A stretch of DNA of 44,026 nucleotides, the filler included, from Jimgerdemannia flammicorona (taxonomy: Eukaryota): assembly GCA_003990765.1 (NCBI GenBank). It is 2 parts of 2 records of this genome, joined end to end, with 100 filler letters (N's around TTAATTAATTAA, not from the genome) between each part and the next. Parts side by side here need not be neighbours in the genome. Positions count along the whole stretch, not along the records: positions 22,071 to 44,026 come from RBNJ01001357.1; 1 more part is not named here. The stretch is one strand, 5' to 3'. The position numbers were made by a program, and so were the translations under genes. How positions within the stretch are numbered: the stretch's first letter is position 1; each line of letters opens with the position of its first letter. Shown here piece after piece: positions 1-44,026 of this stretch. The notes under the pieces were generated by a model. It saw only the letters and a program-made list of their open reading frames with translations, ran no database searches and had not been told where the DNA came from.

Positions 1-107
1 ATAAAAAAGAAAAGAGGAGGAGTGGGGCCCCCTGATGGGGATCGGTTAGTGGGTGGGATATTGTATACTTATTCATAGACTGGTAATAAAGACGGAGACC
101 AAGGGAC

Positions 108-143
<36 letters not shown>
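1..143 (+). mobile_element. 3' end and poly(A) tail of an L1/Tx1-like LINE inserted in the Gypsy element
   Basis: AATAAAGACGGAGACCAAGGGACTAT followed by 33 A (111-143). The same motif ends the LINE copies at 27512-27540 and 43993-44026. The Gypsy reading frame resumes at about 145. Confidence 0.85.
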
Positions 144-145
<2 letters not shown>

Positions 146-288
146 ATTGCTACCAGTGCACCATTGGAATCAAGAAGATCCACCAGGAAAGAAGGCAGAA
201 AGCTCTCGAAAAACAGATCAGAGAAGAAGAGAAGGAGGAAGATGATGAACCACCAGCCCTCCTGGAGGACAGTGATGATGAAGAAGAG

Positions 289-705
289 ATCAAGGTCAAG
301 ATTAAAAAGATCCACCCTGATGCAGTCTTGCCAGAATACAAGTCAGAAAATGCAGCCAGAATGGACATTGCTATAGTAAAAGAGACTGTACTGGAACTCC
401 AGACAACCACCCTACTTGCAACTGGACTGGAGATGACCATTCCAAAGGATCATGTTGGGATTCTCAAGACAAGAAGCAGCCTGGCTAGAAGCAAAATTAC
501 AATTGAAGGAGGAGTCATCGATTCAGACTATACTGGAGAAATTCTACTTATTGCTAGAAATCACAATTCTACAATCTCATTTCCAGTCAAGAAGAAGGAC
601 TGATTGGCACAAATGTTGATCTTTCCGATCCTACAACCAAAGATCATAGAAGTTAAGAAGCTGGAGGAAATGAAAAGAGGAAAGAAAGAATTTGGATCCA
701 CAGGA
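289..705 (+). pseudogene. Trimeric dUTPase domain in the Gypsy polyprotein
   Basis: All five motifs in one frame: AARMDI, TRSSLA, GVIDSDYTGE, D*LAQ (TGA at 601-603 where Arg is expected) and RGKKEFGSTG. Confidence 0.92.
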
Positions 706-799
706 AGAGGAGTATTTACCAGCACCAAGATTACCGAACTTGAGCATAAGAAGGAGGAAAACACAAGCAAGCATATCTACACCATCAGAAATGAATTTC

Positions 800-2182
800 C
801 ACTCAAAAAAGAACTCAAGAAAATACTCCATGAATTTGAAGATATTCTTGTCACAGATTTCAAGGATATCAAATGAAAGACTCCACACTACTATCATGAA
901 GTAGATACTGGAAACACTGAACCAATTTATCAGAAGGCAAGACCTGTCCTGCCAGCCTACTGAGAATGGCTCAGAGAAGAAATCAAGCAGATGGAAGAAG
1001 CTGGCATCATTAAAGAAGCCAGCAGCCCCAGGTTCTCACCTGTTGTACTAGCCCCGAAAAAGGGCAGCAAGCCTGGATAATTTGCCCCAAGACTCTGTGT
1101 TGACTACAGAAAGCTCAACACTGTTACCAAAAAGGATTGCCAACCACTGCTCCTCATCAATGACATCCTCATAATACTGGGAGATGAAGCACAGTACTAC
1201 AGCACTTTGGACTTATACTCAGGATTCCACCAAATCAGACTCACAGACATAGCAAGTGAAAAGTCAGCTTTCATCACCCCAGATGGAACTTACATCTACC
1301 TATGAATGCCATTTGGAATGTACAATACACTAGCAAGTTTCCAGCAAATGATGAACAAAATCTTCTGCTATGACATGGGAAGATAGATAAGATGATGTAA
1401 TCATCTACAGCCAGACACCAGAAGAACACCTGCAGCACATCCAGTAGATAATGGAAAGACTGAGAAAGTATGGCCTATACATCAAGTCCAAAAAATGCAA
1501 ATTCACAGAAATTGAGATCTCCTATCTTGGCCATATCATCAACCAAGATGGAACACACATGAATCCCCTCAAGATACAAGCAGTGGCAGTATACCCAAGA
1601 CCCACCACTGTTACGGAAGCCCAAGCCTTCATGGGACTTGTCTCCTATTATCGCAGATTTATTAGAGAATTTTCTAATATTGCAGGACCAATCTACAAAC
1701 TTAACAAGAAGGATATCAAGTTCCAGTGGACTGGCAGACAACAAAAAGCATTTGATGAACTCAAGATCAGACTGACCCAGGCACCCATCCTCAGAAGACC
1801 TGACTGGACTCAAGAATTCATCCTACAGACTAATGCAAGTGCACAAGGACTAGGAGCAGTCCTAGCTCAAAAGAAAGATAAAGTGGAGTATGTCATCATA
1901 TACCTCAGCTGTGGAACCCGAGGAGCTGAAAGAGAATATGAATCCTATAAGTTGGAATGCCTCGCAGTCATCTGGGCCATAGAAAAGTTCCACTACTACT
2001 TGGCTGGAAGACACTTCACTATCCAAACAGACCACTCAGCTCTCACCTGGCTACTGACAACCAGACAACCTAAAGGAATCTATGCCAGATGGATAATGAA
2101 GTTGCAGGCTTATGATGTAACCATTGTATACTGCTCTGGAAGAACCAATACCAATGCAGATACCCTCTCATGGACACCCTGA
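800..2182 (+). pseudogene. Gypsy reverse transcriptase and RNase H
   Basis: SPVVLAPKK, RLCVDYRKLN, LDLYSGFHQI, MPFG, a damaged (Y)xDD near 1385-1400, KKC..ISYLGH, FMGLVSYYRRFI, LQTNASAQGLGAVL, KLECLAVIWA, TDHSAL, RWIMKLQ. Confidence 0.95.
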
Positions 2183-2369
2183 ACTACCTCCAACTAACAA
2201 ATCAATCATGAATAAGGAGCTCTACTATGGAATTATCACATATGTACCTGGGACAGCGAAAGATGCCCCAATATCTAGAAGAATGGACACAAATGATTAT
2301 CAACAGAACATGGAAATAATTTGAAACTGATGGAGAAACACTGAAGAAAGGAAAACTACTAGTCATACC

Positions 2370-3405
2370 AGAACATAAGAAGGAGCAAGTGATGAAATCA
2401 GTATATGAACTTGGCCATCTAGGAGGAATGAATACATATGATAAAGCAAGAAGAACAATATGGTGGCCAGGGATGGAGGAAGATATCAGACAATTCATCA
2501 AGATCTGCAATAAATGCCAGAAACAGAAACAAGACCAATGAAATCGAGCCCTAGAATCAGCACACATAGAACCAGTACCATTTGCCCACATTGCAATAGA
2601 TGTAATTGGCCCTCTACCCTTGACTTTGACTGGCAACTGATATATCATCATCATCATAGACCTTTTTACAAAATGGATAGAAGTAGGACCCCTTATGGAA
2701 GTCAATGCACAGTCAATCGCTGATTTCTTCCACAAAGAAATCATCTGCCAATTCAAGACCTCAATGCAAGTAACCACAGATAGAGGAACAGAATTTGTGA
2801 ATCAGTTCTTCGAAGTTCTCTACAAAAAGTACAAGATCCAGCATATTCGGACCATAGTATATCACCCTCAAGGAAACAGACAAGTAGAAAGGACCAACAA
2901 AGCCCTCAAGAATATTATTATCAAGATCTGCAATAACTACAAGAACTGAGATCACTATCTGCCAATAGCATTATCTGCTCTCTGGAATATTTGATCACAA
3001 AGTACCTACTTTACCCCTCAAGAAATACTGTTTAGAGAAGAATGTTCTCAGGGAACCCTATCATCCAATGGAGATGCAGTATGGAAACATATGGATATGG
3101 AAATACAGAGACTACACCAAATCAGGAAGAAGGCTGAGGATTACATAACCAAGGTGCAGACACTACAACAGAGGAATGCGGAAAAGACCTACAAACTCTT
3201 GGAGATTATCAAGATAGGAGACAAAGTCCTAGTGTATCAGAATATGGTAGAAGCTTCATGGTTACAAAAACTGGAGCCCAAGTGGGAAGGACCTTACCTT
3301 GTGCAAGATATAAAAGAGACCACCTTTTGGCTACAAAAACTCTCAGGTACAATAATCCCCACCACCATTCACCAAAACTGTCTCAAGAAATATCATGGCC
3401 AGTAA
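2370..3405 (+). pseudogene. Gypsy integrase (Zn finger, DDE core, C-terminal GPY/F region)
   Basis: GHLG...WWPGM...CNKCQ; IAIDVIGP; TDRGTEF; YHPQGNRQVERTN; KLEPKWEGPY. Confidence 0.93.
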
Positions 3406-3856
3406 CAAAAGTACTGCAATGGCACTCAAGATCACTAGCACTACCCAAAGGACCATTGAGAGACAATGGCATACCACCGAGCCTCCGACCATAGAGGAGT
3501 CTTATGATAGTATCCAAAGTATTATGCAGACTCACCTCTCTCAGATCTCATACTTCAAGACCTATCAGTATCGAAACGAATTTCAAGAGTACTTCAAACT
3601 TGGCCAAGTACTCAATCAAGACCCAGAAATGACCAAAGAAAATTGGATCGCAGAATGCCAGCTCTCCTATTTCCAGATCACCATTGTTAAGAGAATCTAC
3701 AAGCTATTCTATGAGGATGAACCAGCACTAGCCCACCTGTGAGGAGTGACTCCCTCAGACTTTGACTGAGTTAGGCGATACCATTGGGAAACAGTAATGC
3801 AACAAATTGCACAATACAAGACCATACAGACCATTGAAGCCTGGGAGTTTGAATAG
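3395..3856 (+). pseudogene. Additional ORF of unknown function between integrase and PPT (about 153 codons)
   Basis: ATG at 3395 overlaps the pol stop. The frame continues through two TGA codons (3740, 3767) to TAG at 3854-3856, just before the PPT. Confidence 0.65.
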
Positions 3857-3883
3857 ATACTTCAAGGATGAGGTCATCTATTC

Positions 3884-3892
3884 AGGAGGAAG
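3884..3892 (+). other. Polypurine tract
   Basis: AGGAGGAAG ending one base before the TGTAATA LTR start. Confidence 0.7.
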
Positions 3893-3893
3893 T

Positions 3894-4361
3894 TGTAATA
3901 GTATAGCCAGATTTGGAAGAAGGAAATAGAGAACAGACACTTGATTGCACCTAGTCTCAAAGTAGTATAGCCACATAGTTAGCAGTCCCCAATTTTGCCA
4001 TTTACTAAATATTTCGCAAAGTATAAGATCGAGCTTCTTGATATAGTATAGTATTTTGCAACTGGCAAAATATTCCGCAAAGTATTAAATAACTCATAAC
4101 CTAGCCATGTAACTCAGTAACCATCTCATAGCTAGCAAACTTGTATAAATAACCCAGTATCTTTGAGTGAATAAAACCTCAGATCGAAATAGTTCAAAGC
4201 AAAGAGATAGCAAAGAAACTAATAAGCCTGCAGGCAGATATACTTCGAACTCACCCACCCTCTCCTGCAACTTCAAGAGACTCTGTGAGAGTCAGAACAG
4301 TCAAGTTTTCAAGATACAGAAATCTGATATACTTTCAAGAGTAAGCATCTGCTATATTACA
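3894..4361 (+). repeat. 3' LTR (468 bp)
   Basis: Starts TGTAATA and ends TATTACA (7-bp terminal inverted repeat). Internal TATAAAT (about 4144) and AATAAA (about 4170). Composition shifts abruptly after 4361. Confidence 0.85.
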
Positions 4362-5734
4362 TTATATAAATAATCTTTAAATTATAAGTAAATATGTAAA
4401 TTATGTTTAATAAAATAAAATAAAAAATAAAAACAAATATTCTAATAATAGATCTTTAGATATATTACTTGGAGTATACTGTAACAAAACCAGATAAAGT
4501 GAATATTTGACATCACTTGATTATTTATTTTTGCTATTACTTTGCTCATAACTTTTTAATTATTCAGTATTCACCATATAATTTGATTAAAGTAAGTAAA
4601 CTGAAAGTATAACCTAATGTTCTCTGTTTTCATGTTTCTTTTAAAGTCTTCACTAATACTGATAGGACTTTGATACATCATAATTAGGCAGAATATATGT
4701 AATTTTTTCAGGGAACATTTTTTCATTTTCATACTATAATTAAATTATTATTAGTAAAATATAAAAATCTGGTATATTTCTTTCATTCAGAACCATCTTA
4801 AAGAAAATAACCATTGTTTTTTTTTTTACTAAAATAATCAATACTTAACATAATCTTATAAAAAGAAATATATAAGTATATAAAAGAAAAATAAATATAA
4901 ATTTATAATAAAAAATATAATTAATGAACTCTAAGAGAGAAATAAAGAATTATTAAACCAAACCAAACAATTAAAAGTACTATTACAAGTTAAGTAGTTA
5001 AATAATGAAGAAATTAAACAAGAGATAATCAAATATTTGTAGGATGGATATATTACTTATAATCTCAATCTAGCAGTAGTTGATAAATCACCCAAATTAA
5101 TAATAAAGAATACTGACTAAGGTTTTGTAAGAATTATCCTACTGAAAGTTCTCAGCAAGGATATATTTACTTGCTTTATTAATATATTCAATATTATAAT
5201 GATTGATTTAAACACTATAATGAAATAAATAAAGTTAAAAAAGATATTTTCTCTACTCTGCAAGATTTAAATTTAGAGGAAAGTAAGAAGAAGATAAGAT
5301 AAAAAAGAAACCATTTGAAGAAGATCAAAGGGAAGAGTTTAGAAATTGTTATGATCTTTATAGTATTTCTCTTAAAGATATAGTAAAAGATATTACTAAA
5401 TAAATTACAAAAGTTAAAATTGAACATAAAAGTTTCAAGAAAACTATTGAGGAACTTTTATTAGATTATTCTGAATTAACAGAAGAGGATATTAAAAATG
5501 AAAGTATTTATTAGTTGGAAGGAGAACTATATGAATTATTAAATAAACTTAATGAGGTTATTATGAAAATTATTGAGAAATGGGAAGTAGATATCAAAAC
5601 TCACTTTATCTCTTTTACTGAAATTAGTAAGGATTGAAATGATAAAAAAGAAGTATCTTTAAAAGAAGAAATTAGAGATAAGTTGAAATTATTGAAAAAA
5701 GAATATGAGAAAAAATTTTTATTCAGAAAGCCAA

Positions 5735-7562
5735 GATTTCTTGTACTTTGACAGTACTTGGATTTACTCTGATGAAAAGAAAATGTTGAAACTTTTATAT
5801 ACCAGATAGCTTCTTGAAGTATATTTTGAAACTACTTACAATATTAAAGTATTAGAAATCATCTCTACCATTATAATGTCATACTTTATTTAATCTGGTA
5901 ATACTAAACCTTTTTATGATATCAATAATATAATCTATATAGTCTATCATAATTTTGTGATAAAGTCTTTTAATTAGACCAAAACTACTATCACATTTAA
6001 ATTTAGTATAGCTTAGAACTATGAATTTCAATTTAATACTTTTATAATACATATATATCTATAAATTACCAAATATAAATAAAACCAAAGAGTGGTATTG
6101 TTCTTGTTTTATCTGTTCACATTATTGCAAGTAATTTTTAAGTGCCCTTCACCTCAGTTCAATTGCTTAATTCCATTAAAGACTAGGCTAAGCATATCAT
6201 TCAGACTCTTTCTGAGAAGTTCATTCTTGTTAAAAATATAATTAATTTGCTCGCAGACTGCTTCATCTTGATTCCAAACAAATATACTTTAAGAGTACTA
6301 AAGTAATATACTTTGCTAATCTATTGATTGAAATGAGGTACATATGGACATTTTGGACTTAGTTATAACTATAATGTACAACTATATTAATACTGCAGAA
6401 TGATATCTCACCTTTTAGTATAGAATAATTCTGGTCAATAAGTTTTCTTTATTCTTCTACCAATTTGATATTTCTGTTATAATAATTTCATTCTAGCTTA
6501 GCTTTAGCAAGATGTTCTTTATATTTCTTTAATAAGTCTTGAGCCTCTTTTTCTTTATGAGCTTTAAATTATAAATCATTTTGCAAATATTGATAGATAT
6601 TATATAAGTTAGTTCAAGGACTCATAATTTAGATATATAGAGTTAGCTAATGTCACAATTTATAAAAGGCATCATATTTTAGAGTGTGTAGAGTACTATC
6701 TTCCAGGCTGGCTAAAAAGTTACAATAAATAGATTTAAAGCTCATTTCTACTAGTAAAAAGATTATTAATTAAGTTACATAATTAATATTTCTCACTAGA
6801 CTAGATAGCTCATAAACTTCAGTATAATTTAAAAGAAAATTCTTAACAGTAGTAGTGATATTCTGATCAATCATCATTTTAGTTTTTCACTGAGGCATTC
6901 TTTTGGTATTGCTATGGAGCTATGATAAAAGATCATTTTTCAGCAGATGATTTTGTATATTTTCAAAATAAGTATGACTAATTCTTAATATATTTAAATA
7001 GATTTTCTAGCAAAGAGATATTGCAATCTCAGTAATATAAAGTTCTTTTATTAGTATGAGCTTTCTTCTTAAGACAATAACTAGTACTTATAGATCCACC
7101 ATCTATGGTCTTGAGTTGTGTCATCAAAAAGATATCTTATTCAGGCTTGGAGAGAGCTTGAAAAGCTTCTTACAATTTAGCAAACTCTTCTCTAGGTACT
7201 TTTACAGAGCAATCACAACTACAGCCAAGTTCTAAAAAGTAGAGAGCTTTCTCATATTTAGATAGATTTTTGGTATTTATCATATATATATATTTTATAT
7301 ACAATCTGTCTGGTTTTGTTAAATTTTTTCTATATAGTATATTAAAGAATATAATTACTTTTTATATATACAGTCTTTACTCTTTTGATATTTTTCTTTT
7401 TTTCCTAAGTTCTTGGGATATTTCTAGTAACTCTTGCTAAAGTTCTTCTTTTAATTTTCAGATAGTTTTAGTATTAGCTATTTTGAAGATATAAGGAGCA
7501 ATTTTTTTACCTTAGTCTCTTTTCAAAATACTTCTGATAGTACTGTAATCTTTAGGTTCCAT
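5735..7562 (-). mobile_element. Heavily decayed Sola-like DNA transposase
   Basis: Minus-strand remnants: GCSCDC..VPREEF..FQALS..DIFLMTQL; YKEHLAKAKLE; HYSY; KITCNN...(Q)NKNNTTLWF, resembling the DNC.GQNKN motif; TKFKCDSSFGLIKRLY, resembling GHTKF.CD..FG.IK. Superfamily assigned from motif recognition only. Confidence 0.65.
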
Positions 7563-8229
7563 AGTAGACTTGATGTAAATTAGTTTCATGTAAATTATTA
7601 TATATAATTATAGTCATTTAGCCTATTACAGAACACTTTATTAAGAAAGAGAATTATTTTATATTGTGGTATTATGCCTGAGTTCAGAGGATTCTCAACT
7701 GACATTAGAACATCAATGTGGTCAACAAGTACAGGAATGAATAGCCTCCTGCTCTATATATATATTCTGCAGTTACATATCACAAGGAGGGCTGAGTTAT
7801 TTCCAAGGTATAATATTAGTTTAGCTTATCAGTATTGTATAAATACCCTTTATTTCAATTCAGACATTTTTACTTTCAGATCTAAGAGAACCAGTAGTAA
7901 GATATAAGGCCTGAATTGCAGTACAGCAAATACATCAAGAGTTGAAAGAGAAACTGAATAATATCTCTCACACTAAGAAACTTGATTTGGCAATATATGC
8001 TACTATAATATCCTCACCCCTACTGTCATCTAAATCATCAGTCTTAAATTCCCACTACAGCATATTAAAATTCCTTGAAATATCAATTACAAATATTACA
8101 AACAATACAAAATATAATCTCATTCCTACTAAGCTAGTTATATCATCTCTCCTATATCACCCTACTTCCTTATAGCTGCCATCATTATATAGAGAGATCT
8201 CAACATATTCTCTATAGTCTCTTGGTAAT

Positions 8230-8830
8230 TACCCCTATAATAGTAGCAGGAAGGTAGACATTGGTTTGTCTGAAAAGCAAATAATTTCAGTATATGTAAT
8301 TTTTGATAGCCATGCTGAAGGCAGTACTCTTTAAAGTTATTCTGATTGTGAAAATGAAAGAGTTACTCTAGTACACCCAGATGAATATTACAAGATCCTG
8401 AAAAATCAATTTAAAGTAGCTTTAGTTGATAATCAGAAAGATGGCTAGTAAAATTTTATGCTATCAGGTACTGAGACATAATCTGAAGGTTTTTACACAG
8501 TGGCAGATCAGCAGACCCTCTAAGAGTGGCCAGCTGATCATACCATCTTCTTCAACAATGCACTATAGTGATTATCGCTGTACAACTATCTAGGGATGGA
8601 TACCCATCCAGTGATATTGAGTATAGCAAGAGCTATAAATTGAAACACATCAGATATGTCCCCCGCAAACTATCCAGATTATTATGTAGTGATAATGAGG
8701 TGGGCCATTCACTCAAAGAATGTAGCCAGCTGATCAGACCATTTTCTCAATAAGGCATTAAGCACCAATATCACCATGCAATCATTCAGAGATAGAAACT
8801 TATCTATCTAGAATATGCTAACTGTTTTCA
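8230..8830 (+). pseudogene. Relic gag/ORF1-like fragment with degenerate zinc knuckles
   Basis: CSDNEVGHSLKEC resembles a damaged CCHC knuckle. A second similarly spaced C...C follows near 8777-8818. Confidence 0.3.
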
Positions 8831-8934
8831 GTCCAGAATACTGATAGTCTGCAGATGTGCTGTATAATAAGTTACTGTCCTCTTAGTCATATAATAAATA
8901 AATACACAAATAATGTCATTATTTTTATTGAGTC

Positions 8935-11837
8935 ATGAAATTTCCACATATATTCTACAACATACATACAATACAAGATTGGGTATACAATCATCTCAAT
9001 GACCTAAAACTAGAGAACTTTTATAAAGAATTCAATTACTCACACATTTCAAGAAAAGATACCAAAGAGTAATTGCAGCTATTGCTCAGTAATATCAAGA
9101 AAGAAAGAAATTCAGGGAATAGCAGGAAAGCAAAACTCCTCCTAAATATTTTCAAGATAAATAAGAATCTCACTATTACTATTAGCAATAAATATTTTTT
9201 AATTGTTTATAGTTCTTATACAGCTCTGGACAAAGTCAATCAACTGTAAGAAATACTGGTTAAATGTAAAAGCCTCACTTGCTAAGATACATTCAGCTAT
9301 TTCATCTTTGCCAAAGAGATAGATGAGTCTCTCTCTGCTTATTGGTTATGTGATCTTCACAGTCAGCATATTAAGTTATAGAGCAATATACTGCATATAA
9401 GACTATCAAGACTTATATGAAGATTATCAACAAAGAGGATGAAAAGATAAATAATACTTTTCTTGTCTTAGAGACAATAAAACAGAATGTGCTAATAATA
9501 TTAGCAATGATGAAAATATCATGCAGGGTGATCCTTTGAATGATTCCAAAGATAATAATGATGAAGTGGCTCCAGATCAAGTAATTTTCAAAAGCTGAGC
9601 TCATGATTTATACTATTGTCACTTGTGGTTTATATTATTGTTTAATCTATAGATTGATAAGGGGTCTGATGGATTTACAATATATATTGATGCTACTAGC
9701 ACTAGTGGCAGATCTAGGAAAGCAGCAGTGACATCAAGCAAGTATAAAGTCACTAATATTGATAATGATTCTGTAAGTATTATTATTGCCACTATTGCTC
9801 TCTTGATAGTTTAGATTAAATACAATTATAAATGTTTGCTTATTAGTATAAATATTTTTTTTAGGATAAGTGACAATTATAGGATTCTGTATCTGAGACC
9901 TCCAAGTCCAATAATGTATTGGAATATATACTGAGATATGAATAGCTGTTATATATAATAATTCTTCTAATTTTCAAAACTTATAGTTTCTCTTACTTTT
10001 CTAGTAATATCACTAGTGATGATAATGATAGAATAAGTCATTCACATATCATTTTATATCTCTTAATAAGCTCCTCTTTAGGCCTTGCTGACAGTTTTAT
10101 ATATTGCAGAAAAAGGAAATCTAATCTGGTCTACTGATTGCTCAGTAATAGAAGAGGATAAGAGCTGGTATATTAAGTCATTAAAAGGAGACTTATAAGG
10201 ACAAAGTTACCATTGTTAAATGCTCTTCTACTAAAACAATAGAAGATTTGAAAAATGAGCTTGTCAAAACATCAACAAGTGAAGCTTTAAAATCACAATA
10301 TATGGAAAAGATAAGAATTTAACTAAATAATTAGTATCTTGTAGTTTTATATTTTATAGCATAAGAAATTAATTGAACTTTACTCTTATGCTTAGGACAA
10401 AGAAAGGGAAGAAATAACTACTACTGATGATATAATGTCAATAGGTATCTGTCTTCTATAGGAAGAAGATGTGAATGTAGAAAAAGACTTAGAGTTGACC
10501 AAGAAAGATACAGATATAATAAGCAGGAGAGCCTCTGGTCGCAAGACTGAGACAAGTGGGCCACATGTCTTGTAGCATACAAGAAAATTACTGCTCACAT
10601 TCACAGGTATGTTACTTATAATATTAATACTTATTTGTACTTCATCTTTTTGAAATAATGGTGGATGCCTTTACTTTATAGCTCCAAATATCTCAATATT
10701 ATCTGCTGTGGTGCTGACATTTCTCACTCAGAGTATATGCTGAGGAAACTCTATGTACATATCTCTACAAAAGTGTTTTCCTGGATATGACTAGCTTTTT
10801 CATCAAACATTAGGTATATATCATAGATACTCTTCAACAGGTACTCTTTATATGCCAGCTGAGTGAATCCATAAACTTTCAATAATCTTATCTTTTACTT
10901 TGAGTTTGTAGACAACTCTGCAGACTATATAAGAGATGCTTATATTAAAAAGACCACCTACAGATGAAGCTTATAGCAGCAAATATTACTTTCTTCATTG
11001 CATTTTCAGCCAGTTGTAAGTGATGATCTATCTCTATACTGTCTATGAATAAGTTTGGCCTAGTCTTCTATTAATTCTTTTCTATCTTGATAGTACTGAG
11101 TACATTTTTAAGTTGGACAGGGGTTCACAAATCCAGTCTTCAGACGTATACTATAATCATCTGATACTTTGGCCATATCTCTACTCTGCAGTAGATCAGT
11201 TGACTACACCCACTCTCAGATATCTTGAGTTTTTACCACAAGTATCTCTACTGTACACCTGCTCATTTTCTAATATAAAAAATTTATTCTCATTCAATAT
11301 AATACTTCTTTGATAGTAGTGAGATCAATCTCATTACTGTTAATAAAATACAGAGACTTCAAAACTAAAATATATAGCAGCATAAGGCAGATGACATGAT
11401 TTATACCAATGAATCATATATCAATAGAAATAACTAATTACTATAGATTAGCCAACTAGCTGAGGAAAGAGTGGGATCATGTGAGAGAGATGTATAGCTA
11501 TCTGGCTATATTGGGTTAGATTACTCATCTCTTTACATATGGATCAGTTGATGACTTTATAGACATTAAGGTTATATTCCTCTATGCTTACCATAAGTTT
11601 ATTGTATGCAGAGTTGTATTCTCTGTTCTCTTTGTCTAATAAAATATCAATTATAATAATAAACTTTATCTTTAAATTGTATGCATACTATCAGCTAGAA
11701 CTTATATCATATAATATATTGCTAAAGTAGTTGTTTCTGACTCATTTTTGAAGCTCCTTCATATCATGTCAACAATCAACCTCTTCTGAACAATTAGGAT
11801 AAGTGGGAAGAATGATTTTTTTTTTTTTTTTTTTTTT

Positions 11838-11891
<54 letters not shown>

Positions 11892-12000
11892 CTAGAGCTC
11901 TCAAAGATGATCAAGGCACTAGAAAAACTCAAAGTGAGTCATATAACCAATGTCCTAGCAATGTCTCTGAAGGGCAAGAAGAGCTAAATATATTTTCTTA
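8935..12000 (+). pseudogene. Decayed multi-exon gene relic of unknown family
   Basis: An ATG-initiated frame of about 74 codons with one stop (MKFPH...KAKLLLNIFK), then coding-like blocks alternating with short AT-rich GT..AG segments. Too mutated to assign. Confidence 0.35.
11816..11889. repeat. Poly(T) tract, 74 nt with one A
   Basis: Directly visible. Confidence 0.9.
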
Positions 12001-14360
12001 ATTTTTTGAAACCTATATCAATGGTATCAAATAAAAAGACTGATCTTGCTAAAGTTATAAATATGAACCCAGGCAGCTCTCCTATTAGAGAATATGAGTT
12101 AGATGATTAGGCTATTCTGCTAAGATCAAGTGTATTTTATAAATCTCATATTTCTCTTTTTCAGTAATAAAGATATAAGTTAAATTATAAATAAAAAATT
12201 AAGTGAATCTTATTCTCAGAAATTGTAATTAAAGGCTTATATTTTGAAGACATCTGATGTTTGATAGATCTTAAACTTTAGATCCAAATGATGACAATCT
12301 TGTCTGATGTGAAAATGCATACACTCTCCTTTATACAGACAAAGTTTCTGAGGATAAAAGAAAGTTCAGAGATTCACTACCTTGGGCTTTCAAAGATGAG
12401 CCAGAGAGTAAAAAAGGTAGAATTGCTGATTTTAAATTTATGTTCAAGTTTACAACATTATCACTTAAAAACTACAGTCTCAGATCTGAAAACTCAAGAC
12501 TTTGTTATTACTGCCTTAGAGATGAAAAATAAGCAGTTAGAGAAAAACTAAAATTTTTACAAATATGAGAGAGAGATAGCTAATTTTTTGGATAATAATC
12601 AGTGGATCACTACTTTTTCTCTTAATTGATTTAGTAGTTAAAATTAAAATAGTGTAAGAGAAAAGAAAAAGATTTTAAAAGTTACAAGCAAAAATAAATC
12701 TTTTCAAACCTAATTTATGAGTGATATCAAATATTCACTTTGTCTGATTTTGTTACAACATGCCCCACTTTATATATTTTAATTTTATTTTATAACTAAC
12801 TTTAAAAGTCAAAGAAGATAAAATTTAAAATAAAAAATTTGATATATATTTTTATTTCCCTTCATCCTTGCCTGCAAATTTCGCCATGTGATTCATGTGA
12901 TAGAATCAATCTCCATTGGTCAGAATTTGGTGACATCATCCTATAATACTGAGTCATGTGTAATACTGCCCCGGCAGGCCTTATAAATATATGCAAGATT
13001 GACACTCAAATACATATAATTAAATATGTATTTATTCTCTGATTCTTATTTCTAATTCAGATCAACTATCATAGCTTTCTTCTGAATAAATTACTTTATC
13101 TCTAAAGTATCTATTCAAACTTTCAAAAATATATAGTTTCAGTAATATATATATTTATATAACTATTATTAATATAAATATTCTTAGTTTCTATATTATT
13201 AATTTTTATTATAATATAAGAGTATATAATTTAGAATTTTAATAAATAATCTATCTTTATTTAGTATTCCAGTAATTTTATAATAAATTAAATTAAATTT
13301 AAAGTTTAATTTAAAATTAATTTTTTAAAATTCGATAACTTAATAAAAAAATATTTAAATTTAATCAATTTTAACTTATTAAATTTATCTTATTTAAACA
13401 GATTCAGTCATAAAAAATATTAATTTTAAATATTAATTTGATTAATTGAATTAAATTAGATCTCTAATTCAATCTAATTTAAATTGATTTAATTTATTTA
13501 AAAACACTACTTAAATATAAGAATAAATATTTTTTTATCTTGAAGCATAAACCTTCTAAGTTGATAATATTATTAATCTTTATTGATTTTTATAATCTAT
13601 ATTATCTCTCTTTCTTATGTTCATTTTAAAATTATATATTATTTTAGCATTGTTATAAATATAATATATTATGAATGGAAATGATACCAACAAAGAGCTG
13701 GATACAGTTTTGCATCCTGTAACACTTCCTGAAGCATAAGTACTCTAAGATGGATTGCCAAAGGATGCCACATCACTGGCGTCGTCGACCACTTACTGTG
13801 TGTGCACATTTTACCAAAAAACTTGTTTGTAGCGGGTGGTCCATGGTTTGTCTGCCGAGATTTGAACGACTACTGCGTTTCACTCTCGCTGAAATCCTTT
13901 GATTAGAACGGGCACGGGTTTGGAAGCATTAATGAACCCCATTCGAACCTTGACTTTCTATTGACTGCGCGACCAAGAATCGAAACGGATAATGCTATAA
14001 TATATTGTATGTGTTTACGGGACCCGAAATAAGTGAAGAGAAGCCACGACAAGGTAAGGCACAGTAAGTTTGACAGGAAAAAAAACTCTTTAAGACAAAA
14101 CATGAGAAACCATTCGAATATTCAGAATGGAAAACGAGCATGCACCATGAAGTTTTATGTACATATGAAACAGCGGTGGGAGAAGAGGGAATGAACCTTC
14201 GGCCGTGCTTCTATTGCAAAGCGCAAGGAACATACGGGCCAAGCCACAAGCTGAAACGGTGGCCGATTGGACCAAGAGATCAGCCCACTAAAGTCACGCC
14301 ACTTCTATTTCACCTTTCGAGAGCTTGGCCACACTTGTCCCACAAAAATAACGCTGCCTG

Positions 14361-17300
14361 TCATATGCGAGTGAGCTCGATACCGGCACCGCCGCAGCCT
14401 GCTGACGCTGACGATTTCTTCGCTCGCGACTTGGGGATTTCACACTTGCAGTCTCCACCACAGCCGTCCTTCTTGCCGCCCCTGCTGCCACAGCAACCAT
14501 CTTTGGTGGAAGCGTCCTTCCCGCCACAGCAACCTCCCGCCTTCTCGGGGCCCTTCCCCTTCCCATCCCCGCCACAACAGGACTGCGCCTGGCCCACCGC
14601 CCTGGTGCTCATGATGGACGGCAATTTCACCTTGCGCTCCTCGCCGTCGTTCTGGTCAGCCTCGCGGTTGCCTATCCACACCACCTTGACGAAATTGCCG
14701 TAGTCGCACGCGAATCCGTCGCCACCCAAAGGAACAATTTGGCGTACCGCAAAGAAGGGCAACAAGTTCGCCGCCTCGTCGTCCTCGATGTAATCCTTGC
14801 CGCGAGCTGTCGGATGGTGGGCGCCGTTGGGAATGTCCTTCTTCACCGCGGCCAGGTTGGCAGCGTTCAACTTGCTGGCTGTGTGGCGCGGAAGCTGCCG
14901 CAGTGTCGTCGACTTGGACAATGGCGAGGGCTTGGGGGTTATAATACCCAGGCTTCTCAGTAGCCATATAGCAGAGCTCTCCTCGCTCTTCGTGCTGTTC
15001 CGGGCGGCGCCTTGTTCGTCCGTGCGACCGTCGTTGAACTCGTCCTCGAGCGGGCTCACGCCGTCCTCGTCCAGGCTCACGGTATTCACGGGGATCTTCA
15101 TGTGTCTCGAGGCACCATCGTCCTCCTCGTCCTCGTCTACTACCCTCACGGCCTCGTAATTCTTTAACGACGCCATCCACACCTCCCACTTGGAGTCACG
15201 CTTCTTGGCCGCCACGTCGTCAGCGCTCACCTTCCGCCTCACACCAGCCAGCATCATATTCTTGCAAAACACCAGCCCACGCCCCGCAGGCTGGTCGACA
15301 CGGCCCAAGAACTTGGGCGACATGGTGATCTCGTCGTCGCCGCCCAGCTGCTCGATGTCAAGCATACCGTCCTCGAGATCCTCCACGGGCAGCATTCCGC
15401 TCGCAGTAGCGATCGACGGTGTGGCGGTAGATGGTAGTGGCGTCGGCAACCTGCGCATCACTGAAGACGACGGCGTCGGCGGGGACTTTCTCCTAAGTAG
15501 CGTCGTCGTCTTGGTCTCCAGTTCCGCGCTCAATTCCTCATTCGACGGCTGCCTCTTGATGGAATCTTGGTGAGACTTTCCCCCGTTCGTCGAGGGGACC
15601 GGTGCGGTGGGTCTCCGGCGACGGTAATGTTGATGCATGTAGTCGGCGCTACACAACGTACAATTACCCTGGGCCCCACCATCGGACCTCTCGAGCCGCC
15701 ACACTCGGACCGTCTCGTCCGTGGAGCTCGACGCAACCAAGAACCCACTCCCGAAACAGGTATCACAACCTCGGCATTTGCCGGGTCCGGTCTCGACACG
15801 GCAGTAACGGGCGACGACGATTTGCGTGATGGGGCCGCAGTGATTGCTCGCTGGCTCGTTGGACGTGCTACTCGTGGTGTTGCTGTCGATGCTGTCACGC
15901 CGGTGCGACTGATGCGCCTGCAGTATGCTGAAGTGCAGGTCGTCAGTGGTGTTGAACCTGTTTATTTGCTCGCGCATCTGGGCTTCCGCCTTCTTCTTCC
16001 GGAGACCACCACCGCCCGCAGACAACGTACACACGGCATCACCGGTCTCGAAATTCCACACCTTGACCGCGCCGTCTTGCGACCCGGTAATGAGGATGCC
16101 CATCCCACCCACCGGAACGTCGGCTGACAGCGAGGTGATGGAGCTGCCATTGTGACCGTCCAGTGTGTACACGAACTTCCATTGTGGTGGGAGTTTCTCA
16201 GGCGTAGCCAGCGGCAAGGTGAAATCGATATCTTCGCGGCCGTCTTTGGATACCATATTACGCTCCCAGCACTTGATCGTACCGTCCTTTCCCGACGAGA
16301 ACACCCACGACACACCCTTGCGACGGAAAGCGGCTTTTCCTTCAATGACGTATAAGGCAATGATGCCGCCGACCTGATCCGATCTAAGGGTGTTGACACA
16401 GTCGCCGGCCTCCAGATCCCACTCGTGGATCGCGCCGCTCTTGTGCGCCGAGATCAGGTAATTCTGCGACGACTTCGACATGGCCGTGTGGCCGTGTTGT
16501 ACGCTCTTAGCGGCGGCCTCGGCGACTAGCGGGTGGCAGTACTCGATGACGGCGCCGACGAACGCCAGAGCCGTGACGCGGTCCTGAAATATACCTGTGC
16601 CCTTGGGGGAATCTGCGACGGGGCGGATGGGTGAGTAGAAGACAGGCTGACGTCTTCTCCTCAGCGTAAAATGGTTAGCCACCTCCGCCGTCGCCTCTGC
16701 CTTGGTCTCTACAACGGCTTCGGTCCCTATGTACAGCTCGCGCACCAGCTCGCCCGTTTCGACGTACCACACCCGGACGACTCCGTCGTCGAATCCGCAT
16801 GCGACCCACTTGTTCCCCAGGTCGCTGCGCACACACCGCGCCGGCGAGGGCGACATACCCTTGAGCGCGACGTCGTGCATACTCAGTCCGGCCTTCTTTC
16901 GCTTCGCCACTATGAAGGCGTTGCGCATCAACTCCATATTCACGTCCGCCATTAGTCTCCACCCGTTGCAACCGCAGTAGCACGGGGTTTGCATCACGCG
17001 GTCCAGCCGGGCTAACCACTCGCCTTTGATTCCGTCCCACATGACAATCCGCCCATCCTGCCCGCACGAAATCACTGTCCCGGCCTTGGGATTCACGTCC
17101 AGCCACTGGATGTCCGCCGCATGCTTGCCCCGCAGCGTCACCACCTGCACCTCGGGCGCGTTGTGCGGCTTGACGGCCGGCCGGCCATAGGTGTTGGGGC
17201 CCGCGTGGTGCTTATCCTCGTCGAAAGTCTGCTCCTCGAGCTGAGTGTTATGCCGGGTGAAGGTACGCTTTACAATGTCGATGAAGGCAAAGACCTTGCG

Positions 17301-20300
17301 CGATGTGGTGATGTACATCCAATTGCCGATCGGCGCCAGGATCGATTGGCGCAAGGGCTTCATCATCCAAATCACGGTGCCAATGAGGATGACGACCAGT
17401 ATGAGGATGGATAAGTCGATGGCGTTCAGGATGGTCGTCGCCCAAATAACGACGGGGAGGATTATCTTGCGAACGCGAGAAGACGCGCGAGATTCGGACA
17501 CCTTGCTGGCGAGGCGCGACAAGAAGATGGCGGGTTGCTGCTCGTGACGACGGTCACTCTGTAGAAGAGACTCGACATTCAGCTCGTCGCCGTCGGTGAG
17601 AACGGTAAAGAACTTGGGGGTCATTTGTTCAATGTAGCGGTCCTCATGGGACGGGCTAATTGTGTTCCAGAAGGAGTTAGCGGTAGATGATGAGTCGGAG
17701 AAGAGCGCGATGTCGTGCACGAAGGTTTCGACGGAGGCGATTGGTGGAGGAGCGGAGCGGTAGAAGTAGGCGAGGGCGAGATTGACGAAGCACATCTGAG
17801 GCAAAAGAACGGATGTAACATTTCGTAGGTTTGGTCAAACGGAGGTCATCGCCAAGGCTAAGTTATCACTGCTTGCTTCGAACCAAATTTTCGTTTGATA
17901 TTGTCGTTGTCATTTTTTTTTTGCACTGAGACAAATGCACGACAAAATCCTGACGAAAGCGGCTCTATTCTCAGGACTGCTTCACATCATTTCACCAATT
18001 ACTTCTTGTCTCCACAACAGCGTCCCGCTAGCCAAAAAAAAAAAAAAACACTTACTGTCAAAGCATTTAGCACGCGATGATTTTTTACGTCCTTATAAAT
18101 GACGCAAACCGCGTCCTCGTCAACCTCTTCCTCGTCCTCGAGAACGGGCACGGGGTGAGAGCTCTTATCAGGTTCCATTTCGTTGTCACTGTCCTCATGC
18201 TTGCGGCGAAGGTGCGTTGCGACGCGGCGGTTGTCGAGATCGGCGAGCTGGTGATTTATGTGGGCGAGAATTTATTGACATTTACACACGAGTTTATTGA
18301 ATTTAAGAGGAGAAAGATGAGGTCGGGGAAGGTGGCGGGAGAGGCATTTCGAAATTGGAAAGAAACCCCCGAAATTAGGCGGTGAAAGGGAAGTACATAA
18401 CAGAAATGAAGTGGTATCAGGTTTTCCCGCATTGGATGCACCCAATACATAATACCATCCCCCTGCTTCATCGATCCATCTCCGCCCAATTCTTACCTCC
18501 AACCTTCTGACATCGACGGATAACACCGTGACGAAAAAGGTCATTTGTAGCCCGTAGTCGACACACAGTGCGATGATCGTGAAGAGGCAAAACTCGCGCA
18601 CGGCGGGAATGCTGGCCGAGGCGCCAATCACGAGGATGGCGATCTCGGCCAATAGCACAGCTGTGATGTAAGCGCCCACGACGCGGAGGCCTGTGGGTGA
18701 TCGTCAGTGTTTTTTTTTTTTTTCAAGTTGGGGTTTGGGGGATTGGAGGGGTTGGAAGAAAATGAGTATGAGAAACCAAGGGTCCGGTGAGTTGACTCGA
18801 TCAGATCCGATGCGCCGGATAAGGCAGATTGGCCGACAGGGGCCCATGTGGGCGTTTATTTGGACAACGCAATTCCTGCTGTGAAACAGGCGCATTCTAT
18901 ACGTAGAAAACGTAGCATAGGTTCCAAACTCCGTGTGCATCGCATCATAATACGCGACTACGTCCAATTTGAACAGGGACACATGATATGTGCGGCAACA
19001 AACTAGTAATTTTTCGTCCTCAGCAAAAGATTTACTTTACCCACCTCTCGCCACCTTCTCCTTCACCTCGCCATCGACCCCCGCGCAGACGACAGCGTTG
19101 GTCAGGATGAACATGTTCTCAAGCCCCGCTACGGCAGCTACCACCGGGTAGACCCACCAGGGCACCAGGCGCATACGCAGGTCCAGCAGGGCCGAGACGC
19201 CTATGGCGCACGAGACCGAGGCAAAGATGAGACAGACGGCGGTGAGGCCAAGGCCGTACTTGGATTTAACGAGCTGAACGCGGCCAAAGTAGTGAGAGAC
19301 GAAGAAGAAGATGGAGATGTAGAAGGTGAAAAGAAGGAAGGAGTGGGGGAATGGGGACGGAAGGTAATTGTGCTGAGGTGGTTGGTAGATGGAATGTAGA
19401 GCATGCGGTTAAATGGGTTGAAATCGCGTACCACAGTGCAGCCCATTCGCTCTCCACTCTCCAATATATATATCCCACATCCACACTAAGAAAGTTTCCA
19501 ATCCTACCTGGAAGATCGCAAACTTCGATTCGCCCTTCCCCTTCCGAAATATTGCCCTCGGCTTCACGCTCGCCTCTTCCGCCCTACTGATTTGCACGTT
19601 CACGCCTTTAAACCCACCCATGATCTCCCCACCATCCACAATCTTCTCCCACACGGCGTTCCAAATCCTCATAACAGTGTCGCGATCCACAGTTCCGTGA
19701 TCCTGCAAAAAGTATGTGAGAATGACGGAGTCGGCACCGTATATGGCACGGCTAGTGTCATCGTAGCGCGGGTGCCCGTACAAGGTCGCCGGGTGCAGCC
19801 GCAGGCCCAGCGGAGACACGTGCAACCGCTGGTCGTTGAGGGTGCGCAGGATGTGAGGATCATCGTGCAGACGGGTTGAGTTGTGCCAGTAATCAAGAGC
19901 GGAATGTACGAGGCACCGAGTGTCGTTGAAGGGTTTGAAGCAGATGTCCGAGAGTGTGTAGTGGCGTAGATGTGGGAGAGATTGAGAGTTGGAGGCGGTG
20001 AGCGATACTGAGGTAGTGGCGAGGCGGCCTTGGAGCCGGTGCGTGTAGAGGAGGACGTCCTTGGTCAGTGCGCCAGCGTCGCGGTCGCGATCGCGTGCGT
20101 GTTGTAGCATGGAATTTGTGGCGGTGATGATCACCTGTTCGATCCTTAAGAGGGGTTTGTCGCGTAGGTATTCCGAATTCGAGAGCTCCGGAGCAAGAGG
20201 GCTTATAGACATTGACGATTCCCAAAAGCGCGTGGATTCAGGTTGGAGATTTGCTTGGCGGAGATAATTTGTGGCAGGGTATGTGAGCACGAAGACGACG

Positions 20301-20407
20301 AGGGTCGCGAGGAGGATAGTGCGGGTGGTATGAGAGGTACAGTGCCTGCCGTAGAGGTAGAAGAGCTCGGAGACTTCTCGGCGCAGTGGCTCAACCCAAC
20401 GGAACAT
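14361..20407 (-). CDS. SCAP: SREBP cleavage-activating protein (SCAP/Scp1) homologue, 5 exons: 20407-19508, 19372-19045, 18690-18497, 18247-18056, 17795-14361 (about 1682 aa)
   Basis: All four introns are GT..AG with consistent phases (0,1,0,0). N-terminal FYLYGRHC plus a TM helix and luminal loop. Sterol-sensing domain (VKSKYGLG, GLENMFILTNAV, PAVREFCLF, LQMTFFVTVLSVDVRRLE|LADL). C-terminal WD40 repeats (SCGQDGRIVMWD, GSQDGAVKVWN). Confidence 0.93.
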
Positions 20408-21970
20408 GACGTTGGTACCGTTTTGGCGGGGCGCGGGGGGAGGGGGGGAAGAACTGATGCTTTGAGGTAAAGGGGATTTTAAATTATAATCAAATGGAGT
20501 TGAGAAAGCAGTGTGGGGAAGGAGGAGAGTATGGGGTGCCGCCTCTCTCTGTTGAGCGAATATAGCGCTCGGGCTGTGACGTGAGCCGGTCGCCCGGTAA
20601 CTCGGCGCGTCTCTGGTTGTCAGTGGGCTGGTACGTCGCACACACTTCTCGGCCAATTGCAAAATTAGCATCCACTATCCTTTGAAAAAAAAAAAAAAGA
20701 GGGCGGCCGAGAATAGCCGAATGGTTTGTGATGCTATTTTCAACCGTCGTTTAGGTTGTGGCACGTGCGCCGTGGAAGTTCGGAAACGAACTTCCCTTGG
20801 ACCACGTAAAATGCCTTGCTTGATCCGTGCGAATGCCTGTCCCATTTGCATTTTCTTCCCCCCATATCATAAATGTATATACACACCTCCAAACCAAACG
20901 GGTCGCTGGCGCTACATATTGACATGTGACCGCCACACCCCGCTAACTCTTTGTTTCTCAAAACAATACGCACTTGCCTGCATTCGGAAGCCCCCCGAAC
21001 ACCCAACGAGCATGCCTAGACTCTTCCGAGCCCCGCCCCCAGTTGGTGGGTGTCTTTGGGTCGGTTGTGTTGGACAGAGTCCACTGGATCTGAATGGCCG
21101 TTGTATTCCAAGTAAAGGTGAGAAAGGCCGGAGGAACAAACGGAGAGGAATTTAGTTAAATGACAGAGCAAGCCCACCTGCTAAACACGTATATCTATGT
21201 ATACATACATTAGTATACATTAGTCAATATCAACAAGCCCACTTTCTATTACTGTCAACCGCGCTTTTGGGTTTATCGCGAGGGCTTCCTATTTCTGACA
21301 TAATCATTATATAGAGAAGAGGGAAAGAATAGCGACCGTTCAGGAATCGTTGGTATATCGCGGATGCGAGGTGTTGTCGAATACATTTCAACAATTCCGC
21401 CGCGCTGCATGTGTCACAGGTCGTGAACGAGCTCTGGAAAGATTTTTATGCGTTCAACAAAAGATTGAGCGAGGGTTTTCTCAACCATATACACTCTGGC
21501 ATAATTGACTGAAACAAACAGATACTTGTAACCAGCACACCAACACAGGGCGCACAGTTTCTGATTTGGCCAATTACAGTTTTTTGGAAACTCTAAATAA
21601 ATTAAAAATATTAATTTTTCTTTTTAATTATTTTTTAATTTATTTTATATTTAAATTCATATTATAAAATTTGATATATTATTATTATTGTATCTCTTAA
21701 ATAAGTTGTTCAAAAATAAATAAATATTTATATAACTTATTAAAAAAAAAATATATTATTTATAAAATATAATAATAAAACATAAATTTATTAAATATAT
21801 TTACTATTTTATAAAGTAATAAATAATAAGTTAATATAAAATAATTATATTATAATATATACTTTAATATAAAATTATAATACTACTCAACTTATTTAGA
21901 GAAAACTAAATTACAAGTTTTTTTTTTTTTTTTATAAAAAATAAAATATTAAATAGTTTTTTCTTTTTTT

Positions 21971-22070
21971 NNNNNNNNNNNNNNNNNNNNNNNNNNNNNN
22001 NNNNNNNNNNNNNNTTAATTAATTAANNNNNNNNNNNNNNNNNNNNNNNNNNNNNNNNNNNNNNNNNNNN
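21971..22070. other. Assembly gap/artificial contig linker
   Basis: 44 N + TTAATTAATTAA (stops in all six frames) + 44 N, exactly 100 nt. Confidence 0.97.
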
Positions 22071-22160
22071 TGGCGGATGGTGGTAGGGAATAGGAGGGCT
22101 GCCACTAGGCCCATGGGGGTGTGACAGGGGGGGCATAGTGTTGACAGGGGGAGGGGTCAG

Positions 22161-23792
22161 GTGATGAGTCAGGTGATGGGTCAGGTGGCTGGCAGGGGAC
22201 AGGGGTCTGGTGGTGTGACGCGAGGGACTGGTTCTTCTGTGGCTGGGCAGGTGGCTGGGGAGAGGACTGCTGGTGGCACAGCTATACCTGGAAGGACAAC
22301 CACGGGTATGTCAGGGGCTAAGGGAAAGGTGACTCTGGCAGCTGGGACTGGCGAGTTGATAGTGAGGCCCTTCTTCCACAAATCGGTGTCGACATGGGCA
22401 ATCTCGGCAAACTTCCTGGGATTGGCGATGTCAGTGAGGGAGGTTCTGAGGATGGTGGGGGAGGAAGTGGCTGGAGCGGAGTCTCTGAAGTTCATCCCTT
22501 CAGCAGAGGCAGTGGAGATTGGCTTTGTGGAGGAGGATGCAATGGTGAAGGCATTGGAGAAAGGGATGACCGTCAAGGGTGTTAAGATTGGGATGGCAAG
22601 GTGTCTGAGGTGGGATCTGCATGTGGTTCGGCTGGTGGTGGAAGGATTGCCAACCCTGGGCAGGCAGGAGACCAAGGAGATGGTGGTTGAGGCGCTGGGT
22701 GGATATGGTGAGATGGTGGACTTCGGGTTCATGTTCTGGGAGGGTACCAAGTTGAGGAATGGCAACTGCGAGGTGATGCTGCGGCTGGAAGGCAAAGAGG
22801 CAACGGGGCTGGGCTGCGATTGGCCTGAAGGGATCAGGATTGGAGGGCAAGAGTGCAAGGTCTGGAGGAGGAAGGGAGCAGAACAGGAGGAGGAAGAGTT
22901 GGCAATTGCTCTGGAGGAGAGGGAGGCTGCCAAGGAACTGCGGAAGAGGAAGTGGGAGGAGTATGCCAAGGATTGGGTCTGGATTCAAGCAGATGGCAAG
23001 CGGAAGAGGTGGAGGAAAGGGAATTGGGAGCGTCTGCAGGTGGCCCTCCAAGGGGCAGCAGTGGAAGAGGAGGCGAGAGCAGAGGCCACCAAGAATCAGA
23101 TGGAAGGAGTGGAGGCAGCAGAGGTTTCCCTCTCCCAGCTGGGTGGTGTGGAGGACTCAGCACATGCGCCGGTGAGAGGAAAGTGGGCAGATAAGGAGGA
23201 GGTTGGTGAGGGAGGCTTTGAAGTGGATGACGAAGTGGTGCCGGAGACTCAGGTGGAGGACACTCATATGGCCGGGGCGGCGAATGTCCATTGGGAGTGC
23301 CCAGAAGCAGGTGAAGTAATTCATTTGGAGAAAGTTGTAGAGGAGGATGAGCTGGTGGATGTGGCTTCAGATGTGTCAGCTGATAGGGAGCAACTACAAG
23401 AGCTGAGCAGGACTCCCAGGCCCTCAACCCCTGGGCCCCTGATGATGACAGCAGAGAGCTGGTACCAGGCGGTGCTTGAGGAGCTGGCGGAGGAAGACAT
23501 CAAGGAAGTGGACATATTTCATGGATCTCAGGAGGCATGGGAAGGATTTCTCAATGTAGCAATGCAAGGGCCCAAGCTGGTGATGGCAATGGTGGCTGCC
23601 CTTCTGGATGATGAAGGATATGATGTGGATGAGAGCAGAATGGCTGACATCAGAAAGGTGGCGACTGAAAGAGTAGACCTTTTCTGCAGCAGTGCAAATG
23701 ATGACCAAATCTGGAGGGCGATTTGCGAGGACCAGCAAGAGATTGTCCGTGGAAGAGCTGAGAAGGTGGTGGCAGTTCCAGCTGAGCTTTAA
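22161..23792 (+). CDS. LINE ORF1 protein (RRM-like domains, acidic C-terminus); true start may lie upstream
   Basis: 543-codon open frame with VEIGFVEEDAMVKAL and LVVEGLP...ALGGYGEMVD...RNGNCEV patterns typical of L1/Tx1 ORF1. It ends 12 nt before ORF2. Confidence 0.8.
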   Translation: MMSQVMGQVAGRGQGSGGVTRGTGSSVAGQVAGERTAGGTAIPGRTTTGMSGAKGKVTLAAGTGELIVRPFFHKSVSTWAISANFLGLAMSVREVLRMVGEEVAGAESLKFIPSAEAVEIGFVEEDAMVKALEKGMTVKGVKIGMARCLRWDLHVVRLVVEGLPTLGRQETKEMVVEALGGYGEMVDFGFMFWEGTKLRNGNCEVMLRLEGKEATGLGCDWPEGIRIGGQECKVWRRKGAEQEEEELAIALEEREAAKELRKRKWEEYAKDWVWIQADGKRKRWRKGNWERLQVALQGAAVEEEARAEATKNQMEGVEAAEVSLSQLGGVEDSAHAPVRGKWADKEEVGEGGFEVDDEVVPETQVEDTHMAGAANVHWECPEAGEVIHLEKVVEEDELVDVASDVSADREQLQELSRTPRPSTPGPLMMTAESWYQAVLEELAEEDIKEVDIFHGSQEAWEGFLNVAMQGPKLVMAMVAALLDDEGYDVDESRMADIRKVATERVDLFCSSANDDQIWRAICEDQQEIVRGRAEKVVAVPAEL

Positions 23793-23804
23793 ACAAACTC
23801 TTTT

Positions 23805-26800
23805 ATGATGAAGAACAATCTACGTATTTTGTCGATCAATGTCAATGGATTGCGGGACAGTGTTAAATGACGGCGGCTGTTCAGATGGCTTAAAGTCAGG
23901 AGGTATGATGTGGTGTTTCTTCAGGATATTAGGGCTTATGGCGAGTCAGATTATGAGATGTAGAGTAAAGAATGATATGGTGGAGCTGGCTGGAATAAGC
24001 AGGTGGGCATCTTGGTTGGCATGGGCAAAGGCGAACTGGTGGAGGTTGAGATCTATGGAGACAGACTGATTTGGGGAAGGATTACAGGAGGGGCAGGTGA
24101 TGGGTTGATGGTTGGCTCGGTTTACCTCCCTGCAGTTGGCAGAGAGCGAAAGCAATGGGTTGAAGAATGGCAGGCATGGGATGGGCAGGAGGAGGTTGCT
24201 TTGGACATTCTGGGGGGGGACTTCAACATGGTGCGTGATTGAACACTAGATAGGTCTGATGGTGGGGCAGGAGTCGTGGTCTCTTCTGGACTTTCGCAAT
24301 GGCTTCAGGTGGAGCATGACATGGGTTTGGTGGATGGTGTTCGTCAATGTCAGGGGGACAAGCTAGGACCTTTCACTCAGTGGCATCCAGTTGGAACAGC
24401 ATTGGTTGGGACACGAATTGATTGGGTGCTAGTGGCAGAGTGTTGGGGCAATGTACTGGATACTGCCGAGGTGCGCTGGTGTCCATGGTCTGATCATTGG
24501 GGTGTGGAGGTTTGCGGTAGATTTCAAGCAACAGGCAGTGGTGGAGGGCGCTGGTGCCTCAATGTGGCCCTACTCAAGAGGAAGACGGTGAGAGATAATT
24601 TCGTGGCAGTGGTGAGACAGGAAGTTGTGCGATGGCGCAATGAAGGACAGTTAATAGCAGAATGGTGGGGTAAATTCAAACATCTGGCTGGGGCCTACTG
24701 GCAGGATGTCAGAGAAGTGGCTGGGAAGGAACAGAAGGACAAGGAGAGAAGAGTAGAGAAGGGGCTGCGATGGCGGTTGAAGCTTTTGGAAAAGGGGGAC
24801 CTGCCTGGAGAGGTGAGCCGCTGATTGGCATTGGAGGTGGCAGAGCTACAGGCGGATTTAAGGGTGTCTGAGACCAGGGTAGTAGATGGCCTGCTGGCCA
24901 GGCTGTGGTCCAGGCAGCTAGAGGAAGGAGAGAGGCCGACAAGATATCTGTCTGGAGTTTTGAAGGCTAGGAGGGTGCAACACAGTTGGGCCTCAGTTTT
25001 GCGAGAAGATGGAGTAAAGGTCTCAGGGATTGCAGACATGTTAGGGGAGGTATCTGGTCAATGGCAAGCTCTTTGGCAGGATAGCGGGGAGCACGCTGAG
25101 GATACAGGGTTTGGAGAGGAGGATAACAATATGGTGACCAATTGGCCAGTGACTGTGATACCTGGGATAGGAGAGGCGGTCATGGGAGAGGTATCTCTAG
25201 ATGAAGTATCGGAAGCGCTGAGGAAGACACAGACTGGTTCATCTCCAGGGGAGGATGGGCTGCCCTGGGAATTCTGGAAGGAGTTTAAGTCGGAGTTTGG
25301 TGACTGGTTGGTGGAGATGGCCAATGCAGTTCTGAAGGAGGGCAGCTGGATTGGAAATGGTTCCTTGGGGCTAGTCTCTCTTCTATATAAGGAAAAGGGT
25401 GATCGACGGGTGTGGCGTAACTGGCGACCTGTCATGCTGCTGAATGTAGATAGAAAGCTAGTTTCGAAGATTCTGGCAGAGAGGATGCAGCAGTATATTG
25501 GTGTGCTGGTTGGAGAAGAGCAGCGAGGCTTTGTCAAGGGGAGGCAGATTAGAGATAGTACTGCTTGGGTGCAGAATGTCTTAGAGGGCTGTAGGAGCTG
25601 GCAGGTAGATGGCCAGATGGTCTTTCTGGATCAAGAGAAGGCCTATGACAGAGTGCGGTGGAGTTATTTGGAGGTGGTTCTGAGGAGGGCAGGGTTTGGT
25701 GCAGTAGAGGCAGGGTGACTGATGGGCCTGGTAAGGAGATGCCGAGCAGCGGTAATGATGAATGGATGGTGTGGACCAGAGTTTGCCTTGGGGCGAGGGG
25801 TACCGCAAGGGGATCCCTTCTCTCCTCTTCTTTATGTACTTTCTCTGAAGCCTCTGCTGGTGTGGCTGAAGGGGCAGCTCTCTGGTCTGCAGATGGGAGA
25901 TGTGGTCTGGCGGTTGGGTGCCTTTGTGGATGACATGGTGGTAGGGCTGGGTAGCCAGGAGGATGCCGAAGTCCTACAAGAAGGGGTCGGGCAGTATGAG
26001 AGGCTGGCAGGAGCAAAGTTGAACTGGTGCAAGTGTGAGACTATGGAACTTGGTGCTGGCCTGGGGGGACATGGACAATTTGGACAATTGGTAGCTATAG
26101 GGAGTACTGTTCATTATTTGGGTATCTGGTTTTCGGTGTATGGGACAGTCCTACCAAGGGAGTGGTGGTGTGGATTGGTTCAGAAGCTGGAAGGTGTGCT
26201 GACAGGATGGTCAGGAAGGAGCTTTTCATTGCTTGGCAGGATTGTGGTCTTGAATGTATATTGGCTGCCCAAGCTGTGGTATCTGGGTTATTATCTAGAT
26301 TTTCCAGGGTGGGTGGTGCAGCAGCTGAAGAAGATTGTAGAAGAGTGGTTGTGGCAGGGGAGGCGCCCACAGATTGGGTGGGAGACTTTGGTGATGAGGG
26401 TTTCTGATGGAGGCCTGGGGTTGGTGGATTTCAAGCGGTGACTGAAGGTACTTTGGGGCTGGTGGGGGTGCCGACTGAGGGAACTAGGTGAGGAAGGTTG
26501 GGGCAGGCTGGCTATGGACAATTGGGAGGTCAGGTTCTGCCCTCGTGGTGAGGTTTGGAAGGATATGCGGGGTTTGCTGCAGGTTGGAAATGTGGGTAGG
26601 CTGCGGTTTAAGGGGTTCTGGTGGGGCATTGTAGAGGTCTGGCTGGCCATGGGGTTGACAGGCCCAGAGATAGAGGTGGATGAGAACCCTGAGCAGCGAT
26701 GGTGGTGGCTGGGAGACATTCACGTAGGTGGCCACAGTCTGAAGGAGTACTCTCTGATTGAGGCAATAGAGTGGATTAGGTCTGGCCCTCTGGAGAGATG

Positions 26801-27437
26801 GCCGCCTGGTTGGCAGAGAGCTGGTATTGGTGAAGACTGGGAGTGGGGTCAAATTTGGAATTGGGGCGACTCCATCCACAAGATGATACCACTCAAGTAT
26901 TGGGTAGTTTGGTGGCGATTCCTGAGACATAATGTGATGCTGAGCTACCGGACGGGCTGGATGGAGATTGATGGCTGCCAGGACTGTGAGTGGTGCAATG
27001 AGGTGGATGGCAGGGTTGTTCAGACACCTGAACATGTCCTGGGGGCTTGCCCAGGCGTAGAAGGGTTTTGGCAGAGCTTGGAGGGGTACTGGGACCCAGC
27101 GGGGCATAGGGCAGAGGATCCGACCAGTCTGGTGGTCAAGCGCTGGCTGATAGGGGAGATTGGTGACATATGGGGGGGCCTTGGTCGAGTATTGGGGGTC
27201 TGGGTCTTGATGGCAGTACATTGGTGGTGGATTTTCGAACAGGACCCATGGATGGGGATTGGAGAGATGGTAGAGTGGTGGAGGTGGCTTCTCTAGGAGG
27301 TGGTTCAGGGGTGGTGGTATCAGGGGAAGCAACTTTGACCTGGGGCACTAAAGAAGGTACAGGACATTGTCCAGCAGAGCCGAGGGTACCTAGTGCTAGA
27401 TGATCGTGGGGTGAGATGGAAGGAAGGAGTTGGCTGA
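23805..27437 (+). pseudogene. LINE ORF2 (APE endonuclease, RT, C-terminal CCHC), about 1210 codons in one frame with premature stops only
   Basis: SINVNGL, FLQD, GGDFN, RIDW, SDH; SPGEDG, NWRPVMLLNVD, DQEKAYD, GVPQGDPFSP, AFVDD, YLGI; CEWC...EHVLGAC. Confidence 0.95.
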
Positions 27438-27540
27438 AGTATGCTACTTATGTATATTATGTGGTGTTAGTAGTGTATTGGGGTTTGTGGTTATTGTATT
27501 AGATAGTTCGTAATAAAGGAGTCCATGTGACTATAAAAAA

Positions 27541-28293
27541 GGCAGTATGCCATCGGAACACACACCTCCCCAACTATCAATCCAACCTTCAGCGCTTCCT
27601 CCAAAGACTCAGCCTCCTCAAAGCCCACCTCCACTCCCTCCAGTTTCTTCAAAAACTTTACAGACGCTGCTCCAGCCACCTGCTTAGCAATCAGCCCCAG
27701 TACTATTTTTGCCATCACTGCTAGGCCCTGGAAGCACAGTGTCACCATGAATACCAAGATCGATTTCTTGAGTAACAGCGCCACCACCAGGCCTGTTACA
27801 CCATCTGCCAAATCTCCTTGTCTTCCAAGCCCCAGTCACTCAGCCTTGCCATTCATAGTCACATCTGGATTTTTTTCCAGATTAGCAGTCCCTTCTCCAT
27901 CAGCCATCACACCCCCCCCAGCCACTACACCCCCAGCCCCACCACCTCTCCTGCTAAGGGCTACTCCCCCCTGTACTGCCACCTTCTCTGTTTCCTTGCC
28001 CTTTCTCAGCCAACTCTCCAGCCCCAATGTCTACCTTCTCCCCTTCACTGTCTCCACAAAGCTTGCCCTCCCAGATCCCTGTCCTCCACTACTGCCTCCT
28101 CCCCTTCCACGTCCACCTGCCAGCAGCCCCCTCATACCTCCCCCCAGGCCAGGGCCTCTCCCCACCTGCTGCCAGTTGAACATGCTCAGGCCACCCTACC
28201 CAGTACATATCTCAGATTGCCTGTCAGTTGCCATGTTGCTAGTCTCTTTTCTCCAAAAACAATGTTGTAGTTGCTTTACAAAGGTTGTGTAAC
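27541..28293 (-). mobile_element. 5' fragment (ORF1 start) of a related LINE, interrupted by the + strand LINE
   Basis: QVAGAASVKFL..VEVGFEE..LEEALKVGL..VPMAYCL aligns by eye with ORF1 at 22161. Begins GTTACAC on the minus strand. Confidence 0.8.
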
Positions 28294-29899
28294 CTGAGTG
28301 ATACCAGAGAGAGATGCTCAGACTTCATTCCACCCCTTCTCTGGTACATCCACCAGCTCATCCTCACTAACTGCTACCACCTGTCTCTCTTTTGCCAAAT
28401 CTGGGACTCCAAAGTAGACCTGCTTGGCACCACACATCTGCACATCCTCTGCTGCCCTGCTCTTTACAGCAGGACCCTACCTGATCAGAGGGAGAGTATC
28501 CTCCACAACAGGTTCCCAGACTTCAAACATATCATCCTCAAATGGGTCCACCCATAGCATCTTCCCAGCCTCCTCCAGAACCCTCTCTACCACTTCTCCT
28601 CTCTTACTGGCCCAGACACTCACCTCTGTACCCCCAGACTTCTCAATACTACCATCATTCTTCTTCACTCTCTCTTCCATACTCACCAACAGCTCTCTCT
28701 GTCTCTTATACCCCTGAGCCCTTTCCCACTGCCTCCTGTTGGTATAGATATGCTTTCCTTCCATAATCTCCAAATGTGTCAACTCTACATATCTCTTCCA
28801 GGCCTTCACCCTCCACTTGACAGCTCCACTCATCTCTTCCAGAGCCTCTAGCAGCTCCTCCTCCTCCTCATCACTCTCTTTCACCCTTGATACCTGACAG
28901 ATGAAAGCCCTCTATAGCATCACTGATGGCCAGTCGCTTGTCTTTCCAGTGGCCTCCTTCCCTGCCAGCCAAATCCTGATGTCAACATCTCCAGTCCTGA
29001 TAGTGGTCTCCTTCTATATCTGGAAATCAATATCCACCACATCACCATACTCTGCCATCACCTCCTCAACCCTCCTCCTTGTCTCAACTGCCATTACTGT
29101 AGACACCCCCTTTACCAGCAGCTGAACCACTCTGGGTCCCATCTAAGACAGTGTACCATAGGAACTACCACTTCTCTGACCACTACTCCAGTCTTCAGAG
29201 CCTCATCCAGTGGGCCTCCTCAAAGCCCACCTCAACCCCCTCCAGACCCTTCAGGAACTTCACCAAAGTGGCCCCAGCCACCTGCTTTGAGATAAGCCCC
29301 AGGACCATCCTCACCATTACTGCCAAGCCCTAGAAGTATAAGGTAGCTACAAACTCCAAGATAGACTTCTTGAGCAATGGTGCCACTACCAGCTCTGTCA
29401 CACCATCTGCCAGATCCCCCTTCTGCATAGGAACCTCTGCCCCACCTTGCCATTAGCCATCACATCTCTTTTTTTTTCCTGATTCTTTGTCACACTTCCA
29501 TCAGCAGTCCCACCTCCAGCCACAGCACCTCCAGCCCCTACACTCATATCCCTCATCTGGAAACTGCTCCCCCTACTGATGCTAGTCTTGTTCTTCCCCT
29601 CAGCAGCACTAGCCCTAGCTCCAACTGGCCATCCACTCCCCTTCACCTTGTCCACAAAGCTAGGGAGGCCAGGCCTTCCCCTACTTCCACCTAATATCAG
29701 TCCTTTACCAGATTCCTCTCCACCCTTCAACCCTCCAAAGGCTCCCATCCCCAGTCCAAAACCTCTCCCCACATTCTGCCAGCTGAATGCCCCAGGTCCA
29801 CCTGACCTAGTATATCTATCAGAACTCTTGCTCGATGACATTTTTATAGTACCTTTTCTCCAAGTTGTATTGAAAAATGTTGCTTGAAGTTGGTGTAAC
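28294..29899 (-). mobile_element. Second 5' LINE fragment (decayed ORF1)
   Basis: Homologous to 27541-28293 and to ORF1 (EEEEELLEALEE...RVKAWKRY). Also begins GTTACAC. Confidence 0.8.
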
Positions 29900-31969
29900 A
29901 TGAATTGTACAGTAGAAAGGTCCCATGCAATGTGTTACCAAATATATTTATAAAAACAATATACAAATTATGGGTCCCATCAACCATCAACAACTTACCT
30001 CAAAGAGAACTAGCCAAACCTCTGTAAAAAGCCTCATTAATCAATACCAACTTTCTATTGCACCCTTCTATCTCCCAATATCAACTGGCCTTGACTCTCT
30101 AAAATAATATTCTATATCTTCTTTACTGTCCCCAGCTCCCACTACCTCTCCTGGGACTTCTACTCTTGTACTATCTCTCTTATAAACCAGTACTATTACT
30201 TTACCAATTCTCCAATCCCCATCCAATATTCACTCTTGAAGACCCATCACCAGCCATCAGGACCCACACTCCTATAATCTATCCAACATTTCCCCAGATA
30301 TCACCAATATCTCCCACCAACCTCCTCTGAATCACTATACTGACAGAGTCCTCAGACCTTCTACCCCCAGTGCTCCAGTACTCCTCCAAGGTCTGCTAAT
30401 AATCTTCTACCCCAGGACAGGTCACCAAGATATGCTCCAGAGTCTAAACTACCTCCCCAGAGGATTCAGTATACTATTTGCAATCCTAACATCCATCTAT
30501 CTCCATCCAACCTGTCTGATAGTTTAACATCACATTTCTCCTCAAGAACTACCACTACACTATCTAATACCTAGGGGGTACCACCTGATATAACTTAGCT
30601 GTCTAACTCCAGACCCAACTCTACTCCCACATCTCTCCAATTCCAGCCATCTACTAACCAACTAGCCACCTCTCCAGTAGTTCTGTCCTAGCCCATTCTA
30701 TAGCCTTGACTAATGAATATTCCTTCAATATCCTACTACCTATCCTGAGCAACTCCAATCTCTACTACTATTACTCAGGGTCAACAATCTCCTCTATCTC
30801 AGACTCTGACAATCTTATGGCTAGCCAAGTCTCCACAATACTCTAATAGAATCCTTTATACCACAACCTACCAACTATTCCAACCCAGAGCAACCCTCTC
30901 ATATCCTTCCACTCCTTGCCCCTAGGGCAGAATCTAACCTCCCAATTGTCTATTACCAATCTGCCCTAGTCTCCCTCTCCTATCTCTACCAGATGGTATC
31001 TCCACCAGCTACTGAGGGTCTTCAGTTGCTGCTGAAAGTCCACCAGCCCCAGGCCCCTATCAGTAATTGATAGCACCAATGACTTCTATCTAATCTGCAG
31101 TCACCTCTCTCATCAAAGCCACTCTTTAACAGTCTTCTTCAGCTGCCACACTACCCACCCAGAAAAGTCCAAGTGATAATCCAGATACTACAACTTTGGA
31201 AGCCAGTATACATTCAAAACCACCACTCTCTCCACCAGGGAGAAGTTATGTTCAGACCAATCTGTCAAAATGTCTTCCTATTTCTTCACTATCCCACACC
31301 ACTACTCTCTTGATAGAACTGTCTCAAACACTATAAACTGGATACCCAAATATCTAACAGTCTCTCCAGTAGATACAATCTGTCCAAACCCACCCTCAGC
31401 CCCTATCCCAGCACCAAGCTCCAAAGTCTCACACTTTTTCCAATTCAACTTTGCTCCCATTAGCCCCTTATACTATTCTATTCCTTCTTGCAAAATTTCT
31501 ACATCCTCAATACTATCTAACTCCATTACTATATCATCTGCAAAGGCCCCTAGCTTCCACACTACCTCTCCCATCCAAAGTCCAGTCAGCTGTCCCCTCA
31601 GCCAGGCCAACACTAGCTCCAAGGAGAGAATATAAAGGAGAGAGGAGAGGGGGTCCCCCTGCAGAACTTCTCTATTCAAGGAAAACTCTGAACCAAACCA
31701 GCTATTCACCAGAACTGCCTCTCTACAGCTATACATCAGTTCCATAAGTCTTTCAACCTCTTCAATACCAAATCCCATCTTGTACAATACAGCCTTCAGA
31801 TAATATCATCTCATCCTATTATATATCTTTTCTTAATCTAAGAAGATCATCCTCCCATCTACTCTGCAACTTCTACAGCCCTCCAAAACATTCTACACCC
31901 AAGCTGTGCTGTCCCTGATCTGTCATCCCTTCACAAAGCTCCACTACTCCTTCTCTACCAGTCTGTCAA
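29900..31969 (-). mobile_element. Decayed 3' half of LINE ORF2 (RT to C-terminus)
   Basis: FVKG.QIRDSTAWV, LQGDPLSSLLY, GAFADD, LNVYWLPKL. Colinear with 25500-27437. Confidence 0.9.
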
Positions 31970-32499
31970 CTTGGCAGGCTGGTAGGAGAGGAGTAGTGGA
32001 GGAGTGGAGGAAGAGGGCCCAGTGGGAGCCAGGGGAGTGAACCCAGAGTCAGTGTCAAAGTGAACAAAAGACATGTGAAAGAGTGTGTATAAGGGGAACA
32101 AACAAAGAACATAACCAAAAATATATCAGTTGTTTATTGCCATGTAAAAATGCAGTCCTTATATATAAAATATGATATCCCAAAAGGGAGGATACACTAC
32201 AACTTGGGGTGAACTGAATTAGGAACCACATGATTGCCAGAGATAAGTGGAGATAAAGGGAGAGTCAATCTCAGTTACAGAAAAAAAATCACCAACAAAT
32301 ACAAACAAAACAAATTCAAATTGAAATTAAAAAACATCTGCAGACCCCAGAGGGGTGAGCATGAGTGAGGGGTGAGGCTGAAATGGAGTGAGCCACAGCA
32401 AGCCTGAGTGAAGTGAGGGGCCAAAGGCAGCAGAGGGGAGCAGAGTAAGGCTGAGACCCTGGAGTGAGTACAAGATCCTGGAGGGGGCAAGAATGTTTT

Positions 32500-34552
32500 T
32501 TAATCCTCTCCAGCAGAGCTGGAGGCATCAGAAGGTAATGAAAACACAAAACAAGAGTGATGGATTAAAGAAGAAACAAAAGGAAGATGTGAATGAGCAA
32601 TTAGAGGGTGTTGAGAAAGAGATGAAAGTCTAAGGTATAAAAGAGAAGAGTACAGGACAGTGTCAGGGCATTGAGTGACCCAGCGAGCATGATCAAATGG
32701 TATGACAAGAATTGGCAGTGGGAATGAAGAGGGGGTATGGAGAGGTAAGGGGAGAGAGAGGAAAGGAAAGGGGGGTAAAGGGGAGAGAGGAGGGAAGAGT
32801 GAACAACAGACCATTCAACAGAAGCAAGCAGATCATGAATGATAGAAATAGGGTAGACATAACAATGGATCATGAAGTTGCCAAGAACCCAAACAGCAGA
32901 CATCCAGTGAGAATGATGGGAGCAGCAAAGTGCAAGATGACAAATCTCACTACAAATGCATTCAAGAAGAGTGCAATAAGGATGATCGGAAAGGAAGTCA
33001 GAGAACTATTGTGAATGGGGAAATTGAGAATAGACAACAGTCCAGAAGGGGGAAAGAGAAATAGAAAGGTCTAAAAAGAGAATACTAGTTGTACAACAAA
33101 TCCAAGTAATAGAATGATAGGGAGAGTAGACACCATAGAACACACCAGGAATATCAACACCAGCAATAGCAAGAATAATGAAGTCATCAATGTATTGGCA
33201 AAAGAAGATATCCCCAGCCTAGAACATGATGGAAAGAGATGAAGAAGGATTACATATTGCACAAAGTTCATGGGTCAGGCTGACAAGGTTGGCAAGAGTG
33301 GGGGCACAATTCATTCCCATAACAATACCAGAAGTCTGGTGAAAAGAGCTGAGGGCTGACTTGAAGTAGTTGGAGCCATAAACAAGGAGCATAAGCTCAA
33401 CAATGGAAGCCAACAAAACTAGAGAATCTAAAGAAAAAACAATGGAACCCAGGAAGTGAAGACAATTATCAATCTCATCAAAATAAATAGCAGTGTAGAA
33501 GGAGGAGAAGTCACTAGAGGCCAAATGGGAAAATGGTGAACAGGCACAATGGTGGAGCAGAGAAGGGTGAGCTCCTGAGTATTATGAAGAATTGTGTACT
33601 CAGGCCCAAGATGGTGTTGTAGAAGAGCCATCTAAGAGAGGAAGAAGCAGGATAACCACTTCGAAATCTCAGTAGTAGGAGAGCAAAAAGCAGCCATAAT
33701 GGGATGCCAAGCCAGAGTAGGCTTGTGGACTTTAGGAAGAGCATAGAAAACCAGGAGATGAATGTCCAGCAAGAACAAAGAGTCCTGGAAGAAGTTAAAA
33801 ATGGGTTTCACAAAAGGAGAATCTGAAAGTAATCTGGTATAAGCTAGGGAAACCCAAAGGAGAGTGAGAACCTCATCCAATCCAAGAGCACTAGGCTCAT
33901 AAGCTGTGGCTCAAAGGAGGGCAGAAAGGCCATCAAGGTAGAGCAACTTAGGAATAAGTACAAAGCCTTGATTCTTATCAGTAACTGTGAGCAAATACAA
34001 AGGCAATTGCTTGACTGATTTAAGTGCAGTATGTATGGCATGGTCTGAAACCAAGCAAGAGTGAGCATGTCCAGGAATGGACAGTGAGCAAGCCATATCA
34101 AGAATTACACAGTGTGAAGAGACATTGGGAGGGGGGACCCAATTGCTAGGAATATAATAGTGAGAGAGTATCTCACCATGATCCTCAAAGAAGATGGCAA
34201 GGTCAAGAGCACAATGAAAATGTATAAGACGAGCTGGATCAGTGAAGGAGAATTGTGAGAGAGTTACAGGAAAAACAAAGTGAGGATCCAAGGATAAGGC
34301 AAAGACTTGAAGGGGAGAAAGAGAGCAGTTAGCCGAAGAGAAAGGAGGAGACAAAAGCATTCCAAGAGAAGAATAAACCTGAAAATTCGGGATAAGCAAC
34401 TGAGAAAGATGAAGGGGGGACAGTATGAGGAACCACTCAGGGTACACCAGAAGTGATGATGGAATCTAAGAAGAGACAGAGACACCAGGGAAGAACCATA
34501 CCAGGGGGAAGTTTAAGAGTGGGAGGCCTTCCCCTTCCCTCTGACTTTTTTT
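32500..34552 (-). pseudogene. Penelope-type reverse transcriptase, copy 1
   Basis: LSLDPHF, SNWVPP, TDKNQG, FYALPKVHK..WHPI..SPTTEISKWL, DFSSFYT, NYF..QTSGIVMG..APTLANL, YIDD, thumb region, LVIPF. No GIY-YIG motif seen. Confidence 0.88.
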
Positions 34553-35726
34553 GAAGGTGGCAAACCCAATGAGCAGGAGCACACTCCATCAGAGTGCCAG
34601 ACCTTGCAGCCACAGGCTTTTGTGCAGCCTTTACATTCAGAGACATGGGTAGAGGAGACAGAGGAGGAGCCAGTGGAAGAGACAGAGGGGGAGCGAGCAG
34701 CTGAAGGGACAGCAGTACAAGGAACACTACCATGGGAGCAGACAGACTAGTCAGGTACCAGTAGGTATGGTGGAGGCAACCAGAGCAAACAGCATATGGC
34801 CAGGCCCTGACAGGGTGAGAACTAAGTTGACAGCCATACTTGGGGGCAGGGGGAACAGAGGAGGAGGCCTTGGCAGGGAAGGGAGACTGAGAAGAGGCTG
34901 ATGAAGCCTGGTTGGGCTTGGTGGGGGTCTTGGTGGGGGCTTTGGCAGTGGCAGCAGTGAAGGAATGGACCTTGGTATAGGTGGTGGCATGAGCCTTAGC
35001 ATGGATGGCCTTGGAGACTGAAACCTCAGGGGAGGCAGATAGGGGAGCAGTGGTGGTAGCATGAGCAGTAGTGGCAGCATGTGATTTTTCCTGCTCATGA
35101 AGACAAGTGACAAAAGAGGTGCTAGTAAGGAGGAAGTGACAAACAGTATCAATGTCAGTAATAGCAGAGAGAACATCTTAGATAGCAAAACCACAGAAAG
35201 GGACAGGATCTATGAGGCGGAAAGTGACAAAGACTATGAAAGTGGCACAGGCATGGTAGAAGGAGGCAGAAGTGGTAGCAGCAGAAGTAGCAGCAGCATC
35301 AGTAGCAGCAAGCTTGGTGGCAGTAGTAGTAGTACAAACCTCTTCAGAGAGGGCTTGGTGGTAGGCCTCAGGAAGAATGGAGTAGTGGATGGCAGGCAGA
35401 GTGATAATGTTGACATTATGATAGAGACAAACCTTCTTGGTGGAGAGGGCAAGAACTGACTGGAACTGAGAGAGGAGCAGATGACCAGAAGGATGAAGGT
35501 TTAGAGGGAGAGACAGAATGGTGGATGAGACATAGGTCTCAAATGAGACAGTGGTGGGGATGAAAGCAGAGAGAGGAGGAGGAAGAACCTCATCCATAAT
35601 CTCATTGATAGAGACAGAGACCCCAAGGACAGACAGTATAGCAGTGGAGGAGGAGGGCCCAGTGAGAGCCAGGGGAGTGAACCCAGAGCCAGTATCAAAG
35701 CAAACAGAAGATATATAGAAGAGCAT
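34513..35726 (-). pseudogene. PLE ORF1, copy 1 (Ala/Thr/Ser-rich, Cys/His clusters)
   Basis: Long, largely open frame upstream of RT, conserved in the three copies. Confidence 0.65.
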
Positions 35727-36144
35727 GTATAAGAGGGATGAACAAAGAATATAACCAAAAATGCATCAGCCATTTATTGCTATGTAAAAATGCAGTCCTT
35801 ATATGTATACAAAATATGATGTCCAAAAAGGGAGGATGTGCCACAACTTGGGGCGAACTGAATTAGAAACCACATGACCACTAGAGATAAGCAGAGATAA
35901 ATGGTGAGCCAATTCCAGTTGCAGGATAAAAATTACCAATAAACACAAACAAAATAAATCCAAATTGAGATTAAAAACCATCTGCAGACCTCAGAGGGGT
36001 GAGTATAAGTGAGGGGTGAGGCTGAAACAGAGTGAGCTGCAGTGAGCCCAAGTAAAGCAAGAGGCTGAAGACAGCAGAGGGGAGCAGAGTAAGGCTGAGA
36101 CCCCAGAGTGAGCATGAGACCCCAGAGGGGGTAAGAATGTTTTT

Positions 36145-38194
36145 TAATCCTCTCCAGCAGAGCCAGAGGAATCAGAAGGTGATGAAAATGCAAAACAAGA
36201 GCAATGGATTAAAGAAGAAATAGAAGGAAGATGCAAATGAGAATTAGAGGGTATTAAGAAAGAGACGAAAGTCCATGGTATAAAAGAGAAGAGCACAGGA
36301 CAGTGTCAGAGTGTTGAGCAACCCAGTGAGTATGATCAAATAGTACAACAAGAATTGGGGGTGGGAATGAAGAGAGGGTATGGAGAGAGTAAGAGAGGAG
36401 AGAGGAAAGAGAAGGGGGGTAAAGGGGAGAGAGGAGAGAAGAGTGAACAACAGACCATTCAACAGAAGTAAGCAGATCACAAATGATAGAAATAGGGTAG
36501 GCATAATGATGGACCACAAAGTTGCCAAGAACCTGAACAGCAGACACCCAGTCAGAATGATGGGAGCAGCAAAGTACAAGATGACAAACCTCACTATGAA
36601 TGCATTTGAGAAGAGTGCGATGAGGATGATTGGAAAGGAAGTCAGAGAACTGTTGTGAATAGAGAAACTGAGAATAGACAACAGTCCAGAAGGGGGAAAG
36701 AGAAATAAAAAGGTCCAAAAAGAGAATACTGGTTGTATCACAAACCCAAGTAATGGAATGATGGGAAGTGTAGACACTATGGAATATACCAGGAATATCA
36801 ACACTAGCAACAGTGAGAATAATAAAGCCATCAATGTATCAGTGAAAGAAGATATCTCCAGCCCAGAACATAATGGAAAGAGATGAAAAAGGATCATATA
36901 TTGCATGAAGTTCATGGGTCAGGCTGATAAGGTTGGCAAGAGTGGGGGCACAATTCATTCCCATGGCAATATCAGAAGTCTGATAAAAAGAGCCAAGGGC
37001 TGACTTGAAGTAGTTGGAGCCACAGATGAGGAGTGTAAGCTTAACAATGGAAGCCAACGAAACTGGAGAATCTAAAGCAAAAACAATGGAACCCAGGAAG
37101 CAAAGACAATCATTGATCTCATCAAAATGAATAGTAGTATAGAATGAGGAGAAGTCACCAGAGGCCAAATGGGAAAAATGGTGAATAGGTACAATGGTGG
37201 AGCAGAGAAGAGCGAGCTTCGGAGTACCATAAAGAATTGTATACTCAGGCCCAAGATGGTGTTGTAGAAGAGCCATCCAAGAGAGGAAGAAGCAGGATAA
37301 CTACTTCGAAATCTCAGTGGTAGGAGAGCAAAAAGTAGCTGTAATGGGACACAAAGCCAGAGTAGGCTTGTAGACTTTAGAAAGAGCATAGAAAACTGGA
37401 AGATGAATGTCTGATAAGGATAAAGAGTTCTGGAAGAAGTTAAAAATGGGTTTGCAAAAGGAGAATCTGAAAGCAACCTGGTGTGAGCCAGGGAAATCTG
37501 AAGGAGAGTGAGAACCTCATCCCATCCAAAAGCACTGCTTGTAAGCTATGGCTCAAAGGAGGGCAAAAAGGCCATTAAGGTAAAGTGACTTAGGAATAAG
37601 TGCAAAGTCTTGATTCTTATCAGTGACTGTGAGCAAATGCAAAGGCAATTGCTTGACCAATTTAAGTACAGTATGCATGGCACAGTCTGAAACCAAGCAA
37701 GAGCAAGTGTATCCAGGAACAGACAGCAAGCAAGCCATGTTAAGGAATATGTAGTGTGAAGAGATATTGGGAGAGGGGACTCACTTGCTAGGAATATAAT
37801 AGCAAGAGAGCATCTCACCATGATCCTCAAAGAAGATAGCAAGGTTAAGAGTATGACAAAAACATGTAAGATGAGCTGGATTAGTGAAGGAGAATTGTGA
37901 GAGAGTTATAGAAAAAACAAAGTGAGGACCCAAGGATAAGGCAAAGACTTGTAGGGGAGAAAGAGAGCAGTCAGCCAAAGAGAAAGGAGGAGACAAAATC
38001 ATTCCAAGAGAAGAATAAACCTGAAAATTTGGGATAAGCAACTGGGAAAGATAAAGAGGAGACAGTATGAGGAATTACTCAGGATATATCCAAAGTGACA
38101 ATAGAATCCAAGAAGGGATGGGGACACTGGGGGAGAACTATGCCAGGGGGAAGTTTAAGAGCAAGAGGCCTTCTCCTTCCCTCTGACTTTTTTT
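36145..38194 (-). pseudogene. Penelope-type reverse transcriptase, copy 2
   Basis: TDKNQ, GDFSSFYTTI, IAMGMNCAPTLANL, (F)LDL, SNHP...CCSH...YAYP. Confidence 0.88.
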
Positions 38195-39361
38195 GAAGAT
38201 AGTGAACCTGATGAGTGGGAGCACACCCCATCAGAGTGCCAGACCTTGTGGCCACAGGCTTTTATGCAGCCCTTACATTCAGGGGCACAGATAGAGGAGG
38301 CAGAGGAGGAGCAAGCAGCTAAAGAGATAGCAGCATGAGGAATACTACCATAGGGGCAGATGGACTTAGTCAGGTGCCAGTAGATATGGTGGAGGTGACT
38401 GGAGCAGACAATACATGGCCAGGCCCTGACAGGGTGAGAACCAAGTTGGCAGCCATGCTTGGGGGCAGGGGTAATAGAGGAAGAGGCCTTGGTGAGAGAG
38501 GGGGACTGAGAAGAGGCTGACAAAGCCTGGTTGGGCTTGGTGGGGGTCTTGGCAGGGGCCTTGGTGATGGCAGCAGTGAAGGAATGGACCTTGGCATGGG
38601 TGGCAGCATGAGCCTTGGTATGGATGGCCTCAGAGACTGAAACCTCAGGGGAGGCAGATAGGGGAGCAGTGGTGACAGCATGAGCAGCAGCAGTAGTATG
38701 TGACATTTCCTACTTGTGAAGGAGTGACAAAAGAGGTACCAGCAAGGAGGAAGCAACAAATGGCATTGATGTCAGTAGCAGTAGAGGGAATGTCTTGGAT
38801 GGCAAAGCCACAGAAAGGGGCAGCATCCTTGAGGCGGGAAGAGGTGAAGGCCACAAAAGCAGTACAGGTATGGTGGAAGGAGGTGGAGGTGGTGGCAGTG
38901 GAAGTAGCAGCAGCATCAGTGGCAGCAAGCTTGGCAGCAGCAGTAGTGGCATGAACCTCTTTGAAGAGGGCTTAGCAGTGGGTCTCAGGGAGAATAGAGT
39001 AGCAGATGGTGGACAGAGTGACAATGTTGATGTCATGGCAGAGATGAGCCTCCTTGGCAGAGAGGGCAAGAACCAACTGGAACTGAGAGAGGAGCAGATG
39101 ACCAGAAGGATGAAGGTCTAGAGGGAGGGACAGAATGGCAGATAAGACATAAGTCTTGAATGAGATAGTGGCAGGGATGAAAGTGGGGGGAGGAGGAGGA
39201 GGAAGAACCTCATCCATAACCTTATTAATAGAGACAGAGGCTCCAAGGGTAGATAGTACAGTAGTGGAGGAGGAGGGCCCAGCGGGAGCCAGGGGAGTGA
39301 ACCCAGAGCCAGTGTCAAAGCAAATAGAAGATATGTGAAAGAGCATGTAGAAGGGAGACAA
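38155..39361 (-). pseudogene. PLE ORF1, copy 2
   Basis: CIVCSSHLHHIYWH and CKGCIKACGHKVWHSDGVC; ends SSKKVRGKEKASCS*. Confidence 0.65.
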
Positions 39362-39994
39362 ACAAAGAATATAACTGAAAATGCATCAGCTATTTATTAC
39401 TATGTAAAAATGTGGTCCTTATATACAAAATACAATATCCCAAAAGGGAGGACATACCACAACTCAGGGTGAACCAAATTAGGAACCACATGACCACCAG
39501 AGATAAGCAGAGATAAAGGGAGAGCCAATCTCAGTTGCAGGATAAAAATCACAAACAAATACAAATAAAACAAATCTAAATCAAGGTTGAAAACATCTGC
39601 AGACCTCAGAGGGGTGAGCATGAGTGAGGGATGAGGCTGAAATGGAGTGAGCCACAGCAAGTCCAAGTGAAGCAAGGGGCTAAAGGCAGTGGAGGGGAGC
39701 AGAGTAAGGTCAAGACCCCCAGAGCAAGTGCAAGATATTAGAGGGGGTAAGGATGTTTTTTAATCTCAATTTGGATTTGTTTTGTTTGTATTTGTTTGTG
39801 ATTTTTATCCTGCAACTAGGATTGGCTCCCCCTTTATCTCTGCTTATCTCCAGTAGTCATGTGGTTCCTAATTTGGTTTGCCCTGAGTTGTGGTGCATCC
39901 TCCCTTTTGGGACATTATATTTTATATATAAGGACCACATTTTTACATGGCAATAAATGGCTGATGCATTTTCAGTTATGTTCTTTGTTCATCC

Positions 39995-41260
39995 CCCTTA
40001 TATATACTCTTCTATATATCTTCCATTTGCTTTGACACTGGCTCTGGGTTTTCTCTCCTGACTCCTGCTGGGCCCTCCTCCTCTATGGCTCCCACTGAAC
40101 CCTCCTCCTCTACTGCTGTACCATCTGCCCTCAGGGCCTCTATCTCTGTCGATGAGGTTATGGATGAGGTTATGGATGAGGTTCTTTCTCCTCCTCCTCT
40201 CCCCACTTTTGTCCCTACCACTGTCTTATTCAAGACCTATGTCTCATCCACTATTCTGTTCCTTCCTCTGGACCTTCATCCTTTTGGTTATCTGCTCCTC
40301 TCTCAGTTCTGGTCAATTCTTGCCCTCTTCACCAAGGAGGCTTGTCTCTACCATGACATTGACATCATCACTCTGCCCACTATCCACTACTCCATTCTCC
40401 CTGAGGCCTGCTGCCAAGCCCTCTCCGAAGAGGTTTACACTGCCACTGCTGCTGCCAAGCTTGCTGCCACTAATGCTGCTACTACTTCTGCTGCCACCAC
40501 CTCCACCTCCTTCAACCATACCTGTACTGCTTTTGTGACCTTTGCCTCTTCCTATCTCACAAACACTGTCCCTTTCTGTGGCTTTGCTGTCCAAGACATT
40601 CTCTCCACCACTGCTGACATCGATGCCATTCATCACTTCCTCCTTGCCAGTACCTCTTTTGCCACTCATCTTCATGAGTAGGAAATGTCACATACTGCCA
40701 CTGCTGCTTGTGCCACCACCACTGCTCCCCTACCTGCCTCCCCTGAGGTTTTGGTCTCTGAGGCCATCCATGCTGAGGCTCATGCTATCACCTATACCGA
40801 GGTCTGTTCCTTCATCACTGCTGCCACCAAGGCTCCTGCCAAGACCCCCACCAAGTCCAATCAGGCTTCATCGGCCTCTTCTCAGTCCCCCTTCTCTGCC
40901 AAGGCCTCCTCCTCTGTTCCCCCTGCCCCCAAGCATGACTGCCAACTTGGTTCTTGCCTCATCAGAGCCTGGCCATGTGCTGTCTGCTCCAGTCACCTCC
41001 ACCATGCCTACTGGTACCTGGCTAAGTCTGTCTGCCCCCATGGTGGTGTTTCTCACACTGCTGCCCCTTCAGCTGCTCGCTCCCCCTCTGCCTCCTCCAT
41101 CAGCTCCTCCTTCGCCTCCTCTACCCATGCCTCTGAATGTAATGGCTGCACAAAAGTCTGTGGCTGCAAGGTCTGATACTCTGATGGTGTGTACTTCTGC
41201 TTGTTGGGTTCGCTATCTTCAAAAAAAGTCAGAGAGAAGGAGAAGGCCTCCTGCTCTTAA
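39995..41260 (+). pseudogene. PLE ORF1, inverted copy (start approximate)
   Basis: ORFs 40085..40681 and 40685..41176 share one frame that ends at TAA 41258-41260. Confidence 0.65.
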
Positions 41261-42437
41261 ACTTCCCTCTGGCATAGTTCTCCCCTGATATCCCTGTCCC
41301 TTCTTGGATTCTATTGTCACTTCTGGTGTGCTCTGAGTGGTTTCTCATGCTGTCCCCCCTTCACCTTTCTCAGTTGCTTATCCTGAATTTTTGTGTTTAT
41401 TCTTCTCTTGAAATGCTTTTGTCTCCTTCTTTCTCTTCAGCTGACAGCCTCCTTTCTCCCCTTCAAGTCTTTGCTTTATCCTTGGGTCCTTGCTTTGTTT
41501 TTCCTATGACTCTCTCACAATTCTCCTTTACTGATCTGGCTTGTCTACACATTTTCATCATGCTCTTGACCTTGCCATCTTCTTTGAGGATTGTGGTAAG
41601 ATGCTCTCTCACTATTATATTCCTAGCAATTGGGTCCCCCCTCCCAATGTCTCTTCACACTACATATTTCTTAACATGGCTTGCTTGCTGTCCATTCCTA
41701 GATACACTCACTCTTGCTTGGTTTCAGACTGTGCCATGTGTACTATGCTTAAATCAGTCAAGAAATTGCCTTTGCATTTACTCACAGTCACTGACAAGAA
41801 TCAAGGCTTTGTACTTATTCCTAAGTTACTCTACCTTAATGGCCTTTCTGCCCTTCTTCGAGCTGTGGCTTACAAGCCGAGTGCTCTTGGATTGGATGAG
41901 ATTCTCACTCTCCTTTGGGTTTCCCTGGCTCACACCAGGTCGCTTTTGGATTCTCCTTTTGTAAACCCCATTTTTAACTTCTTCCAGGACTCTTTGTCCT
42001 TGCCAGAAATTCATCTTCTAGTTTTCTATGCTCTTTCAAAAGTCCTCAAGCCTACTCTGGCTTGGTATCCCATTACAGCTGCTTTTTGCTCTCCTACCAC
42101 TGAGATTTCAAAATAATTATCCTGCTTCTTCCTCTCTTAGATGGCTCTTCTACAACACCATCTTGGGCCTGAGTACACAATTCTTCATAACACTCAGGAG
42201 CTTGCCCTTCTCTACTCCACCATTGTACCTGTTCACCATTTTTCCCATTTGGCCTCTGGTGACTTCTCCTCCTTCTACACTACTATTCATTTTGATGAGA
42301 TCAATAATTGTCTTTGCTTTCTGGGTTCCATTATTTTCCCTTTGGATTCCCCAGTTTTGTTGGCTTTTATTGTTGAGCTTACACTCCTCATCTGTGGCTC
42401 CAACTACTTTGAGTCAGCCCTTGGCTCTTTTCACCAG
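41221..42437 (+). pseudogene. Penelope-type RT, inverted copy, interrupted by a LINE
   Basis: LSLGPCF, SNWVPP, TDKNQG, FYALSKVLKP, GDFSSFYTTI, NYFES..SFHQ, then a switch to LINE sequence. Confidence 0.85.
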
Positions 42438-44026
42438 TCAGTGGCGGATGTTGAGGCGCTTACAAATATAGTGGAATGGTATGAGACACACTCTGGGGTG
42501 AAACTCAACTGGCATAAGTGTGAGACATTGATGTTGGGGAATGGGTTGGTAGGAGGGGATGTCATTGGAACAATTGTCCCCACAGGAGAGGTGGTGTAGT
42601 ATCTCAGTATCTTTCTTTCTGTTTATAGATCAGTCTTGCCACAGGTGTGGTGGGAGAGGAAGGTGGTCATTTGGGGGGAGGCTCTGAGAGGTTGGGGGGG
42701 TCGTCACATCTCCCTGGCAGGGCAGGTATCAATCCTGAATGTGTACTGGTTCCCCAAGCTGTGGTATGTGGTATATCCCTTGGACTTTCCAGCCTGAGTG
42801 GTGAAAAGGCTGATGAAGATGGCTCAGGATTGGATTTGGATAGGTAGAAGGTCACAGATTAGTTGGGATACCCTTGTGGAGCCAGTGGTTAGGGGAGGCC
42901 TTGGTCTTGTGGATTTCCCTAGGAGGCTACACTGTCTGTGAGCTTGGTGGTTGGAAAGGGCAGTTGAACTACAAGGAGGAGGTTGGGTTCCGCTGATGCA
43001 GAAGGTGTGGGAAATGAGATTCTCACCCCAGGGGTCCTCCGGGGACTTGCTCTCTCTGGTGGGGCTGAATGGAAGCCAATGGCTATGTATAAGGGCTTCT
43101 GGTGGGGGGTGGTGGATGGAGCACACTGGATAGGTCTGCGCTGGTGAGGTAATGAGGGGGAGGAGGTGTGGGGCCCTGCTATGTGGCAATGGGACAGACT
43201 GTTACTAGGGGGGGTTCTACTTGTAGAGTTTGATATTGGTGATAGAGTAGAGTGTCAGCGGAGACTTGGCCAGAATCTTTGGCTGAGCAGTTGGCAGATA
43301 GTGGGGATTGGTGAGGAGTGGGACTGGACAGGAATCTGGGCCTGGAGTGCTGTGGTGCAGAGGTGGCTTCCTCCCAAGTTCTGGGTAGTATGGTGGTGAA
43401 TGCTGTGAAGGAATGTTATGTTGAATTTCTGTGCTGGGCATCTGGTGAATGGTGGCCAATTGGATTGTGAGGAGTGTTATAATATAGGGCAAGCTGGGGA
43501 TTTTGTACAGATGCCAGAACATTGGCTGGGAGAGTGTGAGGTATTGGGGGACTTTTGGGTAGCTATAGGGAACAGGCTGGGTGTAGAAAGGAGGCCGGAT
43601 GGTGAGTGAGATCGCTGGGAGGATTTGAGATCTAGACTAGTGGGAGGTATTGGCAATAGGTTGCTCACTGTAGGGTGGGTAATTGCAGTGTGGGTAGGGT
43701 TGGCTGGACATTGGCTATTTGTTTTTGAGGAAGGGTGACAGACAGAGATGTAGGAGAAGTTGGTAAGGTGGGAAGAGTTGATGGGTGATCTTCTTACTGA
43801 GTGGTGGGTGGGTTGGGGTCCTCAGGGTGGGCAATGCTGCCATCTGGTAGAAGGGATCTGTAGCCAGAGTGGTGGGAGGGTAGAGATGGTGGTTGACAAA
43901 GTAGTCTACTATCGAGAGGGTATGGGGAGGGGCCCTAGGGAGATAGGGTAGGGGTGGGGCACTGTGTAATATATAGAGGATAGATGGGTATTAATAAAGA
44001 ATGGAGTCCAAGTGACTATAAAAAAA
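42438..44026 (+). mobile_element. 5'-truncated L1/Tx1-like LINE ending in poly(A)
   Basis: GVKLNWHKCE, LNVYWFPKLW, GGLGLVDF, CEEC...EHWLGEC. Ends AATAAAGAATGGAGTCCAAGTGACTAT(A)n. Confidence 0.9.

Follow-up and report, generated by a model that had tools for sequence, protein, structure and literature searches.

EN-minus Penelope-like elements (PLEs) are generally confined to chromosome ends, and the primer source of the few dispersed ones is described as open (PMC8557442). The origin of the inverted 5′ pseudo-LTR of Penelope elements is likewise presented as unresolved (PMC3846280). Coprina elements are fungal and have an EN-minus, telomerase-like RT with DKN and a thumb, as does the family described here, and Coprina-1_Alen resembles it further in having two ORFs with a coiled, disordered ORF1 (PMC13159263; PMC8557442). 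In contrast to Coprina as these papers describe it, the present family lies off telomeres, lacks reverse-complement telomeric repeats and a hammerhead, is arranged head-to-head, and has an RT beyond the Pc1-like crown clade. Athena and the Terminons of bdelloid rotifers are EN-minus as well, and ORF1 can be linked to the RT there through frameshifting with a pseudoknot; Athena is rotifer-specific, telomeric, and hammerhead-bearing, whereas the present family is none of these (PMC8557442). PLE-X of Chara braunii and Selaginella is EN-minus and apparently genome-wide in Chara, its authors leaving the mechanism open. It is a Chlamys member with canonical hammerheads, while the present family has neither the IFD nor a hammerhead (PMC8557442).

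Two endonuclease-bearing systems are also close. The EN+ Penelope Pen2a_Av of Adineta vaga comprises two direct pseudo-LTRs and a shorter inverted 5′ pseudo-LTR with a 15-bp overlap, in head-to-head orientation and with partial tandems, all of which recur in the present family. The latter differs in its fungal host, its two ORFs, and its lack of GIY-YIG and of the 8-10-bp target duplication (PMC3846280). The same 2013 paper describes EN-deficient elements of fungi and protists as lacking the Penelope organization. PAc Poseidon of Anolis uses a fixed internal RNA start site and extends both DNA strands, with a dimer predicted for PAc, and the model favoured below is similar in both respects. 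However, PAc Poseidon cleaves the target itself and begins 111-118 nt within the ORF, while the putative start site of the present family precedes ORF1, and the family encodes no nuclease (PMC11167929).

The window, a stretch of 44,026 nucleotides from Jimgerdemannia flammicorona, consists of two contigs with the N filler joint at 21971-22070, and its end is apparently a contig end. Self-comparison and mapping to the family consensus resolve an array of copies A and B, a further pseudo-LTR, and an inverted copy C (Table 1). Each unit (~3.65 kb) has ORF1 followed by a telomerase-like RT, read in the -1 frame, and a 500-bp pseudo-LTR. Copies A and B are 84% identical by self-comparison, with 494 transitions against 27 transversions, and CpG observed/expected is 0.02-0.12 throughout the array. 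ORF2 is broken in all three copies (three frames in A; 3 stops and two frames in C). The array is one dead member of a high-copy, endonuclease-less Penelope-like family in a Mucoromycota genome, that of a fungus near Endogonales.

Table 1. Features of the array and its flanks (positions along the window).
Feature	Position	Strand	Remarks
Target: decayed LINE (RT to zf-RVT region), left junction	30198..31970	-	68% identity to LINE at 25513-27276
Imperfect palindrome	31939..32001	.	Fold-back of target LINE DNA (~27 bp) at junction; ~7 nt shared with element end; absent from other units
Unit A: ORF1, ORF2, 3′ pseudo-LTR	32003..35641	-	3′ end is the fixed end of the family
A 3′ pseudo-LTR	32003..32505	-	Hairpin module 32325-32505; TATA-like box 32165; fixed end CCTCTTCCTCC
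ORF2 of A: Penelope-type RT and thumb, no endonuclease	32500..34588	-	5 stops, 2 frame changes; YIDD at 33194
ORF1 of A	34513..35597	-	~363 aa in intact copies
A-AAA-AAA putative slippery site, ORF1/ORF2 overlap	34546..34552	-	Further copies 38188-38194, 41221-41227
Unit B, tandem	35643..39261	-	Pseudo-LTR 35643-36149; ORF2 36144-38230 (7 stops); ORF1 38155-39217
5′ pseudo-LTR of left arm	39263..39765	-	Begins at 5′ arm of 15-bp inverted repeat; hairpin module 39585-39765, decayed in this copy
Head-to-head junction	39751..39765	.	15 bp common to both arms; junction identical to other insertions of the family
Unit C, inverted right arm	39751..42437	+	Shortened pseudo-LTR; ORF1 40160-41260; ORF2 41185-42437, cut directly before RT motif GIAMG
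Second-family LINE fragment	42438..44026	+	In frame with cut RT of C; 41-47% amino-acid identity to left LINE

The LINE used for comparison with the left flank has ORFs matching RVT_1 and zf-RVT. The left and right LINEs are not one interrupted copy, since they lie on opposite strands and share the low amino-acid identity given in Table 1. The join of unit C to the right LINE is a later insertion or deletion junction. The in-frame reading across it was considered as a chimeric gene and rejected, both parts being decayed and the join occurring in no other locus seen. The left palindrome was likewise rejected as a priming hairpin of the element; it is target LINE DNA and lies outside the element. 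Because the right arm is cut, the two-ended nature of this array is taken from the rest of the family.

The two ORFs proposed by the initial annotation were recovered in the array units, with the RT in ORF2. The RT motifs DKN, SGDFSSFYT, GIAMG..CAP..ANL, YIDD, and SNHP are present, and the protein aligns with PLE-type RTs through DKN, the core motifs, and the thumb. Its predicted model has a pLDDT of 84, and the best two Foldseek matches are telomerase RTs (E 1e-8); a PDB sequence search gave weak RT matches only and no solved PLE protein. The spacing from the motif 3 D to the motif 4 Q, counted by hand against a published alignment, is 58 residues, compared with ~60 in Coprina Pc1 and ~80 in Chlamys-1_pPol, and thus leaves no IFD. 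ORF2 ends ~30 residues past the last conserved RT motif. Intact ORF1 has a helical N-terminal half, a low-complexity linker, and two Cys/His clusters. It matched no Pfam family, its structure prediction was of low confidence (pLDDT 46), and its leads in the ESM Atlas were weak and unnamed (0.79, 0.75). In 22 of 22 units, ORF1 and ORF2 overlap in the -1 frame at A-AAA-AAA, by which ORF1 may be joined to the RT in the manner of Athena.

A related second family, with an ORF2 41% identical to that of the first, likewise has two ORFs with the second in the -1 frame, and a hairpin of its own follows the stop codon. Paired opposite-strand RT matches on five contigs suggest that it too is head-to-head, around a putative centre.

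The lack of an endonuclease was borne out. A custom GIY-YIG profile, derived from four relatives that carry the endonuclease, matched neither the window nor the consensus nor any of 60 family loci, and Pfam found no GIY-YIG in intact ORF1 or ORF2. The reported absence of telomeric repeats and of a canonical hammerhead core held in the hexamer, core, and Rfam scans. There are zero TTAGGG or CCCTAA hexamers within 32002-42437, and in none of the 60 family loci do telomeric hexamers form a run of ≥2. The hammerhead CUGANGA core is absent from the sense-strand pseudo-LTR, with one mismatch allowed, and from the consensus of either family. Rfam scans of the window and a young copy gave chance hairpin matches only and no hammerhead; ribozyme absence here refers to the hammerhead and the Rfam ribozyme types. 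Host telomeres are TTAGGG arrays at contig ends, and neither the family nor any PLE RT lies within 8 kb of the telomere at the 10 ends scanned (the first 10 telomere contigs listed).

The RT forms a clade with other EN-less RTs, one of them from Racocetra fulgida, with support of 100/99. It falls outside a 20-row clade (99/99) that holds the Coprina-Pc1-like rows; Coprina was recognised in this tree by Pc1-like motif rows, the tree being without named references, Athena included. The claim of a distinct lineage is only partly borne out: it agrees with the EN-less clade and its exclusion from the Pc1-like one, but a joined tree with the family as sister to the Coprina-like clade is not rejected (p-AU 0.36). 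That the family is a divergent Coprina in the broad sense, having lost the telomere-pairing repeats and the hammerhead, has a little under an even chance, and is compatible with the mechanism favoured below. It fits the fungal host, the EN-minus state, the lack of an IFD insertion, GIY-YIG in only 3 of 66 Pfam-scanned relatives, the surviving joined tree, and the two-ORF Coprina on record (PMC13159263). It is opposed by the exclusion of the RT from the 20-row clade, and by telomere attachment, telomeric repeats, and the hammerhead, each of which was looked for and not found.

The family has one fixed end. Outside the window, 28 of 29 RT loci end at one position, and 27 of these then pass into unrelated DNA, which agrees with the internal, non-telomeric location first proposed. 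Both outer ends correspond to one pseudo-LTR position, ~45 nt upstream of the ORF1 start. A head-to-head centre occurs in 17 of 20 RT-selected 10-kb stretches, with identical bases in 16, and the exact junction 28-mer is found at 150 places in the genome against 0 for the control. The centre is fixed at a 15-bp inverted repeat closing a ~180-nt hairpin directly behind the RT stop codon. Pseudo-LTRs and partial-tandem organization, typical of PLEs, are seen in the array and the family, and the family also has the inverted 5′ pseudo-LTR and genome-wide dispersal of EN+ PLEs.

The insertion survey covered 44 two-ended insertions among 58 loci. Their ends vary by 0-6 nt with no fixed duplication, and 72 of 88 extend 2-4 nt beyond the end motif. 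Among the 44, short target duplications >4 nt are absent, as are inverted ones, and direct duplications of 256-1006 bp (97-98% identity) occur in five. The target DNA is of several kinds (LINE, LTR element, AT-rich DNA). Uninterrupted repeat copies could be aligned for 15 targets, of which nine lost 0-19 bp, three lost 75-1022 bp, and three were duplicated; among the other 29, some flank matches are non-colinear. The missing short duplications and the small losses accord with the suggested entry at break-like sites.

The head-to-head layout common to many sister copies suggests spread by patching breaks from both ends. It is fairly probable, judging from the insertion sequences, that the RT synthesizes cDNA from either end of a pre-existing break and that these two cDNAs pair through the inverted repeat. 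An ORF1-RT protein, made via -1 frameshifting, would bind both 3′-OH ends, supplied by a pre-existing break or by two offset nicks, with 0-3 nt of pairing. From each end, reverse transcription would begin at the fixed internal position, one start typically falling in the 3′ pseudo-LTR and the other in the 5′ pseudo-LTR of a single RNA, and read-through or template jumps would give extra tandem units such as A and B. Both cDNAs would halt on reaching the hairpin; one would then anneal by its end to the inner arm of the other's 15-bp repeat, and host repair would fill in. Blunt breaks would leave small deletions and widely offset nicks long duplications. Besides the fixed ends and centre and the insertion survey, the model draws on either arm being able to be the long one, on the hairpin's folding z (-5.2 as cDNA, -4.9 as RNA), on the family's absence from the 10 telomere ends, and on the second family's own hairpin. 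It requires an RNA starting upstream of the TATA-like box.

The hairpin priming of the initial annotation is a different route, and self-priming has been put forward before for EN+ Penelope (PMC3846280). Here a single target end would act as primer, the end of the resulting cDNA would pair with itself at the 15-bp repeat, and the inverted arm would be synthesized from that folded end as second strand. The junction sequence is exactly as fold-back predicts, and the 15-bp closing stem does fix the central junction. The would-be first-strand arm is the long one in 34 of 44 insertions and the would-be second-strand arm in seven, with both long in three. Simple fold-back is insufficient for those seven, and it leaves unexplained that both outer ends share the identical template position, the inverted arm halting where the primed end does though the template continues. 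Inverted target-DNA duplications, furthermore, number zero in 44. As regards the favoured two-ended model, insertions with both arms short are absent among 29, which says little, as only ~1 is expected from arm-specific rates. The hairpin itself is compatible with self-priming, since 67 of 69 unpaired bases on the cDNA strand are purines and GCGAAGC occurs in both families. Variants shared by the central pseudo-LTR pair fit the favoured model as well as self-priming. By a hand count, the central two agree and the far one differs at seven loci (the transversions being shared between loci), with the opposite pattern at locus L050. All transversion and gap sites together give a weak signal (25 far-odd, 17 near-odd, 15 short-odd), and the central pair has fewer CpG-site differences (410 vs 484 and 467, p 0.002). 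This likeness could stem from later gene conversion. A first arm-sharing count (174 shared vs 93 shuffled) is confounded by CpG sites and shows only that the arms of one insertion are of the same subfamily. Fold-back hairpins at the junction flanks (2/85 vs 0/85 controls) are uninformative, because the test missed the array's own hairpin. Overall, self-priming is rather unlikely.

Two-ended extension may also use 3′-OH ends supplied in trans by the nuclease of another element, a LINE endonuclease or an unseen EN-bearing Penelope, instead of spontaneous breaks. LINEs are abundant and flank the array, the long direct duplications are compatible with two offset nicks, and the assembly has 37 GIY-YIG matches. 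However, target sites are varied, short duplications are absent, no PLE RT lies near the best 10 of the 37 GIY-YIG loci, and a single Penelope-type EN query, run without a positive control against the 35,354 contigs, was unmatched. A nuclease in trans is thus quite improbable.

The identical, inverted ends and nearly invariant junction would also suit a head-to-head unit that arose once and was moved or amplified as DNA with terminal inverted repeats, or an assembly artefact. This is very improbable and largely refuted by the variable ends lacking a fixed duplication, the occurrence of both arm arrangements in more than one pseudo-LTR haplotype, a variant junction at a different short complementarity (L042), and 5′-truncated tandem add-ons (L031, L043). 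The arms also carry separate CpG decay, which disfavours mis-assembly.

Precedents are known for each trait separately. The family contradicts the published claim that fungal EN-minus elements are without the direct-plus-inverted Penelope layout (PMC3846280). With at least 150 identical junctions, many reconstructable targets, and no confounding nuclease, both the primer source of dispersed EN-minus PLEs and the origin of the inverted pseudo-LTR become testable by sequence and one purified RT. It is possible, though doubtful, that the family represents a lineage apart, of PLEs in early-diverging fungi that have two ORFs, use frameshifting, lack both nuclease and ribozyme, and patch breaks genome-wide, the RT priming both break ends on one RNA and a purine-laddered cDNA-strand hairpin setting the joining point. 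In that case, the inverted pseudo-LTR that marks all Penelope elements would stem from the RT together with a hairpin in cis instead of from the endonuclease, and the family would be a model for a telomerase-like RT healing internal breaks.

The window array is genuine and represents one dead copy of a Penelope-like element (PLE) family of high copy number that lacks the GIY-YIG endonuclease (EN-minus). The tandem/palindromic array of the initial annotation was mapped as units A and B, a lone pseudo-LTR and the inverted unit C (see the table). Each unit contains ORF1, a reverse transcriptase (RT) ORF and about 500 non-coding bases (the pseudo-LTR), and the RT frame is disrupted in all three units. 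Between units A and B there are 494 transitions and 27 transversions, and the array is almost without CpG; this marks the copies as old and decayed by methylation. The flanks are two distinct LINE families, each oriented outward from the array. The palindrome at 31939-32001 is ruled out as part of the element: it is a fold-back of the target LINE where the two meet. The left arm comprises two units, the result of either read-through or template jumping; the right arm was subsequently truncated, either by an inserted LINE or by a deletion. At 42437/42438, the cut PLE RT of unit C is followed, without a change of frame, by part of a LINE RT, a join that is probably due to chance.

Features of the window array and of the second PLE family
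Feature	Position	Strand	Basis
Unit A	32003-35641	-	self-comparison and mapping onto family consensus
Unit B	35643-39261	-	self-comparison and mapping onto family consensus
Lone pseudo-LTR	39263-39765	-	self-comparison and mapping onto family consensus
Unit C, inverted	39751-42437	+	self-comparison and mapping onto family consensus
EN-less sister family, oligo(A) 3' ends and post-stop hairpin	L153-L169, e.g. contigs G000:C11, C720, C6377		

The window consists of two contigs joined at an N run. A SCAP-like gene (14361-20674, minus strand) with a sterol-sensing domain, an NPC1 middle luminal domain and WD40 sits in a GC-rich island with intact CpG, and its sole strong match is in Endogone sp. 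(55%); it lies on the contig that does not carry the array, and points to a probable host of Endogonales type. A long LINE copy (22125-27347, plus strand) has RVT_1 and zf-RVT matches and less CpG decay than its neighbours.

Searching the genome with the unit B RT gave 887 candidate places; all 131 scored ones match, and 130 of these are other copies with 72-77% identity to the query. A majority consensus built from 22 units has a length of 3657 bp. The N-half of ORF1 (about 363 aa) is helical; the protein also contains two Cys/His clusters and matches no Pfam family. ORF2 comprises 696 codons in the -1 frame relative to ORF1, the two overlapping at an A-AAA-AAA site that all 22 of the 22 units retain intact; complementary stretches 3' of this site could form a predicted pseudoknot. 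One copy (L029/L046, contig G000:C3984) has a 2-nt deletion here, and its ORF1 and ORF2 form a single frame of 1056 codons. The ORF2 structure model is confident (pLDDT 84), with telomerase RTs as top structural matches. The protein terminates about 30 residues past the last motif common with EN-bearing relatives, which extend past it into GIY-YIG.

A custom GIY-YIG profile from the domain of EN-bearing relatives, which picks up 17 of 172 stored proteins, has no match in the window, in 60 family loci or in the family consensus, in line with the missing motif initially described. One Penelope-type EN query, searched against the genome without a positive control, gave no matches. PF01541 (GIY-YIG) has 37 matches in the genome, and no PLE RT lies beside the best 10 of these. 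The GIY-YIG matches at loci L121-L130 cluster on a small number of contigs, C509 having several of them, with no PLE RT alongside, and are possibly organellar intron homing endonucleases. No hammerhead core was found in the family consensus, and no Rfam ribozyme in the window or a young copy; no telomeric hexamers were found on scanning the array. The lack of a hammerhead core and of telomeric repeats is as initially described. TTAGGG arrays are present at host contig ends. The RT profile that detects the window copies found no PLE RT within 8 kb of the first 10 telomere ends listed, and family DNA is likewise absent there, which bears out the non-telomeric placement. Several telomere-adjacent 8-kb stretches (telomere contigs L143, L144, L146) are GC-rich with similar terminal sequence, hinting at a shared non-PLE subtelomeric element. 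Outside the window, 28 of 29 RT loci terminate at the identical pseudo-LTR position, the remaining one being cut by a contig end; 27 of the 28 then run into unrelated DNA, be it a LINE, an LTR element or AT-rich sequence, and one leads into an additional truncated unit.

A head-to-head centre is found in 17 of 20 ten-kb stretches picked by RT match, at identical bases in 16 and at nearby complementarity in one; the other three have their start past the centre or at the end of a contig. A perfect 15-bp inverted repeat, its 5' arm overlapping the RT stop codon, forms the centre and closes an imperfect hairpin of about 180 nt. The hairpin of a young copy folds with z about -5, as RNA or as cDNA, and that of the window copy is decayed (z 0.9). 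There are 150 exact copies of the junction 28-mer in the genome (control, 0), and the window junction is of the same type. Both outer ends are present at 44 of 58 loci; 40 of the 58 were picked via the junction pattern and are therefore uninformative on how common the junction is. In the 44 insertions, both outer ends are the element 3' end, 0-6 nt beyond the end motif (2-4 nt at 72 of 88 ends). The sole long arm is that from the outer repeat arm in 34 and the other in seven, and both are long in three. At L119 (G000:C7023:2000-10254) and L096, numerous short pieces of pseudo-LTR, some in each orientation, form complex arrays with several junctions, suggesting repeated template jumps.

In the 44 two-ended insertions, neither short (>4 nt) nor inverted duplications of the target are present; five have direct duplications of 256, 296, 845, 880 and 1006 bp (97-98% identity). 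Empty sites, inferred from other copies of the target repeat, were possible for 15 insertions, of which nine lost 0-19 bp, three lost 75-1022 bp and three were duplicated. The target mostly pairs with the template end over 0-3 nt. The window contains a decayed LTR-retrotransposon pol region (79-3742; dUTPase domain ahead of RT and RNase H), copies of which serve elsewhere as PLE insertion targets. Two related stretches of about 400 bp, 70% identical, at 27539-29538 belong to a further repeat family, into which L050 and L116 are inserted.

The two identical, precise, outward-facing 3' ends, the lack of short duplications and the small deletions fit a scheme in which both ends of a break prime reverse transcription. 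The two cDNAs would anneal at the 15-bp repeat, leaving either arm open to trimming and matching the observed arm lengths. In work on endonuclease-independent LINE-1, break-repair insertions are reported to lack short duplications. Anolis PAc in vitro has a fixed internal start site, with both strands extended (PMC11167929). Fold-back of a single cDNA predicts the same central junction, but not the seven of 44 reversed-arm insertions; the hairpin priming initially proposed accounts for the junction and fails for these arms.

At transversions common to several loci, the two pseudo-LTRs at the centre agree against the far one in seven loci, with differences including positions upstream of a TATA-like box, and one locus shows the opposite pattern. 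The agreement fits two primings on one RNA, but also fold-back. Later gene conversion fits as well, the central pair being more alike at CpG sites too (p 0.002). All transversion and gap sites give 25, 17 and 15 (far-odd, near-odd, short-odd), a small excess.

The best matches among 1.84 billion representatives are one protein with 50% identity and a few with 31-37%, including one from Racocetra fulgida. The RT tree has 144 of 156 rows, 12 without the trimming motifs having been dropped, and the family and its closest relatives form one clade. In a 52-row subset, this clade (support 100/99) falls outside another clade, which has 20 rows (99/99), is made up of long single-ORF proteins and includes the rows matching Coprina Pc1 motifs (supplement of PMC8557442); the clade labels rest on motifs because none of the rows is a named sequence of Coprina, Athena, Chlamys or TERT. 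The distinct lineage initially suggested is supported in part: the family has a clade of its own, and a topology joining this to the Coprina-like clade is not rejected (p-AU 0.36). In contrast to Coprina, the window family fails the telomere, telomeric-repeat and hammerhead tests.

The sister family in the same genome has an ORF2 of 679 codons, about 41% identical to that of the first, an ORF1 of related Cys/His type, and the same two-ORF -1 overlap, with A-AAA-AAC in seven of nine copies and G-AAA-AAC in two. It has its own hairpin of about 200 nt 3' of the stop and a 34-nt motif common to both families, and no hammerhead core was found in it. Its 3' end is fixed immediately ahead of ORF1, with oligo(A) at seven of nine outer ends seen, and opposite-strand copies are paired on five contigs. 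Unpaired hairpin bases of the cDNA strand are mostly purine (67/69 in the first family, 40/50 in the sister family), and the hairpins of both contain GCGAAGC, a very stable DNA mini-hairpin.

Every single trait of the family has precedent. EN-bearing Pen2a_Av has direct and inverted pseudo-LTRs with a 15-bp overlap (PMC3846280), and the window family has a like layout but no nuclease; fungal EN-deficient elements are said there not to share the direct-plus-inverted layout. EN-minus PLE-X is genome-wide in Chara, animal PLE types are drawn with a frameshifted ORF1, and Naiads have no hammerheads (PMC8557442). A two-ORF, telomeric Coprina is on record (PMC13159263), and hammerheads are present in EN-minus PLEs of fungi (PMC4209133). 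In the accessible literature, a fungal EN-minus PLE family that is both dispersed and head-to-head was not found, and one may be in print in subscription papers or Repbase; term searches of PMC13443276, PMC11952901 and PMC8969392 gave nothing further on such a family. The family appears to work like canonical Penelope insertion without the nuclease.

What the first reader, a model, noticed from the sequence alone, without database searches (positions are those of the whole stretch)
32326..32504. IR-closed module of GCGAAGC-type DNA mini-hairpins on the cDNA strand
Seen: each unit has a 12-13 bp inverted repeat (ATTAAAAAACAT...ATGTTTTTTAAT; also 35969-36149 and 39585-39765) enclosing about 155 nt. 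Comparing copies, TG/CA alternations restore CCCGAGCGAAGCGAGGG, GCCGAAGGC, CCGAAACGG and GAGC repeats. Known: d(GCGAAGC) with its GAA loop and tandem G-A pairs is exceptionally stable in single-stranded DNA. Inference: a branched ssDNA structure, reminiscent of parvoviral terminal hairpins, acting on the first-strand cDNA. An adjacent hairpin (CTCCAGCAGAGCTGGAG, 32508-32524) may mark the 5' boundary of the template.
Basis: partly seen in the sequence, partly recalled or inferred. Interest (0 to 1): 0.72.

Follow-up and report, generated by a model that had tools for sequence, protein, structure and literature searches.

The report
Joint hairpin of Penelope-like retroelement
The flagged 181-base stretch is a long imperfect DNA hairpin in a jumping gene that lacks its own DNA-cutting enzyme, and it most likely lets two DNA copies, started from the two ends of a chromosome break, be joined head to head.

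Summary
Real, but a single rod-like hairpin rather than a branched cassette. It opens the pseudo-LTR of an endonuclease-less Penelope-like element (PLE). With CpGs restored, it has a 15-bp closing stem, nearly purine-only internal loops and a central GC-GAA-GC apex on the cDNA strand. A second family in this genome (RT ~40% identical) has the same design and apex. Insertions are head-to-head, with one module at the axis: 181 such joints against 0 flips on the RT side. Seven chimeric centres cross over inside the rod's inner stems (3 unselected, all in register). The arms are not mirror copies: template jumps, poly(A)-derived ends and allele differences occur on both. Eight usable empty sites show -1 to +77 bp lost and no real duplication. 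Best reading (0.62): both ends of a DNA break prime cDNA, and the rod joins the two strands. Pure fold-back self-priming is less likely (0.2). The layout is known from endonuclease-bearing animal PLEs, but was said to be absent from fungal endonuclease-less ones. This scan had already noted the module at the junction on other contigs of this genome; the mechanistic tests are new here.

The parts
32000..32324 (-). F: outer part of the pseudo-LTR (5' UTR plus first ~24 codons of ORF1); the element ends sharply at ~32000-32008
32325..32339 (+). Arm A of the 15-bp closing stem
32340..32490 (+). M: 151-nt quasi-palindrome; folds on the + (cDNA) strand as a rod with purine-rich G/A internal loops
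32403..32419 (+). Apical GC-GAA-GC mini-hairpin with flanking GA/GA loop (GAA at 32410-32412); same apex in family B
32491..32505 (+). Arm A'; holds the RT ORF stop codon (32500-32502, - strand)
32508..32524 (-). Small hairpin within the last codons of ORF2; no sign that it is a template boundary
32500..34590 (-). ORF2 (approximate; broken here, 696 codons open in L044): telomerase-like PLE reverse transcriptase, no GIY-YIG
34500..35714 (-). ORF1 (approximate; 405 aa in intact copies): alanine-rich helical protein with two Cys/His motifs; overlaps ORF2 at a slippery A-run
35640..39259 (-). Second tandem unit, with its module at 35969-36149
39260..39584 (-). Inner F of the left arm
39585..39765 (+). 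Single-copy central module: axis of the head-to-head insertion
39752..42437 (+). Inverted right arm (F, ORF1, part of RT), starting inside arm A'; outer end lost
31938..32002 (.). ~30-bp inverted duplication of flanking DNA at the left insertion junction

Best explanation
The module is the programmed joint of an endonuclease-less PLE that inserts at two-ended DNA breaks. (1, inferred) The RT particle engages both 3' ends of a break. (2, shown as junction signatures) Each end primes first-strand cDNA at the element's fixed start: ~72 nt into ORF1 in this family, the poly(A) tail in family B. The RT may jump back to that start. (3, inferred from joints) A cDNA that reaches the end of the module pairs its 3' end in the rod register, with its own 5' half or with the partner cDNA, and is extended. 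(4, inferred) The complementary F strands from the two sides anneal, and host repair fills in. The result (shown) is a head-to-head insertion with one module at the axis, a few target bases lost and no duplication. G.A-rich loops and GNA triloops probably make the rod stable as single-stranded cDNA but weaker in the RNA and in duplex DNA (inference).
For: Joints genome-wide: F-A-M 466, F-A-flipped M 181, body-A-M 0. 39 of 40 arrays fetched on that joint mapped with a central module. Chimeric centres switch in stem 1 (4, selected by pattern), stem 2 (2) or stem 3 (1). The 3 unselected ones keep the rod register, which holds only 8 of 70 inner microhomologies. Family B's imperfect arms show the joint at two depths, 19 and 7 of 26 centres, against 33 of 33 unchanged outer modules; both types occur within 3 lineages. 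Jumps from variable donors to the fixed start occur on the arm opposite the central module in L067, L072, L078, C1924 and C20 and are not mirrored. In L053 and L078 that arm holds sequence the other arm lacks. Family B has poly(T) at both outer ends in L143, L171, L172 and L161+L162, absent at inner F, with different poly(A) junctions at the two ends in 2 of these 4. In L069 and L054 the opposite arm carries alleles the co-oriented inner F lacks. Eight insertions with usable empty sites lose -1 to +77 bp, and no duplication exceeds 2 bp in 36 of 36. PMC11167929: a PLE protein extends both target strands from a fixed internal start.
Against: The arms almost always come from one lineage (transversions 0.003 against 0.013 between arrays; family B 0.002 against 0.039), as copying would predict; two-ended priming needs RNAs from one source locus. 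The short arm matches the inner F and not the outer F in 3 arrays. In family A the centre is oriented with the long arm in 31 of 32 long/short arrays, which favours a fold-back step. DNA nearest-neighbour parameters give the inner rod no excess stability. Purine bias is element-wide (0.68 in both module and body). Poly(T) tracts mutate fast, and family-B short arms could be later deletions. L153 lacks the apex. Five of 13 empty-site matches gave large gaps and were set aside. No biochemistry was done.
Confidence: 0.62

Rival explanations
1. Pure fold-back self-priming (first reader; self-priming model of PMC3846280). One cDNA folds at the module and copies itself, and the inverted arm is second strand.
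For: Head-to-head geometry, rod-register joints, orientation bias 31 of 32, same-lineage arms, short arm equal to inner F in 3 arrays.
Against: It must stop at the cDNA start site of the inner F although template continues (30 of 31 short arms end at F1-9). It cannot give unmirrored cDNA-type jumps, a longer opposite arm (L053, L078, C20), or poly(T) ends opposite a non-poly(T) template.
Confidence: 0.2
2. The module is a promoter or CpG island whose inverted repeat is only a passive recombination or template-switch hot spot. Palindromes are inherited from a master copy or formed after insertion.
For: Inner length varies (duplications or deletions in L068, L082, L146, L149, L153, L156; whole outer module missing in L058 and L075). 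cGNAg words are partly repeats. PLE promoters lie in the pseudo-LTR (PMC2377424).
Against: Inversion between the arms should flip M on both sides, yet the counts are 181 against 0. Joint types differ within lineages, so centres are remade. Two families with otherwise dissimilar modules share stem design and central apex.
Confidence: 0.11
3. The module acts as RNA: a ribozyme or a structure on the sense transcript that sets RNA ends or pauses the RT.
For: The closing stem also forms in RNA (z -4.9). Four jumps leave from inside arm A, as if the RT paused there. Other PLEs carry hammerheads in the pseudo-LTR.
Against: No Rfam match near its gathering score, no hammerhead core on either strand, inner sense-strand fold at chance in family A (z -0.9), and 0 cGNAg on the sense strand in both families.
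Confidence: 0.07

Closest known systems
EN+ Penelope elements with inverted pseudo-LTR and junction palindrome (Adineta vaga Pen2a/Pen2/Pen3a, PMC3846280; D. virilis, PMC2377424; PMC8557442)
   Same: Two direct pseudo-LTRs plus an adjacent inverted one overlapping by 15 bp; pseudo-LTR includes the ORF start; palindrome at the inverted junction.
   Different: No GIY-YIG domain, no target duplication, no hammerhead, two ORFs. The palindrome is 181-200 nt with G.A loops instead of 18-38 bp. The evidence here points to two-ended priming rather than the self-priming proposed there. That paper states that fungal and protist EN- elements do not share this organisation.
EN- PLEs Coprina/Athena (PMC8557442, PMC6431247, PMC13159263)
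   Same: Telomerase-like RT without endonuclease; extra helical ORF1; priming on existing DNA ends.
   Different: Dispersed over hundreds of internal sites; no TTAGGG arrays in 92 loci; no hammerhead; palindromic insertion.
LINE-1 twin priming and insertion with target deletion (bioRxiv 10.1101/2024.12.14.628481)
   Same: Both DNA ends primed on RNA, giving 5'-inverted insertions; small deletions and inverted duplications at the site.
   Different: In L1 this is a side product joined at chance microhomology (recalled). Here it is the main product, with a fixed built-in joint.
d(GCGNAGC) mini-hairpins (PMC13037366); parvoviral terminal hairpins (recalled)
   Same: GCGAAGC apex and cGNAg words on a single-stranded DNA intermediate; hairpin at a replication turn-around.
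   Different: Eukaryotic retroelement cDNA; no Rep protein; flips occur only against F, never against the RT side.

Membership tests
Penelope-like elements | Telomerase-related RT with DKN/DKG, KxHKP..RPI, GIAMG and YIDD motifs | tested here: met
   top Foldseek hit is telomerase; motif names partly recalled
Penelope-like elements | Pseudo-LTRs; tandem and inverted insertions | tested here: met
EN+ Penelope/Poseidon/Neptune/Naiad | GIY-YIG endonuclease | tested here: not met
   None in ORF1 or ORF2 by Pfam; ORF2 ends after the thumb region; ORF1 model is helical but low confidence, pLDDT 48
EN+ Penelope/Poseidon/Neptune/Naiad | Target-site duplication | tested here: not met
   At most 2 bp in 36 of 36; -1 to +77 bp lost in 8 usable empty sites
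Coprina/Athena | No endonuclease | tested here: met
Coprina/Athena | Telomeric location and telomeric-repeat stretches | tested here: not met
   0 of 92 loci with 3 or more TTAGGG; host telomere unit assumed, not known
Coprina/Athena | Hammerhead ribozyme | tested here: not met
Coprina/Athena | RT falls in the Coprina clade | not tested
   No named reference set in hand; nearest named relatives are fungal RTs at about 29-35% identity
Parvovirus-type terminal hairpin | Second strand is a mirror copy primed by the hairpin | tested here: not met
   Unmirrored arms in L053, L067, L072, L078, C20, C1924, L171, L172
Parvovirus-type terminal hairpin | Rep nicking and flip/flop resolution | tested here: inconclusive
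   No Rep ORF; flips only against F (181 against 0)
GNA mini-hairpin DNA | cGNAg loops on one strand above chance | tested here: met
   10 of 22 and 11 of 27 CpGs against 36 of 264 and 30 of 309; shuffles p 0.0015 and <0.0005; words partly repeated
GNA mini-hairpin DNA | Physical stability through sheared G.A pairs | not testable with these tools
   Needs melting, gel or NMR; PMC13037366 says standard models do not account for it
MITE | Independent copies with own duplication, either orientation | tested here: not met
   Never flipped against the body; arm holds the ORF2 stop

The most novel reading that the evidence does not exclude
A lineage of endonuclease-less PLEs spread genome-wide by patching double-strand breaks from both ends, using a dedicated single-stranded DNA device (a G.A-laddered rod capped by GCGAAGC) to join two first-strand cDNAs. 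The same two-ended joining would then explain the inverted pseudo-LTRs of all PLEs.
Probability: 0.4. Interest if true: 0.8.

Novelty: new variant of a known kind. Interest (0 to 1): 0.6.

Why it matters
How PLEs make their tandem and inverted ends and complete integration is called undefined in PMC8557442 and unvalidated in PMC11167929. These two families give hundreds of fossil insertions in which self-priming and two-ended priming make different predictions, and they give a short defined sequence to mutate. They also show an endonuclease-less, telomerase-related RT spreading far from telomeres, and a GCGAAGC-type DNA motif conserved in a eukaryotic retroelement.

Tried and rejected
Rfam: only generic miRNA-like hairpin hits far below gathering scores. 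Hammerhead core: none. MITE and simple inversion of the module: rejected. Assembly or amplification chimera: rejected, because the arms differ by ~16% through independent decay. Within-family covariation: could not be tested, since variation is almost all CpG decay. Metagenome relatives: 21 loci at 23-41% identity; 14 were scanned and showed no comparable module, several carry CCCTAA tracts. Other GAGCGAAGCGAG hits: 5 of 9 non-family contexts were read (0.9 kb each) and are unrelated; the other 4 were not read. Own-genome protein searches were saturated by family A. Sequencing runs: none was listed. The ORF1 fold was too poor to search, and the atlas gave no named look-alike. Host lineage was not established. 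Dimer against monomer folding energies do not separate inter- from intramolecular pairing.

Full report
Observation. The inverted repeat and the restored motifs are there. Unit 1 is exact, unit 2 has one mismatch and unit 3 has a decayed left arm. Repeats in this genome are CpG-depleted. In 32 copies, TG/CA alternation restores 22 CpGs and a perfect 15-bp stem closing 151 nt. The restored 181-mer folds as one rod on the + strand. Its 12 internal loops are almost purine-only and its apex is GAA. z is -7.2 (RNA) and -3.8 (DNA) on +, and -4.9 and -3.0 on -. The inner part alone is at chance under DNA parameters. Those models do not account for mini-hairpin stability according to PMC13037366 (passages), so the DNA folding is neither support nor refutation.

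Context. The module lies between the RT stop and the 5' UTR of a 3.65-kb element read on the - strand. Open copies give ORF1 of 405 aa and ORF2 of 696 codons. ORF2 has PLE motifs, models as a telomerase-like RT and has no endonuclease domain. The host was not identified; named RT relatives are mostly fungal. The + strand is therefore the first-strand cDNA. The element ends sharply ~72 nt into ORF1, much as a lizard PLE starts reverse transcription 111-118 nt into its ORF (PMC11167929, parts 1-2 of 4 read).

Architecture. Writing F for the pseudo-LTR flank, M for the module and B for the body, exact patterns give F-A-M 466, F-A-flipped M 181 and body-A-M 0. I fetched 40 arrays from the first 100 listed joints in contig order. 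I skipped 11 already seen (mostly chosen for two long arms) and 12 others, most near contig ends. Of the 40, 39 mapped: 31 F-M-B-F-M-F' with the centre oriented with the long arm, 6 with two long arms, 1 flipped (L053) and 1 short/short. Thirty of the 31 short arms end at F1-9. Full palindromes are thus under-counted in that sample; 12 more arrays and the window are mapped.

Second family. A codon pattern found family B, with RT mostly 36-42% identical. It has the same layout and a 200-nt module with a related T/A-run closing stem and the same GAGC-GAA-GCGAG apex at the centre (position 98 of 200, against 86 of 181). cGNAg is enriched on the cDNA strand in both families and absent from the sense strand, although some words are direct repeats and purine bias is element-wide. 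The same design with different sequence is the only covariation available (n = 2). Against a strict inner structure: inner duplications and deletions are tolerated, and L153 lacks the apex in both modules.

Where the joint is made. In family B the arms differ by a few bases. Of 26 centres, 19 keep arm A' and 7 carry a copy of arm A, while 33 of 33 outer modules are unchanged; both types occur inside 3 lineages. In family A, three facing F-A-M pairs among the first 100 rows are chimeric modules that switch in stems 2, 2 and 3. Four of the five hits switch in stem 1; the fifth is a 3-nt loop inversion in an outer module. The three unselected cases keep the rod register, which holds 8 of 70 inner microhomologies. 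So the rod, not only the closing stem, is the pairing surface.

One primer or two. Jumps run from varied donors to the fixed start, mostly after an A, like the outer ends (45 of 66 end in A). They occur on the arm opposite the centre in five arrays and are not mirrored. Family B ends begin with poly(T). Both ends have it in L143, L171, L172 and L161+L162, the inner F never does, and two of these four have different poly(A) junctions at the two ends; L145 has it at one end only. L069 and L054 have arm-specific alleles, while L060, L073 and L075 have short arm equal to inner F. Arms are nearly always of one lineage, so the RNAs must come from one locus. Of 36 insertions, 13 had paired flank matches. 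Eight lose -1 to +77 bp; five with gaps over 300 bp were set aside, two of them because an internal junction was mis-called as flank. I conclude that both ends of a break prime cDNA and that the rod joins them, directly or after a short fold-back. The chemistry is inferred.

Comparison. PMC3846280 (passages) describes the same direct-direct-inverted layout with 18-38-bp junction palindromes in endonuclease-bearing elements. It proposes self-priming, notes that EN- elements may prime at breaks, and says fungal and protist EN- elements lack this organisation. PMC8557442 (passages and section 15) attributes the inverted structure to the endonuclease and lists some non-telomeric EN- exceptions. 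PMC13159263, PMC6431247 and PMC2377424 (passages) describe telomeric Coprina, terminons and the Penelope promoter. The L1 preprint (passages) covers twin priming and inverted duplications at break ends. A retrozyme preprint had nothing relevant (term search). Searches found no report of such a module or of two-ended joining in PLEs. The library lacks most subscription papers, and I did not read the 2007 and 2017 EN- papers or any supplement; the PLE-X sequences of PMC8557442 could bear on novelty.

Verdict. A real, conserved cis element and a new variant of a known PLE feature. Earlier scan notes on this genome had placed it at the junction. I confirm that, disagree that the GNA words are mere chance, and add tests that favour two-ended priming. 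Interest 0.6.

Noticed in passing
window 34540-34556 (- strand); L151, L152, L143 at ORF1 end: Both families have an A-AAA-AAN slippery heptamer where ORF1 overlaps ORF2, suggesting a programmed -1 frameshift (motif rule recalled).
   Followed up: partly
window 31938-32002: ~30-bp inverted duplication of flanking LINE DNA at the insertion end, as expected from a break end that folded back before priming.
   Followed up: partly
L058 1416-1450; L075 outer module: The whole outer module is deleted at a 4-nt microhomology in two arrays with different haplotypes.
   Followed up: partly
L146, L150, L153, L169, L171 outer ends: Family B poly(T) ends contain reiterated T-run-plus-A units, like slippage at initiation.
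   Followed up: no
window 22125-27296, 27539-31955, 42440-44026; motif at 76-116, 27500-27540, 43985-44025: L1-like LINEs (RT, zf-RVT) sharing a short 3' motif before an A-run.
   Followed up: no
window 79-3742: Decayed LTR-type element pieces (RT, RNase H) with a dUTPase ORF beside them.
   Followed up: no
window 1-21970 against the rest: The window joins two contigs of G000 (C1356 and C1357).
   Followed up: yes
L121, L122, L132 (4.77 kb unit); L134, L135 (4.19 kb unit): Metagenome PLE contigs have identical ends (tandem or circular units); the first three carry degenerate CCCTAA tracts.
   Followed up: no
L161 left end: A family B element is inserted in family A flank sequence, but its other end does not continue that sequence.
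   Followed up: no

Follow-up and report, generated by a model that had tools for sequence, protein, structure and literature searches.

A head-to-head Penelope-like element palindrome with its strand switch inside a built-in 13-nt inverted repeat

The window analysed here, a stretch of 44,026 nucleotides from Jimgerdemannia flammicorona, contains units of a Penelope-like element (PLE) in a tandem array, the sense 5′ end of which is joined to an inverted copy of the element. The strand switch between the two lies inside a 13-nt inverted repeat that is built into every unit, and the loop of that repeat, about 155 nt, was kept as the spacer of the palindrome. The locus illustrates cleanly a head-to-head arrangement that has been described for PLEs before. 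Our preferred reading, which we hold tentatively and put at somewhat less than an even chance, is that the tandem array and the inverted copy arose together in a single PLE retrotransposition event.

Results

The right arm of the palindrome was recognised by repeat search and self-blastn as the reverse complement of the left arm (Table 1), and 2251 of 2630 aligned positions are identical (85.6%, three-way MAFFT alignment of 2704 columns), a similarity that by this alignment lies far beyond chance. The palindrome described in an earlier note on this DNA is therefore confirmed. That description leaves out that the left side belongs to a tandem array, which extends from about 31995 to 39765, and the right arm also matches the adjoining tandem copy at 33336-35982 (84.5% over 2694 columns). 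The 2.6-kb segment is thus present as three copies, two in tandem and one inverted. From the junction outwards the right arm runs through the inverted repeat, a TATA-like box (39920-39933), an ATG (39947) and an N-terminal low-complexity region to motif B of the reverse transcriptase (RT), and it breaks off in mid-RT at 42437, about 20 codons short of the YxDD box.

Every unit has the same layout of arm 1, a loop of about 155 nt and arm 2. In the first two units from the left (32493-32505, 36137-36149) arm 2 is followed by CTCTCCAGCAGAGC, and in the third (39753-39765) it is followed by TCAATTTGGATTTG, which is the reverse complement of the sequence preceding arm 1. The junction accordingly sits where the earlier note had placed it, inside the second copy of the inverted repeat with the hairpin loop as spacer. 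The 13-mer occurs seven times at up to two mismatches where 1.89 occurrences are expected, a count of seven being reached in 0 of 100 shuffles, and the 13-nt repeat is the longest local inverted repeat of the unit (four pairs of at least 10 nt within 400 nt, in 3851 bases). Its stem is A/T-rich and is missing from the minimum-energy fold of the DNA; neither the DNA fold nor the RNA fold was better than that of shuffled sequence (z of 0.69 for DNA and 0.22 for RNA).

Table 1. Positions of the features discussed in the text, counted along the whole window.
Feature	Position	Strand	Basis or remark
Left flank, LINE B, 5′-truncated, APE-type	30042-31969	-	67.2% to 25506-27432; RVT_1 E 4.8e-10
31-nt hairpin at left junction	31939-32001		Arms 31939-31969 and 31971-32001, 84% complementary
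Terminal partial unit (3′ pseudo-LTR)	31995-32505	-	blastn and four-copy alignment at left boundary
Full PLE unit, second in sense order	32506-36149	-	3644 nt; direct repeats, RT motifs
Full PLE unit, first in sense order	36150-39765	-	3616 nt; sense 5′ end is the inversion junction
Arm 1 (GATTAAAAAACAT)	32325-32337, 35969-35981		One mismatch each
Arm 1 of junction unit, decayed (GGTTGAAAACAT)	39585-39596
Arm 2 (ATGTTTTTTAATC)	32493-32505, 36137-36149, 39753-39765		Perfect in all three
Arm 2 at the junction	39753-39765		13-nt overlap holding the strand switch
Palindrome spacer (inverted-repeat loop)	39597-39752		156 nt; 155 nt in the other two units
Left palindrome arm	36980-39596	sense on -	Repeat search, self-blastn, MAFFT
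Right palindrome arm (inverted PLE copy)	39753-42437	sense on +
RT-coding region, first unit	36254-37545	-	phmmer best match P0001, E 5.2e-65, 40% identity
Equivalent RT regions	~32601-33900 (-), 41535-42437 (+)	-, +	RVT_1 E 3.7e-4 on equivalent copy
27-nt tandem duplication	40086-40112	+	Private to right arm
12-nt tandem duplication	40172-40183		Private to right arm
Right flank, LINE C, 5′-truncated	42438-44026	+	60.1% to 25994-27043; alignments

Direct repeat families spaced at 3615-3645 define a unit of about 3.63 kb. In the sense direction the array consists of two full units followed by a 510-nt terminal partial unit that ends near 31995, about 160 nt beyond the first ATG, and we place the sense 3′ terminus of the insertion at about 31995-32003. 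The full units and the partial unit are 84.4% identical over 4166 columns (blastn of 31995-36149 against 35635-39765). The unit at 32506-36149 begins in the sense direction with the arm GATTAAAAAACAT, the reverse complement of 36137-36149, and the sense 5′ edge of the whole array coincides exactly with an inverted-repeat arm. The + strand of the array is antisense, that is, the strand of the first-strand cDNA.

Translation of the minus strand gives the RT motifs DKN.G, LPKVHKP, Q..G..MG..CAP, YIDD and FLDL, which we take to be of PLE type. The segment 36254-37300 was translated with one in-frame stop as X, and one frameshift lies upstream. The phmmer search returned 107 proteins at E≤1e-3, and the best of them, together with the motifs, supports the assignment to Penelope that had been made in the earlier note; judged from its sequence, the element is an old, decayed PLE array with its sense on the minus strand. 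RVT_1 was found in 12 of 16 proteins taken from these matches for domain scans. P0013 has a C-terminal GIY-YIG match just under the Pfam cut-off (E 2.5e-4, 21.7 vs 22.6 bits), the more distant P0154 (Ambystoma) combines an RT with a weak GIY-YIG match (E 0.0052), and P0003 (622 aa) and P0108 of Gigaspora margarita (554 aa) showed no endonuclease domain. GIY-YIG was absent at E≤1 from the six read-through frames of one decayed unit and from eight ORFs, and domain scans of several of the nearest protein relatives likewise did not detect it. Rfam scans gave no hammerhead ribozyme family in 21000-44026 at E≤1 or in 32200-32620 at E≤10.

Over 2625 ungapped columns the two tandem copies and the inverted copy differ by private substitutions, the three counts being 190, 195 and 177; at the 2352 columns outside CpG, the comparison that the earlier note had proposed, the counts are 97, 104 and 98. 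In the four-copy region splits of 12, 11 and 7 favour no topology. The three copies are equidistant, and the inverted copy is of the same age as the tandem ones. The same note had been concerned that small indels of the right arm must post-date the copying or contradict it. The duplications that it saw there are present, but what it took for a longer segment of the right arm at 41075-41125 is a 24-nt deletion at 38296/38297 in the left copy, the third copy retaining those 24 nt; each indel is private to a single copy and post-dates the copying.

Both flanks of the PLE are LINE ends in opposite orientations that cannot be halves of one target, and no target-site duplication was seen at the insertion flanks. 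On the left the truncated end of LINE B adjoins the PLE and forms the left arm of a 31-nt hairpin, the right arm of which is a fold-back copy of the left, followed by the PLE 3′ end. The 31 nt between LINE B and the PLE 3′ end are thus a copy of the flank, not element-derived sequence; PLEs can carry a 30-40-bp 'tail' extension at one end. The divergence of the hairpin arms is similar to that of the PLE palindrome, and five of its six mismatches are transitions (hand count on the sequence). On the right, LINE C starts just past its FADD box and has its poly(A) from 44020, at the end of the window. Since the right arm meets this LINE copy, the loss of its 3′ part may be a secondary event, and the palindrome may run on past 44026.

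Discussion

According to our preferred reading, first-strand cDNA would have been primed at the left, at about 31995-32003, and, by reading a PLE RNA of several units or by switching from one RNA to another, would have produced one pseudo-LTR and two full units. Synthesis would have stopped once the built-in inverted repeat, which borders the pseudo-LTR on its 5′ side, had been copied; there the 3′ end of the cDNA (arm 2, ...ATGTTTTTTAATC-3′) could pair with arm 1 of the same strand, 155 nt upstream. The cDNA would then have been extended on itself for about 2.7 kb, and the long hairpin strand joined to the right-hand DNA end at 42437, after which duplex copying would fix the palindrome with the loop as its spacer. 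While the anatomy, the polarity, the exact 13-nt overlap and the equal ages are shown by the sequence, we infer that the switch took place on the cDNA, that it was intramolecular and that its product was joined to the chromosome in this way.

The polarity of the array fits cDNA fold-back because its sense 5′ end, where the 3′ end of the cDNA is expected, lies at the inverted repeat, and pairing of arm 2 with arm 1 followed by extension of the 3′ end gives exactly the observed sequence. Fold-back synthesis that halted at an arbitrary point predicts a right arm that ends in mid-RT; the outer end does not lie at the presumed RT start of the family, and canonical second-strand priming does not predict such an end. 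The second fold-back, 31 nt long, at the other end of the insertion also fits the idea, and so do the hairpins of related metagenome loci and the resemblance of the array's 3′ end to the RT start of PAc, both described below. On the other hand, the weak stem with its long loop counts against fold-back, as does the restriction to a single locus, the search for independent copies of the family having found none. The opposite-facing LINE flanks and the lack of a target-site duplication count against a single event. To our knowledge PLE RTs have no RNase H, so the host would have to clear 2.7 kb of template RNA, which is also unfavourable. A further point against is that the inverted copy is 5′-complete and 3′-truncated, whereas the typical copy described in the relevant part of PMC8557442 is 5′-truncated.

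The fold-back of cDNA suggested in the earlier note is thus in keeping with the polarity and with the second fold-back, but other routes give the same junction, and the novelty of the mechanism is overstated, since self-priming at palindromic PLE junctions has been in print since 2013. In the part of that paper that treats these junctions (PMC3846280), palindromes at inverted PLE junctions are already taken as self-priming, and head-to-head copies are said to be common. A single old locus illustrates this published hypothesis and does not prove it.

The same junction is obtained from two annealing cDNAs, from inversion of a fourth unit or from fold-back at the DNA level. The first of these, which we regard as unlikely, supposes that both ends of the target DNA prime the copying of PLE RNA, that arm 2 forms the end of the left cDNA and the complement of the other arm that of the right one, and that the two 3′ ends anneal via the 13-nt repeat and are filled in; the right arm would then be a copy of RNA, not of the left arm. 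Junction and equal ages come out the same, and removal of the template RNA is not required. Purified protein of the anole PLE PAc cleaves and extends both target strands in vitro (PMC11167929), and typical PLE insertions show an inverted copy beside the upstream pseudo-LTR, at least in the portion of PMC8557442 that concerns them. However, the RT start sites of PAc are identical for both strands (PMC11167929), and the right arm should therefore end at the equivalent of 31995, whereas it ends in mid-RT at 42437 unless LINE C truncated it. Programmed double nicking is also doubtful because no GIY-YIG was detected in the element or in several close relatives.

Inversion of a fourth unit, which seems to us quite unlikely, would require that at least one further tandem unit once lay to the right. 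Arm 2 of one unit and arm 1 of the following unit form 13-bp inverted repeats with about 3.45 kb between them; an exchange or a template switch from one to the other would invert the unit body that they enclose and duplicate nothing. The exact junction would be produced, LINE C cutting the right arm at 42437 would hide the continuation, and the equal age of the inverted copy would be explained automatically: equidistance does not argue against inversion of a pre-existing unit, and if the right arm is such a unit the equal ages leave the inversion undated. Exchange between 13-bp repeats is inefficient, though, and the second fold-back at the left junction would stay unexplained. The inverted copy also lies at the sense 5′ end of the array, just where, from what PMC8557442 says of typical insertions, PLEs carry one.

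In the case of a fold-back at the DNA level, which we consider distinctly improbable, a + strand 3′ tail would be exposed where a fork stalled, or the DNA broke, on the right side of arm 2; arm 2 would anneal to arm 1 and host synthesis would copy the array backwards. The inverted duplication would later have suffered a break that healed at 42437. A short inverted repeat and a kept spacer are the hallmark of such events in yeast and human, as the descriptions in PMC7467729, PMC3907307 and PMC10766183 indicate, and an arbitrary distal end joined to unrelated DNA would fit. Nevertheless, a duplication of this kind is younger than the DNA it duplicates, and the copies here are equidistant: with private changes of 190 against 195 and 177, a later copy is not compatible with the counts, and the event would have to fall within about the first tenth of the life of the array. 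Nor would this route explain why the junction coincides with the sense 5′ edge of the array, or why there is a 31-nt fold-back at its other end. An assembly or amplification chimera is hardly credible even though the window derives from a draft assembly and holds two contigs with an N-TTAATTAATTAA-N linker between them at 21971-22070. Chimeric reads give identical arms, whereas 379 of 2630 aligned positions, besides private indels, distinguish these arms, as the earlier note had argued from their divergence, and a 13-nt overlap cannot produce a mis-join.

The origin of the tandem and inverted structures of PLEs is still termed undefined in PMC8557442, and the locus is a very legible example of them, with the switch placed within 13 nt, the loop surviving, the growing strand identified by the polarity and the copies equally old. 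A broader and rather unlikely proposal is that the post-ORF hairpin or inverted repeat, where the pseudo-LTR begins on its 5′ side, may be a dedicated cis-element for snap-back priming of the second strand in an apparently endonuclease-less PLE lineage, head-to-head palindromes being its unresolved by-products. Of 78 related loci in metagenomes, 16 have a near-perfect hairpin of 40-66 nt that follows the RT match at a distance of 241-860 nt, in the same relative position as the 13-nt inverted repeat, and under this proposal the strong 'CCCCC + 20-25-bp stem' hairpins of distant relatives would be the same device. Should independent insertions invert at the same repeat, a specific cis-element would be tied to the formation of inverted pseudo-LTRs, and this organisation would extend to a PLE lineage without a detectable endonuclease.

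Among known systems, LINE-1 twin priming resembles the present case in its head-to-head topology, which arises through two primers or a strand switch in target-primed reverse transcription. In twin priming the inverted segment comes from a different, upstream part of the RNA, and the process is not known to duplicate sequence, whereas the present locus has the same 2.6 kb in either orientation. The fold-back inversions and palindromic duplications known from yeast and human, and ODIRA, share the switch in a short inverted repeat, the kept loop and the arbitrary distal end, but they belong to host replication or repair and involve no reverse transcription; the present event dates back as far as the retroelement copies and lies at the 5′ edge of the element. 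The endonuclease-deficient Athena and Coprina, like our element, have the RT at the C-terminal end of the ORF, and the closest full-length-looking relatives of our element are, like them, without an endonuclease domain. According to the section of PMC3846280 that deals with them, Athena and Coprina are telomere-associated and do not share the tandem and inverted organisation, whereas the present locus is both tandem and inverted and no telomeric repeats were noticed.

The closest likeness is to Penelope/Poseidon, Pen1-6 of Adineta vaga and Naiad/Chlamys, which have in common with our element a telomerase-like RT, tandem units forming pseudo-LTRs, a TATA-like box in the pseudo-LTR and an inverted copy at the sense 5′ end with a palindromic or overlapping junction. 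Unlike in canonical PLEs, GIY-YIG and the hammerhead ribozyme were not detected in the present element. The junctions given in the corresponding part of PMC3846280 comprise a 15-bp overlap and palindromes of 18 bp and 38 bp at the 5′ ends of pseudo-LTRs; the repeat here is instead spaced, with 13-nt arms and a 155-nt loop that remains as spacer, and the inverted copy differs from the published typical one in being 2.7 kb long and complete at its 5′ end. Finally, RT of PAc starts internally, 111-118 nt into the ORF, on a multi-copy RNA template (PMC11167929), and the 3′ end of the present array, shortly inside the ORF, resembles this initiation.

Structure of the palindrome and the array

The head-to-head palindrome claimed by an earlier note made from the sequence alone was recovered by both a repeat search and self-blastn as an inverted match between 36980-39596 and 39752-42437. 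By self-blastn, the right arm of the palindrome also matches the adjoining tandem copy at 33336-35982 (84.5% over 2694 columns), and 31995-36149 matches 35635-39765 (84.4% over 4166 columns), so that the left side is not one copy but an array of tandem units recurring every 3615-3645 nt. Every unit carries a built-in inverted repeat of 13 nt, with 155-156 nt between its arms (arm 1 and arm 2, Table). Arm 2 leads into CTCTCCAGC in two of the units and into TCAATTTGG in the third, the latter being the reverse complement of the sequence preceding arm 1. The strand switch therefore lies inside the 13 nt and leaves the loop, 39597-39752, as a spacer, which is where the earlier note had placed it. 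The arm 1/arm 2 repeat is the longest local inverted repeat of a unit, there being four pairs of at least 10 nt within 400 nt in 3851 bases. Another stretch with which arm 2 could pair (GGATTAAAGAA) lies 55 nt onward on the plus strand, and alternative pairings of the module are therefore possible. The palindrome and the array lie entirely within the second contig (22071-44026), and the evidence is that of one locus in a draft contig. A larger palindrome spanning 30042-44026 and including the LINE flanks was rejected, LINE B and LINE C being only 56.9% alike.

Table. Features of the element, its flanks and the rest of the window
Feature	Position	Strand	Remarks
Unit, sense order	from 39765	minus	arm s1, loop, arm s2, TATA-like box and ATG, coding-like part, RT, tail (s1, s2: arms read in sense)
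TATA-like box, then ATG with AATAAA	39920-39957 (right-arm coordinates)		
Arm 1 (GATTAAAAAACAT)	32325-32337, 35969-35981; decayed at 39585-39596		13-nt inverted repeat
Arm 2 (ATGTTTTTTAATC)	32493-32505, 36137-36149, 39753-39765		13-nt inverted repeat
Arm 2 and second possible partner	32496-32506/32562-32572, 36140-36150/36206-36216		
Hairpin between LINE B and PLE 3′ end	31939-31969 and 31971-32001		31 nt; arms 84% complementary
LINE A	22125-27434	plus	nearly intact, APE-type; 1770-codon frame with few stops; Exo_endo_phos and RVT_1
Direct repeats	27539-28313 / 29145-29919		66% alike; match LINE A 5′ region inverted
LINE B	30042-31969	minus	5′-truncated, APE-type; 67.2% to 25506-27432; RVT_1 E 4.8e-10
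LINE C	42438-44026	plus	5′-truncated; starts just past FADD box; poly(A) at the window's last bases
152-codon open frame	42141-42599	plus	in frame over PLE/LINE C junction; joins PLE RT motif B to LINE RT just past FADD box
LINE 3′ end with A33 run	19-143		resembles 43924-44026
Ty3/gypsy-type RT-RNase H fragment	1448-2182		first contig
WD40 ORF	14361-17834	minus	first contig; 1157 codons
NPC1-like fragment	19409-20674	minus	first contig
Artificial linker between the contigs	21971-22070		44 N, TTAATTAATTAA, 44 N

Identity and polarity of the element

A Pfam scan of the individual ORFs gave no match, and a minus-strand read-through translation matched RVT_1 weakly (E 3.7e-4). The same read-through contains clear reverse transcriptase (RT) motifs, namely VTDKNQG, LPKVHKP, FHQTSGIVMGMNCAP, YIDDFIIL and FLDL. 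When the 349-residue read-through of 36254-37300, with its one stop as X, was searched against 1.84 billion representatives, 107 proteins were found at E<=1e-3, the best of them (P0001) at E 5.2e-65 and 40% identity. RVT_1 was present in 12 of the 16 matches that were scanned, and one of these 16, P0013, had a weak C-terminal GIY-YIG match just under the Pfam cut-off. A search from P0001 gave 71 proteins, those with named sources coming from Gigaspora margarita (32% identity), two salamanders and a pseudoscorpion; the protein from the salamander Ambystoma combines an RT with a weak GIY-YIG match. The RT motifs together with the related RT proteins identify the unit as a Penelope-like element (PLE). 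No GIY-YIG domain was detected by Pfam in the ORFs and read-through frames of the unit, the copies of which are decayed, nor in the closest full-length-looking relatives, P0003 and the Gigaspora protein P0108. No hammerhead ribozyme was found in the unit, and no known RNA family of any kind in the loop module. The sense strand of the unit is the pyrimidine-rich minus strand. Its long ORFs were rejected as an intact gene, since frameshifts and stops break them and a pyrimidine-rich sense strand favours such frames.

A low-complexity coding-like stretch of about 1.5 kb lies upstream of the RT, which is followed by a short GA-rich tail. In the array, two complete units are followed by a partial one of 510 nt, which stops at about 31995-32003; units closed off by a terminal pseudo-LTR are the classical organisation of PLEs. 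The sense 5′ edge of the array is exactly s1, and its 3′ end lies about 160 nt beyond the first ATG. This position resembles that in the anole element PAc, for which RT initiation inside the ORF, 111-118 nt from its beginning, and a multi-copy RNA template have been proposed (PMC11167929). It follows from the sense anatomy and this PAc-like 3′ end that the plus strand of the window is that of the first-strand cDNA, synthesised from left to right.

Flanking sequences

The left arm of the 31-nt hairpin at the left junction derives from a LINE, as its homologue in LINE A shows, and the right arm repeats the truncated 5′ end of LINE B as a fold-back copy. By hand count, the mismatches between the two are almost all transitions, at about the frequency found among the PLE copies, and the hairpin seems to be another fold-back of equal age. 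MiRNA-like Rfam matches at 31938-32002 are merely this hairpin and fall far under the gathering scores. LINE B and LINE C, being only 56.9% alike and in opposite orientation, do not represent the halves of a single target, and no target-site duplication is visible; they may be target DNA, later insertions or primers. A 7-nt match (ACCAGTC) seen by eye near both outer junctions was put down to chance or microhomology, and not to a target-site duplication, because each copy sits in element-derived sequence.

The repeats of 27539-29919 stand head-to-tail with LINE B in a nest rich in LINEs, where the skew flips near 27400; the sense strand of LINE A is strongly G-rich (GC skew about +0.45). The open frame that fuses PLE and LINE C is probably a coincidence. 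The first contig also contains AT-rich blocks of 23-30% GC. Its LINE 3′ end at 19-143, being similar to 43924-44026, suggests a single genome as the source of both contigs.

Age of the copies

The near-equal non-CpG divergence of the three copies, a comparison the earlier note had called for, comes from a three-way alignment of a 2.6-kb segment (33336-35995, 36980-39610 and the reverse complement of 39739-42437). Pairwise identities are 85.1%, 85.5% and 85.6%, and private substitutions number 190, 195 and 177 in 2625 ungapped columns, or 97, 104 and 98 at the 2352 columns that are not CpG-associated. In a region of about 350 nt present in four copies, the three possible splits are backed by 12, 11 and 7 sites. 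The near-equal private counts and these splits indicate that all copies are equally old. Transitions make up 534 of the 562 private changes (95%). CpG observed/expected is 0.05-0.08 in the PLE (31961-42437), 0.05-0.33 in LINE-containing segments and 1.11 in the GC-rich genes of 14001-21000, which suggests heavy CpG-targeted decay of the repeats only. The indels that the earlier note saw as possibly contradicting direct copying are real (tandem duplications of 27 nt and 12 nt in the right arm alone, a 24-nt deletion in the left copy alone), but as each is private to one copy they are later than the event and do not contradict it. A chimeric read or an assembly artefact is excluded by the 14% divergence between the arms.

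Origin of the inverted copy

The best explanation, which we put forward tentatively, is a snap-back of first-strand cDNA at the built-in repeat. The growing plus strand, ending in arm 2, would pair with its own arm 1, and extension of the paired end along the same cDNA strand would yield the observed structure. The polarity, the position at the 5′ edge, the outer end of the right arm in mid-RT (42437, about 20 codons upstream of YxDD) and the second fold-back all fit such an event. The cDNA fold-back proposed in the earlier note thus agrees with polarity, edge position and an arbitrary outer end, but three other routes would yield an identical junction. The stem of the repeat is weak and is missing from the DNA minimum-energy fold; the loop module was rejected as an unusually stable structure, as neither fold beats shuffled sequence (z 0.69 and 0.22).

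An unlikely alternative source of the junction is the annealing of two cDNAs via the 13-nt repeat. In vitro, the PAc protein cuts both strands and extends them (PMC11167929); however, the outer end of the right arm does not coincide with the RT start site, and an endonuclease is not detectable in the element. Somewhat less probable is an exchange between arm 2 and the arm 1 that follows it, which would have inverted a fourth unit already present; the equal ages of the copies are no argument against this. Host fold-back replication is more doubtful again, since the equal private-change counts would confine it to roughly the first tenth of the time that the array has existed.

Related loci

In metagenome contigs, 78 loci were recovered by a protein-guided scan; all are distant (23-32% identity), most are on single-unit contigs, and none shows a head-to-head PLE pair. 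Large inverted matches occur in two (L027 and L033), and in L033 these are at least about 2.6 kb away from the RT match. Identical ends of 123 or 127 nt in at least 20 related contigs of 3-4 kb reflect circular or tandem assembly, and one contig (L055/L056) holds 3.7 identical tandem units of 3196 nt each. The exact pattern of the arm-2 region had no match in the metagenome contigs; no relative was found in viral contigs, nor in genome contigs by a single-protein scan.

A near-perfect hairpin of 40-66 nt is present in 16 of the 78 loci (L024, L025, L034, L044, L045, L049, L053, L057, L061, L065, L068, L069 and four more). It lies 241-570 nt past the RT match in 14 of these; the other two are contigs with identical ends in which, with the contig read as a circle, it lies about 720-860 nt past the match. 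The outer stem consists of A/T runs, and CCCCC immediately precedes the hairpin in 12 of the 16. Its relative position is that of the built-in repeat described here, which starts about 105 nt past the last aligned residue, a hint that the lineage is characterised by a hairpin at the unit boundary.

Comparison with known Penelope-like elements

PMC8557442 states that PLEs frequently have an inverted 5′-truncated copy beside the upstream pseudo-LTR, and calls the cause of their tandem and inverted structures undefined. Inverted PLE junctions with a 15-bp overlap and with palindromes of 18 bp and 38 bp are described in PMC3846280, where self-priming is explicitly inferred, the authors preferring RNA self-priming on an antisense template. 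The locus described here thus represents a variant of something already known. In the literature searched, with older PLE papers outside its scope, no description was found of a PLE whose cDNA snaps back at a built-in spaced repeat. The inverted copy is long and 3′-truncated here, in contrast to the 5′-truncated copies of PMC8557442. The endonuclease-deficient PLEs of fungi and protists are presented in PMC3846280 as not sharing the tandem and inverted organisation, and its presence in an apparently endonuclease-less lineage is new. New, too, are the spaced form of the repeat, with a spacer left behind, the long 3′-truncated inverted copy and the argument from the polarity of the cDNA strand.
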